The position numbers and the translations under genes are program-made. Positions 1 through 64,000 of a DNA stretch of 64,000 bases are shown here, piece by piece. How positions within the stretch are numbered: the first letter of the stretch is position 1; each line of letters opens with the position of its first letter. Source of the stretch: Stylophora pistillata (Eukaryota); NCBI RefSeq assembly GCF_002571385.2, contig NW_019218148.1, forward strand, positions 137,433 to 201,432, written 5' to 3'. Below the pieces are notes generated by a model. That model ran no database searches, was not told the DNA's origin, and saw only the letters and a list, made by a program, of their open reading frames with translations.

Positions 1-14
1 AAGGATTGACTTAC

Positions 15-470
15 TTTACAGAGTGAATTCCTTGCTTGTGTTCCCACGAGCGAAGCGTCTTATATTTCCGAACAGCTTGCTGTTTGTAGCCAGATCCTAT
101 CAAGAATTCTTTTACAATCCACTCCTCCATCATCAGAGGGACTCCTTTTAAGCTTTTCTGCCAGTCTTTCAGCTTTTGTAGGCATGCAAGCGATGGAATA
201 TCAGTTTTTTTCGTAGTGACTGTGTCATGTTTACTCTTGACAGAGCCAGAAGTCGATATGTTCAAAGCATTGCAAACGCCATTTACGAGTGCTTTTTTTC
301 CAATTGACTTTTCAAAATCAATTGTTAAAGCTCTACAGAGCTCTTTTAATTTTGGTTTTGTTGAACCAGAGACTTCTTTGTAGGTTTTTGGATATTTCAG
401 GCAAGGCTTACTTTTCGAAGCACAAGACGCCATTTTTTTCATCCAGGTTACCCCCAAGGCGCAAGGCATG
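15..470 (-). mobile_element. Exon of a probable DNA-transposon accessory gene (SWIM/YqaJ-type ORF2 N-terminal region) inside the SGSM intron
   Basis: ORF 11..544 ends at a splice donor (GTAAA|GTAAGT, exon boundary at 15). The segment 'WQKSLKGVP...VKEFL...VRKYKTLRSW' resembles the region that precedes the SWIM finger in transposon ORF2 proteins and does not resemble SGSM. The family call is inference. Confidence 0.35.
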
Positions 471-950
471 ATGGGTATGCGCAAGAAGAGAATAACTGTA
501 ACTTTGTGCGATCCAAAATCTGTGTATTGCGTCACCTTTCTCAATACAAAGAGTTGTGAGTCAAAAGTTGAGGTTAATCAACCTCATCCACTCACAACTA
601 GCACTTTCAGACAGAATCTTTAGGATTCTAAAATTTGTTTTAAATAGAGAAAATTGCTTTTTGCAACTGCATAAAGCATGTGCTATGAGCTGGGTTCCCA
701 ACAATTGCAATTACAATTTGCATATCCTCTTCCCATCCTCTCCCCAGTGCCCTGGTCATGCAACTCATGGTTGTGCAGATCACTTGAAATCAAAGACTTA
801 ATATACACTTGTCGGCCAAAATTAAAAGAATCTTATTGCCATTTTAATGGAAATTCATAAATGATACACTTTTGATACAAGTACCTACTAACTTTGCATG
901 ATAATTCTATGTGCAAAAGGTAATTTTTCCTATTACACTGTTAAGTATAG

Positions 951-1045
951 TCAAAGTTCATCATGGTCAGTTTCTGTGGGCTCATTGTCAGTCTCATTTT
1001 CATCGTCACTATCATCATACTCGTCATCATCATCAATGCATAAAC
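951..1045 (-). CDS. Candidate acidic terminal exon (G)LCIDDDDEYDDSDDENETDNEPTETDHDEL*
   Basis: Strong acceptor (atgattttcttgcag|GT) at 1045. Phase-1 compatible with SGSM exon 1681-1501. TGA at 953-951. Confidence 0.4.
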
Positions 1046-1064
1046 CTGCAAGAAAATCATACAT

Positions 1065-1356
1065 TACATACATACATACATACATACATCTTTATTTAAC
1101 GAGGGTAACATATTAACTTATACAGTTTTCTAACATACGGCCCTCACCTTCCCACCCCAGGGGAGGACATCCATCACACAGTAATCTTGTGCGTGGGAAA
1201 TTAATGTCTCCTACCCCCAACCCTGCAGGAGACGGGACCTCCATTTATTCATTCCTATCTGAGAAGACTACAATATCTCACCATTTCTTGATGTTATAGA
1301 AAGGTAGCAAATTCTTCTCAATTATTTTAAGACCCTGAGTGTTGGTCCAGCCAGGG
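1065..1356 (-). mobile_element. 5'-truncated SINE with (ATGT)n tail
   Basis: 1141-1356 is the reverse complement of the SINE body at ~32215-32445. It ends in TTAAATAAAG plus (ATGT)n. Confidence 0.8.
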
Positions 1357-1500
1357 ACAGGCTGTACAGTAATACCTTTGAATCATTCAAAGGTATTACT
1401 GTACAGCAAGAAGAAATTTGATGGTGGTCACTCTTGGGGTTCAAAGAGGTTAAAGTAATAATGGAGTTAGCTATAAAAAGAGTTTGTCGTGTAGCCTTAC

Positions 1501-4500
1501 CATGCTGATGACAGTGAATATACACCACATCATTCAAGTTCACTGTCAGTGCATAATCCCAAAACTGACTCTTCTCCCGCTCACATGAACCACTCATCAA
1601 CTTATTAGGTGTCCATTTCAGAAGCAAACTCTCATTGCTTTTATGTAATGACAAGTATCCAGCGATGGGGTGTTCTTCATGCTGTGAAAGGAGACAGAAA
1701 CACAAATACTGAGCAAAAAAAAATTTTTCTTTGGTCAAATTACATACATAAAATTTACATTTAAATAAATTAAAAGTCACTCTAACCAATTTGATGAGCC
1801 ATAACTTGCACACTGTTTCTGTGTACAGATTGTACACAGTATACAACTTGGAATCAAGTCAATCAAGTCACATAAATCAGTCAAATTATTCTCCAGTATC
1901 AGGATTAATGGCCAAATTCAACTGCCGTTCATAATGAAGAACTCCAAGCTAACATAAACATCTTGAAAAAATAAAACTTGCAAAGCCATGGAGTAGAATC
2001 CATCTTAAAATTCAGGAGCAATATATATATATTTAGTATAATTTCAGAACTGAGCAAAGAGTTTCCAGCAATCTGATTGGTCGAGCGGTTCCTTATATGA
2101 CGCTATATAAACCGCTCCACGCGGTTTATATAAAATGTTCAACTAAAATGTTAATAAATGTTACTAAAATGTTATGATTTTAGAGATTTCTCAGTTGTTC
2201 AGCTCTGAAATTATACTAAAATAATTATTCGCCTCAGGTTCGGTGAATATTGTTGAATAATCCCCTCGACTTCGTCTCGGGGATTATTCTACGATATTCA
2301 CCTCGCCTTCAGCGAATAATTGTTAAATATATACTCACTGGCTCAAGGTAAACATTGTTTTTCCCATACAGGAGGGCAGCATGTGAGTTCTGGTGAAGAG
2401 ACTCTATGTGCTCTCTTGCTAATAGTGGAGCCACCGCTAGGTTTTCATCATAAGAGGCTTTTGTTACTCCCAGCTGTGGTCGCTGAGATGTTGGTGTAGT
2501 AGGTGACTGCTGACATAACCCACTGTGTATTCTGTGCCTTTGAACAAGCTCATCTGCTGTTGGATCCGTCCAGTAACTATCTGGTGTTTTCATCTTTGAA
2601 AAGTCCAAAGCACTTGGACCATCTGTGGGTAAATTAAATAGAAACATAACAGTTTAAAACAGGCTGCTTGGTTAAGCAAAGAAAGTTAAAATAGAAAGAA
2701 GCAGATGTCTGTCACATTAATGATAAAGTACCTTTCTGAAATTCAACTTCAAGATTTGCCATGTATAAAATTGGTGTACATGTACTTACATCTGACTAAT
2801 AAAAATAACTAATGATAATAACTACTGCATTCCCAAAGTTTCTATTTAACTACAATATAATAAACACTATACTAAGCAGCAGGTGTCTGAGGCTTTATTA
2901 TAATCCCCTATTTGAATTTCAAGCCACAAAAAGAAAAAGCTAGCCACTCTTTATCAAATTACAGTGCATATATCATACATACTAAAAATTATTTGACAAC
3001 AATTAACTATAACTGTGTTCATGAAATGTCTGGTTTACAGATCATCTGTTTGTTGGAAGCACATGTAATAAAATTTTGTTATTGATGAACCACTGCATAA
3101 ATTTGATGAACCACTGCATAAAGTTATGAAAAGCTTTAGTTTACAACCAATTTTGTATTTTTGAAAAACATTTCTTTGGAAATTCAAAGCTTGAATATGT
3201 ATGAGAAATTTAATCTGCAAAACACAATTAAAACAATTAACACATTCAAATTACAATGTCATATTGCAAGCATATGTCACACATCTTCTATAATAGGATA
3301 TTTCTATTTCTAAGCTTAGCAACAGCTGAAAAAAATTCATGTCTTCAATAAAAACATTATTTTCACTTCTTTGTCTTTTAATAAACGATACAAATTTAAA
3401 GACTCACATTTTCAAAGAACCTCTCGAAGGTCAGGGTAATAAAGGAATTGATTATGGTACTCGACTGTCACACAGTGACATTAATTTATCCCAGGCTATT
3501 TGATGAATTTTTGAACACCAATTTTTATTTCTTAAAATATCAAGACTTAGTTCACTTTGTTTTCTATGTAATACTACATTTAAAACACAAGTAGCCAAGA
3601 TAACAATAATCCCAATCAAAACTGCTATGTTTTCAAGGCCAAAACACTTCCATGATCCCTTAACATCGGAAGAGTTAACTAATCAAATTGTAATGATCTT
3701 TTGGAACAAGACAATGGTAAAAACCATAAAAAGAAATGAATAAGAAAAAATATGTTAACATTCAACTCAAACGTGACTAATTAATTCAAGTTGCAGCTGA
3801 CTATCAGTAACTTAATCTTTGGTAAATAAATTTCAAGGCTGTGCTCCCCGAAAAAGTGAAGGGAGCCCACTGCTCTGAAACTTTGAACTACAGGGTGCCC
3901 GGCATATGCTTTTATATGAAAAAAACTAAAATTCCCAAGTTGCCCAAGAGTGAAAGTAAGGTGCTAGGGGCCACCAGGCACTGCTAGACTACAATCCTGA
4001 ATTTGATTCTCCCTTGCAGTTGAAGAAACAATCATGATTTCCGCTGGTTTTGCTCAGTACATTATCTGTTCATATAATCCCAACCTGAACACTTTTTCTC
4101 ATAATACAGGAAATTTTTTTTCATTTTTTTTTTTTCAGATGTTTCATTTTCACAAACTTGTCAGGGAAACACTGGACTTTTTCCTAGTATCTCTTTTAAT
4201 TAATGATTTGTCTCAGTTTTTCATCCCATCCTCCAGTAACTTGGCACAATTCAAATAATTTGAATTTTTCCTAGGCCAGGTCAAGTTACTTACTAAATCC
4301 CACTACATACATACATACATACCTAATTATACTTTATTTAATCTCAAGTTTGGAGTAGCTAAAGTATAAGCTAGTTTAGAACATAGCTAGCAGAGTCGCG
4401 CAATCAAATTCATTATACGTAAGCATGCTCAAAATCCCGATAGTGCACGCTGATAGCGTCAGCAAATCCGACTTCGCCAAAAATGTTTTTTCTCCTGTGA

Positions 4501-7500
4501 GCCGCCATTGTTAGCGAGGGGAAAAATAATACATTTCGCGACAATAATGGATACAAACAGAAACTCGGCCTACTAGTCTGAAAACAAAGACAACGTTTCG
4601 ACCTTTTCCCTTGGGCTAGAGTTCTTAAATGAGGCAGAAAAAGAGAAAAACAAAGGAAAAGGAGACTCAGCATCAGTGCCATCACGATTCGCTTCAACTG
4701 ATATTGTTGTCTGTTTTTCGCACAGATTTTAATTTAACTCTTACGTTTCTTTCGTGCTCTCCAAACTTCCCACGTGCTCCATAACTCGATAGTGCACGCT
4801 AAAGCATGAACCAATTGTTAAATCTTGGAGTTACAAGTACAATTCTAAATACTACTAAAGTGTAAAATTGTGACATTCTAAAATTTAACTATGAGAAAGA
4901 GTCATGCTGTAGAATCTTGCGCTTGAAATCAGAAAAGTCAGACGTTCTAAGATTTCGAAAGAGAGTTCCATAGTTTTGAAGCCATATATGAAAGGAGTGA
5001 AAACCACAAGTAGTAGTTTTTGTAGACGGTAGAGACAAAATATAATTTCCGCATAGATTATATGGGATCATGCAGACCGGGATCATGCAGACTGGAAACT
5101 AAACATATTCCTTAGATGGCCTGGATAGCAGTTAAAAAACAAGCTCTTGTACAATATAATTAAGAAAGTCTAGCTGAAGGCATCTTTTATATAGAGATTT
5201 GGAGTTAACTTTGCTAAGTAGAGAGTCATAGGGAGAATTATAATTTGCATTTGCATTTGCATAACTACATTTGCATAACAGAGCAAGGTTGATTGATAAG
5301 TCACAAAACATGCAACCACACCATTTGAAGTTACCAGGGACTATACACCTGTCCAGCTGTATATATAAGATCGTTTTGATCATTTTAAACTAACATGCTC
5401 TCTTCATAACAGTTTTCAAGCAGGCTACAACTTAATATAAAGCATTTACTTTAGTAACTAAAAAAATATTCGTTCACAAAATAATCAGCTTGACACAGTA
5501 TCATTTGCAAATGATAGGTCAGCCAATTTTAACAATAAGCTGACCACAGAGATTCACTTTCCATCTAAAATAAAAGCAAGTTTCTGCATTATGTACATTT
5601 TTTTAATTATGATTTTTGCATTAAATGTGAACATCAGACGGCTTTTTGCCATTTTTCCAAAACAAGTGATTTAAGAATATAAGAAAAGTGAGTAAAATAA
5701 GAGTTGCCATTTGCCACCACCACTAGTGTAATGCCCAAGGTCATTATTTTTACCTCACTCCACAAGAGAAAATGTTCTTATTTAACCTCAACAATAGATA
5801 AGACACCTACAACAAAAACTGACAACTCATAAAAATGCAGCATATTTCACTGTGCCCAAACTTTCATGCCCATATTTGTCTCACCATTATATCAAAGGAA
5901 CTCTAAGGAGATGTTTTATGCAATCACCAATATACAGAAACTTCTGATCACTAATTTTGCAGCAACTGATACATGGGGATGAACGACAAAGTTCTACTTC
6001 TTAAATCATGACAGCAAAGAATTACAAGGCAATTTATATTGCAGGTGTGTGCAATGAATGAAGCTGACTCCCCCCATATGAATATGATTTTTTATCTCTG
6101 TTAAATCAACAGAAGAAATTTGTCTGGTTTTCATTTGTCTCCTTACGTAATAAATTCTAACTTACCAATTGCTAGCAAAAAAAAGAAAAATCCAGAAACA
6201 AGATCACTGAAATGATGTGTTTTCTAAAGGTATAAGAGCTTTGGTTTGAAAATAGGAACAGAACTTGGACATCTAATTAGGAATGCACCTACAAAATTAA
6301 AATATGTATGACAACCAACAGACTGCATTTATGTTTGAAACTTATCAGTTCAAATAGGTCCAGCGGTAATTTATAAGAAGTAAACCATCAAATGCATCAT
6401 TAAATATCTGTCTCAAAAGACAGCAGGAAACATTTATTTATCATTCAGACACTGGTTTAAACTAAGACAATGAAATGCTTGGGTTGCAATCCCATCCAAA
6501 CTAAATGTAACAATATTTTAGAAGCAAACAAGTCACATCAAGAAAAAACTCCAATCAGTCACACAGTAAAAGTTAACAAAGCATTAATCCAAGGAAAAGA
6601 AATCCTTGCAAGCTCATTGTATTTTGCTTACCTAAAAGTTCAATGAATATTTTTCCATCAGCTGGGTCACTAAGTAGTGCCTCAGGCTCATAAAATTGAC
6701 TGCAAAACACACAAATTACCTTTTGTAAGTCCACAATGACAAATAAATCCATTTTTAATTGGGAGAAAACTTCACCGTCATCTACCATCACTTATGCTCT
6801 GTGGTGATACATTGAAATTATCAGACCTTCTTCCTACACTGTACATGTGGAACATGAACATATGCACTGACTAATAAATTAAAAATCAATTAATGCAACA
6901 ACAGTTTTTTTCCTTAAAAGCTTTTTAATTGCACACACTCGTATACATGCCTCTAATAATTGCACTGTTGCAACCAATAAAAACAGACCTGTGTGGTACT
7001 GTGTGTAGTGTTTGATGTTATTTCAAACCACCCTTCTCCCCTCACCTTGCATTATTTTGCAGATCCTCCACAATCTTTCCCAGCAATTTTTCCAAAAGAG
7101 CTATTCTAATCCATAAAAACTTGCCACAGTGGCCACTGATGTTATATCCATTTATTTTCCTACTGCTACCATTCAATGTAGAAAAGTTGAATTTCAACTT
7201 GAGTAATGGGCTTTCTGCAGAACCTGGTGAGATAAAAAAATTCTGCAAGCTGGAAAAATTTTAACTGAGTATCAAAAAAAATGTGGGATCATTGCATAAG
7301 CTTTGCCTTGTTGTGTATTTAGTTCTATGACTGATATAAGGAAGTCCCACCACACTTTCAACCAATCAGATGTAATTTTACTAAAAACTTATCTTGACTT
7401 GCATTTTCCCATCTTTAGGCCTTTTTGCTAGTTTAAAGGTCATCCAACAAATCTGCAACTATCATTCAATGAAATACCTGCTGATGTGTTCTTTGTCCCA

Positions 7501-10500
7501 TCCTTGTTCTTCTCTTCTTCCCCAGAGAGTTTTTTAACCAGTTCAGCAGCAGGTTCTGATAAACGAGCAAGCTTTTCCAAAACAGCCTGGGTGTCCTGAG
7601 CAGGAAGAAGACCAGCCGCTCTTTTCTTCAAGCCATGTGCAATGCCTGCCTCTACAGCACCTTCAAAAATGTCAAAGACAACTAAACTGAAAAAATCTGC
7701 TCAAACCATTTTAAAGCCCTGAGAAAACACCCTCAGTTTAGGTCAATCAATCCACTATTAACCCGTTAACTATCACAATCTGATTGTTAATTCTTTCCTC
7801 TAGCTGCTACACACCTCCTTGTAAATTAGAGACAAGAATTTGGTGTTAGATCAAGATGACTAATTCTACCTGATAAGTTTAAGTAATGGGAGAAGTTACA
7901 TGTTAATCACATCTAGGAGTTAGAAGGTTAAATTTTAATTTGATTTTCCCAAGAACCATGTTTATACATTATCAAGTTATTAAGTGGTAATGACATTATG
8001 GGTCATGCCACAGACAGATATAAAAAACACTTTGTGATACCCAGCATACTAGTGCGGAAGCCGAAAGGGGACGATCCAAAAATATTTTTCAAGTCCCGAA
8101 AAATATTTCAAATCGCAATATTTATTTTAAACTCACTGTCGAAAAGTTGGACAAATCCAAAGATATTTTGCAAATCCAAAAAAATATTTAGAAATCCAAA
8201 AAAATTTTTTCAAAATCCGAAAATATTTTGCGAATCCAAAAAAATATTTTGAAATCCAAAAAAATATTTTGAAATCCAAAATAATTTGTTCAAAATCTGA
8301 AAATATTTTGCAAATCCAAAAAAATATTTTGTCACGTGCTCTTTGCGCCAGCAGTCATCCAGCGTTTTCTTGCCATATCCCGCATCATCCCACATACAAA
8401 ATGGCGAAGGAACAAGAATAGAGCATGTTCTGTCATAAATGTGGAAGAGAATGTGGGAACAATGAAACATTCTGCCGTTGTTGTGGAACACTAAAATGGC
8501 GTGAAGAGGAAAGTGTGTTGTCCAGCTCGGGAGACGAAAGACTGGCTATAGAACATTACTTTAATGAGGGATTTCGTTACGAGACCATTGTTCATTTTCT
8601 GGCAGAATACCATGGGATTTCAATGAATGTGAGGACTTTGAAGAGAAGGCTACGTCACTATGGGTTACAAAGAAACCACCTTCATTCAGAACACACTGTT
8701 CGGGAAATAGTTAGACGAGAAATTGTTGTAAAATGGGGTTGACAGGCCTACACGACTCCCCAGCACGTGTTTAGAGTAGCCTATTCAAAGTTTGGCCCCA
8801 TTGAGTATGTCTTTGGGCGACCGTCCTCTTTTGTAAGATACGAGAAACGGATTTTTGTATATTTCGTTAAGTAGTGGTTGTGTTTCAATTAAATACCAGT
8901 GTCTCACAAGAATTTGCTTTAGGTTTGGCACTGATGGTTGGTATTGTGTAACACAAAAGGCAAGACTCGTTGGTTCGTCTTTTGTTTCTGTTGAAGAGCT
9001 AATTTCCTGTTTTTTAATTCACTTCTGAGAGGGTTGTGCTAATGAGGTCCTCTCGGTAGCCTCTCTTTAGCAAATGCGCTTCATTTGTAATTTTCTCCTC
9101 AAATATTGTTTGAGAGGAGTTTGTTCTTAGAAGTCTAAGGGTCTCCCCTATTATGAAGTCTCTTTTAATTCCTTGTGGGTGACAGGAACTATAGTGTGTA
9201 TACAGAAATGTCTCAGTTTATTTAAAATGAGTACACACATCAGGGATTGCGTCTTTTTTTAATCGTTCGCCTTTGTAGATGTACAGCTATTTATTTCACT
9301 GTCTCGATCGTTAAGTTGTCTTGATTGCTTTCAGCTTGCGCCACGCGCGCTGATTCAATCGTACTACAGTTCTTAGTGTTCCCATTTAACACAAAATTTT
9401 TTGGGATTTCAAAATATATTTTTGGATTTTGAAAATATTTTTTTGGATTTCAAAATATTTTTTTGGATTCGCAAAATATTTTCGGATTTTGAAAAAAATT
9501 TTTTGGATTTCTAAATATTTTTTTGGATTCGCAAAATATTTTCGGATTTTGAAAAAATTTTTTTGGATTTCTAAATATTTTTTTTGATTTGCAAAATATC
9601 TTTGGATTTGTCAAACTTTTCGATGGTGATTTTAAAATAGATATTGCGATTTGAAATATTTTTCGGGATTTGAAAAATATTTTTGGATTGTCCCTTCTCG
9701 GCTTCCGTACACTAGAGAGCAGTGAGTTTTGAATTGATTCAACAGCTGTAAACAGAGAAAATTACATGGTTTCACTAAATCCTTTGTGTGACACAAAGCT
9801 ATGGTAGATTGAAAGAGGTAAACTACCCTCTCCCCAACCCCCCTCCTCTTCTGACCTCTCCAACAAAGTGACATTTATACAGAGGGCCATTAACCTAACA
9901 CAAGTGAAACAGTGAACATGTCATCTCTCAACAAAAGAGAATTTTAATTATTTACAGTGCTAAGTAACACTCCTACCAATAACTAGCATTTTCTCTGCGG
10001 TCACCATTTTCATTTTCATTTTTGAAAGAATTGATATTTTTGGCTGTTTGAAATTCTTTGGGAAATCTTTACCTATCATATATAATCTGTAACTTTCCTT
10101 GCCTACCAGAATATTTCAAAAATGTGGAGTTCAAACCTGAAAAATTTACATGAACCACTTGACTGTCTGAAAATTGAAACTTAAAAACTGAAACAGTATA
10201 TTATTGATGTTAAGAATATTTAATGTTGGTTACAAATACAACTGGAGGATAACATTTAAGATGCATGTATCAAAATCAAGAAAACAAAGTGAAGCGAACG
10301 GTTCACCATTACTGTCGTATCAGGACAACACTTGCAAAAATACAAGAACTAAACTTTGCGTGCTTCAGTGAGCAACGATAAAAAAATAAATTCATGCTCT
10401 GTGTAAACAGTGATTTGATATGAAAATCCGTTTCACGAATTTTGCAACTCGAGCTTTGTGAAGGTTTTTTTGGTGTTTCATCGCTTTCCAAACCATATCT

Positions 10501-11784
10501 ACCAAAACGACTGTTTAAAGTAAGGCACTCCAAAAAGTTATCCTACATTAAAACTATAGAATAACGAAATGACAACGGGGTGCCTATTAATATAAAATTT
10601 CCGATATTGTTGGTCGCGAGACACCGCTAATTTTATTAGGAAATAGCAATTTATTTTATGTGGATACAAAGAGTTTTATAATTTCCAAAGATAAACCAAA
10701 ATATATCACGTAACATCAGTAGTTGAAAACTCCTCCTGAATTATTTGAGCAATCAATAAAGTACTTAATTCGCATTTTTATTTTACGCACAAGTTCACAG
10801 CTAGAAGGAAAATCTTGGATCTTAATGAGTAGTAAGAGTTTTTATTAAAAACCATTGAGCGCAACCTGTCAAGGCTCACATTTTTTGTTATTTTTGATGT
10901 GAGCTGCGTCGTATGAAACACCCGTCCAAACCACACGGGGAATTTATTTGTTTTGATTTTTGTGTTTGATGCCTGCAAAAGCGCGTATCTGGTCGATTTG
11001 CTACTTCCGTACGTGTCTTCGGACACAGGTGAAAACCAAGTCTGATCCCAGAATCAAGAAATAAAATTCTGTGAGTCTATGAAATTCAATTCAATTAAAG
11101 GGCGGGTTTGTGCGTTGAAGCTAGAATTGCTTCCGCGTTTTAAATTCCCATTTTAGCATGCATATAACACTCCACGGATCGACCGCGAAGGAAATGCTTT
11201 AAAATCATACCCAATCAAAATATACAGCCTACAGAAACACTTCCAGTGTTTTTACGATCTTTAAAATTGTCCTTCAGTCGGAAAAATTGTGTAAGAAACA
11301 AATGCAATACTTCTTACCACAAAGGGAGGTTATACTGGAGCTGTCTGCGTGAATAAACTTCCTTGTGACAGCTTCTTCCATAAGTTGTTTGACCTGGGAA
11401 TCGACAAAACAGGTCAACATTTTTAAAACACGAGCATTTCTATCTTTTTAACTTAGCATTGCCAAGGAATTATAAGCACAAAAAATTTTGAAGTGCACGA
11501 CTGCATAATGTAATAAAATAAAGCTGTATATTTGGGAGTAAGCGAAAAAGCGCTATGGAAAAAAAATCAAGTGATTGATCGCTCGACGTTTAAATTTCAC
11601 GAGCGACAACAAAAATGCGCCTTACCTCTTTCTTGAGGTTTTCCAACAATTTCTTTCGCACCTCCGCATCTGAAAACAAAGAAAATAAATCCAAACGTTA
11701 GCATGTCTTTTTCGTCGAGAAGTATTCCCTGAAAGTGCCACAAAACAGTTGTTCTTCGTGAAATTCACCTTTCGAGGGAGCCAT
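1501..11784 (-). CDS. SGSM1/2: Small G protein signalling modulator 1/2-like (RUN + PH-like Rab-binding region), 5' part; the TBC domain would lie beyond the left edge
   Basis: Exons 11784-11769, 11669-11626, 11393-11318, 7660-7478, 7223-7046, 6699-6632, 2622-2339, 1681-1501, all GT-AG and in phase. Peptides [52 protein letters not shown]...LKWTPNKLM and YIHCHQ match SGSM1/2. Confidence 0.93.
2034..2328. repeat. Non-autonomous repeat with a palindromic end (possibly Crypton-associated)
   Basis: Near-palindrome at ~2222-2322 (ATTATTCGC...GAATAATCCCC / GGGGATTATTC...GCGAATAAT). Related diverged copy at ~27770-28050. Confidence 0.55.
3834..3999. mobile_element. hAT5-like MITE (degenerate)
   Basis: Ends CAAGGCTGTG...CTACAATCCTG, flanked by the 5-bp direct repeat AATTT (3829-3833, 4000-4004). 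Confidence 0.5.
4305..5390 (-). mobile_element. Decayed LINE (L2/CR1-like) 3' end, interrupted by another repeat
   Basis: Minus-strand remnants [20 protein letters not shown] / [10 protein letters not shown] typical of a LINE ORF2 C-terminus. AATAAA plus (ATGT)n tail at ~4305-4340. Confidence 0.55.
4410..4824. repeat. Interspersed repeat shared with 47710-48240 and 49153-49680
   Basis: Shared motifs CTCCATAA(C/T)TCGATAGTGCA..TAAAGCATGAACCAATT and an inverted copy of TCGCGA.AATAATGGATACAAACAGA.ACTCGGCC. Confidence 0.7.
8053..9709 (+). mobile_element. Non-autonomous IS3EU-like DNA transposon with long TIRs, in SGSM intron 3
   Basis: Ends TGCGGAAGCCGA...TCGGCTTCCGTA. About 280-bp inverted arms made of AAATCCAAAAAAATATTTTG-type subrepeats. 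Flanks TACTAG/CACTAG (5/6 match, 6-bp TSD). Internal ORF 8425-8742 has a CxxC-CxxC ribbon and an HTH-like '[36 protein letters not shown]'. Confidence 0.75.
8727..9290 (-). mobile_element. Penelope-like retroelement fragment (RT C-terminal region) nested in the transposon
   Basis: Minus-strand translation with stops and frameshifts: [38 protein letters not shown]...[17 protein letters not shown]...[17 protein letters not shown]. Confidence 0.75.
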
Positions 11785-14729
11785 CTTGGCCTTCCGGAGA
11801 ACAGCTAATATGAATATTCAATAAGAATTTATGGACCAATCACAGAACGCGATGAACAAAATTCCCACAGAATACATTATCGGCTGCAGCGGGTTCACAA
11901 ATTTTTGGATTTTTGAGAAATTTCTATTGGTCAGAATGTGAGTAATTTTCTCCGTGTTTTCATTACATTTATTTGGTTTTACATATTTGTTTTTCATGGC
12001 CCATTTTTTCTTCGTGAACATCTGTCAAGAGCCGAGAACCCTTGCCACTGACAACAACGAGCTGTTCATTCGGCTATCGTAACCATTAAACAAAAAAACC
12101 TTTGAAATGGAAATATCGCTGGCTGAGTCTGGTTCACGATTAGGATATACCAGCATTTAACGACAAATTACTGTTGTTTTGAATAAATTACTATTGAAAA
12201 AAAAACTGACATCGCAAGCCTAAGCGAATTATTTATTGAAACTCTGAAGCGGTTTCAAAATACTCCTCAGTTGCGACAAAAAATATTATTAAATGGCTTT
12301 TGGATACTGGAAAAAGAAAATCTTATTGTGAAGAGTAGCAAACCTAAATAAAATCGTTTGCTGTTGAAAATTTAAATGAACAGGCCGGAGTAATTTACTT
12401 TCGAGGGTATAATTAACAACTCAATGTCACTGACGAACATAAAACACTTTTTTGTACTAAGAATGTAATTTCAATGTATTATCAAAATCCCTCCGGCTGT
12501 CTGATTCAAAAATTCGAATGAAAAATCGTCTGATAATAAAATATTACGCACACAGAGTAAGATTTGTTTTTAATCTCTCTCGGTGGAACCAAGTTTGCTG
12601 ATATTCGACCCGACAGTTGTTTTGCTTTCAACGATTGATTCATTCAAACCTGCGACTGCACATTCTAAAGCGGCTCTTGAACGGAGATGTTCAATGTTTA
12701 TTGTTTTGTTGTTTTGTTGTACGATTTCCAAATAAATATCTATTAATATTTTGAAAACGCAACGTCGAAAGATGCCTGGTTAAAATGAAATATTCACTGT
12801 CTGAAATATTCTGTCTGTTTGTACCAATTCATTCGCGAAAGATCGAGCCTAGCTTAGCATAATATATTCTTAAGCGTGGGCGAGGAGCAGATTGTATGAA
12901 GCTTAAAGCTCAAAATTAACATAAAAATGGTACTGTGATTAATGGAGCTTGAAGATAGCTATCAATGAGAAAACGAAGTGAAAGCCGTCTGACCGAACCG
13001 ACATAATTAAAAGGGTTTTCATATTTTCCGTTTTCTTTTTCTTTTCTTTTTAACAGGAGGAAATTGAAGTAAACGGTGACTATGAAACCAAACTTAAAGC
13101 AGTTTTACTCCTTCTAATCCATAGGTAATACAGGATAAAAAGATTTTCCCTAAAAAACATTTTAGGCCCAAAAAAAGTTTCTATCAAATGTGTTCATTTT
13201 CTGCTATTCCTCGTTTTCTTCCGAGCCACTTTCTCAGGCTTATAGAGATGTTTGTCAAGTAATAATGAATTCAAATGAGTTTCCGGTTTAGTCTACTGAC
13301 ACATGATGCCACTGATAGAGCAAAGTTTATCAACAGACAAAAGGGATTATAATTTGTAACCTCAAAAATATTTCTTCTAAGTCGTCCAAATTTGTGTGAA
13401 ACTTTTAGTTTCTCGGCAATCGTATGTGCCAATTCAAATTTACCTTGAAGGAACTATTTCGAAGATAGGGCTGTGCGGGATGTGAAGGGTGGAGAATTTG
13501 CGAACGCTTCCCGCCCCTCCTCTGTGAGTTTCTGTTTGTCACTCGGTTCCAGTTCTCTTATGGAAATTTTCACACGTTCAAAGCCTTGAGAAACCTTTGG
13601 AGACTTGCGATAAATAACATCTTTACGTACCTGGATCTTCCTCATCCATGTCACCAAAGAGCGTCTTCTCTCTACGCTTCCTGTTTGGCTGTATAAACTG
13701 GAACAACAGAGCGTTCATTTTCGAACCCGTCTGTCCTTATGCACCCCTGGGTAACAGAGATTTTACACCAAAAGTCGTGACAGGTTATCCACAGATTTAA
13801 AGCAGACGGTCTCTGAAGCCGTACTGAACTCCTACACAACAAAATTTCTGTAACGAGTGTTCGAAATGATTCGGTTTTTAGGTGAAAATCCATTATTACG
13901 AATACAGTGATTCCATGTTGTCACGTTACGAGAGATTACAGAGCAGAAATCAAGAGAGCTCACAAATTCCAAAATATCATTCCTGCCCGCGGTTATGTCC
14001 TCTCTTTTCCCTTGAGTTATCATTCATTTTGCTACTATTTTGCTGAAGAAAATATGTCCGTAAGATTATAGGCTAGACAAAGCTAAAAAATAAGACTAGG
14101 CTATCAGGCGCGTTTTGTTTGTCCGCCGAGGTATAAATAATAAATTTAGTTTTGGGCCGGTGAAGTTTCGATGGTCAGACAAGTCAAGAATTGCTGGTAC
14201 CTGTTGAATCAATTTTTTTCTCACTTGGAATACCGTTTGGTGTTAAAAAACCCTTAAGTTGGGACCACACAAACTCTCAGACAAATCAGCGATTTCATTA
14301 GAGGTTAAAATTTCTAACAAAAATAGTAATAAAAATTCATGCATTGCCCGGTTGATTTCTTCAAAGTGTTATATTAAACTATAAATCAATAGAAACAAGT
14401 TTTCAAAGTTCTGTAAAGCTAGAACATACACCGGGTGAGATTTCTGCAACAGTCGCAGAGACAACGACAAAGTATGCTTTTAGCTCTTTGATGCAACAAC
14501 AAATAACGTTGTGTATTACCTGTGCTATAGACAACCATCAGGCGTGAGAAAAATATTCACATTTGACTAAGTCATGCCGATTTATAACAATATAAGAAGA
14601 ATTTGGTTATTGCTAAGGCTAGTTAAAAAAACAATACGAACACGAGGGGGAACTCAGATGAACTGTAAAAAAACAAACGAAAGGGATCTAACGGTTGAAC
14701 AGAAGGTCTACAGGTAGACAGATAGACAA

Positions 14730-15930
14730 TGAGTAGATACAATCAAAACGCACAGTCTGACAGAGAGATAGACAGGACAGAGGGAGGCGTAATTAAAAGC
14801 AATCTGACAGACAGGTAGAAGGAGGACAGAGGGACGGACAATCAAACGTACAGTCTGACAGACAATTAAACAGAAGGACAGAGGGACGCGCAATCAAACG
14901 CACAGTCTGACAGATAGAAGGACGGAAGGGAGGCGTAATCAAACGCACAGTTTGACAGACAGAAGGACAGAGGGACGCACAATCAAACGCACAGTCTAAC
15001 ACACAGATAGAAAGAGGGACAAAGGGACCCATAATCAGACGCAGAGTCTGACAGACAGATAGACAGAAGAACAGAAGGACGCACAATCACGCACAGCCTG
15101 ACAAACAGGACAGAGGGACGCGCAATCAGACGCACAGTCTGACAGACAGAAGGACGCGCAATCAGACGCACAGTCTGACAGACAGAAGGACAGAGGGACG
15201 CGCAATCAGACGCACAGTCTGACAGACAGAGGAAAAGAGGGACACGTAATCAGACACAGTGTGACAGATTGAAGGAAAGAGGGACGCGCAATCAGACGCA
15301 TAGTCTGACAGACAGAAGCACAGAGGGACGCGCAATCAGACGCAGTCTGATAGACAGAAGGACAGAGGGACGCGCAATCAGATGCACAGTCTGACAGACA
15401 GAAGGACAGAGGGACGCGCAATCAGATGCACAGTCTGACAGACAGAAGGACTGAGGGACGCGCAATCAGACGCACAGCCTGGTAGACAGAAGGACAGAGG
15501 GACGCGCAATCAGACGCACAGTCTGACAGACAGAAGGACAGAGGGATGCGTAATCAGACGCAGTGTGACCGACAGAAGGAAAGAGGGATGCGCAATCAGA
15601 CGTACAGTCTGACAGACAGAAGAGGGACACGCAATCAGACGCACAGTCTGACAGACAGGACAGAGGGACGCGCAATCAGACGCACAGTCTGACAGACAGA
15701 AGGACGCGCAATCAGACGCGCAGTCTGACAGACAGAAGGACAGAGGGACGCGCAATCAGACGCACAGTCTGACAGACAGAAGGAAAGAGGGAAAGAGGAA
15801 AGTGCGTCCTTCTGTTCTTCTGTCTTTCACTGACTCTGCGTCTGATTATGCGTCCCTTTGTCTTTCTTTCTATCTGTGTGTTAGACTGTGCGTTTGATTG
15901 TGCGTCCCTCTGTCCTTCTGTCGGTCACAC
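14730..15930. repeat. ~44-bp tandem satellite with an inverted terminal block
   Basis: Unit GACAGACAGAAGGACAGAGGGACGCGCAATCAGACGCACAGTCT repeated more than 20 times over ~14730-15790. Reverse-complement units at ~15800-15930. Confidence 0.92.
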
Positions 15931-15969
15931 TGATTTCCTGTCGGTCACAATCCATTTTTTTCCCAAACT

Positions 15970-16375
15970 GTGTGTTTAATAACAGGGTCTGGTTGGGATG
16001 TCAGATCTACCCAGATTCTTCGTGCCCTCAAATGGGAAAGCCTCATTGACAGACGTGCAAAACAATTGAAATATTTAATGTTTAAAACTGCTAATAACCT
16101 TGTACCCGAATACCTGTCTGACAAATTCACCAGCGTAAATACCATCCACAAGCATAATTTACGGGGCACCCAACACAACTTGTTTATTCCGCGGCCGAAT
16201 ACTGAGGCCCTCAAAAAGAGTTTTCGTTATAGGGGTGCAGCAGCATGGAACAGTCTGTCAGTTGAGGCTAAGCAGGCCACTACCTTAAATAGCTTTTATT
16301 CTTCTATTGTATAATATTATTAACTTACTTTAAGATTTCTTCTTAATAGATTGTAGTTTTTAAGTCATAGTTATA
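15970..16375 (+). mobile_element. LINE (L2/CR1-like) ORF2 3' fragment
   Basis: LKWESLIDRRAKQL...HNLRG...PRPNTEALKKSFRYRGAAAWNSL is a typical non-LTR ORF2 C-terminus. Confidence 0.8.
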
Positions 16376-16446
16376 AAGGCCGCGGACAGAGAATCGAACA
16401 CGGAGAGCTAACACACAGAAGATCAACAGAGGTTTACGTTGTACTT

Positions 16447-17667
16447 TCATTCCTCGATCCAATACTTTGCCGGGTAATTCTCAATAAAAAGTGGTATTGT
16501 AAGATTTCTAAGCACTTCTACTGAACCTTCTGTTGCGATGTAGCCCATTGATGTCATCACATCACGGCAATAACGTTCAATCACGTTCACGTAACATGAA
16601 TCTGTTAAACGTCGCCACTTGTCCAGAATTTCCAAAGAGTTTCTTATAAAAGACATAGGATTTCGTTTCTCCGCTCTTAACTCTTTAGTGCTAGGATGTG
16701 TTATATTGACAATCCATTTTTTAATACTTTCCAACATTTCAAGTCCAGCATACTCATACAAAGATTGTAACACGTCCAGCGGACTAACTGCTAAGTCTTC
16801 GTACCGCACCAGTCTCACACGGCTGCGAAGCGATAACGGAAGATTTCTTACCAGATGAAGATTTGTCTCAGTCATCTGACAAAGAGAATGGACAAATTGT
16901 CTCATAGAGGACTTTTCCTTTCTATCCTTTTCTTTGAAAAAGGATACCTTCTGAGAGGACATTACAACAGGTCTTATATCACGGATCAAATATATAATTT
17001 TGCACTCTACCCCCGCCAATTCGCAAGTTTCAAAAAGTTTCCCAATTGACTGGCCAGGAATCCTTTCCAAGAGAAGCTTATAAACGATAGTATCATGTTG
17101 AACTTTGCACGAAAGCTCAAGGTTTTCCTGTGTTACTGTTAAACAACCTTTTCTTTGCCATCTTGGATCTCCTCGACTAAACGTACAAAACGGTGGAGAG
17201 CTCAACGCTCGGCTATAAAATCGAAAAAATGTACCGATATCCCGAATTGAATTTCCCACACTAAAGTCGCACTTGAAAATGTGGTAAAGAAGGTTGGTTG
17301 CAATTTTATCATAATCCTTCAGTTGAGTTTTTCGAGTTCCATGAAGTGGTTCAAACACGTAAAATACTCGTGGATGTTGGTCGAAAATGCTGGCCAGAAA
17401 TGTAGAACCAGATCTGCCATGGGCAACAATCACCACGATCCGTTGCTTCCTCGCTTGAGGCTTATCTGTCGACTCCACATGAGCCTGCAATGTGGTCATT
17501 GGCTCTGTCAATGAAAATAACCTTTTCGAAGCACCAAATAGATCCTGGCTCAGGACAATGTGTCGGTGCATTGACATTTCGAGAAACGCGAAAAATAAAC
17601 CCAAGGAAACAGCAGAAAGGAACAATAAGAAACCAAAACCAAACCGAATTTTTGCCCATCTAGCCAT
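16447..17667 (-). CDS. Carbohydrate (Gal/GlcNAc/GalNAc 6-O) sulfotransferase, CHST1/3-like, copy A
   Basis: Single coding exon, ATG at 17667. N-terminal type II membrane anchor, 5'-PSB motif HGRSGSTF, VFYVFEPL, 3'-PB-like RDIRPVVMSS, LVRYEDLA. Confidence 0.9.
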   Translation of the reverse strand: MARWAKIRFGFGFLLFLSAVSLGLFFAFLEMSMHRHIVLSQDLFGASKRLFSLTEPMTTLQAHVESTDKPQARKQRIVVIVAHGRSGSTFLASIFDQHPRVFYVFEPLHGTRKTQLKDYDKIATNLLYHIFKCDFSVGNSIRDIGTFFRFYSRALSSPPFCTFSRGDPRWQRKGCLTVTQENLELSCKVQHDTIVYKLLLERIPGQSIGKLFETCELAGVECKIIYLIRDIRPVVMSSQKVSFFKEKDRKEKSSMRQFVHSLCQMTETNLHLVRNLPLSLRSRVRLVRYEDLAVSPLDVLQSLYEYAGLEMLESIKKWIVNITHPSTKELRAEKRNPMSFIRNSLEILDKWRRLTDSCYVNVIERYCRDVMTSMGYIATEGSVEVLRNLTIPLFIENYPAKYWIEE

Positions 17668-19417
17668 TGTTGACAACGCTGATAAATGAGAATCTTTAAA
17701 TGCGTCCTCGCAGCTGCAAAAGAAATTAAGAAATACAGAACTCTATCAAACGAACTATGTCCTTGTTAGCCTTCATACAACTGAAATTGAAGACTGCATG
17801 GTTTCAAATTTACGTCGATCGACCTAAATCTTTAATGTCCTCGTGTTTTCGATGGTTTCATCCCCAAATAAAACAGCAGGTTGTAAACGTATAACTGCGA
17901 ACATTTCCTATATGGAGTTGCAAGGTGAATATCACCAGCTTCCGCTGTTACTATGGGTTGGTTTGTGTATGCAAAATAGTGAACATTTCCTTCAAAACTG
18001 ATTTTTAGAGAACTATGTCGAGTGCAAAATCAATGTAAATGAAATTACAATAACAATGTGGCCTCATTAAAAAAGTTTAATAAATTTCAACTTGTATAGG
18101 AGAGTCTGAAGGCTATTCTAAACTGCACACAACAAAATTACGCAAGTACATTGAAAGAACTTTCAAAAGCAAACCGAAAGAGACGAAACGCGTTTTTTTT
18201 AACGCCCAAATCATGATTGTTAAATTGAATAGTAATTTCAATAGCTGCACTTGACATGTTAAGCAAAATGTAAACTAAATCCCAGAGACTAAATATGTTT
18301 TCAACCCTTCTGTACTACACAGAACTAAACAAAAAACATAGCACAAAGATTTTAGATGAAACTGAAAACAAAGACCACAGAATTCTCCCAATGCCATAGT
18401 ATGTTTACTGTTTGGTCTGTTTTAAGTACCACTCTACCACACTGCAGGTGGAAAATTTTCAGTTCACATTAATGAAATCAAAAACACCTTGGTGAAGAGC
18501 GGTACAATCTGCTAAAACATTAACTCTCATGCGTTATCAATCTGATCACCATCGTAGGCCTTTTGGCACTGAGGGTGACGTGAATACGAAGAACTCCAAA
18601 TATGGTCAACTCACTCTTTCCTGAGAGATCACACTTCACACGGGTAGTTCTCCTTTGTAACTGCAAGACATTTTCTTGAAGATAAGTAAGAAATTTTGGT
18701 TTTTTATCGGACTGGTTTGAGGGAATAGAGAGGAAAAGCAATATTTTCAGCAAATTACGAGTCTCACAATTTTACGATCACTTGATTACCTGCTGTAAAA
18801 GCTTGTTGGTTACCAGACTTTATTAGTAATTATTGTGAGACTCCACCAGATAGGTTTTCCAACATCTTAAAATAAAATTAGAAAGTTTGCACACGTATTT
18901 CAAAATCTATCGTAGCACAAACCAATTTGTGGAATTGACATGACATATTATTTTTCAGTGAAACCAAACCAAATTGAAATCATGAAATCATAGATGTAAT
19001 TAAGATCAGTTTGACTGGGAAAGTCGAGTATAATCGCGAAAATACCCGAGGAAATACCGAGTACTAACGAGGAAAACCAAGCTCGGCTTAGTTTAAGTTT
19101 TTTAGTCCAAGATAAGTAAAGTCGAGAAAATACCGAGCATTTACGAAAACTGAGCCGAGTGTTCGCGAAGAACACCGAATTTGAGATTGCCAAGGTGTTG
19201 AGTACAAGAAAAGTATAATCGGGTAAGTACGGAACAATCACGAAGACCGATCTTGAGATTGTTAAGGTGCTTGATCCAATAAGAGCATAATCAATAATCA
19301 TAAAGAAAACTGAGCTTGAAATTTCCTTAGCAGACCAAACCTTTATGGATTGTCATGGTGATGAACACACGCGTTAGAAATGCACCTTCTCTCTGATCCC
19401 CGCAGTAAACTAGTAAT

Positions 19418-19786
19418 TAGGGACCTTAAGCAGTCAGGACGGCGACGCCAAGGAAGACTTCGATTAAAAAATGAATTTCTACTCTTAGTTAGAATTTTAA
19501 AAATGGCTGCAGGAGCTTACTGTCTCATACGACACCCCAGCTCAACTTCAACATGACGTATAAAAGCAGCGTTGAGTTCCAAATGGAAATTAAAATAATT
19601 TGCCGTCGCGGTTTCGGTTCGCAGACGGCGCAAATTTTGGCGATTTCACGTTGTTGTTTTGCATAGGACGGCTAAGAGATGTACAAAGTTTCAAAATGCA
19701 CGTGCTGAGCTATTGTTCTGCCAATTAGATCTCTTGTTTTTCCACGTCCTCGTTGCCGTCGCCGTCGTGGTTGCTTAAGGTCCCTA
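19418..19786. mobile_element. MITE with 15-bp TIRs
   Basis: TAGGGACCTTAAGCA...TGCTTAAGGTCCCTA. A second copy of the right end lies at 59967-60035. Confidence 0.8.
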
Positions 19787-21150
19787 TTTTTACTCAGGGA
19801 CAAAACAGCTGGTGATTCTGTATGTGGTGACCGGCTTAATTCTTCATTGTTTGCTGTTAGAGATAGTTTACTAAAAACCGATCCAAGATCATTGAAGACA
19901 GAATAGTGCTTTATCTCCTTTCTCAGTTTTCTATCCATAGAATCTGGTACAATCCGTGAACGATAGTCGTTATCAACAACTATACTTCATTGCATAAACG
20001 TAGTGTTATTTCACTTGACGTTTTAATGGCATAAATCTTTTTCAAATAATGAAAGAGATACATCAAAAGATTCAAATGGATAATGCAAAAAAACTTTCCA
20101 TTTACTCGGTAAATATCTCAAACAAAACAGAAGCTGTTCTCTTTTAAAAAGCATTCGAAAATCAGTTTATGTTTGATAAGGAAAAGTTTCTCTTTAAACC
20201 AACCGCATGTATTTTTGACCCAACTACTGACAACCGCCATGAAAAAGAATAATTTGAAGTTTATATTTACCTCAAATTGAGAGAAAAGCACTAATATTTC
20301 AGTAAAGCATTGAGAAATCTGCTAGAACTTTGACTGTTATTTTGTAAGGAGCTATATAGTAAATGTTGGTTCGGCTAAAACAGTGTTATAGAAGCAGATG
20401 GTTGAACAAGCACACCAAATCAACTGCATGCAAAACCTATTTTAAGTCTCTTTTCGATGGACCGCGAGTAAATTAAATTTTTTCCCTCACGTTTACTCAC
20501 AGTGAATCCAGTACCAGAGCGTGGATATCCAGAGCCAGAGTTTATGACGCAAACGTGATGAAGTAATATTCTTGTGTGCATTTTGCTCAAGCCTAAAGTT
20601 AGATATTTATTTGTCTTTTATGAGAAAACGAAAGCTGATTGCATTCAAACGTGTTTCATTGGCTGGTTTGGTGTCAATTCAGTGTAGTTGCGTACAGTGA
20701 ATCGCGCGTGCATATAGCTCTGAACTAGCCAATCACAGCACTGCACCTATCGTGAAATGGCTTCTTTCCCCGTCGTGAAGATAGTTCTTTCAAAATGGCC
20801 ACAAAAGAACTGAAGAATTAATTGGAGAAATGGCGGCTCCCTAACTGAGCAAGAAATTAGATCGTTTGATCATTACCGTAGGATACATTTTTAATTCCAA
20901 AGAATCTTTTTGATGTTCAAAACATCACGAAAGGGGCTGAAACAAAACTTTGTCTCAGTTTGGTCGCCGACGGCTCAATGATAAAACACTTAAGTCAATG
21001 TGGAAGATGGAAAAGAAATTTCAGATGTGCAGAAAGAAGCACGGACGAAAAACTGCAGAGACAGACGGTCTGACCTGAAAATCAATGAAAGGACAGGCCG
21101 ACGGGGAGACTTACTCACTGCGGACGCACTCAGCTGGCAGACTGCAATCC

Positions 21151-22395
21151 CTAGATCCAATTTTGCGCAGTGAAATTCTTGTTAAACAGTGGAATCGTTG
21201 AATTTTGGAGCATTTCCACAGAACCATGTGTTGCAATATAGCCCATTAATTTCATCACATCACGGCAATATCGCTCAATCACATCCACGAAACAAGAATC
21301 TGCCGAAAATCGCCACCTGTTCAGAACTTCCAGTGAGTTTCTTACCATAGAAACTGAGCGTTTTTCCTCGTTTTTCAAGTGATCAAAACTCGGCTGTGTT
21401 ATTTTCACGATCCATTGTTTGATATTTTCTAACATTTCAAGTCCTGCGAATCTATACAAAGAATCGAAAACTTGCAGTGGTTCAGCTGCTAAGTCTTCAA
21501 ATCGCACCAGTCTCAGACGACTGCGAAGAGATGGAGGAAAATTTTTCACTATATCAAGATTCCTTTCAATCATTTCACAGCAAGAATAAACGAACTGTCT
21601 TAAGGATGGTCTTGTCTTCCGATCAACCTCTCGGAAAAAGGCTACTTTGCGAGAGGACATTACAAGTGGTCTTAAATCACGTACTAAATAAATGATTTTG
21701 CATTCAACATCTGCCATTTCGCACACGTGGAAAAGTCTCTCAACTGATTGGCCAGGGACTCTGTCTAAAAGAAGCTTATAAACGACTGTGTTGTGTAGCA
21801 CTTTACACGAGTGTTCAAGCTTTTTTTGAGTCACAGGCGAACAGTACTTTCTCCTCCATTTTGGATCGCCTTGGTTGTACTTGCAAAACGGTGGAGAACT
21901 TAACGCTCGGCTGTAGAAACGAAAGAAACGACCCATCTCCTTGCTTGTATTACCCATACTGAAGTTACATTGAAAAATGTGTTGAAGAAAATTCATCGCA
22001 AATGTATCGTAATCCCCGACTTGAATTTTCCCTATCCCGTGCAGTGGTTCGAACACGTAAAAGACTCGTGGATGCTTGTCAAAAATATCAGCAAGAAATG
22101 TAGAACCAGATCTGCCATGCGCAACCACCAACACGATCTGACGATTTTTCACCTTATGCTTCAACGTCCTCTCTGTAGAATCGTTAACTGAGTTGGTTCT
22201 GTTTTGAGTTTCCAAAGGGGCCTCGTTGGTCGTTAGATTTGATGTTGTAATAAACATACTACCAGACTGTAATACGTTTCTGTTCTTGACAACGTCTCGG
22301 GATGTTTGGAGTAAAGCGAAAAACAAACCGACAGATATGAAAGTGAAAATTAGCAGCAGAATAAGGTTTCGTCGAATTCTCCAGCGAAAGGCCAT
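21151..22395 (-). CDS. Carbohydrate sulfotransferase, CHST1/3-like, copy B
   Basis: 414-aa ORF with a TM anchor, HGRSGSTF, VFYVFEPL, RDLRPLVMSS and VRFEDLA. Clear paralogue of copy A (shared FFRFYSRALSSPPFC, VIERYCRDVM). Confidence 0.9.
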   Translation of the reverse strand: MAFRWRIRRNLILLLIFTFISVGLFFALLQTSRDVVKNRNVLQSGSMFITTSNLTTNEAPLETQNRTNSVNDSTERTLKHKVKNRQIVLVVAHGRSGSTFLADIFDKHPRVFYVFEPLHGIGKIQVGDYDTFAMNFLQHIFQCNFSMGNTSKEMGRFFRFYSRALSSPPFCKYNQGDPKWRRKYCSPVTQKKLEHSCKVLHNTVVYKLLLDRVPGQSVERLFHVCEMADVECKIIYLVRDLRPLVMSSRKVAFFREVDRKTRPSLRQFVYSCCEMIERNLDIVKNFPPSLRSRLRLVRFEDLAAEPLQVFDSLYRFAGLEMLENIKQWIVKITQPSFDHLKNEEKRSVSMVRNSLEVLNRWRFSADSCFVDVIERYCRDVMKLMGYIATHGSVEMLQNSTIPLFNKNFTAQNWI

Positions 22396-25024
22396 TACGG
22401 TGTGGTTTGGAAAGTCTTCACCTTGAAATACATAATAATTATGTCAGACTCATATGAACAAAATAAAGAAAGGTTTTGACATGTAGCAGCTAATTCAAAA
22501 TCTGACCACGTCAGATTTCTATTTGTCATCAATCCAAGTTACAGCATATTGAAACTCGTCAAAATTTAAACATTCCATTACCTCAAATGAATAAAATAAT
22601 TTTGTTGAAAATATTAAGATGAATCTTTAGGAGGTCATTTACTACTACTTTCACGGGGAAAATCTTTTAATTTGATGAAGGGTAAAAAAAACGATGGGTA
22701 AATTTTCGACAAAGAAAAATGCTGTTCAGCAATAAACACTTAAAATTGTTTTGTGAAGATAACAAACTGCTGCTGTATTGATTGTGTCAGAACCTCGACG
22801 ACATATTGTTGTGTCTGTACGCGAGAAGTCACTCGTGGATTAAAACGGCCCACCGAAAGAAACTTTAATGTCACTCGAAAGAAAAAAAAGCTACTGTTCA
22901 AAATAGAAATGCCTACAACATATACCTCTTATATTCGATCCGGGAATTACGTAACTTCATGTGGAAACCTGCTTCATTAACACCTTACTGATTCTTTAGT
23001 CTAAACGAGTCACTTTATTGTCAATCGTATGTATTCGATCCAAGCATGTTCCGAAAAGTCGAACGAGGAATACTTTCACAAGACTAATCATTTGTTATTA
23101 TGACCAAGATTACTGTCTGATGGATGTCCTCCCCTGGGGTGGGATGGGTGGGATTCAATGGATGGGCTACTCGCATGGATCGCATATGTTCCGTTCTAGT
23201 CCTGCCCTACTGCGGTAATGCAGTGAAATATGGTGAGAACGTGATCACATAAGGAATTTGTCCTGACTCCAGCCGCCTGTACGCTAATTTTTCTTCAGAC
23301 ATGTTGAATAGGCTTTCGTCACAAGAATATGTTTTGCTGCCATCTCAATAAAAATATTTGGATCCAAATCGTTGTAATTTTTCTCACCCTCTCTTGGCCA
23401 AATCTCTTAAGCCGAATACTTAAGGTGAACAAAAATATATCGAAAACCTATTTCTTAAAAATTGCTTAGATTCGCGAGGATCTTAATTAAATGAATTAAT
23501 TTCTCCGTAGAAAATCAAACAACCGTGCTAGAACTGATTGATCCTAAAGTTACTTAAGCTATAGCTTTCGTTACATAGTCTTTCACTGAATCTGAAGGAC
23601 AAATTCAACCATGCGAAGCCTACAATGTCTAAAAGAACAGGAATACACGAGGACGCGCTAAACGTGCAGAGGCATTTGAGAACAAAACAAAGAAAACGAA
23701 ATCTCCTAAAATAATAGATTGAAAAGACATAAAAAATCTCGTCATCCTTATTTATAGATTCGTAGAAAACTAAATTTAAGTTAGAAAATCGATCAAGTGA
23801 CTGAGTGACGTGAAGAGCACATGTAATATGGTTTACAGTTTTTTTGGTGAAAATTTTCTTCGCCTATTACTTTCTGGTATTCTCAAATTTATTTTTATGC
23901 CCAATTCAAAATTTGAGTAACCTCTTTCTCAACAATATCAAACAAGTGGATATTTTCTTCATAACCGATCCCTATCAGTCACTCTTTAGTATTGTACGGC
24001 ACTTATTTTACACCTTTTTAAACCAGACCACATTGATGATTGGGTTTTAATGTCGTCCATTACCCCTTGTTATCCTTGTTTCATGCAACTGTGACAACTA
24101 ACTAAGGAATATTGCTCAACCAGTTTGAATCTTTTAGTTCACAAAAGGCATAGACGAAGTGAAATGTCGTGACAAGCAAAGTAAAAACAATATCACAATT
24201 CTATTTTGAGAATTCTTAGTATAAGTACAATATCAAGAAGGTAAAGAAAGTAAAAAAAACTTGTAACGTCCAGCAGATTACAAAGCATGTTGTGTTGACC
24301 TTTCTCTTCTGTTCATGTTATGTTGGAGCCGATTTCCTTTAATACTATTAATTAGTGATCTCTGAAACCAATGAAGATTTGAGATCGACTTTTGGAGTCA
24401 TGGGAAAACTGTATGTAGTAAGTCAAAAACAGTCGAAAGCCTTTACCGAACGATCCGTTTAAGACTAACACAGCGAAATTAAAAGGTACTAGTCTTCGCC
24501 TGTTTTAGGCAATCAGTTACTGAAGATGAGTGAAAAGCGGGGCGAGCGACAGAAAAACGAGGGGGGCCTAAGGAGAAATGAACAGCAGTACCTAACGAAA
24601 CTCTTTACCGCTCATTCGCGCATTGACGCGGATGTTCGCTCAGGCCAGTGCTACAGTCCGTTACGTTACTTACCGAAATGTCGAGTACGTGTTCTTGAAA
24701 ATGCTTTCAATTCTAGCTGAAAGATTTTAGGTTAATGTGGTTCCTTACAGGAACATTACGTGAACTAAAATGACCAATCTTAACTACTACTTTAGGGTTA
24801 GGTTGTTCAACGTCAATAAAGAGTAGCAATAAATAATGAGGAGTGTTGGACGGAAAATATTGATCGAATAAGAAAATATCAAGAATCAATGCATCAACAG
24901 AGCTAAAAACAACTTTACAAAATAATTTCCATTTCAGTCTAAACAATGATTTTATTTAATATTACAGTTCTAGGCTATCCATGGGTACTTGGTCTCGTCC
25001 TCAATCAATAATAACTCACATTTT

Positions 25025-25056
25025 CTCTGACGAAGGGCTAACGCTCGAAACGTCAG
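25025..25056 (+). ncRNA. Minimal type I hammerhead ribozyme motif in an interspersed repeat
   Basis: CT-CTGACGA-A-GGGC(TAAC)GCTC-GAAA-CG-TC^AG: CUGANGA and GAAA boxes, a 4-bp stem II, a palindromic ACGT stem III and a GUC cleavage triplet. Activity untested. Confidence 0.55.
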
Positions 25057-25342
25057 CTTTCGAAACTCTTTACGATTGCCAATTTACAATATCGACCCAG
25101 TTGATAAAGCCAAACTATCTCGCAACAACTCACAATCCTTCACAAAAGTTTGAAAGTTTCAATAGAGCTCGTGTTCTCTAAAGGGCGGTGCAGGCTCACT
25201 GGTCAGAATGTCGAAAGCTCACTTTCCAAGCATCTTCAGACTCTAGCCTGTTCCTTATCTGTTTGAAAAGGTGGAGGAGACTGGTAGAGACGTATTTCCT
25301 TGCCACTCCCATCGTGGGGAAGAATTTGTGACTGTTCAGAAA

Positions 25343-28300
25343 CTATTTTTCATTGTATATAGACCATAAACTGATTCTGGAATCTTTTCCACCAGCAGCC
25401 AATAGCTGTCCATGGCCAAACAGATCCTCCGAGAAATCCACCGTGTTTATAGTTTGTGTATGGTAATTAAGATAAGCCAATGGTTTGAGTGTTCTCCAGC
25501 TGTAGATTCTTATCCTGAAGGTAAATAAAATCACTAAATAATCGTTGTCCTCACAATTATCATTATATTAATATAAAGCAGTTGTTAGTGCCATGGTTAA
25601 AATTTTCAATATCGACCGCTAAGTTAATGATACTGAATTCGTTGGCATTAATCCTTAACTTCCATTATCTGATTGTTCAAACTCCCCTCTTGCTACACAA
25701 TTCTTTGTGCATCGGTTACAAGAATTTGGCGTTCGATCAAGATGACACCTACCTGATAAGTTTGAGCATATCATTACCCATTTACTGGATAATGTATGGA
25801 TATTTTAGGGAGAAGTTACATGTTAATCACTTCTGGGAGTAAAAGGATTAACAGTGAATAACACTAAATGAAGATAAAAAAAATACCCGTTGTGGAGGGG
25901 AATTTGGGGCAATGAAATTCAACTTAACATATATAAGTAATGGTTAGGGATAATGGGCATTGCTAGAACAACTTCCATTCTGTCAATTCCTTAACTCCTT
26001 AGAGTGACAGCATCTAATTTCTCTTTACAGTACCACCCCTGAATCAAATGTAAAGGTCATGAGAATAAATGCCACTCTCAAGGGTCGAATGGTCAATAAA
26101 ACACCCACCTGCCATCCCATCCACCAGTGGCCAGTATTTGACAATCCTTCCTGATTTTGACTGAAGCAATTCCAGGGTTCTTCAGCTCAATTTCTTTGTC
26201 TGCTGTTATGCTGTGCTAGAGAGAATATAAAAATGATATAATGCATGCAATAATTAGAGAAACAATTCTCACAAGACCCCCTGACATACCTGAGGTGTTA
26301 CTGATGACACACACAGCTTACTGTCTGCTGAGCCAGACACTATTCTAAGGTCCTCTTTGTCTACATCCATACAGAGAACTAAATGTAAAACAAACATGTT
26401 GAAGAAAATAAAGAAATTTTTGCCCATCTAACATTTTAAGAAACAAATAAAGACTTCAAGTTATAGGTTTGAGTTAGGCTAAGAGAAGAGAGACCCAATA
26501 ACTCTTTCACTCCCAAGATCTCAATAGTATTTCTTTTCACTGTCTGCCATACAATTCTTATGATGTTAGTTCTGAGAATTTTTCTTTCAGTCCCAAGATC
26601 TCAATAGTAATTCTCTTCACTGTCCACCATACAATTCTTATGATGTTAGTTCTGAGAATTTGGTAAAGTATCAATTCATAATCCCCAAATTGACATTTTT
26701 CTTTATTCTCATCACTTGTCTGCTTGATATTATATTAATATTGTAAGGAGAAATTCTGTCTTGGTCACTCATGGGAGTTGAGGGGTTCTAATGGTTTCTA
26801 GTAGAAACGTTCTATTATCCTGGAATCACACCACAAAGTAATGATGACAAAGGAAATGTCACCAACTAGGCTTTTGATTGTTGAACAAATTCTCTTTCTC
26901 TGCACCTTAGAGAATATATAGAGAACAGTATGGAGAATATGCATGCAGATGTTAGGGAGTGAGGGGTTGACTTCCGTGGCAGAAACTCAAAACTCCACCA
27001 TGATTGCATGTTTTTAAATGTGTAATCTACCAAAGATTGATAATTAACCTGATTCAGCATGAGTTGGATTTCTACCCAGGATTTGTCTAGCCATAACATC
27101 CCAGAGCAAAAGCTGACCACTTTCGTAACCTGCAATCAAGAGAGGCTTGTCTGTTGCTGGATCAGAGATCAAAGAGATACACATGCACATCCCTGAAAGG
27201 AAAAAAGTCAAAAAGAAAAGTTTACTTATGGTATGCAGTAAGCAAATGGTTACCTAAGTAGATACATTAACCACTATACCAGCTCAAGTTTATGGTTATG
27301 TGGAACAATCTCAGTGTCAGAAAAATAATACAAAAATATGAGTGGTAAGTTTCCAAAGAAACTGTGGTGCTACATTTGTGGGGGATATTCTGAGATAACT
27401 TTGTGTTAATAAGTAAAATTAATGAGAATTGGCCATCACAGGGCTCGACACCAACTTTTCAACTTACTAGCCAAGTGGTTAGTGACATCTTAGATGTTAC
27501 AACAAATTTTCAGTTTGTTTACCAGTCAAACTGGCTGCCCTGCGGTGGAAATCGAAAGCCACTAGCCAAAACTGAATTTCTACTAGTCTGTGGCTAGTGG
27601 GCTACTGTTAGTGTCAAGCCCTGCATCAACAGAGGGTTTCCAAGGCTGATGTTTTATGCATTAGCCCTTCAACAGAGAGAAAGACAAAGGGTTATTGCTC
27701 AAAAATTCATCCTCAGGAGCTCTCGAGAGTGGCTGATTTACATCATCCACTTAGTTCATAAACCAAATTAGTATATACCACACAGGTGAATTATGGTTTT
27801 CCCATGTGTTGATTGGCTAGTTCAGAAGTGAAATAGCAAGTACTATCCACCTCCAAGTAGCTGATGAGACAAAACTGTTTGTCAAGTTTAATTTCCAACC
27901 ATTCCTCAGAATAATGAAAGAAATAAACTATCTCTTTTATATTTGTGGCATATACTAAAACAATTATTCACCTTGGTTTTGTTGAAAGTGCTTCGCGGCT
28001 TGGTAAATATCCACCACTATTCACCTCCACTTCCATGAATAATGTTACATATAAGAAACTATTGACTAACTTGTTGGTTGCTTGAGAGAAACATTTGGCT
28101 CTAGGTTCTGATCACAAACTAACAAAATAATTTATTCACACACAACTTACCAAGTGACTTTTCATTATCAGGTTTTAGAGAAAACAGGATTTCTTTAGAC
28201 TCCAGATCAAGTATATTTACCTATGGTCAATGTTAAAGAAGAATTACATTAAACAAACCTAATTTGTTAGCTTAGACAGCATTATCACCCTCACATCTTT

Positions 28301-30414
28301 TACCTCTTTGGTCAACACACCAAGTATAAACTTTTTAAAATTCATAAAACTTTTCTGACACCTACAGCAAAACAAGATTGGAGGGCAACTACCAAAACCA
28401 GAAAGAAAATGATGCTTAACCTTTGCATTTAGTTTCTCCTTACAATATGACCCCTAAATCACACACTTAAGTCACAAGAATAAAGGAAATGATCCCCAAC
28501 TAAAGGAGTTTTTGATTGTTAAACAAATTCTCCTTGTTAGTGCCTTGGCAAGTGCACAGAGAACAGCAAAGAGAATATGGATATTGATGTTAGGGTGTAA
28601 GGGGTTAACCCTTGCACTCCCAAGATCTCATTAGAAATTCTCCTTACTCTCTGTCATACAATTCTTGTAATGTCAGTTTGGAGAATTTGGTATTATATCG
28701 ACTGGTGATCCCCTTGTTGATATTTTTCTTTATTCTCATCACTTGTCTGCTTGATACTGTATTGAAGTTGTAAGGAGAAATTCTGTCTTGGTCACTTGTG
28801 GTATTGAAAGGGTTTAGGATTAGAGCTTGACGATGAAGGGCTAACGACGAAGGGCTAACGCTCGAAACGTCAGCTTTTCTAATCATTACGGTGGCCAATT
28901 TACCATTTCAACTTAGTTGATATATCCAAATTATTTTGTTACTCCCACCGACGCAGCCCCAAACAGTTTCTTTCAAAACTATCAGCCTTTATTTATGATA
29001 ACCACAACCTACCAATAAAGAAGACAATAAACTGTAGTCTTTATTACCTGGGAATGACTAGCTGATGGGAGACCAATCCAATGTGACTTGTATCCTGTAA
29101 ATGTAAATATTTATGAAATAGCTTCAAATGAGCTAATTAGGTAAAAGTAACGGTATGCTATTTTAAAATTATGTGAGTGAAGTTCATTGGCCATATTATC
29201 AAAGATGTGCAAAACAATGAATGCAGGAAAATATTGACGTGGAAGGGCACTGGATATGGGGGAACACAGAGGGACACAAGTGGGCACCGCAGCAGTAAAC
29301 ATAGCTAATCCATGGCCTAGTGTGAAGGTGAATTCCAGATAAAGAATAAAAAAAAAAGTATATCTAACTGTTTACATTACCTCTTGACATAATACAAAAC
29401 TGACAAAATCCAAGAAAAGGGGCTGAAATACTATTTACTATTTCATGTCTTCCTTCAGAACACTGCCATGTTTGTAAATACCCATCCCTACCATGGCTGA
29501 AATCAGTTAAAAAAGAATAGACAGAAAATAAGTCATCCAATAAAAATATTCACCAGATAGTTAATGTGATAATCATAGTAACGATTTTGGAATCAGCTTA
29601 GATATAAACTTTTTTAACCTGAGAATTAAATTTAACAACTATGATACTCAACATCCCTAATAATTATTAGATCAGTAACTGTTACAGACAGGGTATCTTA
29701 ACTCTTCTTGGTTAAGAGAAAGACAATTTAAGAAGCTATAACAAAAGAGGGGTAATTTTCAAGTTAACTTGCCTAGTAGGCATAGGCATATGGTACCTTA
29801 TTACATTCCCACAAGGTTGAAATTCAGCAGCAAGGATGGCATGTCCATTATGACCATCTAAAGTTACCTCTGATCTTTTTGTTTTAAGATTCCATAAACT
29901 AATGATCCCTTTAGCAGACCTGTGAAATCAAGAGTCAAAAAGGCATCACAGTATTCCAGCTTCGTAATGTCTCTTCTGTACACATCCTGAAGGCCATTTT
30001 TCTAGTGGGGAGGGGGTGGGGGGAGCGGGAGAGGACTTAAGGGAGAAGGTGAGTTTGACTAATTCACTTTCAGATGTATCCTAAGCACAATCAGATGGAT
30101 AGGCAAGATTTCCGTATAATCCCATACTTCGTTACCTTTGGGATTACGGCTTTGTTTTTGACTGGTATGGGGTTATACGGAAATCTTTCCGATGGATATT
30201 TTTCAGATTACACATTAGCAGTACGGAGAATGACTGTTTCAAACATAACTCAACATGTGATCAACTAAACTCCCAGATGTTATGTGCACAAACCGTACCC
30301 AGAAAGTAGAAGCCCCTCTTCCCTAACAGTCTTTGGAGCAAACTTGACGACATTTAAGGCTGCTTCCGTACCGCGCAGAACATACAATGGATCTGGAGGG
30401 CTTCTATTTTCCAT
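25343..30414 (-). CDS. GNB1L: GNB1-like WD40 protein (Asa1 orthologue, PIKK/TTT co-chaperone), 327 aa
   Basis: Exons 30414-30299, 29919-29797, 29496-29381, 29094-29048, 28220-28151, 27192-27049, 26378-26290, 26215-26109, 25514-25343 (984 nt, in frame). PPDPLYVLRGT, NPGIASVKIRKD, ATGGWDGRIRIYSWRTLKPLAYL and LLAAGGKDSRISLWSIY match GNB1L. Confidence 0.93.
27439..27623. mobile_element. hAT5-like MITE
   Basis: CAGGGCTCGACAC...GTGTCAAGCCCTG with the 5-bp TSD CATCA, inserted in a decayed hammerhead-type repeat. Confidence 0.75.
28605..28816. mobile_element. Abundant TTAA-CCC MITE family (piggyBac-like ends), representative copy
   Basis: TTAACCCTT...AAGGGTTTA ends. Related copies or fragments at ~7758-7932, 25652-25851, 26500-26787, 26860-26970, 28417-28608, 31333-31537 and 32735-32930. 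Confidence 0.7.
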
Positions 30415-30790
30415 GATAATGACATGCTTTCACACTTCTTTCCTCAAAACTGCTTCTTTTTATCAGGCATCAACAGGCATTACTTGGCAGTACGAAAGGG
30501 AATAGAACTAGTAACGTATACCACTGTTCCAGATACTTTCGGGCTCAATCAAAATGGCCACAAACTTCTGCGGCTGTTACAATCAAATGGCATCAAGTCT
30601 TAATTTTCTCTTTCCTATTTCGGTTGTGTAGGAAGTAATATTTAATGGGTCTATTCTTAGAATGAAGGTTTATACATCCAATTTTACTGACTGGGTTTTG
30701 AATCGAAGATTGCGTGACACGCAATGAACGGTATAAATTCACACGAATCCAATTTCGAATTGAATTGCAACTTTTGCGTCAGTCGCAGTA
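30415..30790. promoter_or_regulatory. Probable bidirectional promoter/5'UTR region of GNB1L and DGCR8
   Basis: Only 376 bp between the divergent ATGs. YY1-like AAAATGGCC at ~30551. Confidence 0.6.
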
Positions 30791-33700
30791 ATGTCAGTTG
30801 ACATTAGTGTAAATGAGTTAGCAGTTGTTGTCAAAGCACCAACGGTATTAACTGTTGGCGAAAATAGTGAATTGAGAACTGAAATTGAAAAAATGGAAAA
30901 TACCATGGAAAAGGTCTCCTCCTCGGCTGGTATGGATATACCGACTTATTCTAAGGAGGAATCTACTGACGAAGAGATGCCGTTTGAGACTGAGCGAATA
31001 CCGCTCAAGAGAAAGTCCGAGGAAGACTTATTGGACCACAATCATAAACGACGGATGACAGAAGGTGATCAAGCTGATGACTGGGAAAATGTAATCAGTA
31101 CAACAGGAGATGAAAAGCAAGAAGGAGAAAACCCAACAGATGAACAAGAACGCAAGGTTATTATCTGTAAGTGTTAACCATTCTTTCTGTTTTCAGATAA
31201 GTGTTATGGTGCGAATACTTTAAACTTTGAATATTTTACAACAATAATCGCGGCTGGTTTTCATGTTTGTGATGAAAATTCTTGAACATAGCTGTATTAT
31301 AAATGAACGGGGCGGGTGCTTCCTTAATGCTGCTAACCCTTTAACTCCAATGAGAAACCAAGATAGAGTTTCCCCCTTCAATGTCTTTACAATATCAAGC
31401 AGACAAGTGATGAGAAGAAAGAAAACTATAATCAGGAGATTATTGGTTGATCTAATACCAAATTCTCTGAACTGATATTGTAAGACTGGAAAACAGTAAA
31501 GAGAATAGATCATTAGATCTTGAGAGTGAGATGGTTAGTGAATGATTTCCAGAGTGAAGAGTCTCTTTTCCTTTTAATAAATTAATAAATTAGAACTAGA
31601 GAGTGAGATGGTTAATGAATGATTTCCAGATTGAAGAGTCTCTTTTCCTTTTAATGAATTATGGCATGAAACATGAATTAAGGCTGATGAATCCTATCTT
31701 CCCTGAAATGTGTTCTTTGAATGAACACCAAAACACTCAATTACTCCCCTATGTTTCATGTGTGTATTTACTTAACTTTTGTTTTTTGTCTCTTCTAGTG
31801 AAGGGAAATCTACCAAAGCTGGCATTACCAGAGGGCTGGATAGCACTTAATCATCGCAGTGGAGGAATCATTTATCTCCATAAGCCGTCAAGAGTGTGCA
31901 CATGGTCTCGTCCTTATCACATTGGTGGAGGAAGCGTCAGGGTAACAATTTCTTTTTGTTTTATACAACATATAATTTGCAAGCAAAGACAGGATTAAAT
32001 TCATTTATTTGCTAGCAGTTCTACTAAGGGCTCTTTTAAAAATCTATTACAAGTCTTTTGATTCTCAATGTACCACAAAGAGTATAAAAAAGTAATTTGC
32101 CTTTTTACAACCCTCCCATTTTTCTATCGTATTGCTGACAATTGAGCTAGCCTCCTGGTTAGCTCAATTGGTTAGAGCACCGGATTGTGTTGTGCAGGAG
32201 GTCGAGGGTTCGAGCCCCGGCAGGACCAATACTCATGGTCTTAAAATAACTGAGGAGAATTTGCTACCTTTCTATAACATCAATGAAATGGAAAGATATT
32301 CTAGTCTTCTCAGATAAGGACGAATAAAATGGAGGTCCCATCTCCTGCAGGGTTAGGGGTAGGAGACGTTAATTTCCCACACACGAGATTACTGTGTAAT
32401 GGATGTCCTCCCCTGGGGTGGGATGTGTGGTGGGAAAAGGTGAGGTCGTTACATGGACTAAAGTGGCTGCCAGAGGCGCCTGATAAGTCTGACATCCGAT
32501 CTCAACCTTAGTAACACTGTAGACCTTAGCAATTCAGCCTATGCTGCTATTAAGGTATCGAATCATTCACTTTCACTTCACTTTCACTTTCCAAAATGAT
32601 TCAGTTAGTACCATTTAGATACAACGATGTCCTCTTTATAACTTTACTTTAAAGTGGTGAGGGAAACACAACCTGTGTTGTAGTCCACATTTTTGTAATA
32701 AAACTGTGGGAGCAAATTAGAACACTTGTTACCATTCAATCCCAGGGGTGACAAAAAAGGAATTTCTCATTAAAATGTCAACACATTTTCAAGCAGAAAG
32801 GTAATAGGAAGAAAGAAAGATATTAACTGAGGAATTTTCTTCAACTTGATAACAAATTCTCAGAGCTGAAGACTAAAGAAACATAGAGAAGACAGATCTG
32901 ATATTTCCAGGTTATATCTTGTGAGTAAGAGGGCCTGTTCAAAAATGCTGAAACAATTATTACAAATAGACTGCCTTGTTGTCTTTCACTTGCCTGCATC
33001 TTGCGCTTGCCTTAAAACTGCTACTGGTGGGTCTTTACTGCCTACGGGTAGCACTTTTAGTCACATGCAAGGAGCATATGTAGAGTGAAATGGGAATTAT
33101 TGTTATAGAGTTGTAGAGTGAAATGGAAATTATTGTAATAGAGGTGTAAAGATTCAACTTGACAGATCTAGCAGAGGGCTTCTGGAATTGTTTTCAAAGA
33201 CTGGATACTACTTATCCAGAGTGTTCTTGTAACACAGTGGTCAGAACTTCCAGTGCCTGTGTGTGGGGGACTATGGATCTGACTTGGGAACACCAAATGC
33301 AATGGAGACAGTTTGGAGGTTTAGCTTCTTAGCATATGTTCATAAAAGAAGTGCTAGAGTCATTTCTTTTGGGGAATGCTTGAAAGGGAAAAATCTGTAG
33401 CTTAAAGTGTCTAAGGGGTGCCAACCTTGAAAGCTAGAATTCAATCAGCTTAATCAAGTTCCTCTACCGTCCCCCTATTTGTCACTGGACAGAACTTACT
33501 ACACATGGAAAGTTGTTAAAATGCACCCGCATAATCACATAAACTCACGGCCATCTGTGGAGAGAAAACCCTGTTCTTACTATAGATATCAAATTCACGT
33601 CTCTTATCCTCTTCACCTTCTACTTTCCCCTTATCATATATTAAACAATTACTTAATGAGCTGTAAAGAACAGTGTGAGAACCAGTTTGTCACCAGAAAC

Positions 33701-36700
33701 TTCCAGATAAGCTGGGAAGGTTGACATTTATATGTATGTTTATACACTGAACTGATCAGTAACTGTATTTATTATACAGCTATACTCTGTAGAGTACAAA
33801 TAACACCCAAGATGAGTACAAATATCACGCATTATTTGTACTTTAGAGTACTGGTTAGACAGGTTTTCTTGCATCACATAAGCACAAATTGCACAAATTG
33901 GATTGAAGTCACAAAAAAAATGGCAGACAATTTAAATCATTTTTCTGACAACAAAATGTCTAATAAGTTATTTATTATCCAACACACCAAACTGTTATTT
34001 CAGTGCAGGCGAATTTCACGGATATTTATTTACGGGGAGTGCGTGACAGAAGTATGCGAAGTGGAATGGAATTGGCGCATTGTTGTGTCGCTGTTTCTAT
34101 TTTCTTCACTAAATGATTAGAAGAAATTTTCTGGTCGTCAAGTTGTTTTTCTTCGTTCAATTCATCTAATGAACTTGGACCTATATTTGCCAGCCATTCT
34201 GACTCTTCGTCATCGGAAATATGATTCAAATTGTCTGGCACTTTTTTTTTTCATAACTACAATCCAATTCTTTGCTTGCGCAATGCGAGAAAACCTGTTT
34301 AACCAGCACTACAAGAGACGAGTACAAATACTGCGTGATATTTGTACCCATCTATGGCGTTATTTGTACTCCTCTAGGTGTAGTTGGATAATAATCAGTG
34401 ATACTACACAACAAAATGTCTAATAAGATATATTTAGTTGTCTAAAGACTGAGCTTGACTATTAGCTGAGGCCCCAAACTTGAGAAAATTAATTCTTTAC
34501 CATCAGTTATATTTAGTAATCAACAGCATAAAAGCAAGAAGTACTGTAATCTGATCCCAATTCACTGTTCTTCCTTATCAGTTGAAAGCTCTTCCCAAAC
34601 TCAGTAAAAACTATACAAAAGCTATCAAGGTTGTTCAAATTTAGACCAATTTTGATTTTCTGATGTGAAATGAATGTCTACTACAAACTGTGAACTTTCA
34701 GAAACATGATGTACCATTGGCTGCAATTCCATGCCTCCACCAGAAAAAGGGAATAAATCAAGAGAATACTGAAGAAACAAAATCAGAGAATGGTACCTCC
34801 AAATCAAAAAACCCAGCAGGTTCGATATTAAATGCTCTGAATACCCAGGATGTTGAAAAATGTGTTGCAAATACCAGCGTAGTAAAAAATACCAGTGAAG
34901 AACAAGAAGAAACTACTGACAGCAATAAGAATACTCCACCAACTTTGGAGTTATTAGACATTGGAGAACTTGGAAGTTACCTTTCGACCATATGGGAGTT
35001 TCAAACCCTTACATCAGAACAAGAACGGTATGCTGTGATGGCTTTGCCACAGACTGAAGATGATGTTGAATTACCTTCCAGTCTGGAGTGTTTATCATAT
35101 TCAGTAAAAGGTGCAGAGAATGGAAAGAGCCCCAGTAAATATTGTCTGTTGAATGCTGGTGGTAAAACACCGGTGGCTATCTTACATGAGTATTGTCAAC
35201 GAATTTTGAAATCCAAACCAGTTTATCTTGCAAGTGAAAGTGCAAGTTCAGATAGTCCCTTTGTGGCAGAGGTACAAATAGATGGCATCAAATATGGCTC
35301 TGGAACTGGTTCCAGTAAGAAAATAGCTCGCCAGATTGCTGCTGAATCTACTCTTGAAGTTCTGTTACCAGGGATGTTTAAAAAAATTCGCGATTATCAG
35401 ATTTCTGATGCCGAGCTAGAGGTAGGGCTTAGTAAAGACAATCTATACTTACCAGTACTTCAGTAACCCCATCAGTACCAGTTGGCTATGAAGCTTCGCT
35501 ATCATTATCATTCAGTAAATGGTTTGAACCCTGGGGTAACATGTGAAGGTGTAGTCTGATCGTCTGAGTGAGTATGGTCCTGAGAAGGACTGTTGTGGGT
35601 GGTAGTGACTGACGTTTCGACAACCTGTGCGGAAGTCATCATCAGAGTCAAGATGATGACTTCCGCACAGGTTGTCAAAACGTCAGTCACTACCACCCAC
35701 AACAGTCCTTCTCAGGACTACACTCACCCAGACGATCAGACTACACCTTCACATCATTATCATTATTAATCATCATCATTATTATTATCAATCATCATCA
35801 TTATCATTATTAATCATCATCATTATCATTATTAATCATCATCATTATCATTATCGATTATCATCATTATCAATTATCATTATTAATCATCATCATTATC
35901 ATTATTAATCATCATCGTTATCATTATCGATCATCATCAATATCATTATCAATCATCATTATCATTATCCTCATCATCATAACTGTCATTGACTTTGACA
36001 ATATCTCCTTCAGTATTACAATATTGATACTGTTTATTGAATTATTTTCTTTTTTTTCCTTTTTCTTTATCATTACAGTTTTTTGATCAAGTAGACATAT
36101 TGAACCCTCGGCTTTTCGAGTTTTGCTCAAAAACTTCTCTCCCCAGTCCCTCGCAAATCCTCGAGGAGTGTCTAAGAAGGTGGGTAGATATTTTTAAAAG
36201 TTTTCTTTTGTCTTTGATCATAAAAGTGCAGAAACATTTGATAACTGTTTTATTGCATCGACTGATGTATGACCAAAATTCTCTGTTTTCTTTTCTTTTC
36301 TTTTTTTGATACAGGAATCAAGGTATCTGCTCATCCATTGAGTTTAAAACAGTCTGCGGACAGAACAAAAGTCTATCATTTATTATAACATGTGGCAAGC
36401 ACACTGCAACGGTAAATTCGAAAATATCTTATCTTCTACCGATTAGTTAGGAAAATGTAAGAGGCAATTGTAATTTTCGTTGTCGTTTTTGGTCGTTTAC
36501 GAAGCTGAGGTACACGGATCTGTGAATCTCACAGCTTTTGACAACACTTTAGCATATCCAAGTTGACAAATGGCTCTGTCAAAGGGCTAACGCACGAAAC
36601 GTCAGCTTGGAAACTCTTTACGGTGACCAATTTAGATTAGCAACTCATTTAGTAAAACCATAATTACCAAGTTGAGCAAAGTCTAATAAAAATGGCAAAA

Positions 36701-38501
36701 GATAGTGGAAACATTCCATGCCTCGTTCGCGGCCAGAGGTCGCCCCAGATAGCTGTAGCAGAGCCGTGAATGGGAGAGCCAAGAGGAGCATCTATCAAAG
36801 ATATTGTTATTGGAAAATTTAACCCTCTTTTATTTGCAGGGTCCTTGTAAAAACAAACGAAATGGCAAGCAGTTAGCGTCACAGCACATCCTCAAAGTGA
36901 GTGTGGAAATAAGTAAGCTTAACTTTGTGTGCATACATTCTGCAGTGCATGTTTGTTTTAAAGATGAAGCATGCACTTTGACGGCTGGATTTTTTGCTAC
37001 GTGTTTCATGCGTCAACAATTGACCTCCTGACGATATTGTAATTCCTCTCCGTGGATTTGTTAAATGCTTTACAAATGTGTTTCTATCAGGCTCAAAAGC
37101 CAACTTATTTTCGAAGACCCTTCTTTTTTTTCGACAACCGTAATATTCGGGGAAAAATAAAGACAAACGTATGACACATTTAGGAATGTTACTGCGCGAA
37201 GTATATTCAAATTAGTAAAATTCTTTGGCTGATGAATGTGAATTTAATTTGCCTGAATTCCGACGTTTCTCGAGTGCTACTTTTTAACACCATTATATAG
37301 AGCTACTTTCACGTTTTTGACATAGACTACACGCATTATATGACCTATTTGATTTCAATTTTATGTCTTTTGTAGAAACTGCATCCTCATCTCGAAAAAT
37401 GGGGAGCACTTATTCGGATCTACTGCGACAGACCCACGGGGTCAATAAAAAAGGTAAGCGTCATATAATTCAGAAATCATAACCTGTTAAGTTTTGATAC
37501 AAACTTATTGTAATGTAATCAGATCGGACCGATGTTATTCACTTCTCCAGTACTTACGATTAAAAAGATAACTAAGTGAGGCACATACAAATTAAGGTGG
37601 TGAGTTTAAAATGAAACTGTAGCACTACGTAGGCGGAGGGTATTGCAAGATAATTTGGTTTTATCATCTGAGTTGATAATGTGAATTGGCCGCCGTAAAG
37701 AGATTCGCTCTGACAAAAGGGCTTTTGGTTGCCAAACAGAAACGTGAGATTTTGAATCTCTTTACAAAAGCCAAGTCACTCTATATATATAAGTACAGTC
37801 AAGTCGTTTTATGGTTTAGGTTCTTAAAAAAGTTGAGCGTAAAAGGTCTTTCTCTGTTGGTGTGACTTGGTTTGCCTTACTACATCATATGAGAGGTAAG
37901 TTTTGTTGCTAGTATGAAATTTCTATGCGAAATTTATTTGTTTGTTGTCTACTGTTTTTTTTTAGTACAAAAAAGATGACAGTGAAACAGCCAACGAGAA
38001 ATCAGGGGGCAACTCTTCTACAAATACTGATTTACTCGAGCGTCTCAAAAGCGAGATGAGAAAAATGTATTCTGAGGTATGTTCGTAGACTGCCATGCAG
38101 CAAACTACACAGCCATCCCAACCTACAACACGGACAACCCATGCCAATTGTGCATCGCTGTCAACTCATATTCAAGCAATCTTGTTACCAGGATCCTATC
38201 TTTTTCTTCCTCGGGAAAGGAAGGGAGAGGACCCTGGGAACGAAGGTCCCCCCCCCCCCTCGACATAATTATAAATGAGGGGTTGTGTTTCTTTCCCTTT
38301 CAAGTAAGTGGCACTTTCTTCACATTTTAACCCAAGCACAGCAAAGATATTTACTTACAACTGGATGTTTTATACCTACGTTTCTTCATTATATATATAT
38401 TTTTTCATTTCTTATTTCCTTTTTTGTTGCAGAATGAAAACGCAAACAGGATGGACGCTATGGATAAACCAGCAGAACCAGTGTTTACTGTGACCATCTA
38501 A
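30791..38501 (+). CDS. DGCR8: Microprocessor subunit DGCR8/Pasha, 583 aa
   Basis: Exons 30791-31166, 31799-31941, 34702-35421, 36079-36179, 36315-36411, 36840-36896, 37376-37453, 37966-38076, 38433-38501 (1752 nt, in frame). WW motif LPEGW...YLHKPSRVCTWSRPY, heme motif IPCL, dsRBD1 (KTPVAILHEYCQR...SKKIARQIAA), dsRBD2 (KNKRNGKQLASQHILKKLHPH) and tail NTDLLERLKSEMRK. Confidence 0.95.
32150..32590 (+). mobile_element. Full-length tRNA-derived SINE in DGCR8 intron 2
   Basis: Pol III box A TAGCTCAATTGG (32160) and box B GGTTCGAGCC (32207). Body shared with 1141-1356. (TTTCAC)n tail. Confidence 0.85.
33758..34440. repeat. Non-autonomous element with internal inverted repeats
   Basis: GAGTACAAATA...TATTTGTACT hairpins near both ends. 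The segment at ~33913-33950 (AAAAAATGGCAGACAATTTAAATCAT) recurs inverted at ~34209-34250. Confidence 0.5.
35541..35754. repeat. Long inverted repeat (103-nt arms, 8-nt loop) followed by an ATC/ATT microsatellite to ~35980
   Basis: 35541-35643 is the near-perfect reverse complement of 35652-35754. Confidence 0.92.
35607..35649 (-). ncRNA. Minimal type I hammerhead ribozyme motif, antisense in DGCR8 intron 3
   Basis: Minus strand GACT-CTGATGA-T-GAC(TTCCGCACAGGTT)GTC-GAAA-CG-TC^AGTC: perfect 4-bp stem I, intact core boxes, ACGT stem III. Confidence 0.62.
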
Positions 38502-38739
38502 AGATGGTAGAATTCGGTCAAAATTAAATTAGATTCAACAGGAAATAGCTATAAATGTTACATTTTAATGTTTTATGAATCTTTTCAATGGGAAATAAAG
38601 AGATTTTGATTTTTCTTGATTTGTTCATGGTGTTTTTGTTTCTTCTACCTCTACCATGAGTGTTTTTCTTCCTTTTAAGTCTTGTGTAACAGTGGTGACG
38701 TATCCGCGAACGCACTCTTCTTCGAGCATTCTCTTCTTT

Positions 38740-38953
38740 TCGGCGCACGAGTCAAAGTGAAACGAAGCCCAGTGAAAAAATGTTAGTGATGCTCGTGCAT
38801 CACGCGGAACTCTGGGATGTGAAAGTGAAACGTTTCGTGCGCCTCACTCCCAGAGTTCCGCGTGACGCACTAGCATAATTTTCCTTTTATATATATATAT
38901 ATATTTGACTTGCGCGACGGATTTCGCCGAAAAGCAAGGACTTCTTATAGTCT
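38740..38953. repeat. MITE-like repeat containing a ~33-bp stem-loop (38789-38876)
   Basis: ATGCTCGTGCATCACGCGGAACTCTGGGATGTGA pairs with TCACTCCCAGAGTTCCGCGTGACGCACTAGCAT. Related copy at ~40050-40213. Confidence 0.7.
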
Positions 38954-39085
38954 AATAGATGTCTGGAGCTTTCCCCTGCTTCATTGACATAGACTAGCAC
39001 CCACTATGCTTGTTATTTCCCGTATCACATCGCGGTTTGAGAAACAACTTGATACTCGCCAAGGCCGTCGTTTCGATTCTTTCAC

Positions 39086-40980
39086 TCAAACTGTACTAGT
39101 TCTATAACCTTGTTCCTTATTTGGTTCTGTGGTGACAGAAAAGCCAACTTGGTCAGGGGTATTAGCAGTTTTTCTGCCAAAGGTGCCTATTACGTGTACC
39201 CTGTCTCTACGACAACAACAGAGCATGCTCTGTATACCCTTCCTAAACCCATCCATGTACCAAGTATACAGAAGCGGGTCTGCGGCTGCGTTCAGTAGAA
39301 TTAACAAAACAGTTATAATGTAAGTTGTGGAACCGTAATAAAATCCTGGCGCGTGGAATATCAGTAAATATAAAACATAGTTCGGGGACCAACATAGAGT
39401 ATGAACAACTGTTACAATGATGAGCATAACTGTCACGCGTTTGCGTGACTTCAGTCTTGCAAGTTGAACTGAGTTCGTGATTGCATCTTCCTTTCGCCAC
39501 AGTTTGTGGATAATTCGTAAATACAACAGTGTCATCATTACGATCGGAATCGCGCAATTGACAGTGAAAACAAAAGCAACATGAGCTTGCGATGGATACC
39601 ATTTTATCCACTTTTCCACGCAGAAATCTTTTTGTGGGTCGTACCCTATGGCGGACATACTTGGGCCTGTTAACACACATGCGAACCCCCACGACAACGC
39701 CATTATCCAAAGGACGCGTTTCTTGTCCAACCGGAAGTTAGTTCTGAAAGGATGCACTATGGCGTAATAGCGCGCAGTTGCTATGGCGATGAGTAAGATC
39801 CCAGCTGCTGCCGCGCTCAACCAGATGAACACACCACCGGTAATGAATTTGCATAAGTAGTTCCCGGATGCACCTGTAAATGAGAGCAGAAGGTGACAAC
39901 GAAATTAGTTTTAAATTAGGGTGGATATATGAAAATCAAATATGTAAACAGCGGATTAAGAAATGACTGAAAGCGATCTTCGTAGTAATAAACATCACCT
40001 AAGCAGTAGTGAAAGATCTGAAAAAAGAAAATAATAGTATTTTTGTAGTTCTCTCCTCTTCGGTCCCTCCTTCGGCGAAGTCAGTGAGTCAAGAAAAAAA
40101 AAAAGAAAACTAGAATTGACATTAGTGCGCCGCGCAGAACTCTGGGAGTGAGGCGCACGAAAAAGAACTTATAAGGACTGAACTTTTAAAAAAAGAGGGA
40201 CTACTCGCAGTCTGTCAACGCTAATATGTACCCCTGTAGGAGGTATGCATGGGTCTCTTTGTTCCATTTGGAAAGACATATATTAAAAAAATTGCCATAC
40301 TCGAGAGGGGATTCGAACCCCGACCCTCAGACTAAGTGTTTGACGCTGTACGTGGAGGGACTGTGTAAAACAGAACATAGTTACCCCGTGGTGGGAGAGT
40401 TTGGGCTCCCAAAGCTCGAGTTTTGCCGCCGACCGCTCTGTGGCAAAATATTAGTGCAGACCTGTTTAGGCTTCTTCTTACGGGGAAAGTATTCTAGTGG
40501 CAGTAGGTTATGTCGGCAGGTTGCTGTTCTGAGGTCCACAACAACTGCGAAAACAACTGAAGCTATATATCCTATGCTTGCTTGGTTTGGTGTTCCATAT
40601 TCGTTGAGGAATGACAGTGGGCCCCAGCCTGTTTCAAAGGAGTTTGTAACATTTCTCCGGGAGAAGGGCGGTGGAAGTAGCTTGCTCTAGATGGCATCTT
40701 CAATTCATCACTATTTACCAATTATGCTTAAAATTGAATTGAAAAGTTTTCATTACTGACCTGTTGGGTGCTTAAAAGCATGATGTAACACATGCCTAGG
40801 TAACATGAATACACCAATCACAACATCTGCTACGGCAAGATTCGCCAGCAAGTAATTCATGGGTTTTCTCATTTGCTTGGATTGATAAACAACCAAGCAA
40901 ACCAACACATTTCCAACGATGTCGATCACAATTAGCAATGAGAACAACGCTGACAGAAGCACCTCGGCTATGGAAACCAT
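39086..40980 (-). CDS. Rhodopsin-class GPCR, neuropeptide-receptor-like, 335 aa, two coding exons
   Basis: Exons 40980-40761 and 39873-39086 join in frame. GNVLV (TM1), NLAVAD (TM2), LCK and ARYYAIVHP (TM3), CWSP (TM6), DPLLY (TM7). Confidence 0.9.
40400..40670 (+). mobile_element. Gypsy-like integrase fragment in the GPCR intron
   Basis: VLRSTTTAKTTEAIYPMLAWFGVPYSLRNDSGPQPVSKEFVTFL resembles the rve core (FG.P..L.SDNGPQF.S.EF). Degraded. Confidence 0.65.
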
Positions 40981-43482
40981 TCTAAAGACAAAATCACATT
41001 CTAGCGTTATAGTCGAATCACGAGACCAAAAGAAACAACGATTCTGAGAACGACTGCAAGATATTGGCACAAAAATATTTAAGTTGTTTTAAAATGTCAT
41101 AAAGAGAACTATTTGAATGCTTTGAAATGAATATTTAGCGAGAAAGAATGACTGAACATAAAAAAAATGTTTCTTTCAGGACAGAAAAGTAAATGTACAT
41201 AAGCGCGGTGCATCTTTGATTAAGTTAGTATTTGTAGTTTCTATTGTTAGTACATTCGTTAAATGTCAATCGAAAGACAACAGCGTTTAACCTGGTCTTT
41301 CCTTTCAATAAGGCACCAAGAAACTTTAACAGAAAAGAATTATGGATCAAATCTAAAAAAAAAAAAACCAATCCAATTCATCTTCATCTCTGTCTGTGTC
41401 TCTGCTCAAACCAAACGTGCGTAATCCTCGGGCAAAATCTTCCAATGAAAAACAAAATTAGGTGAACATGGGAAAAAATATATAGATAAGTAGGTCAGTA
41501 TTTGACAGGTGTCGGCTTCCCAAAATTTTAAGATGTACTCACTCAAAACATGATGTAGAAGGTTATTGGTCATGGAAAACAAAAAGCCATTAGGCACTCG
41601 CTCGCGACGTAAATAGTTAAACCAACTCTGAATGAAGAAATGTACCATTCCGAGCGAATACATTGTGGATTGAGCAAGTAATGTACAATGATATGCCATT
41701 GTTTTAACAGTAACACTCTGAGCCACTCGATAAACTTATCGGAATATTGAGAGAAAGACTAGAAAAAGCAACGTAATATTTTTATTTACCCAGAAGGCAA
41801 GGTGTGACCAGCAGCACAACAAATCGCCAAGATAAATAGAAATTCTCGATTTCCAAAAAAATATAATGGAAAGGGTTTTTGTAAAGTGTTCAATAGAACC
41901 ATTTGAAGTGTGTTATAGGGTAAAACAATTTTTAATGAATAAACGCATCGCTCCCCTAATCTTGGGAAAAATCGATATGATTCTTCATTGAAATTGGTTG
42001 TAAACGATACCTTGAAATGCAAATGCAATAAACGGGACCGAGCAAATTAACAATACAAAGAAATTTTACTCTTGTACTACGAATCAAAATAACTTGTGCA
42101 ATTCTCTTCGTTGCCACAGGCTTTGAGCAACGCTAAGATTTATACATATATTTTACTGTCCCATCGGAAATTCGAAGCTCAGTTTAGCATGGATGTATAT
42201 GGTACCTGTGTTGATTTACCCGGCGCTAACTTGAAAATATGCTTAACTCTTTTTTAAGACGTGTAAAGCACCTAGATAAAACACCTCACCTTCACAAAAA
42301 TCACACTAGAAATGTATTTCCAATGTGCTGTCTCTTGTCTTTCAAAAATGAATTGTTCAGTTTTCTTATTGTGAGAGATTCAGTTGACTTACTGAGGTTT
42401 CCGGCAACGACTGTAATTGCTTTAGTTTAACACGATAGATGGTTGAACAAACAGCAAATTATTTGCAAGGCAGAGGGCCCCCGAATTTCCTAAAATATGA
42501 TTGGCTAATAAAAGGTAATTGTAGAAGATATGTCCGCTGGCTTTGCTAAGTCATCTGAAATTGTCAACGTATGACGTTAATCCAATTACGACGAGAGAAG
42601 ATAAGCTGAAATCGAACTCAAACTGGACTTTTTTTTCATCATTTGTTAGCAATTCAAAATGTTTTAACATACAGAAATGTTAGACCAGTTAGCGATAAAG
42701 TGAGGTGTTTGTCTCCTCGTATAAGCTCTTATTAGAGTTACACGTCTAAACTTTTCATACAATGCTTTCCGGAAATATTTAACTCAACCACCTATTCAAA
42801 ACCTTTCGTGAGGATTTTCAATATACGCTGCATGCTGAAATTCTCACTAGCCCAAGATCTTCCCACAACCTCTTTCCTTTTTTTTTTTTCTTTTTTTGCC
42901 AGTGTACGTGAAGAACTATCAAATATCTAGAATATGCAATTTATGTAATCTTGCATACATAAAACAAACAGTCACTAATTGGTTAGGAATTGTCACCTGT
43001 AATTTTGCTTCGTCCCAAGAGTGCGAGACATGGAGTGCAGTGCTTGATGGTTAGGTAACAGAATACGTGCAATGCACGATGCAGAGCCAGAATACCCTCC
43101 GAACCGCGTGATGGTAATTCGTCTTACAACAGTACCCATTTCCAGTACTCAAAGCAATCATGGATATGCAGTGACCAATCAGATTAATTCCTGATTAGAC
43201 GATAATGACCTCGTTTTGGTGGTGAGAAGCGAGACCCTGGTGACGACGTTTGATCAGATACATTTACGAGAGGACTGTTCCTTCTTTCGAGGCAGTTCAT
43301 GGCACGGTCTTCGGTACGTAAACTGGAGGTTTTTTTTTTCAAAAACCAGGGTTAAACTCATCCAAACATTATTTTTTTCCTATATCTTCTCGCTGGTTTT
43401 CTACCACATAAATACAAAAAGGTATGTAATTTTTTAGTATCTTTTTTTCTGGAAGGTCTTTTTTCAATCTCAGATTTTTTTG

Positions 43483-43922
43483 TTTTTACATCAAAGCAAA
43501 TTATGGTGGTAGCTAAGCATCATAAAACCTCATAATAAAATCAATCCCAAGGACATCTAGAATTTTTAATTCATTAAGTAAGGAAATATTCAAAATGAGA
43601 CACCGCTTCTGTGTTTCGGTTTATGTCTTTGCTAGTGTTTTTATAGCCAACACAAAAGTTTTCTGATGTCACGGGCTGAAGCAATTTATCCGTAAGAAAG
43701 GTCTTTTAAAAAAGACTTATTTTCTGTTTTTATATCAAAGCAGATCATGGTAGCCAAGCATGATAAGACCTCATAATAAAATCAATCGCAAGGACATCTA
43801 GAATTTTTAATTCGTTAAGTAAGGAAACATTGAAAATGAGGCATAGCTTGTATTTGTCGGTTTTGGTTCTAACCAACACTAAAGTTTCCTTATGTGATGG
43901 GCTGAAAAAATCTATCCGTAAG
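43483..43922. repeat. Diverged tandem duplication, ~240-bp unit
   Basis: CCTCATAATAAAATCAATC.CAAGGACATCTAGAATTTTTAATTC.TTAAGTAAGGAAA and flanks occur twice (units begin ~43483 and ~43726). Confidence 0.8.
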
Positions 43923-45005
43923 ATAAGTTTATTAAAATGACGTATTCATTTTTTTTCCATTGTTAAGGTAGTAACATGCTTCGTACGTGTTCATGGCGTT
44001 GAATTAACTCGTGGTATATGCTATTATTATTTTTTTTTTTAAATAGAGAAGTCATGGCCAATAGGAAACAATTGCAATTAAAAAAAAAGCTTTGAAAGTA
44101 AATCACATTAAAGTAGAGCCAATCTCCAAACATTATACTTCTAGGGTTAACAACCCTGCCAATAAAACAAATTTTAATTTTCCTCAAAACGGAGAAGTCT
44201 CTGCATTTTTGTTAAGTTTGTAAAATTAATTTACGTGAGTGGCATCTTATATTACCTTTTGTTTCTTTTTTGAGTAAATTGACGAAACCTAATTAGATTA
44301 TTAAAATCTATTGGAGCGTGAATCCTACTGGCTCACGGACGTTTTGCTGTTCAAACAGTCGTTACCTTCGTTGCTGTGTCATAGCAGGTGATGATATGAT
44401 TGGACTGAAACCAAAATAAACACCTCGGTCTTATCTTTTTCGAGAAATTATCAAGTTTGCACTTGTCCGGTTTGGGGTTGGAAGAATTCAATGAAATTGA
44501 TTATTCAGATATGTTTTTGGAAAAGTTGTTATTTTGTTCTCTTCATCACCCACTTTAATTAGCTTACATGTAACAGCTGGAAGATTATGTTACGTGAAAA
44601 AGTACGCTAAAGACTATGCCATGGGCATGCGCAATTATAATTATTATTTTGGATCAGCTGCAGTGTAAGTATTTAAGCAACTACGCACCTACCCATCCCT
44701 TAACCCTGAGTGAACTGATAACAAGTTAGGGTTAATTTTGGGTTATGGGAGGAGTGGGTATGCAGTTGCTCATTGACATTGACCGGTAATTTTCTACCTA
44801 AGCTAGGTTTACCTGTTATCTTTAAACAGTTAGACAGAAATGCAAATATAATCATTTGCCGTGTAAACGAGCGCACGTCAAAAAATTGCCCACAGAAAGG
44901 CCCTCTGACCACGTAACAATGTGGGTTAAGTAATATCATAATAAATAATATATTCTCATTAAAAAATCCTTACAATACTCTTTGTTTACCTTTTCAGAAA
45001 CCATT

Positions 45006-46091
45006 ATGAATATCTCGGGGGACACTACTACAGATATTAACAGCAACATCCTTCGCCTGGCGGAATCATTACGATCTCGAAGTACATTTCAAGTTGTTCT
45101 GGAATCCTTGATCTACACTTCTATAATTGTTTCTGGCTTTGTTGGGAATCTTCTGGTCCTTTATATTGTCTACAAATCCGCGAGGCTCAGAAATGTACCA
45201 GGACTGTTTATTGCTTCACTCGCCCTTTCAGATATCGCTATTATTGCTCTTGCGACTCCGCCATCTTTGCCATCACTTATCAAAGGGTATTGGGTCTCCT
45301 CCTTCGCAGCATGTCAATTCCAAGGTTTTGTTGTCATAGCAACAGTAGCTGCCTCTCTGCAGACCATGGCTCTTATGTCCATCGATCGATACTTCCGCGT
45401 CGTTCATCCAACAAAACATCGATTCTTGTTTACCTTGCCACGCGCACGGCTCATGGCCGCGTCAGTCTGGATCTTGGCGTTGGCGTACCCAGTCCCTTAT
45501 CTTGCCACTGTCAAAAGGTTTATCTTTCATCCTGGAAAATTTTTCTGTTTTTTTGTAGAAGAGGAGTCCTTGGCAGCTGACACCATTTACGTCTGCATCT
45601 TTTACTCCATTGTCGTTCTCTCATATTGTTACATTAACGTCTACAGACATCTGAGATTGAACGCAAAACGCGTTCAAGGTTGGCGCACGAATGACCTAAA
45701 GACCTCAACCTTGAACGCACAACGCGTCCAAGGACGGCGCAGGCAAGAAATCAAGACCTCAGCCGAAGATGCCAAATTGACACGGACGTTATTTGCCACT
45801 GTTCTCGGATATCTGATTTGCTGGACTCCTGTACTTATAATCGATTTTGTGGAAAAGGGTGTTGGGGAATGGTTCCTTCCACGTTGGGTCTACGTCTTTT
45901 ACAATGATATTGGACTCGCGAGTTCCTCTCTCAACCCCATTATATATGGGGCCTTCAACCGAACATTTCGACAAGAATACAAAACGATTTTCTGCTTTAG
46001 GAAGTCCCTAGTTAATCAAGATCAAAGCAGCACTGAACAAAAACTGACGCAAAGAGAAAAAGTTCCTATAACAGAAATAACAATAAATTAA
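45006..46091 (+). CDS. Rhodopsin-class GPCR, melatonin-receptor-like, copy A
   Basis: ATG at 45006 just after an acceptor-like TTTTCAG. GNLLV, SLALSD, CQFQG, DRY, CWTP, NPIIYG. Confidence 0.9.
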   Translation: MNISGDTTTDINSNILRLAESLRSRSTFQVVLESLIYTSIIVSGFVGNLLVLYIVYKSARLRNVPGLFIASLALSDIAIIALATPPSLPSLIKGYWVSSFAACQFQGFVVIATVAASLQTMALMSIDRYFRVVHPTKHRFLFTLPRARLMAASVWILALAYPVPYLATVKRFIFHPGKFFCFFVEEESLAADTIYVCIFYSIVVLSYCYINVYRHLRLNAKRVQGWRTNDLKTSTLNAQRVQGRRRQEIKTSAEDAKLTRTLFATVLGYLICWTPVLIIDFVEKGVGEWFLPRWVYVFYNDIGLASSSLNPIIYGAFNRTFRQEYKTIFCFRKSLVNQDQSSTEQKLTQREKVPITEITIN

Positions 46092-46970
46092 ACCAAAATG
46101 TAAGGAGGGAGTGTGGATTGAATCATAGCAGCCTTAAAAAAAAAATGACAGAAAGCAGTTGCTGAGAGTAAGTGTATTTCAATATATGTTATTAACGTTA
46201 GCAGCAAAAATTATGCCATAGATCTTAAAATAACGGTATCAAGATTCTTTTGGTTCAGCCAGAATCATCAGTGTTGTCATAATGATAATAAAACAATAAT
46301 CATTATCATCATTTTATTGAAAATAATGATCACGATAACAATGTTAATAAAGTTTGTTTCATAAATGATAAATACTTTGACAGTTTTGAAAAAGTTTGAC
46401 AGATGTAGCCCCACAAGTCTCCAATTTACCAACTTCTGTATGGTCAACGGCGGCGAAAATTTGAGCGAGACACTTTTAGATAGTCTGAAACTGTCACTTA
46501 AACTAGCTAATATTTAAAAAAATAGCAAACCGAAAAATAGTCTTCACTTTTTTTCTGTTAATAAAGTTGTCGAGCCTAACCAAACCGGATGATAAAATTT
46601 CTTAAACTGATATATGCATGGAAGCCTGATAACTGTAATTTTTTTTCCTGAAAAATGTTTGGCATATTCTGCAAAATACCTACGAGAAAGTGATAGCACG
46701 CGCAAGCCTGAACTGCAATGGCATCAAGTACAGTCAAGCTGCAAGTTAGACATGCCCTCGGATCACCCATTGGGCCTGCTTTAATCACGTGACCAATGAA
46801 GTTGACAACTTCCAATTCTCTTGAATTACTCTCAAGTTACCTCGTCACGCGGCGATTGATATATTTCGTGCAGCAAATTTTTCACGACAATTTAGCATAA
46901 AACTAAATTACTTGCAAGTGCTAAAGATTGAATTCAGCAAATATTCTCTTAGATTAATTCTCGTTGGCCT

Positions 46971-48909
46971 TATGGTTGGGTTTCAGGTGACGTCACAAGC
47001 TTTGCTGAAGTTAGTGTCCGCCATGTTGGTGTCCCTCGGGTGTCAAAGTTATGAATAATTAGTCGATTTCTAGAGTGAAGCCCTCTCTCTTATCGCCGTA
47101 GTATTTCGCCAACTACATGAATATCCAGACAGAAAAAAGCGATAAAAGTATCCGGCATTCTTCTTAAGGTATCCCAGTGCTCTCTGAGTATGCCGAAAGC
47201 TTAGAGAGTTGGAAGGAAAGATGTTTGCAAAAGATCTCGGTCATTGGGGTTGACCCTGCAAGCATACCAGCCGAGAAGTTCAGTCCAAAATGCTTGCCTC
47301 CTGTGGAAGCGTCGGACTTGCTGAGTTACCTCGTTCTTGAGACCAGCTTCTACACCAAGAAGCAGTTCAAGGCGTTCAAGAGTCTAGAGGCGTTTAATCA
47401 AATGGTGTCGGGATTTGTAACCTCAGTTGTAGGCAAAGTAATCGCCGGCAAGTATGCCGTGAGAGCACGAGTTTGGCATTCACAGCATATGAATGATCCT
47501 TTAGTGAACATTTGGGTCATTTCCGAAAACGATGGGACTATTTTGTCAGCCCATTGCTTGGGATGCAAAGCTGGACTGGCTGAGTCATGCTCACATATCG
47601 CGAGTGTTTTATTTATGTTAGAGGCAACTACTAGAATTCATGGCAAGGTCGCTGGGTGTCACGAAAACTCAGACACCGAAAACTCAGGTCCCTCGAAGTG
47701 TTCTCCAAGCTTCCGAAGTGCTCCATAATTCGATAGTGCATAGCATAAAGCATGAACCAATTTTTTTATAATATAACCGGTGGAATAATGCAACAAATCC
47801 GACGCGAAAGACGAACAACAATATCAAGAGTGATTCTTCAGTGAGGCGAATCGTGACGGCGCTGATGCCGAGTCTTCTTTCGCGTTGTTTTTCTCTTTCT
47901 GCCTCATTTAAGAACTCTAGCCCAAGGGTCGCAAAATTGTCTTCGTTTTGGGACTGGTGGGCCGAGTCTCTGTTTGTATCCATTATTATCGCGAAATATT
48001 TAAGAATTTTAACAGAGCGACAACAAGGATCTGTGCGACGAAGTACAAAAAGGTAAACAAACGTCCCTTTCGGCTCGTCAAAATCACGCCACATTTTAAT
48101 ACTTTGGTGTTGGAGCGAGCGCATTTGATCCCGTTAACTGTGAATGAAAAGTTCAAAATTAACGGGAAAAATGGAGGAAATCTAAGCTAAATGAAGTCTT
48201 GTGTCACTCTAAAATGTTTTAATACTCAACCATCGGACGATTTTGCGAAACGTGCAACTTGCGGCCTTGCTTTTGCTGCTTCAGTTGGATCAAGACCCAA
48301 AAGGTCAAAATACACGCGGGATTACCAGGAGTGATCATGAGTCGAGTTTATCTCTTGAATTTTCGAGGAGTCTGAGTTTTCGGGGTCTGAGGTCTGAGGT
48401 CTGAGTTTTCGGGGTGTGAGTTTTCGTGACACCCCAAGCTTACTTGCACTCAGGTAAAATGCTCATGGATTTTGCCGACATAGGTCAATGAAGTGCCGTA
48501 TGCGAGGGCTAAAGACATCGATTTCTCATCGGCTAAGAAGCTCAAAGAAAAGCTCGACCAAAAAATCGAGGATCTACAACAGCCGCAAGCCTCGAACCAT
48601 ACAACAACTTCTAGTTCCTCCTGTTCTTCCCCTTGATTTGTGATGATCTTAGGTATAGCGCATTAGATCATATATATAATGAATTTTGCGCTATAGAGAT
48701 AATAAAATTATTAAATTATTATACGAAAAAATCCTTAGTCTTTATGCTTTCCACTTTTGCTCGAACAGCCAACAATAATGCATAAAACCATCCCTTCTTT
48801 CTCACATGAACTCTTCGTTAGATACGGTTTGTTTACGCTCGAGGGACACCAAGATGGCGGATATTAACCGTTGCTAAGGTATTGGTCACGTGGGTGAAAC
48901 CCAAGGATA
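46971..48909 (+). mobile_element. Defective ISL2EU/Harbinger-like transposon carrying a SWIM-finger ORF2 pseudogene
   Basis: Bipartite inverted ends: TTGGGTTTCA (46976) / TGAAACCCAA (48895) and TCCGCCATGTTGGTGTCCCTCG (47017) / CGAGGGACACCAAGATGGCGGA (48840). ORF has FKAFKSLEAFNQMVSGFV and AHCLGCKAGLAESCSHIASVLF, and resumes at 48436 as KLTCTQVKCSWILPT*. Confidence 0.7.
47648..48434. mobile_element. Nested non-autonomous element splitting the SWIM ORF
   Basis: GGGTGTCACGAAAACTCA (47654)...TGAGTTTTCGTGACACCC (48434). CAAG duplicated at 47644-47647 and 48435-48438. Confidence 0.8.
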
Positions 48910-48940
48910 GAATCTCTATTAAAATAGTATATATTTTCCA

Positions 48941-49152
48941 NNNNNNNNNNNNNNNNNNNNNNNNNNNNNNNNNNNNNNNNNNNNNNNNNNNNNNNNNNNN
49001 NNNNNNNNNNNNNNNNNNNNNNNNNNNNNNNNNNNNNNNNNNNNNNNNNNNNNNNNNNNNNNNNNNNNNNNNNNNNNNNNNNNNNNNNNNNNNNNNNNNN
49101 NNNNNNNNNNNNNNNNNNNNNNNNNNNNNNNNNNNNNNNNNNNNNNNNNNNN
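48941..49152. other. Assembly gap (N run)
   Basis: 212 N. Confidence 1.
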
Positions 49153-50349
49153 CGAAGTGCTCCATAATTCGATAGTGCATAGCATAAAGCATGAACCAAT
49201 TTTTTTATAATATAACCGGTGGAATAATGCAACAAATCCGACGCGAAAGACGGACAACAATATCAAGAGTGATTCTTCAGTGAAGCGAATCGTGACGGCG
49301 CTGATGCCGAGTCTTCTTTCGCGTTGTTTTTCTCTTTCTGCCTCATTTAAGAACTCTAGCCCAAGGGTCGCAAAATTGTCTTCGTTTTGGGACTGGTGGG
49401 CCGAGTCTCTGTTTGTATCCATTATTATCGCGAAATATTTAAGAATTTTAACAGAGCGACAACAAGGATCTGTGCAACGAAGTACAAAAAGGTAAACAAA
49501 CGTCCCTTTCGGCTCGTCAAAATCACGCCACATTTTAATACTTTGATGTTGGAGCGAGCGCATTTGATCCCGTTAACTGTGAATGAAAAGTTCAAAATTA
49601 ACGGGAAAAATGGAGGTAAATCTAAGCTAAATGAAGTCTTGTGTCACTCTAAAATGTTTTAATACTCAACCATCGGACGATTTTGCGAAACGTGCAACTT
49701 GCGGCCTTGCTTTTGCTGCTTCAGTTGGATCAAGACCCAAAAGGTCAAAATACACGCGGGATTACCAGGAGTGATCATGAGTCGAGTTTATCTCTTGAAT
49801 TTTCGAGGAGTCTGAGTTTTCGGGGTCTGAGGTCTGAGGTCTGAGTTTTCGGGGTGTGAGTTTTCGTGACACCCCAAGCTTACTTGCACTCAGGTAAAAT
49901 GCTCATGGATTTTGCCGACATAGGTCAATGAAGTGCCGTATGCGAGGGCTAAAGACATCGATTTCTCATCGGCTAAGAAGCTCAAAGAAAAGCTCGACCA
50001 AAAAATCGAGGATCTACAACAGCCGCAAGCCTCGAACCATACAACAACTTCTAGTTCCTCCTGTTCTTCCCCTTGATTTGTGATGATCTTAGGTATAGCG
50101 CATTAGATCATATATATAATGAATTTTGCGCTATAGAGATAATAAAATTATTAAATTATTATACGAAAAAATCCTTAGTCTTTATGCTTTCCACTTTTGC
50201 TCGAACAGCCAACAATAATGCATAAAACCATCCCTTCTTTCTCACATGAACTCTTCGTTAGATACGGTTTGTTTACGCTCGAGGGACACCAAGATGGCGG
50301 ATATTAACCGTTGCTAAGGTATTGGTCACGTGGGTGAAACCCAAGGATA
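49153..50349 (+). repeat. Near-identical second copy of 47713-48909
   Basis: About 1.2 kb, with roughly five differences visible by eye. Confidence 0.95.
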
Positions 50350-51558
50350 ATATACACCGCTTGTATTATCTTGAACCTGAAAACCCCTCCTTTGCAAAAG
50401 AAGGATTTTTTAAAGACCAGATCTTCAAAAGGTAAGTCGTAAATGTGTTCTTAACGGATTCTCCTGAATCGCAACGGTCATAGAACAAAATAAGACAAAA
50501 AATCAGCTGTGGACGATATATTCTTGTGGAGCAGTTTGGTACTTTAGATTAAGAATTGTTCAGCAAACATTTCTTTCCATGAGTTGCTGCTATTATCGCA
50601 AAGTAATGGCGGCAAAAAACTCATAGTTCGATTAGAACAACGTTCTCGACTTCAAATCTAAGTTTAAATTTTGTGTTACGCGAACTTCATCGAAAATGCT
50701 TAAGACACTAATTTTTTAGTAAAAATACTTAAGTTGTGGGCAAACGGATTGTGGTTAGATTATGAAAGCAGAAATGAGATTTAGAATCCGCCTCGCACGT
50801 TGCCCTCCCTTGAGGAAGATTTCAACACACTGGCCTTGCATTAAAAGGGAAAATAATTTTCTATTGAGGATCAAAACTCGGTAAAGATATATATTTCGGT
50901 CGTGTTTTGAATGTTAAACTTAACTGCTTTAATGTGTTAGGAAGGATTATTAAAAACTTGATAAGCTAAACAAATTAGAAAAACGAAAACAATAAGTTCT
51001 AAGGTTGTAAAATGAGACAGTCTTTTCAAAAATAAGATAACTGTGCTTTTCCTAAGAGTTGTTGTAAGACGTACGCTAAATCTCTCCTTTTCTTTATGCT
51101 TCTATTTTTTCTGAAAGCCATTTTGAAAGAACAAATGCAACATTACGACATTTGACAGTCCATGGTATTATTTACACATTGCGAAATAAATTAAACGACA
51201 GAAACAATTTCCCCGCATTTAAATTCTAAAGAAGGGTTGAGAACGAATCTATCTGTATCCACAAGGAATCATTGCAAGCTTTGTTAGGTTACTTACTATA
51301 GTTTATGCAGGTGGTTATCTTAAATGTGGTAGTTTTTTTTTTCGGGTAAACTAATAAGAAAGAAACATAAAGCTCAACTAGCAGATTGTTTAATTTATTC
51401 CATCGGAAATCCTATCGGTTTATTGCTAATCTATTGTTTGAACAGGCTTTAATATAAGGAGCGAGAGGACACACTAAACCATTAAAAAACTTGGTATCCG
51501 CTGAATCGTTAATAAGCTATTCATTTTATACCATTCTTGTTATTAGACATAGCAGACG

Positions 51559-51803
51559 CAGGGCTGTAGCCAGATTTCAGGACAAGACGAGGCAAGTTTC
51601 GAGCGCCAAAGGCGCAAGCCGCTAGAGGAGTCTGGGGGCATGCCCCCAGAAAACTTTGAAATCTAGAGGTTTAGAAATGCTCTTTTAAGGATTTTCCGTG
51701 GCATTTTTCTTCAGAAAAGTCAATCTTTAAGAAAAAAATTAAAAAAGGCCAAAATTAAAACGAGGCAATTGCCTCATCTTGCCTCATGCTAGCTACGGCC
51801 CTG
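51559..51803. mobile_element. hAT5-like MITE
   Basis: CAGGGCTGTAGC...GCTACGGCCCTG with the 5-bp TSD AGACG. Confidence 0.8.
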
Positions 51804-52709
51804 AGACGTCTCGTTGAAATATGGCTTTACCGAATTGTGTCAGCTCTGCTGTAAAACTTTCGATGTATTTGACCAATTCCCTTGATTACTTTTATTTTTT
51901 ATTCTATTTTTTTGTTGTTGTAATTCAGTAGAGAATGAAATGGTTACGTACATGCAGGCGAATAAAGTGTTTCGACTGACATTTTTATACCCACTTAGGA
52001 TCAAAGTAGAAAAGAAAGTCTGGCACGGCTTTCGGCTTTAAACATTTTGTTCGAGCGCGACGCGAAAATGTAGTGGAAAAAGAGACAAGAAATAAAACAG
52101 AGTTTTGTACTCTCCCTTCCTATCTCTCTTCTTCCCCACATACAGCGGCAAAGTCATGTCTAAATAAAGTCCTAAACAAAGTCCGTTGATCAATCGATGG
52201 CCGATCGTGTTAAAAAACTTTGAGAGCCAATCTATTTGATGATTATTCTCAACTAAAAGGTTATATTTGGACGTTGGCTAACTGATATGTAGGCGTTGGT
52301 GAACTGACAATAGACGTTGGCGAATCGCCCTTATACGTTGGCGAAATGACACTTCGGCGAAACGACCGGCATTCCAAAACCATAAGAGAAAACACGCTGT
52401 GCCTTTCGATGTCAGTTTAAAGAATTTGGTAAGGGTGGAATCACAAATTCAATTCAAGAAATTGTGGTGTGATAACCATTTAACAGATGAAGTGGTAAGG
52501 ACTTTCGTAGATCTAATAAATCGATATCTTACACAAATTCCCGAACTAAATCACTGTTTCGCCTACGAGCCATAAAGGTCGAAGAAGATTCCAAGATCGG
52601 AATATGAAAAAAAACAATTTAGAGAGTCACCCGTATCTATCTGTCAACAGTTATGCTAAATTATTTATCGTTCGTATTGCAGGTAAAAACAAAAGAAAAA
52701 TTAGGAGGA

Positions 52710-53735
52710 ATGAATGTCTCTGAGAAATCTTCCATAGAAAGACAAGCCCTTCTTCTGGCAAATTCGTTTCGTTACCGGAGTACATTTCAGGTTATTCTGG
52801 AATCTTTGATTTATGGTTCCATTGCTGTGGTGGCATTTATAGGAAATCTACTTGTTCTCTACATTGTGTACAAAACCCCGAGACTCAGGAACGTTTCAGG
52901 GCTGTTTGTGGCATCTCTGGCCCTTTCGGACATTGGCATGGCAACATTTGGGGCTCCACCGTCTTTGGCATCACTTATCAAAGGGCATTGGTTTTCGACT
53001 TTCGAAGCATGTCAATTTCAAGGATTCGTTGTCATAACAACGGTAGCAGCCTCTTTACAGACTATGGCTCTTATGTCTGTCGATCGATATTTCCGCGTCG
53101 TTCATCCACTTAATCACCGAATATTCTTCACCATGTCTCGCGCACGGCTTATGTCCGCGTCAGTCTGGATCCTAGCCATGATGTACCCAGTCCCTTACCT
53201 TGTTTGTGGCAGGAAGTACATTTTCCATCCGGGAAAGTTTTTCTGCTTCCACGAAGTAAAAATGTCTTTTGAATCATGTGTTATTTACATTTGTATATGC
53301 ATCTCCCTCGGTACTCTTTCTTTTTGTTATTATAACGTCTTTAAACATCTTCGTTTGAATAGGAACCGCGTTAAAAATTTGCGAAAGGAATTTTCCAGCA
53401 GACATGAAAATGAGCGAAGAGCCTCCTCAGAAGACATCAAAATGACAAAAACTTTATTCGCAACTGTTCTTGGGTATTTAATTTGTTGGACACCGGTCCT
53501 TATTATCGATTTTGTGGACATGGCTTCCGATGGCTGGTCCCTTTCTCGTGAGGTCTATGTCATGTATACCGATATCGGACTTATAAGTTCCTCCCTGAAT
53601 CCTATTATATATGGCGCCCTAAATCGAACATTTCGTCGAGAATACAATAAGATTTTCTGCTTCAAAAGGTTATCTAGACAAACGGAAAATTCTCTCTGTC
53701 AGCAAACAAACAGTTTAGCTTTAGCCAAATTATAA
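52710..53735 (+). CDS. Rhodopsin-class GPCR, melatonin-receptor-like, copy B
   Basis: Probable ATG at 52710 after the acceptor TTGCAG. Paralogue of copy A (RSTFQV.LESLIY, AASLQTMALMS.DRYFRVVHP, FHPGKFFCF, SSSLNPIIYG). Confidence 0.9.
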   Translation: MNVSEKSSIERQALLLANSFRYRSTFQVILESLIYGSIAVVAFIGNLLVLYIVYKTPRLRNVSGLFVASLALSDIGMATFGAPPSLASLIKGHWFSTFEACQFQGFVVITTVAASLQTMALMSVDRYFRVVHPLNHRIFFTMSRARLMSASVWILAMMYPVPYLVCGRKYIFHPGKFFCFHEVKMSFESCVIYICICISLGTLSFCYYNVFKHLRLNRNRVKNLRKEFSSRHENERRASSEDIKMTKTLFATVLGYLICWTPVLIIDFVDMASDGWSLSREVYVMYTDIGLISSSLNPIIYGALNRTFRREYNKIFCFKRLSRQTENSLCQQTNSLALAKL

Positions 53736-54034
53736 TCTACTGTGTTGAAAGACTGAACAATATGACAGAACATTAAAATTGTACTTTTTTCACTTTATAA
53801 AAATGGTTCTCTTTTTCCGTCTGCACTGCAATAGTCCGTAGACAAATTTGCCTTGCAAGAACCCATTATTTATCACCTAGCGGGGGGAGGGGCGAGGATT
53901 TTGGGGTATCAGTTGTCGCCAACAGAGTGTAAAGGAGCGGGGAGGCTATAGAAAACTGACAAGGAATTAACTGCCATGCCAAAGGGAAGTGATCATAAGA
54001 ATAATACAGAGCCTTATAAGTGACATTTTTATTA

Positions 54035-54446
54035 AGCATAGATCTAACTATAACCTAAGGCAGTTTGATTTCTCCGCTGCAAGGTACAATACGGTAACAT
54101 ATGGCAGCCACTCCCTCTACCATTTAGGGCCCAGTCTCTGGGGAAAATTATCCCGGCCCCAGACTTGAGAGAAGTTACCACCTTAAAATGTTTCAAAAAC
54201 AAAATACGTAAATTAGATTTAGTTACACTAACAGATAATGGATGCAAGTGCTGTCATCTTTGTAATTCATAAACACATTTGTCATACTGCAAATATTGTT
54301 AATATCATTTATACCTACGCTTGTATTCAAATATTTTTTTTACCTTGACTTATATTTATTTATGTTGTGTCCCCTAATTAGCACAGGTTTTTAACCTAAG
54401 CTAGGAGGTTTATTTAGTCACTTTAATAAAGTTTCATCATCATCAT
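54035..54446 (+). mobile_element. LINE 3' fragment
   Basis: Remnant 'RSNYNLR...LQGTIR/YGSHSL' like a LINE C-terminus, ending AATAAAGTTT(CAT)n. Confidence 0.5.
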
Positions 54447-54821
54447 ATCCTTCGTGAATTGTAGATTACAGATCGTGTGTTATAAAAAATTTGTGTTAAC
54501 GTTTTAAAACTTCTTTTTTATATATATATAAACCGCTGATTTATCACATGAATGCCAACTGGAAATGGAACTCTTTCAAAATTTCAAAAGCTAGATTTGA
54601 GGGGGAGAGGAAGATCTTGAAATCGAAATAGATTCCTTGTTACCACGGCAACACAGACGCTCAGACGCTTGCGCAGAGAGTACTAAGTAATGCCTATTTT
54701 ACTTTTGAAATTTCGTCCCGCGACAGCGTTTGTTCAATTATTTCGTTTCCTGTTCCAATGGGATTTTAGACAACTAAGACACCTGGACTAACATATTACT
54801 TAATAGATCATTTTGAGCGAC

Positions 54822-57800
54822 ATGCATTTGGTTCAAGCACCTCCGTCTACACTTTCAACGCCTCGAGATACGGTCATCGGCCCTGTTCCCACCATGGCTC
54901 CAACTGCAGAGGGAAATCTTAAAATTATGAACATTCTGTGAGAAATATTCCTGTTGCTTAACGTTCCTATTTGTAAAACTGTTGATAAAGATCGAAGAAC
55001 TTCTTTTTTATCGCCCCATAGTCTCGTATTCTGGAAAAATATTTAAATTTGCCTTTTATTTTTTAATCAGGGAGGCAAATTCTGAGGTGATGTGCTGTCG
55101 ATTCAATCCCGAAGGCGGTTTACTGGCGGTTGGTTTAGCTAATGGCGTTACCAAGGTAAGAATAGTATTTCGTTTTTCATTTTTGAATTTGTCACAAATT
55201 TTCGCTTCTCGCGAAGTTAATATCCGCTCATGTGAAGGTCACTTCACTTGCACCTTTGCAAATTATGGTACTTAAAACCGAAAATTTTCTGTGAGTTATT
55301 TTTTATACAATTTTTTCACCTCCTAGGTGTATGCTCCTGATTCAGGACATTGTGTCTATAATCTCTCGGACCAAGATACTTTTGATAATCATTTACCAGT
55401 GACGTGTCTTCGCTGGAGGCCAACATTGGAGGGAGATACTCACAGAAATCTATTACTTGCAACTTGTAAGTTGGCTGGAAGAAAACTTAATGATTAGAAA
55501 GTGGGAACTGCTGTCGCATTTGGCAGCTGTTCTCGTTTTAACGACATGATATTCATACGTTTAACTTGACGTCTCAGAAAATTAGTGAAAGTTAAAACAA
55601 TCAGGGTTTTAGGGTAGTGTTAATCCTTCAAATAATATGGTGCTATCATACTTGATGATAACTATAGTGATAATTACATCGTATTTGTTTAGTCTGTCGG
55701 TCTTTAATATTAAATTTTACCCGTATTCTTAAGCAGATTTATTTATTATTTAAAAGCAGTATCTTAAATGAAGATAAGTTGTACATGGACACCACTAATG
55801 TGCTCTGATTAGAAGATTGTAAGACATTGATATTTGCAATCAGTAATTTTTTATTGTGAAACTCTTTTGAGTCTTAAGGAGTTCCACACTGGGGGTGTTT
55901 TGGGAGACAAGGCCTGATTTATCCCTACTGGGGAGATTAGAACAACTTCAGAAATTATAAAAACAAAAAAGAGAGCAGTAAAACAAAGGCTTTGTGCATG
56001 TCACATGAATTGCTATGATTGAGTGTAGCAAATCGTATAGAAAGCTTAAAAGCGATGGAGAAATGTAAAAGTGGATTTGGCCTGTTTGATAATTAATTAA
56101 TTCAAGGTCAGTGAAAAATGCTTTGAGGTCAGTGAAAAGTCAGGGAAAAGTCAGGGAATTTTTTGGGTTATAATGAGTGGGAACCCTGATCTATGTGTAA
56201 AGGGTCTAACAATCTCGTCTCACTTAATATCGACGGCGTCACACTCTCAAATGATCTTGGCGTTGCTGAAAGTATGAATGACTTTTTCTCCTCTGTGTTT
56301 ACATCAGAAGACTGCGATAACTTCCCCGAATTTGAATATGTCCCCAATAGTAAACTTTCAAACATTCTTTGTAACACAGTGGAAGTAGAAAAACTGTTAA
56401 AAAATCTGAATATCTACAAATCACCTGGAGCTGACAGCCTACCACCACGCATTCTGAAAGAATGTGCGAGTGTTTTATCATCACCTCTGTGCCTTTTCTT
56501 TAACAGATCATTTTCAACAGGTAAACTGCCACATCTTTGGAAACTTCCTAACATCACACCTTTGTTCAAAAAAGGCAGTAAGACTGACAGGAATAATTAT
56601 GGTCAGATCTCATTAACATCAATAGTGTGCAAGACCGCGGAAAAAATCGTCAAGTCTCACTTGATGGATTTTTGGCAAAACATAAATGTCATCAACCCGA
56701 ACCAGTTTGCTTGCATGGAGGGCCGATCAGTGCTTTCAGAGCTGCTCTCTTGTTATGACGACTGGGCAAAATCACGCAATAACAAGAAGCCCCGTGATAT
56801 TGCCTTTTTGGATTTTTCAAATGCGTTTGACAGCATACCGCATGGGCATCTCCTTTTCAAGCTTGAGCGTCATGGTATTGACGGCAGTGCCCTTCAGTGG
56901 TTTCGAAATTTTTTAACTGGCCTGATGCAATGCGTCGTCCTGCGCGGCACTTGCTCGTCCTGGTCTCCAGTTTTATCAGGAGTACCCCAGGGAACAATCC
57001 TTGGTCCTGCCTTATTCATTTTATATGTAAATGACATCTCGTCAGGAGTTTCATCTACGGTTAAACTGTATCCAGAGGACACCAAGGTTTACTGAGAGAT
57101 CTCCGACATAGCTAGAGACACAAATATTCTTCAGTCCGACTTATTTCACCTGAAGAAGTGGTCTGAGGTCTGGCAGTTAAACTTCAATGTGAACAAATGA
57201 GAGGTTATGCGAGTAACACATAATCATGATAAATCTGTCCCACATTACTCTCTCGTCCCGCATGGAGAATGTCTTAGCTAAGTGAGTTCCGTAAAAGACC
57301 TTGGCATTACAATCTCACATGACCTCTCGTAGACTCCACACGTTGTTGAGGTTGTCAATAAGGCCAATAAAGTTCTTGGTCTAATCAAGCGAACAATCGG
57401 TTCTGTAAACAAGGAAATCTTTTCCACATTGTAAAAGACTCTTGTGAGACCAATGCTGGAGTACGCTTCCCCACTATGGTGCCCTTACCTTGTTAAAAAT
57501 TTTCTTCTCTTGGAGAAAGTTCAGAGAAGAGCCTCTCCATTGGCTTTAGGTCAGCGAAGGGGTGAGATGTCATGTTATGAAGATTGTTGAGAAATGTTAC
57601 ATTGGTCGAAGTTGACTGATAGAAGGCTATATTTTTCCTCGGTAGAATGCTATAAACTTGTATTCGGGCTGAATAGCCTTCATTTTTGTGATTTTTTTTT
57701 AGTTTGCTTCAAAACGTACTAGGTCTAACCACAATTACAAACTGCAGGTTAAATTGGCAAAATGTAATTGTTATAAATACTCTTTTTTTGTTAAAATCAT

Positions 57801-60800
57801 TCGTGAATGGAATGACCTGCGCCCCAATGTCGTTGAGATAGGTAACTTAAGACGTTTCATAACAGCTCTTAAATTATACATGTGTATTTCTTCAGTTTTT
57901 ATCCATCTTAGATTTTATTGTAAGCATACAATTTTTATTTTTATTTCTTTGAAAGTTTATTTACATAGGGTTAACTTAACCTTTTAAACTTCCTTTTTAG
58001 GGTATTATTTTTCTTGTTTATTCTTTGATACCTTAAATAAAGTATGTATGTTAGGTATATGTATTTATTACACGACTCGGGCAGTCAGAGGGCCAATAAC
58101 TAAAATCAACCAATCAAAATGCTCTATTGCTGGTCAATTTTCTCTCAGTATTGGATGGGGCACTGTCCCAAATGGTCCCGAATGATACCGCACTTGTGTC
58201 CCTTTGAACTTCAGTCGTATAATAATTGGGACCGTACTGGAAGAATATTGGTCCTCTGTCTTTTTTGTACGGACCAAGTTGCGCTCGGTCTGTACTGTCA
58301 AGACCTCGGGCCAATATTCTCCCAGTACGGCCCTCGCGCTTGGTTAATAAGGTATTTGTATGTTCATTGCATACCTGACTGACTTAGTGTTCATCCATTA
58401 CTGTTAAGTGAGCTATTTTCCTCTATTTTCACGTTTATAACTGCAGATGCTGATGGTAAAGTCAAAATATGGCATACATCAACCAGTACCTGTTTGGTAA
58501 CATTAACAGAAGTTTCTAGGCAGATTTTAGCATGCAGTTATAGTCCTTCAGGAGGGAGATTTGTCACTGCAGGATCAGATACAAAACTAAATGTTTATGA
58601 TGAAAGAACAAAACAAATCATTTGTACTTTGCAGCCAAGGTATATAATTCAATGATTTCTAATATTATTTTGTCCACACAACCTGTCTTTCATTGTTAGT
58701 GCCTATTTTAGGATGGTTATTATTAGTAGGTGAAGTCTGTTTACAAGCCTAGTGGCCCATTAGGGCGGTGCTTAACTCCGGTTTCTGCAGCATGAAGCAA
58801 GTAGGAGTATTTCTACTCCCCCCGGATGGGATGCTAGTCCATCGCAGGGTTACCCCCAGCATTAAATTGCCGGTACCCATTTAAACACCTGGGTGAAGAG
58901 AGGCACTGTGAGAGTAAAGTGTCTTGCCTAAGAACACAACACAATGTCCCGGCCGGGGCTCGAACCCGGACCACTCGATCCGGAGTCGAGCGCACCAACC
59001 ATGAGGCCACCGCGCCTCCACACTTGAAGCAGCANNNNNNNNNNNNNNNNNNNNNNNNNNNNNNNNNNNNNNNNNNNNNNNNNNNNNNNNNNNNNNNNNN
59101 NNNNNNNNNNNNNNNNNNNNNNNNNNNNNNNNNNNNNNNNNNNNNNNNNNNNNNNNNNNNNNNNNNNNNNNNNNNNNNNNNNNNNNNNNNNNNNNNNNNN
59201 NNNNNNNNNNNNNNNNNNNNNNNNNNNNNNNNNNNNNNNNNNNNNNNNNNNNNNNNNNNNNNNNNNNNNNNNNNNNNNNNNNNNNNNNNNNNNNNNNNNN
59301 NNNNNNNNNNNNNNNNNNNNNNNNNNNNNNNNNNNNNNNNNNNNNNNNNNNNNNNNNNNNNNNNNNNNNNNNNNNNNNNNNNNNNNNNNNNNNNNNNNNN
59401 NNNNNNNNNNNNNNNNNNNNNNNNNNNNNNNNNNNNNNNNNNNNNNNNNNNNNNNNNNNNNNNNNNNNNNNNNNNNNNNNNNNNNNNNNNNNNNNNNNNN
59501 NNNNNNNNNNNNNNNNNNNNNNNNNNNNNNNNNNNNNNNNNNNNNNNNNNNNNNNNNNNNNNNNNNNNNNNNNNNNNNNNNNNNNNNNNNNNNNNNNNNN
59601 NNNNNNNNNNNNNNNNNNNNNNNNNNNNNNNNNNNNNNNNNNNNNNNNNNNNNNNNNNNNNNNNNNNNNNNNNNNNNNNNNNNNNNNNNNNNNNNNNNNN
59701 NNNNNNNNNNNNNNNNNNNNNNNNNNNNNNNNNNNNNNNNNNNNNNNNNNNNNNNNNNNNNNNNNNNNNNNNNNNNNNNNNNNNNNNNNNNNNNNNNNNN
59801 NNNNNNNNNNNNNNNNNNNNNNNNNNNNNNNNNNNNNNNNNNNNNNNNNNNNNNNNNNNNNNNNNNNNNNNNNNNNNNNNNNNNNNNNNNNNNNNNNNNN
59901 NNNNNNNNNNNNNNNNNNNNNNNNNNNNNNNNNNNNNNNNNNNNNNNNNNNNNNNNNNNNNNNNNNTGCCAATTGGATCTCTTGTTTTTCCACGTCCTCG
60001 TTGCTGTTGCCGTCGTGGTTGCTTAAGGTCCCTACTGAATTGTTACAAAGGTACTACACTGATCATTTAGGATTGTGCTCTAGACAAGGTTGCTGTCTTA
60101 TGTCTGAGGCATGAAGGCACTCTGATACATTTTTTTTACAGCTCATCCCACCTAGTGATGGATGGGCACATGAGCCGAGTGTTTAGTGTACAGTTCACAC
60201 CAGGTCAGGATCATGAATTTCTATCAGGTGGCTGGGACGATACAGTTCAGGTAAGGAACAGAAATTGACTGAAACAAAGTAGTAAAAGATCACGCCTTTT
60301 TCATGCAGGGGAGATATAATTTTAAATTTTTTTATGCTAGCTTTTCAAGTTCATTTGATTGTTGCATTGTGTATGATGAGACTTTAATTTTCCCCCATTT
60401 TTTTGTCTGTTAAGTTTTGACTTAACCAGCAGTTTTTCAATAATTTTTGTGCAGGTTCCTCTGACATTGGTGGGAAGTCAATATCACCCTATCTTTTCAA
60501 TACTTGGTCCCAGCATGATTATCTATAAGCTTCAGGCAACAGGTGTATTTGATTTGAATGAAACAGAAATGTTGGGGTTTAGTTTAGAATGTTAGGATAA
60601 CCTGGCTGGCTGTTATGGTTAAGATTTGTTCATGTTGTTTGTTCTTTTTCAGACTGTGATAAGTATCCTGCCAATTGCCCATTTACTGGATCAAATTGCT
60701 CTCTAACTAACAAAATCTTTCTTTTAAAAATAAGTGACCAACAATCAAGGGCACATTTTTACTAATTTTTTTCTTCTTCTTTTGTGGTCTTAAGTTTTGG

Positions 60801-62500
60801 GATACAAGAGTTGATGCTAAACATTCTGTGAGGTATGATTTAAAATTTATAACTTACAATAGTAATGTAACCTTGGGTTTTTAGTTTATTCTGTAGACTA
60901 AGAATGATATCATGAAGAATTATTAAATATTATATGATGGTTTTACAGGAAAATCTTCGGACCTCATATTTGTGGTGATGCACTAGACATTCAGTCACTT
61001 AGCGTGTCAAGTACCAGTCGGCAAATTCTTACTGGGTCATGGAGAAAAGACAAAACTCTTCAAATCTGGGATCATGGCTCTGGGAAACTGATAAAAGATG
61101 TACCATCTGATTACAATGGAAGTATGGTATGTTAACAGATTTGTAACATGCTGTTAAAGTTATAACCTTATACACCATCCAAACTCCACCAAGATTCCTT
61201 TGGTCCTTTGGATATTTGCAAAAGATGATTTAAACCCATACTTTTGTTTGAATTTCAGCACAATATGGTTTTTCTGAGCAACATATGATCTCTCTCCACT
61301 TAAGAAACCACATGTTAACCATCACTGCATGGAAAAAAAAAAACAAAAAAAAAAAAACATTTTATTGAACAGTTTGCCTGTAACTGAACTCAGGCACTCA
61401 GTTGGAGTCTCTGAGGAAGGGTTTTGTTTGTTTATAGCTCTATTGTGTCCAGTGGCAAGGTCCTGACAGTATCATAGCAGGAGGGAGTGACAATAATATG
61501 ATGAGATGTGTGGATCAGGGAACTTATCATGTAAGACATAGATATGCTCTATATATAGGTATCAACGCATGCTTTTCATTCCACTAATTTATCCTGGTTT
61601 TTCTCGTTGCCATGTTCCCACCAAACACGTAGCTCCTTTTTCTGCCTTTAAAAGCACACACAACCCACAATTCCCCTATTCGCTCCCCGACGTAACGTAT
61701 AATCGTAACGGTGGCCAATTTACCATTTCAACTTTGTTGATATATTCAAATTATTTCGTTACCCCCACCGACGCAGCCCCAAACAGTTTCTTTAGAAACT
61801 ATCAGCCTTTATTCATCTATATACTGTACATTGATTACACAGCTACAGGCATGTACTGTACTGGTTATTTTAGGTAATTTTTGTGGCCTTTTAATAATTC
61901 ACTAGTATTTACAAATAGATAACTCACCATACTGGCCTTGATTATCTTAGTCCTGTGTTCACATATTTAGAATTTTACTTGTCGATGTAAATAATTATTT
62001 GTCCTTTATGTAAATGTACACCTGTATTCATGTGATTGTAAAGGGGAACTACATGATAATTTGATACTTTGTGAGTGGGGTGAGGAAAAGTTTGGCAATG
62101 GGGTTTTGACCATAAAATAAGGTGTTGTCACGGGCATCCTTCCTCATTTCTTATGGTAACCAAATCTTGAAAGCTATGCATCACTGTCGAACATGAAAGC
62201 CAATTGCCACCAGAAATGGAGCCAGTTTCATGTGACAATACTATTTTAGTATCTAAATGTGGTTGCTAAACTTCTGTGACACCACACCAAACTGAAAATC
62301 ATATTATTACTATGAAGATAGTATTGTCAATTGTAGTCAACAGTACTGAGACTCTTCTGTTGTTTGCTGATCTTCAGACTACTGGGCGGCTTGTAGATCT
62401 TCCACGTTCAGTTTACACTGTGGATTTTGAGAGACATTCCCATCATCCAATCATTGCTGCTGGAACTTCCAACTTTGTTTATCTTGCTAAGAGGACATAA
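54822..62500 (+). CDS. Uncharacterised WD40-repeat protein, 357 aa, nine exons
   Basis: Exons 54822-54937, 55071-55155, 55327-55465, 58447-58639, 60142-60250, 60795-60832, 60949-61126, 61438-61530, 62378-62500 (1074 nt, in frame). WD repeats, e.g. DGHMSRVFSV...FLSGGWDDTVQFWD and FGPHICGDALDI...ILTGSWRKDKTLQIWD. Confidence 0.88.
56190..58050 (+). mobile_element. 5'-truncated, decayed CR1/L2-group LINE (RT) in WD40 intron 3
   Basis: KSPGAD, ITPLFKKG, ISLTSIVCK, FLDFSNAFDSIPH, SGVPQGTILGP. Catalytic YADD changed to YPED, with stops downstream. AATAAA-GTATGTATG tail. Confidence 0.92.
58062..58356. repeat. MITE-like repeat with internal inverted repeat
   Basis: GACCGTACTGGAAGAATATTGGTCC versus GGCCAATATTCTCCCAGTACGGCC. 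Confidence 0.55.
58732..59019 (-). mobile_element. tRNA-derived SINE (second family)
   Basis: Minus strand: GGAGGCGCGGTGGCCTCATGGTTGG (box A), GGGTTCGAGCCCCGG (box B), then the central domain TCTTAGGCAAGACACTTTACTCTCACAGTGCC. Confidence 0.85.
59035..59966. other. Assembly gap (N run)
   Basis: 932 N. Confidence 1.
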
Positions 62501-64000
62501 GTTGGTTCATCATTTCTAGTTAATTCTAAAAGCTCTCTGAGATATACAGGGAAATTTGTCCCATACGATCAGATATGAATGTGCTTGCATTCCCTCTAGT
62601 GTATTACTCCCTTACATAGGCGACAGGGGTACCGTCATAATTGTTACCCAACCCTGTCTTCCCAGTTTCTAAGAAACTTGCAATAGATTTTAGCTATTGA
62701 TTTTTGGTCTGAAATATGGAAAGGGTTTGATACATTCTTTTTGTAGCACGAGTTTACAATAAGAAATGTTGTTTTCTTATAATTATATTAGTACAAATCT
62801 GAATTGGTCCTTACAGACAATCTCCATTAGCAGAGAGTCTAAATGGGGAGATGACTTTAGCAGCTAACAGTTAAAAATTTTGGCTAGTTTATAGCTAACG
62901 GTTAATATCCTTCCATTGTTGTCACCAGAATTGTTTTTACGGTTGACTTTTTTTTTTTACCACTAATGGTTAAAATATGTCACTTCTTAAGCCTAACAGC
63001 TAAATATTTCTTCATTTTTATGGCTAATGTTTAACCCCATTGAGATCCTCCTGCACTTTTGTGAAAAGGCAAGTTGTGAACTTCTACCGTGAAGTTGTTG
63101 AATGTAAATAGTGCAGACTTTTTGTTTAATCATAAATATTAGCATTATTTATAGCAGATTATATATTTTTGATTGACCTTACATATTAGCCAGTTATCAA
63201 TAATTCCACCCAATTTGATTGAAAAAAAAAAACATTGTACATGAAAATAAATGCTTGAATTAGTAAAGGAAGTATTTTTCTTTCCATGGAAGGAGATTAT
63301 TCAGAAGAACTAATTTTAACATTGGTTGACATGTACTTTTTGTAATACTTGTTCAATAACAAAGATTTTATCACAGAATGTGAGTTTTGTGAAACTAAAG
63401 CCTCCCATTCAAACAGCTTACAGCTGAACTGGGCCAGGTGAGTTAAATACTTTCCAGAATACATTAATAAATACATGTACCGTACATGCATAGAGGTGTG
63501 TACATATTATGGATACATTTTGTTTAGTACATGTTAATAATGATAGAAGAAAACAAAAAGGCAGGATTCAAATGTTTCCTCCCTTACAAAATATTAAACC
63601 AAAGCTTTAAGAAGTCAAAAACTTTAAATCATTGATTTTTCACTTAGCAATGAAAGTAAACTTTTACTATAGCCTTAGTTTAGTGGAAAATATGCTCAGG
63701 TATTTGCCTGTTATAGAAACAGAGCTGTTCTTTTTTTTTTTTTTGTTCGATATGATTACCTCTTGACTCATTATATAGCTTGTTCTGTTTCATGACACAA
63801 ACAGCCTCTCAATTGAACAATCAAATGAGCCAATAGCAGTTGTCTCATTAACAAAACAAAGTCTTTATTTTCTCTGAACTCAACTACATTGTAGACAAGC
63901 TGACACAAAGTAATCTGTGATCATGGAACACAAAATAAAGGACAAACTAATTAATTCAACAGTAATGCCCAAATTAAACTTATTTCCTGGCATGACAATG

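What the first reader, a model, noticed from the sequence alone, without database searches (positions are those of the whole stretch)
25343..38501. GNB1L and DGCR8 adjacent, with SGSM nearby: possible ancient linkage of human 22q11 genes
Seen: GNB1L and DGCR8 are immediate head-to-head neighbours, and an SGSM1/2 gene starts ~13.5 kb from the GNB1L stop. Known: human GNB1L and DGCR8 both lie in the 22q11.2 DiGeorge deletion interval and SGSM1 lies in 22q11.23. Inference: part of the DiGeorge neighbourhood may date to the cnidarian-bilaterian ancestor.
Basis: partly seen in the sequence, partly recalled or inferred. Interest (0 to 1): 0.75.

Follow-up and report, generated by a model that had tools for sequence, protein, structure and literature searches.

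The report
Coral GNB1L and DGCR8 share promoter
In this stony coral the counterparts of two human DiGeorge-region genes, GNB1L and DGCR8, sit back to back and are read outwards from one short shared control region, but whether this pairing is as old as the coral-human ancestor is still open.

Summary
A 9-exon GNB1L orthologue (minus strand, 25343-30414) and a 9-exon DGCR8 orthologue (plus strand, 30791-38501) lie head to head, 376 bases between start codons. Both are single-copy best hits. Stranded RNA reads show divergent transcription, switching strand between about 30486 and 30561. An SGSM1/2-type gene starts about 13.6 kb from the GNB1L stop, but two sulfotransferase genes and a repeat array lie between.

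The same head-to-head pair occurs on an independent contig of another stony coral (L007). It was absent from five arthropod-like metagenome contigs with 2.4-10 kb upstream of DGCR8. Six other 22q11.21 gene families tested gave no hit on this 333-kb contig, so no wider "DiGeorge neighbourhood" exists here.

In human, GNB1L and DGCR8 are separated by four or five genes; fly and worm counterparts are dispersed.

My odds: pair older than the cnidarian-bilaterian split about 0.4; arose within Cnidaria inside a conserved ancestral chromosome about 0.5. If ancient, it is one more member of a known class of about 600 conserved pairs.

In passing: a conserved, single-copy 115-nt hairpin in DGCR8 intron 2. 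This scan has noted other ancient-synteny blocks elsewhere in this genome.

The parts
25343..30486 (-). GNB1L orthologue with 9 coding exons: 30299-30414 (ATG at 30414; exon 1 runs on as 5'UTR to at least 30486), 29797-29919, 29381-29496, 29048-29094, 28151-28220, 27049-27192, 26290-26378, 26109-26215, 25343-25514 (stop included). Total 984 nt, 327 codons plus stop.
   Evidence: RNA joints 29917>30297, 29496>29797, 29093>29380 and 28216>29044, with canonical ends after the stated shifts. The remaining boundaries come from AG/GT sites. The frame is open with no internal stop. Collinear tblastn and HMM hits to fish GNB1L cover 7 exons. Fish GNB1L has its best hit in the coral genome here.
30415..30790 (.). 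Shared divergent promoter region, 376 nt between the two start codons. The transcribed strand switches between about 30486 and 30561.
   Evidence: Stranded raw reads from X21 and X24 put first mates only on + over GNB1L exons and only on - over DGCR8 exon 1. RNA contigs end at 30486 and begin at 30561, and one contig spans 30297-31094. Sequence. Conservation with L007 is only patchy.
30561..38501 (+). DGCR8/Pasha orthologue, 583 aa. Exons by match to the database model P0001: 30791-31166, 31799-31941 (WW), about 34699-35421 (IPCL haem site and dsRBD1), about 36079-36180, about 36313-36411, about 36840-36896, about 37376-37453, about 37966-38073, about 38433-38501.
   Evidence: tblastn of P0001. 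RNA joint 31166>31799 with GT..AG ends. Human DGCR8 chains at E=1e-29. Pfam dsrm and WW. All 9 genome matches of P0001 lie in this window.
32983..33097 (+). Conserved hairpin in DGCR8 intron 2. It lies in the sense orientation and is single-copy.
   Evidence: It is 87.8% identical to L007 and 88.7% to L002, while exons are 73-83% identical. Fold energy is -44.1 kcal/mol with z=-3.99. The consensus has 41 pairs in 3 corals. There is one copy in the genome and no Rfam match.
1..11697 (-). 5' part of an SGSM1/2-type gene (RUN plus PH_RBD). It continues beyond the window start. The start codon is not resolved.
   Evidence: Pfam RUN 2.6e-05 on 7443-7700 and PH_RBD 5.6e-15 on 1325-1858. Exon pieces. 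A TBC-like ORF was seen by eye at C364:130750-131580.
16447..17676 (-). Single-exon sulfotransferase gene lying between SGSM and GNB1L.
   Evidence: ORF of 409 aa. Pfam Sulfotransfer_1 and Sulfotransfer_3 at about 2e-12.
21151..22395 (-). Second single-exon sulfotransferase gene, a tandem paralogue, lying between SGSM and GNB1L.
   Evidence: ORF of 414 aa. Pfam Sulfotransfer_3 3.4e-11 and Sulfotransfer_1 5.3e-09.

Best explanation
GNB1L and DGCR8 form a real, expressed, divergently transcribed gene pair in this stony coral. Their start codons are 376 nt apart, and their transcripts begin within a stretch of at most about 175 nt (30436-30609), most likely 30486-30561. One short bidirectional promoter region therefore serves both genes. 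That much is shown; co-regulation is inferred.

The pair is kept in at least one other stony coral. The nearby SGSM gene, together with SELENOM-like and SEC14L-like genes on the same 333-kb contig, fits descent from the ancestral chromosome that also gave rise to human 22q11-q12. That is linkage without conserved order.

On present evidence the tight pairing most likely arose, or is at least only documented, within Cnidaria. The four-to-five-gene spacing of the human orthologues is then leftover or chance proximity, not a preserved 'DiGeorge neighbourhood'.
For: Orthology rests. The GNB1L reading frame is open over 327 codons.

Divergent transcription and splice joints were seen in 2 of 2 raw stranded RNA runs and 2 of 2 RNA contig sets.

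The same arrangement, including the downstream GPCR gene, occurs on L007 at 73-88% exon identity.

No wider neighbourhood exists. TANGO2 lies on C82, the RanBP1 family on C7, C17 and C143, UFD1 on C132, CDC45 on C272 and HIRA on C32, and the TRMT2A family gave no hit. So 0 of 6 families are on C364 and no two share a contig.

None of 5 arthropod-like contigs with 2.4-10 kb upstream of DGCR8 carries a GNB1L-like exon at HMM E<=1. Fly and worm homologues are dispersed (PMC4487986 passages).

Gene order inside ancestral linkage groups is largely scrambled between phyla (PMC8809688 passages).
Against: The human orthologues are close: four conserved genes lie between them, plus C22orf29. By my recollection they also point away from each other, as in the coral.

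My rough estimate is that random order on a chromosome of about 440 genes gives at most 5 intervening genes in about 3% of cases. The gene count is recalled and the figure is not simulated.

Head-to-head pairs with short spacers are the class most often conserved over deep time (PMC3514665 passages). Arthropods and nematodes have lost most such pairs, so their negatives weigh little. No slowly evolving outgroup was examined.
Confidence: 0.5

Rival explanations
1. The head-to-head GNB1L-DGCR8 pair is an ancestral microsyntenic pair already present in the cnidarian-bilaterian ancestor and held together by its shared promoter. In the vertebrate lineage TXNRD2, COMT, ARVCF and TANGO2 came to lie between the two genes while their divergent orientation stayed. 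Arthropods and nematodes lost the linkage.
For: The pair is tight and divergent, with a spacer under 1 kb, and is expressed in the coral. It is kept in a second stony coral. The human orthologues lie in the same 22q11.21 interval, 4-5 genes apart. In a needlefish both genes are on the same 33,069,024-bp chromosome, with protein accessions 41 apart. About 600 such pairs are known, half of them pre-bilaterian and enriched for the 5'-5' orientation (PMC3514665 passages).
Against: Only one phylum shows the adjacency. The human spacing is at or beyond the published limit of four intervening genes. None of 5 arthropod-like contigs has the pair, and fly and worm are dispersed. TANGO2, one of the human intervening genes, is on another coral contig. 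The intergenic sequence is poorly conserved even between two corals. The human gene orientation is recalled, not checked.
Confidence: 0.4
2. The WD40 gene is not the GNB1L orthologue but another WD40 protein, so there is no 22q11 link.
For: Pfam and PDB searches of single exons return only generic WD40 families. No tree was built.
Against: Fragment searches led only to GNB1L-named proteins. Seven exons match fish GNB1L in order along its whole length. The model has 327 codons, and the fish GNB1L proteins are 327-328 aa. In the coral genome, fish GNB1L hits this locus at 1.5e-12 and the next locus at 7.4e-6.
Confidence: 0.03
3. The adjacency is a misassembly of this draft genome.
For: The assembly is fragmented into 5513 contigs, and the window holds two runs of N.
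Against: No N lies between the genes. An independent contig from another coral has the same order. RNA-library contigs and reads cover the junction.
Confidence: 0.02

Closest known systems
Conserved ancestral microsyntenic pairs (CAMPs) of Irimia et al. 2012 (PMC3514665), for example HSPE1-HSPD1
   Same: Two unrelated genes lie in 5'-5' orientation with a spacer under 1 kb, and their orthologues are also near each other in human.
   Different: [quoted passage not shown] Here only the cnidarian lineage is shown. Human has 4-5 intervening genes and arthropods have none of the linkage. The pair is not named in that paper's main text (0 occurrences), and its supplementary lists could not be seen.
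Mammalian bidirectional promoter pairs inside 22q11.21, such as TRMT2A-RANBP1
   Same: A housekeeping-type pair is read outwards from one short region. TRMT2A and RANBP1 are stated to share a bidirectional promoter in a passage of PMC6554986.
   Different: The partners differ. In human, by recollection, neither GNB1L nor DGCR8 has the other as its head-to-head partner.
Ancestral linkage groups (chromosome-scale synteny) of Simakov et al. 2022 (PMC8809688)
   Same: SGSM, GNB1L and DGCR8, plus SELENOM-like and SEC14L-like genes on the contig, have human counterparts on 22q11-q12. The human positions of the last two are recalled.
   Different: Linkage groups carry no conserved gene order, whereas the GNB1L-DGCR8 pair is a tight adjacency. 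I could not assign the contig to a named linkage group.
DGCR8 mRNA hairpins cleaved by the Microprocessor in vertebrates (autoregulation; recalled, not read here)
   Same: A long conserved hairpin lies in the sense strand of the DGCR8 primary transcript.
   Different: The coral hairpin lies in intron 2, not in the 5'UTR or first coding exon. Cleavage and small RNAs were not tested.

Membership tests
GNB1L orthologue | WD40 propeller protein of about 327 aa | tested here: met
   The 9-exon frame has 327 codons and no internal stop. WD40 and beta-propeller Pfam hits fall on exons.
GNB1L orthologue | Reciprocal best hit with named GNB1L | tested here: met
   Coral last exon to fragments; fragment P0156 to named fish GNB1L partials; P0172 to 388 hits, of which the best 120 listed are fish and most named ones are GNB1L. 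In the other direction, fish P0177 has its best coral hit at this locus (1.5e-12, against 7.4e-6 for the next). The test is at exon level and through a chain, not one full-length search.
GNB1L orthologue | Collinear similarity along the whole protein | tested here: met
   An HMM of 90 fish GNB1L proteins hits 7 minus-strand exons in order, at positions 3-39, 35-67, 78-119, 154-201, 203-227, 235-268 and 267-324. tblastn agrees. The two short exons (29048-29094 and 28151-28220) gave no separate hit.
GNB1L orthologue | Placement inside the GNB1L clade in a tree | not tested
DGCR8/Pasha | WW-containing haem-binding region with the IPCL motif | tested here: met
   Pfam WW 0.0033, below the curated cut-off. 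LPxGW and IPCL motifs lie 47 residues apart in P0001, as in most of the other full-length DGCR8 representatives scanned. These columns are invariant in 37 sequences. HMMER aligns 'aipclhqkk' to human 'sipclhykk'.
DGCR8/Pasha | Two double-stranded RNA-binding domains | tested here: inconclusive
   The first is clear: Pfam dsrm 6e-16 and human DGCR8 at E=1e-29. The second is split over four small exons that gave no Pfam hit singly. It is seen only as conserved columns in the 37-sequence alignment.
DGCR8/Pasha | Single orthologue in the genome | tested here: met
   All 9 matches of P0001 lie on C364 within the window.
SGSM1/2 (RUTBC) type | RUN, then PH-like Rab-binding domain, then TBC domain | tested here: inconclusive
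   RUN and PH_RBD are met. The TBC part lies outside the window and was only seen by eye, not scanned.
Conserved ancestral microsyntenic pair (Irimia 2012) | [quoted passage not shown] | tested here: not met
   The adjacency is shown in one lineage only (stony corals). Human has 4 conserved genes between the pair plus C22orf29. None of 5 arthropod-like contigs has it. Fly and worm are dispersed. Other lineages were not examined, so this is 'not met so far', not 'excluded'.
Conserved ancestral microsyntenic pair (Irimia 2012) | Conserved 5'-5' orientation | not testable with these tools
   The coral pair is divergent. The human orientation is only recalled, because no human gene map was at hand.
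Bidirectional promoter pair | Divergent transcripts whose 5' ends lie less than 1 kb apart | tested here: met
   The strand switch lies inside 30436-30609 in raw stranded reads. RNA contigs end at 30486 and begin at 30561.
Bidirectional promoter pair | Correlated expression of the two genes | not tested
   Both genes are covered in 4 of 4 runs laid, but no comparison across conditions was made.
Same ancestral linkage group as human 22q11-q12 | Significant excess of shared orthologues at chromosome scale | not testable with these tools
   The contig is 333 kb in a 5513-contig assembly. No linkage-group tables were at hand and supplements are closed.

The most novel reading that the evidence does not exclude
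GNB1L and DGCR8 were a single divergently transcribed unit with one shared promoter in the last common ancestor of cnidarians and bilaterians. The human 22q11.21 arrangement (GNB1L ... four or five genes ... DGCR8, pointing apart) is the stretched remnant of that unit. Part of the DiGeorge deletion interval would then be more than 600 million years old. A co-regulation of a PIKK-chaperone-type WD40 protein (function recalled) with the microRNA Microprocessor subunit would be ancestral.
Probability: 0.4. Interest if true: 0.45.

Novelty: new member of a known kind. Interest (0 to 1): 0.3.

Why it matters
If the pair proves ancestral, it adds one named case to the roughly 600 known deeply conserved gene pairs. 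It would also give a testable idea for 22q11.2 biology: GNB1L and DGCR8, both dosage-sensitive candidates in the deletion syndrome, may once have shared regulation.

If it proves cnidarian-only, it is an ordinary bidirectional pair inside a conserved ancestral chromosome. It would then be a caution that nearness of human orthologues is expected now and then by chance.

The test is now simple: look up gene order around the named DGCR8 accessions in chromosome-level genomes.

The conserved intronic hairpin may matter more. It could be a microRNA precursor or a Microprocessor self-regulation site in an early-branching animal.

Tried and rejected
**GNB1L identity**
- Pfam and PDB searches of single GNB1L exons gave only generic WD40 matches, and I found no GNB1L chain in the PDB.
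- The first word search with the last exon found only 6 unnamed coral fragments. I then walked from fragment P0156 to a 195-aa named fish partial and on to full-length fish GNB1L. This used all 3 searches, so no invertebrate full-length GNB1L was obtained and no tree was built.

**Cross-species gene order**
- A metagenome scan with a 37-sequence DGCR8 alignment gave 38 loci. Only 1 (L007) held GNB1L exons. Most others were too short, were transcripts, or were arthropod-like.
- The taxon labels rest on the best named representative. They are weak for L018, L022 and L026.
- The viral-contig scan found nothing.

**Wider neighbourhood**
- Six Pfam families of other 22q11.21 genes were sought in the coral genome. 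None was found on C364. The assembly is fragmented, so this rules out a tight cluster, not chromosome-scale linkage.
- I read the rest of contig C364 by eye only. The names I give its genes (ABHD11-like, LONRF-like, NIF3L1-like, CENPV-like, ERCC6-like, SEC14L-like, flotillin) were not scanned. The human map positions I attach to them are recalled.

**Literature**
- 'GNB1L' with 'microsynten' gave 0 papers.
- 'GNB1L', 'DGCR8' and 'synteny' together gave 2 papers, both clinical.
- 'DGCR8' with 'microsynten' gave 6 papers. I read passages of the top one, PMC5381642, whose microsynteny analysis concerns AGO and PIWI genes.
- The claim that the pair is not in print holds for main texts of this library only. 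Supplements were closed, including the pair lists of PMC3514665.

**Promoter motifs**
- The alignment with L007 shows only short conserved patches. I make no motif claim.

**Considered and dropped**
- Misassembly and wrong orthology; see the rival explanations.


Full report
**Where the window lies.** The window is G000:C364:137433-201432, part of a 332,963-base contig in a 397.6-Mb, 5513-contig assembly. Earlier notes of this scan and the run labels call the organism a coral. Base composition is even, at about 35-40% G+C.

**DGCR8.**
- On the plus strand an ORF starts at 30791. A 265-residue stop-free stretch at 34669-35463 matches human DGCR8 chains at E=1e-29, and the next family, ILF3, scores only 8e-07.
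- Pfam finds a dsRBD (6e-16) and a weak WW domain (0.0033).
- A search of 1.84 billion representatives returned P0001, 583 aa and 99% identical, which is this gene's own model.
- P0001 maps onto nine exons ending at 38501.
- All nine genome matches of P0001 fall in the window, so the gene is single-copy.
- The WW motif and the IPCL haem site are invariant columns in an alignment of 37 DGCR8 proteins.

**GNB1L.**
- The minus-strand exons between 25343 and 30414 gave only generic WD40 hits in Pfam and the PDB.
- A spliced model may not be searched joined, and the word search sees only proteins of similar length. I therefore walked through fragments:
  - the last exon found 6 coral fragments;
  - fragment P0156 found 21 proteins, and the informative names among them were fish GNB1L;
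  - the 195-aa partial P0172 found 388 proteins, of which the best 120 listed are all fish and most named ones are GNB1L.
- Fish GNB1L and an HMM of 90 fish sequences hit seven coral exons in order along the whole protein.
- In the coral genome, fish GNB1L hits this locus best, at 1.5e-12 against 7.4e-6 for the next locus.
- RNA joints revealed a 47-nt exon that I had missed. With AG/GT boundaries the nine exons give 327 codons and no internal stop.

**SGSM and what lies between.**
- Minus-strand exons from about 11697 down to the window start carry RUN and PH_RBD domains. The gene runs on beyond the window.
However, two single-exon sulfotransferase genes and a repeat array lie between SGSM and GNB1L.

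**How the pair works.**
- The two start codons are 376 nt apart.
- I laid four RNA runs on 28000-33200: two of stranded raw reads and two of contigs.
  - GNB1L exons are covered only by pairs whose first mate lies on the plus strand.
  - DGCR8 exon 1 is covered only by pairs whose first mate lies on the minus strand.
  - The switch falls in bin 30436-30609.
  - Contigs end at 30486 and begin at 30561, and one contig spans 30297-31094.
- Divergent transcription from one short region is therefore shown.
- Shared regulation is inferred. The spacer is poorly conserved even against another coral.

**How old the pair is.**
I therefore scanned metagenome contigs with the DGCR8 alignment and obtained 38 loci.
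- One locus, L007 (16.5 kb), is collinear with the window from GNB1L exon 2 to the downstream GPCR gene, at 73-88% exon identity. It carries GNB1L exons 1-2 on the opposite strand upstream of DGCR8. L007 is thus a second stony coral with the same arrangement.
- Six loci have at least 2.4 kb upstream of the first DGCR8 match. The other five (L014, L018, L022, L026, L028) are arthropod-like by best named representative and hold no GNB1L-like exon.
- In human the order is GNB1L, TXNRD2, COMT, ARVCF, TANGO2, DGCR8. Fly and worm homologues are dispersed (passages of PMC4487986).
- In a needlefish both genes lie on one chromosome, with protein accessions 41 apart. That accession order reflects gene order is my assumption.

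**No wider neighbourhood.** Six other 22q11.21 families were sought in the coral genome. None is on C364 and no two share a contig; TANGO2, RanBP1, UFD1, CDC45 and HIRA lie on other contigs and the TRMT2A type gave no hit. By eye the contig also holds SELENOM-like and SEC14L-like genes (human 22q12, recalled) and ABHD11-like and Mondo genes (human 7q11.23, recalled). This fits chromosome-scale linkage without order (passages of PMC8809688).

**Weighing the evidence.**
[quoted passage not shown] That is not met so far.
- Human nearness within five genes would arise in roughly 3% of random orders on one chromosome. This is my estimate, with the gene number recalled.
- Head-to-head pairs are the class most often conserved.
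- I put the ancestral reading at about 0.4 and the cnidarian-only reading at about 0.5.

**In passing.** A 115-nt block in DGCR8 intron 2 is better conserved than the exons in three corals. It folds as one long hairpin on the sense strand, is single-copy, and matches no Rfam family.

Noticed in passing
window 32983-33097 (+); L007:4858-4972; L002:351-465; L004:1-41: A 115-nt block in DGCR8 intron 2 is 88-89% identical in two other coral contigs (L007, L002) and 90% identical over a 41-nt partial copy at the start of L004, while exons are 73-83% identical. It folds into one long imperfect hairpin on the sense strand (-44.1 kcal/mol, z=-3.99). The consensus has 41 pairs: 6 with one-sided changes that keep pairing, 2 each broken in one sequence, and no double changes. 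It is single-copy in the genome and has no Rfam match at E<=0.1. It is a candidate intron-hosted microRNA precursor or Microprocessor self-regulation site.
   Followed up: partly
L002:1-3791: This coral contig carries the 3' part of DGCR8 intron 2, including the hairpin, followed by residues 171-583 in only two aligned pieces over 1.5 kb. The later introns therefore seem to be spliced out while intron 2 is kept. It may be a transcript with a retained intron.
   Followed up: no
window 28696-29043, 31306-31479, 32176-32523: Dispersed repeats inside GNB1L and DGCR8 introns have RNA depth up to about 930, against about 5 on the exons. Coverage is on both strands, with many loose ends and opposite-strand joints, so the signal comes from copies elsewhere. 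The same repeat translation ('...DQDRISPYN...SSRQVMRIKKN...') recurs in several introns.
   Followed up: no
window 35602-35693 (-): A near-perfect hairpin antisense to DGCR8 gives weak sub-threshold Rfam hits: mir-759 at 41.5 bits against a gathering score of 100, and mir-1744 at 36.2 against 73.
   Followed up: no
window about 14500-15800: A tandem array produces overlapping minus-strand ORFs with a repeated Cys/Ser/Val-rich unit ('...CLSDCASDCASLCPSVCQTVRLIARPSVLL...'). G+C there is 45.5%, the highest in the window.
   Followed up: no
window 47684-48124 and 48919-49563, around the N run 48941-49152: Two nearly identical ORF sets ('MRSLQHQSIKMWRDFDEPKGTF...') flank an assembly gap, which suggests a duplicated segment or an assembly repeat.
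   Followed up: no
window 39086-41070 (-), 44982-46091 (+), 52653-53735 (+); also C364:250691-264506: There is a cluster of rhodopsin-type GPCR genes downstream of DGCR8 (Pfam 7tm_1 down to 1e-44). The first one is also downstream of DGCR8 in L007.
   Followed up: partly
C364:117087-118295, 122088-122360, 237613-239808, 308634-309902: By eye the contig also holds an ABHD11-like hydrolase, the SELENOM acidic tail, the Mondo ORF and a SEC14L-like gene. Their human counterparts, by recollection, lie at 7q11.23 and 22q12, regions often treated as paralogous.
   Followed up: no
G000:C82:126550-144467: Two tandem copies of a TANGO2 gene lie on the minus strand of another contig.
   Followed up: no
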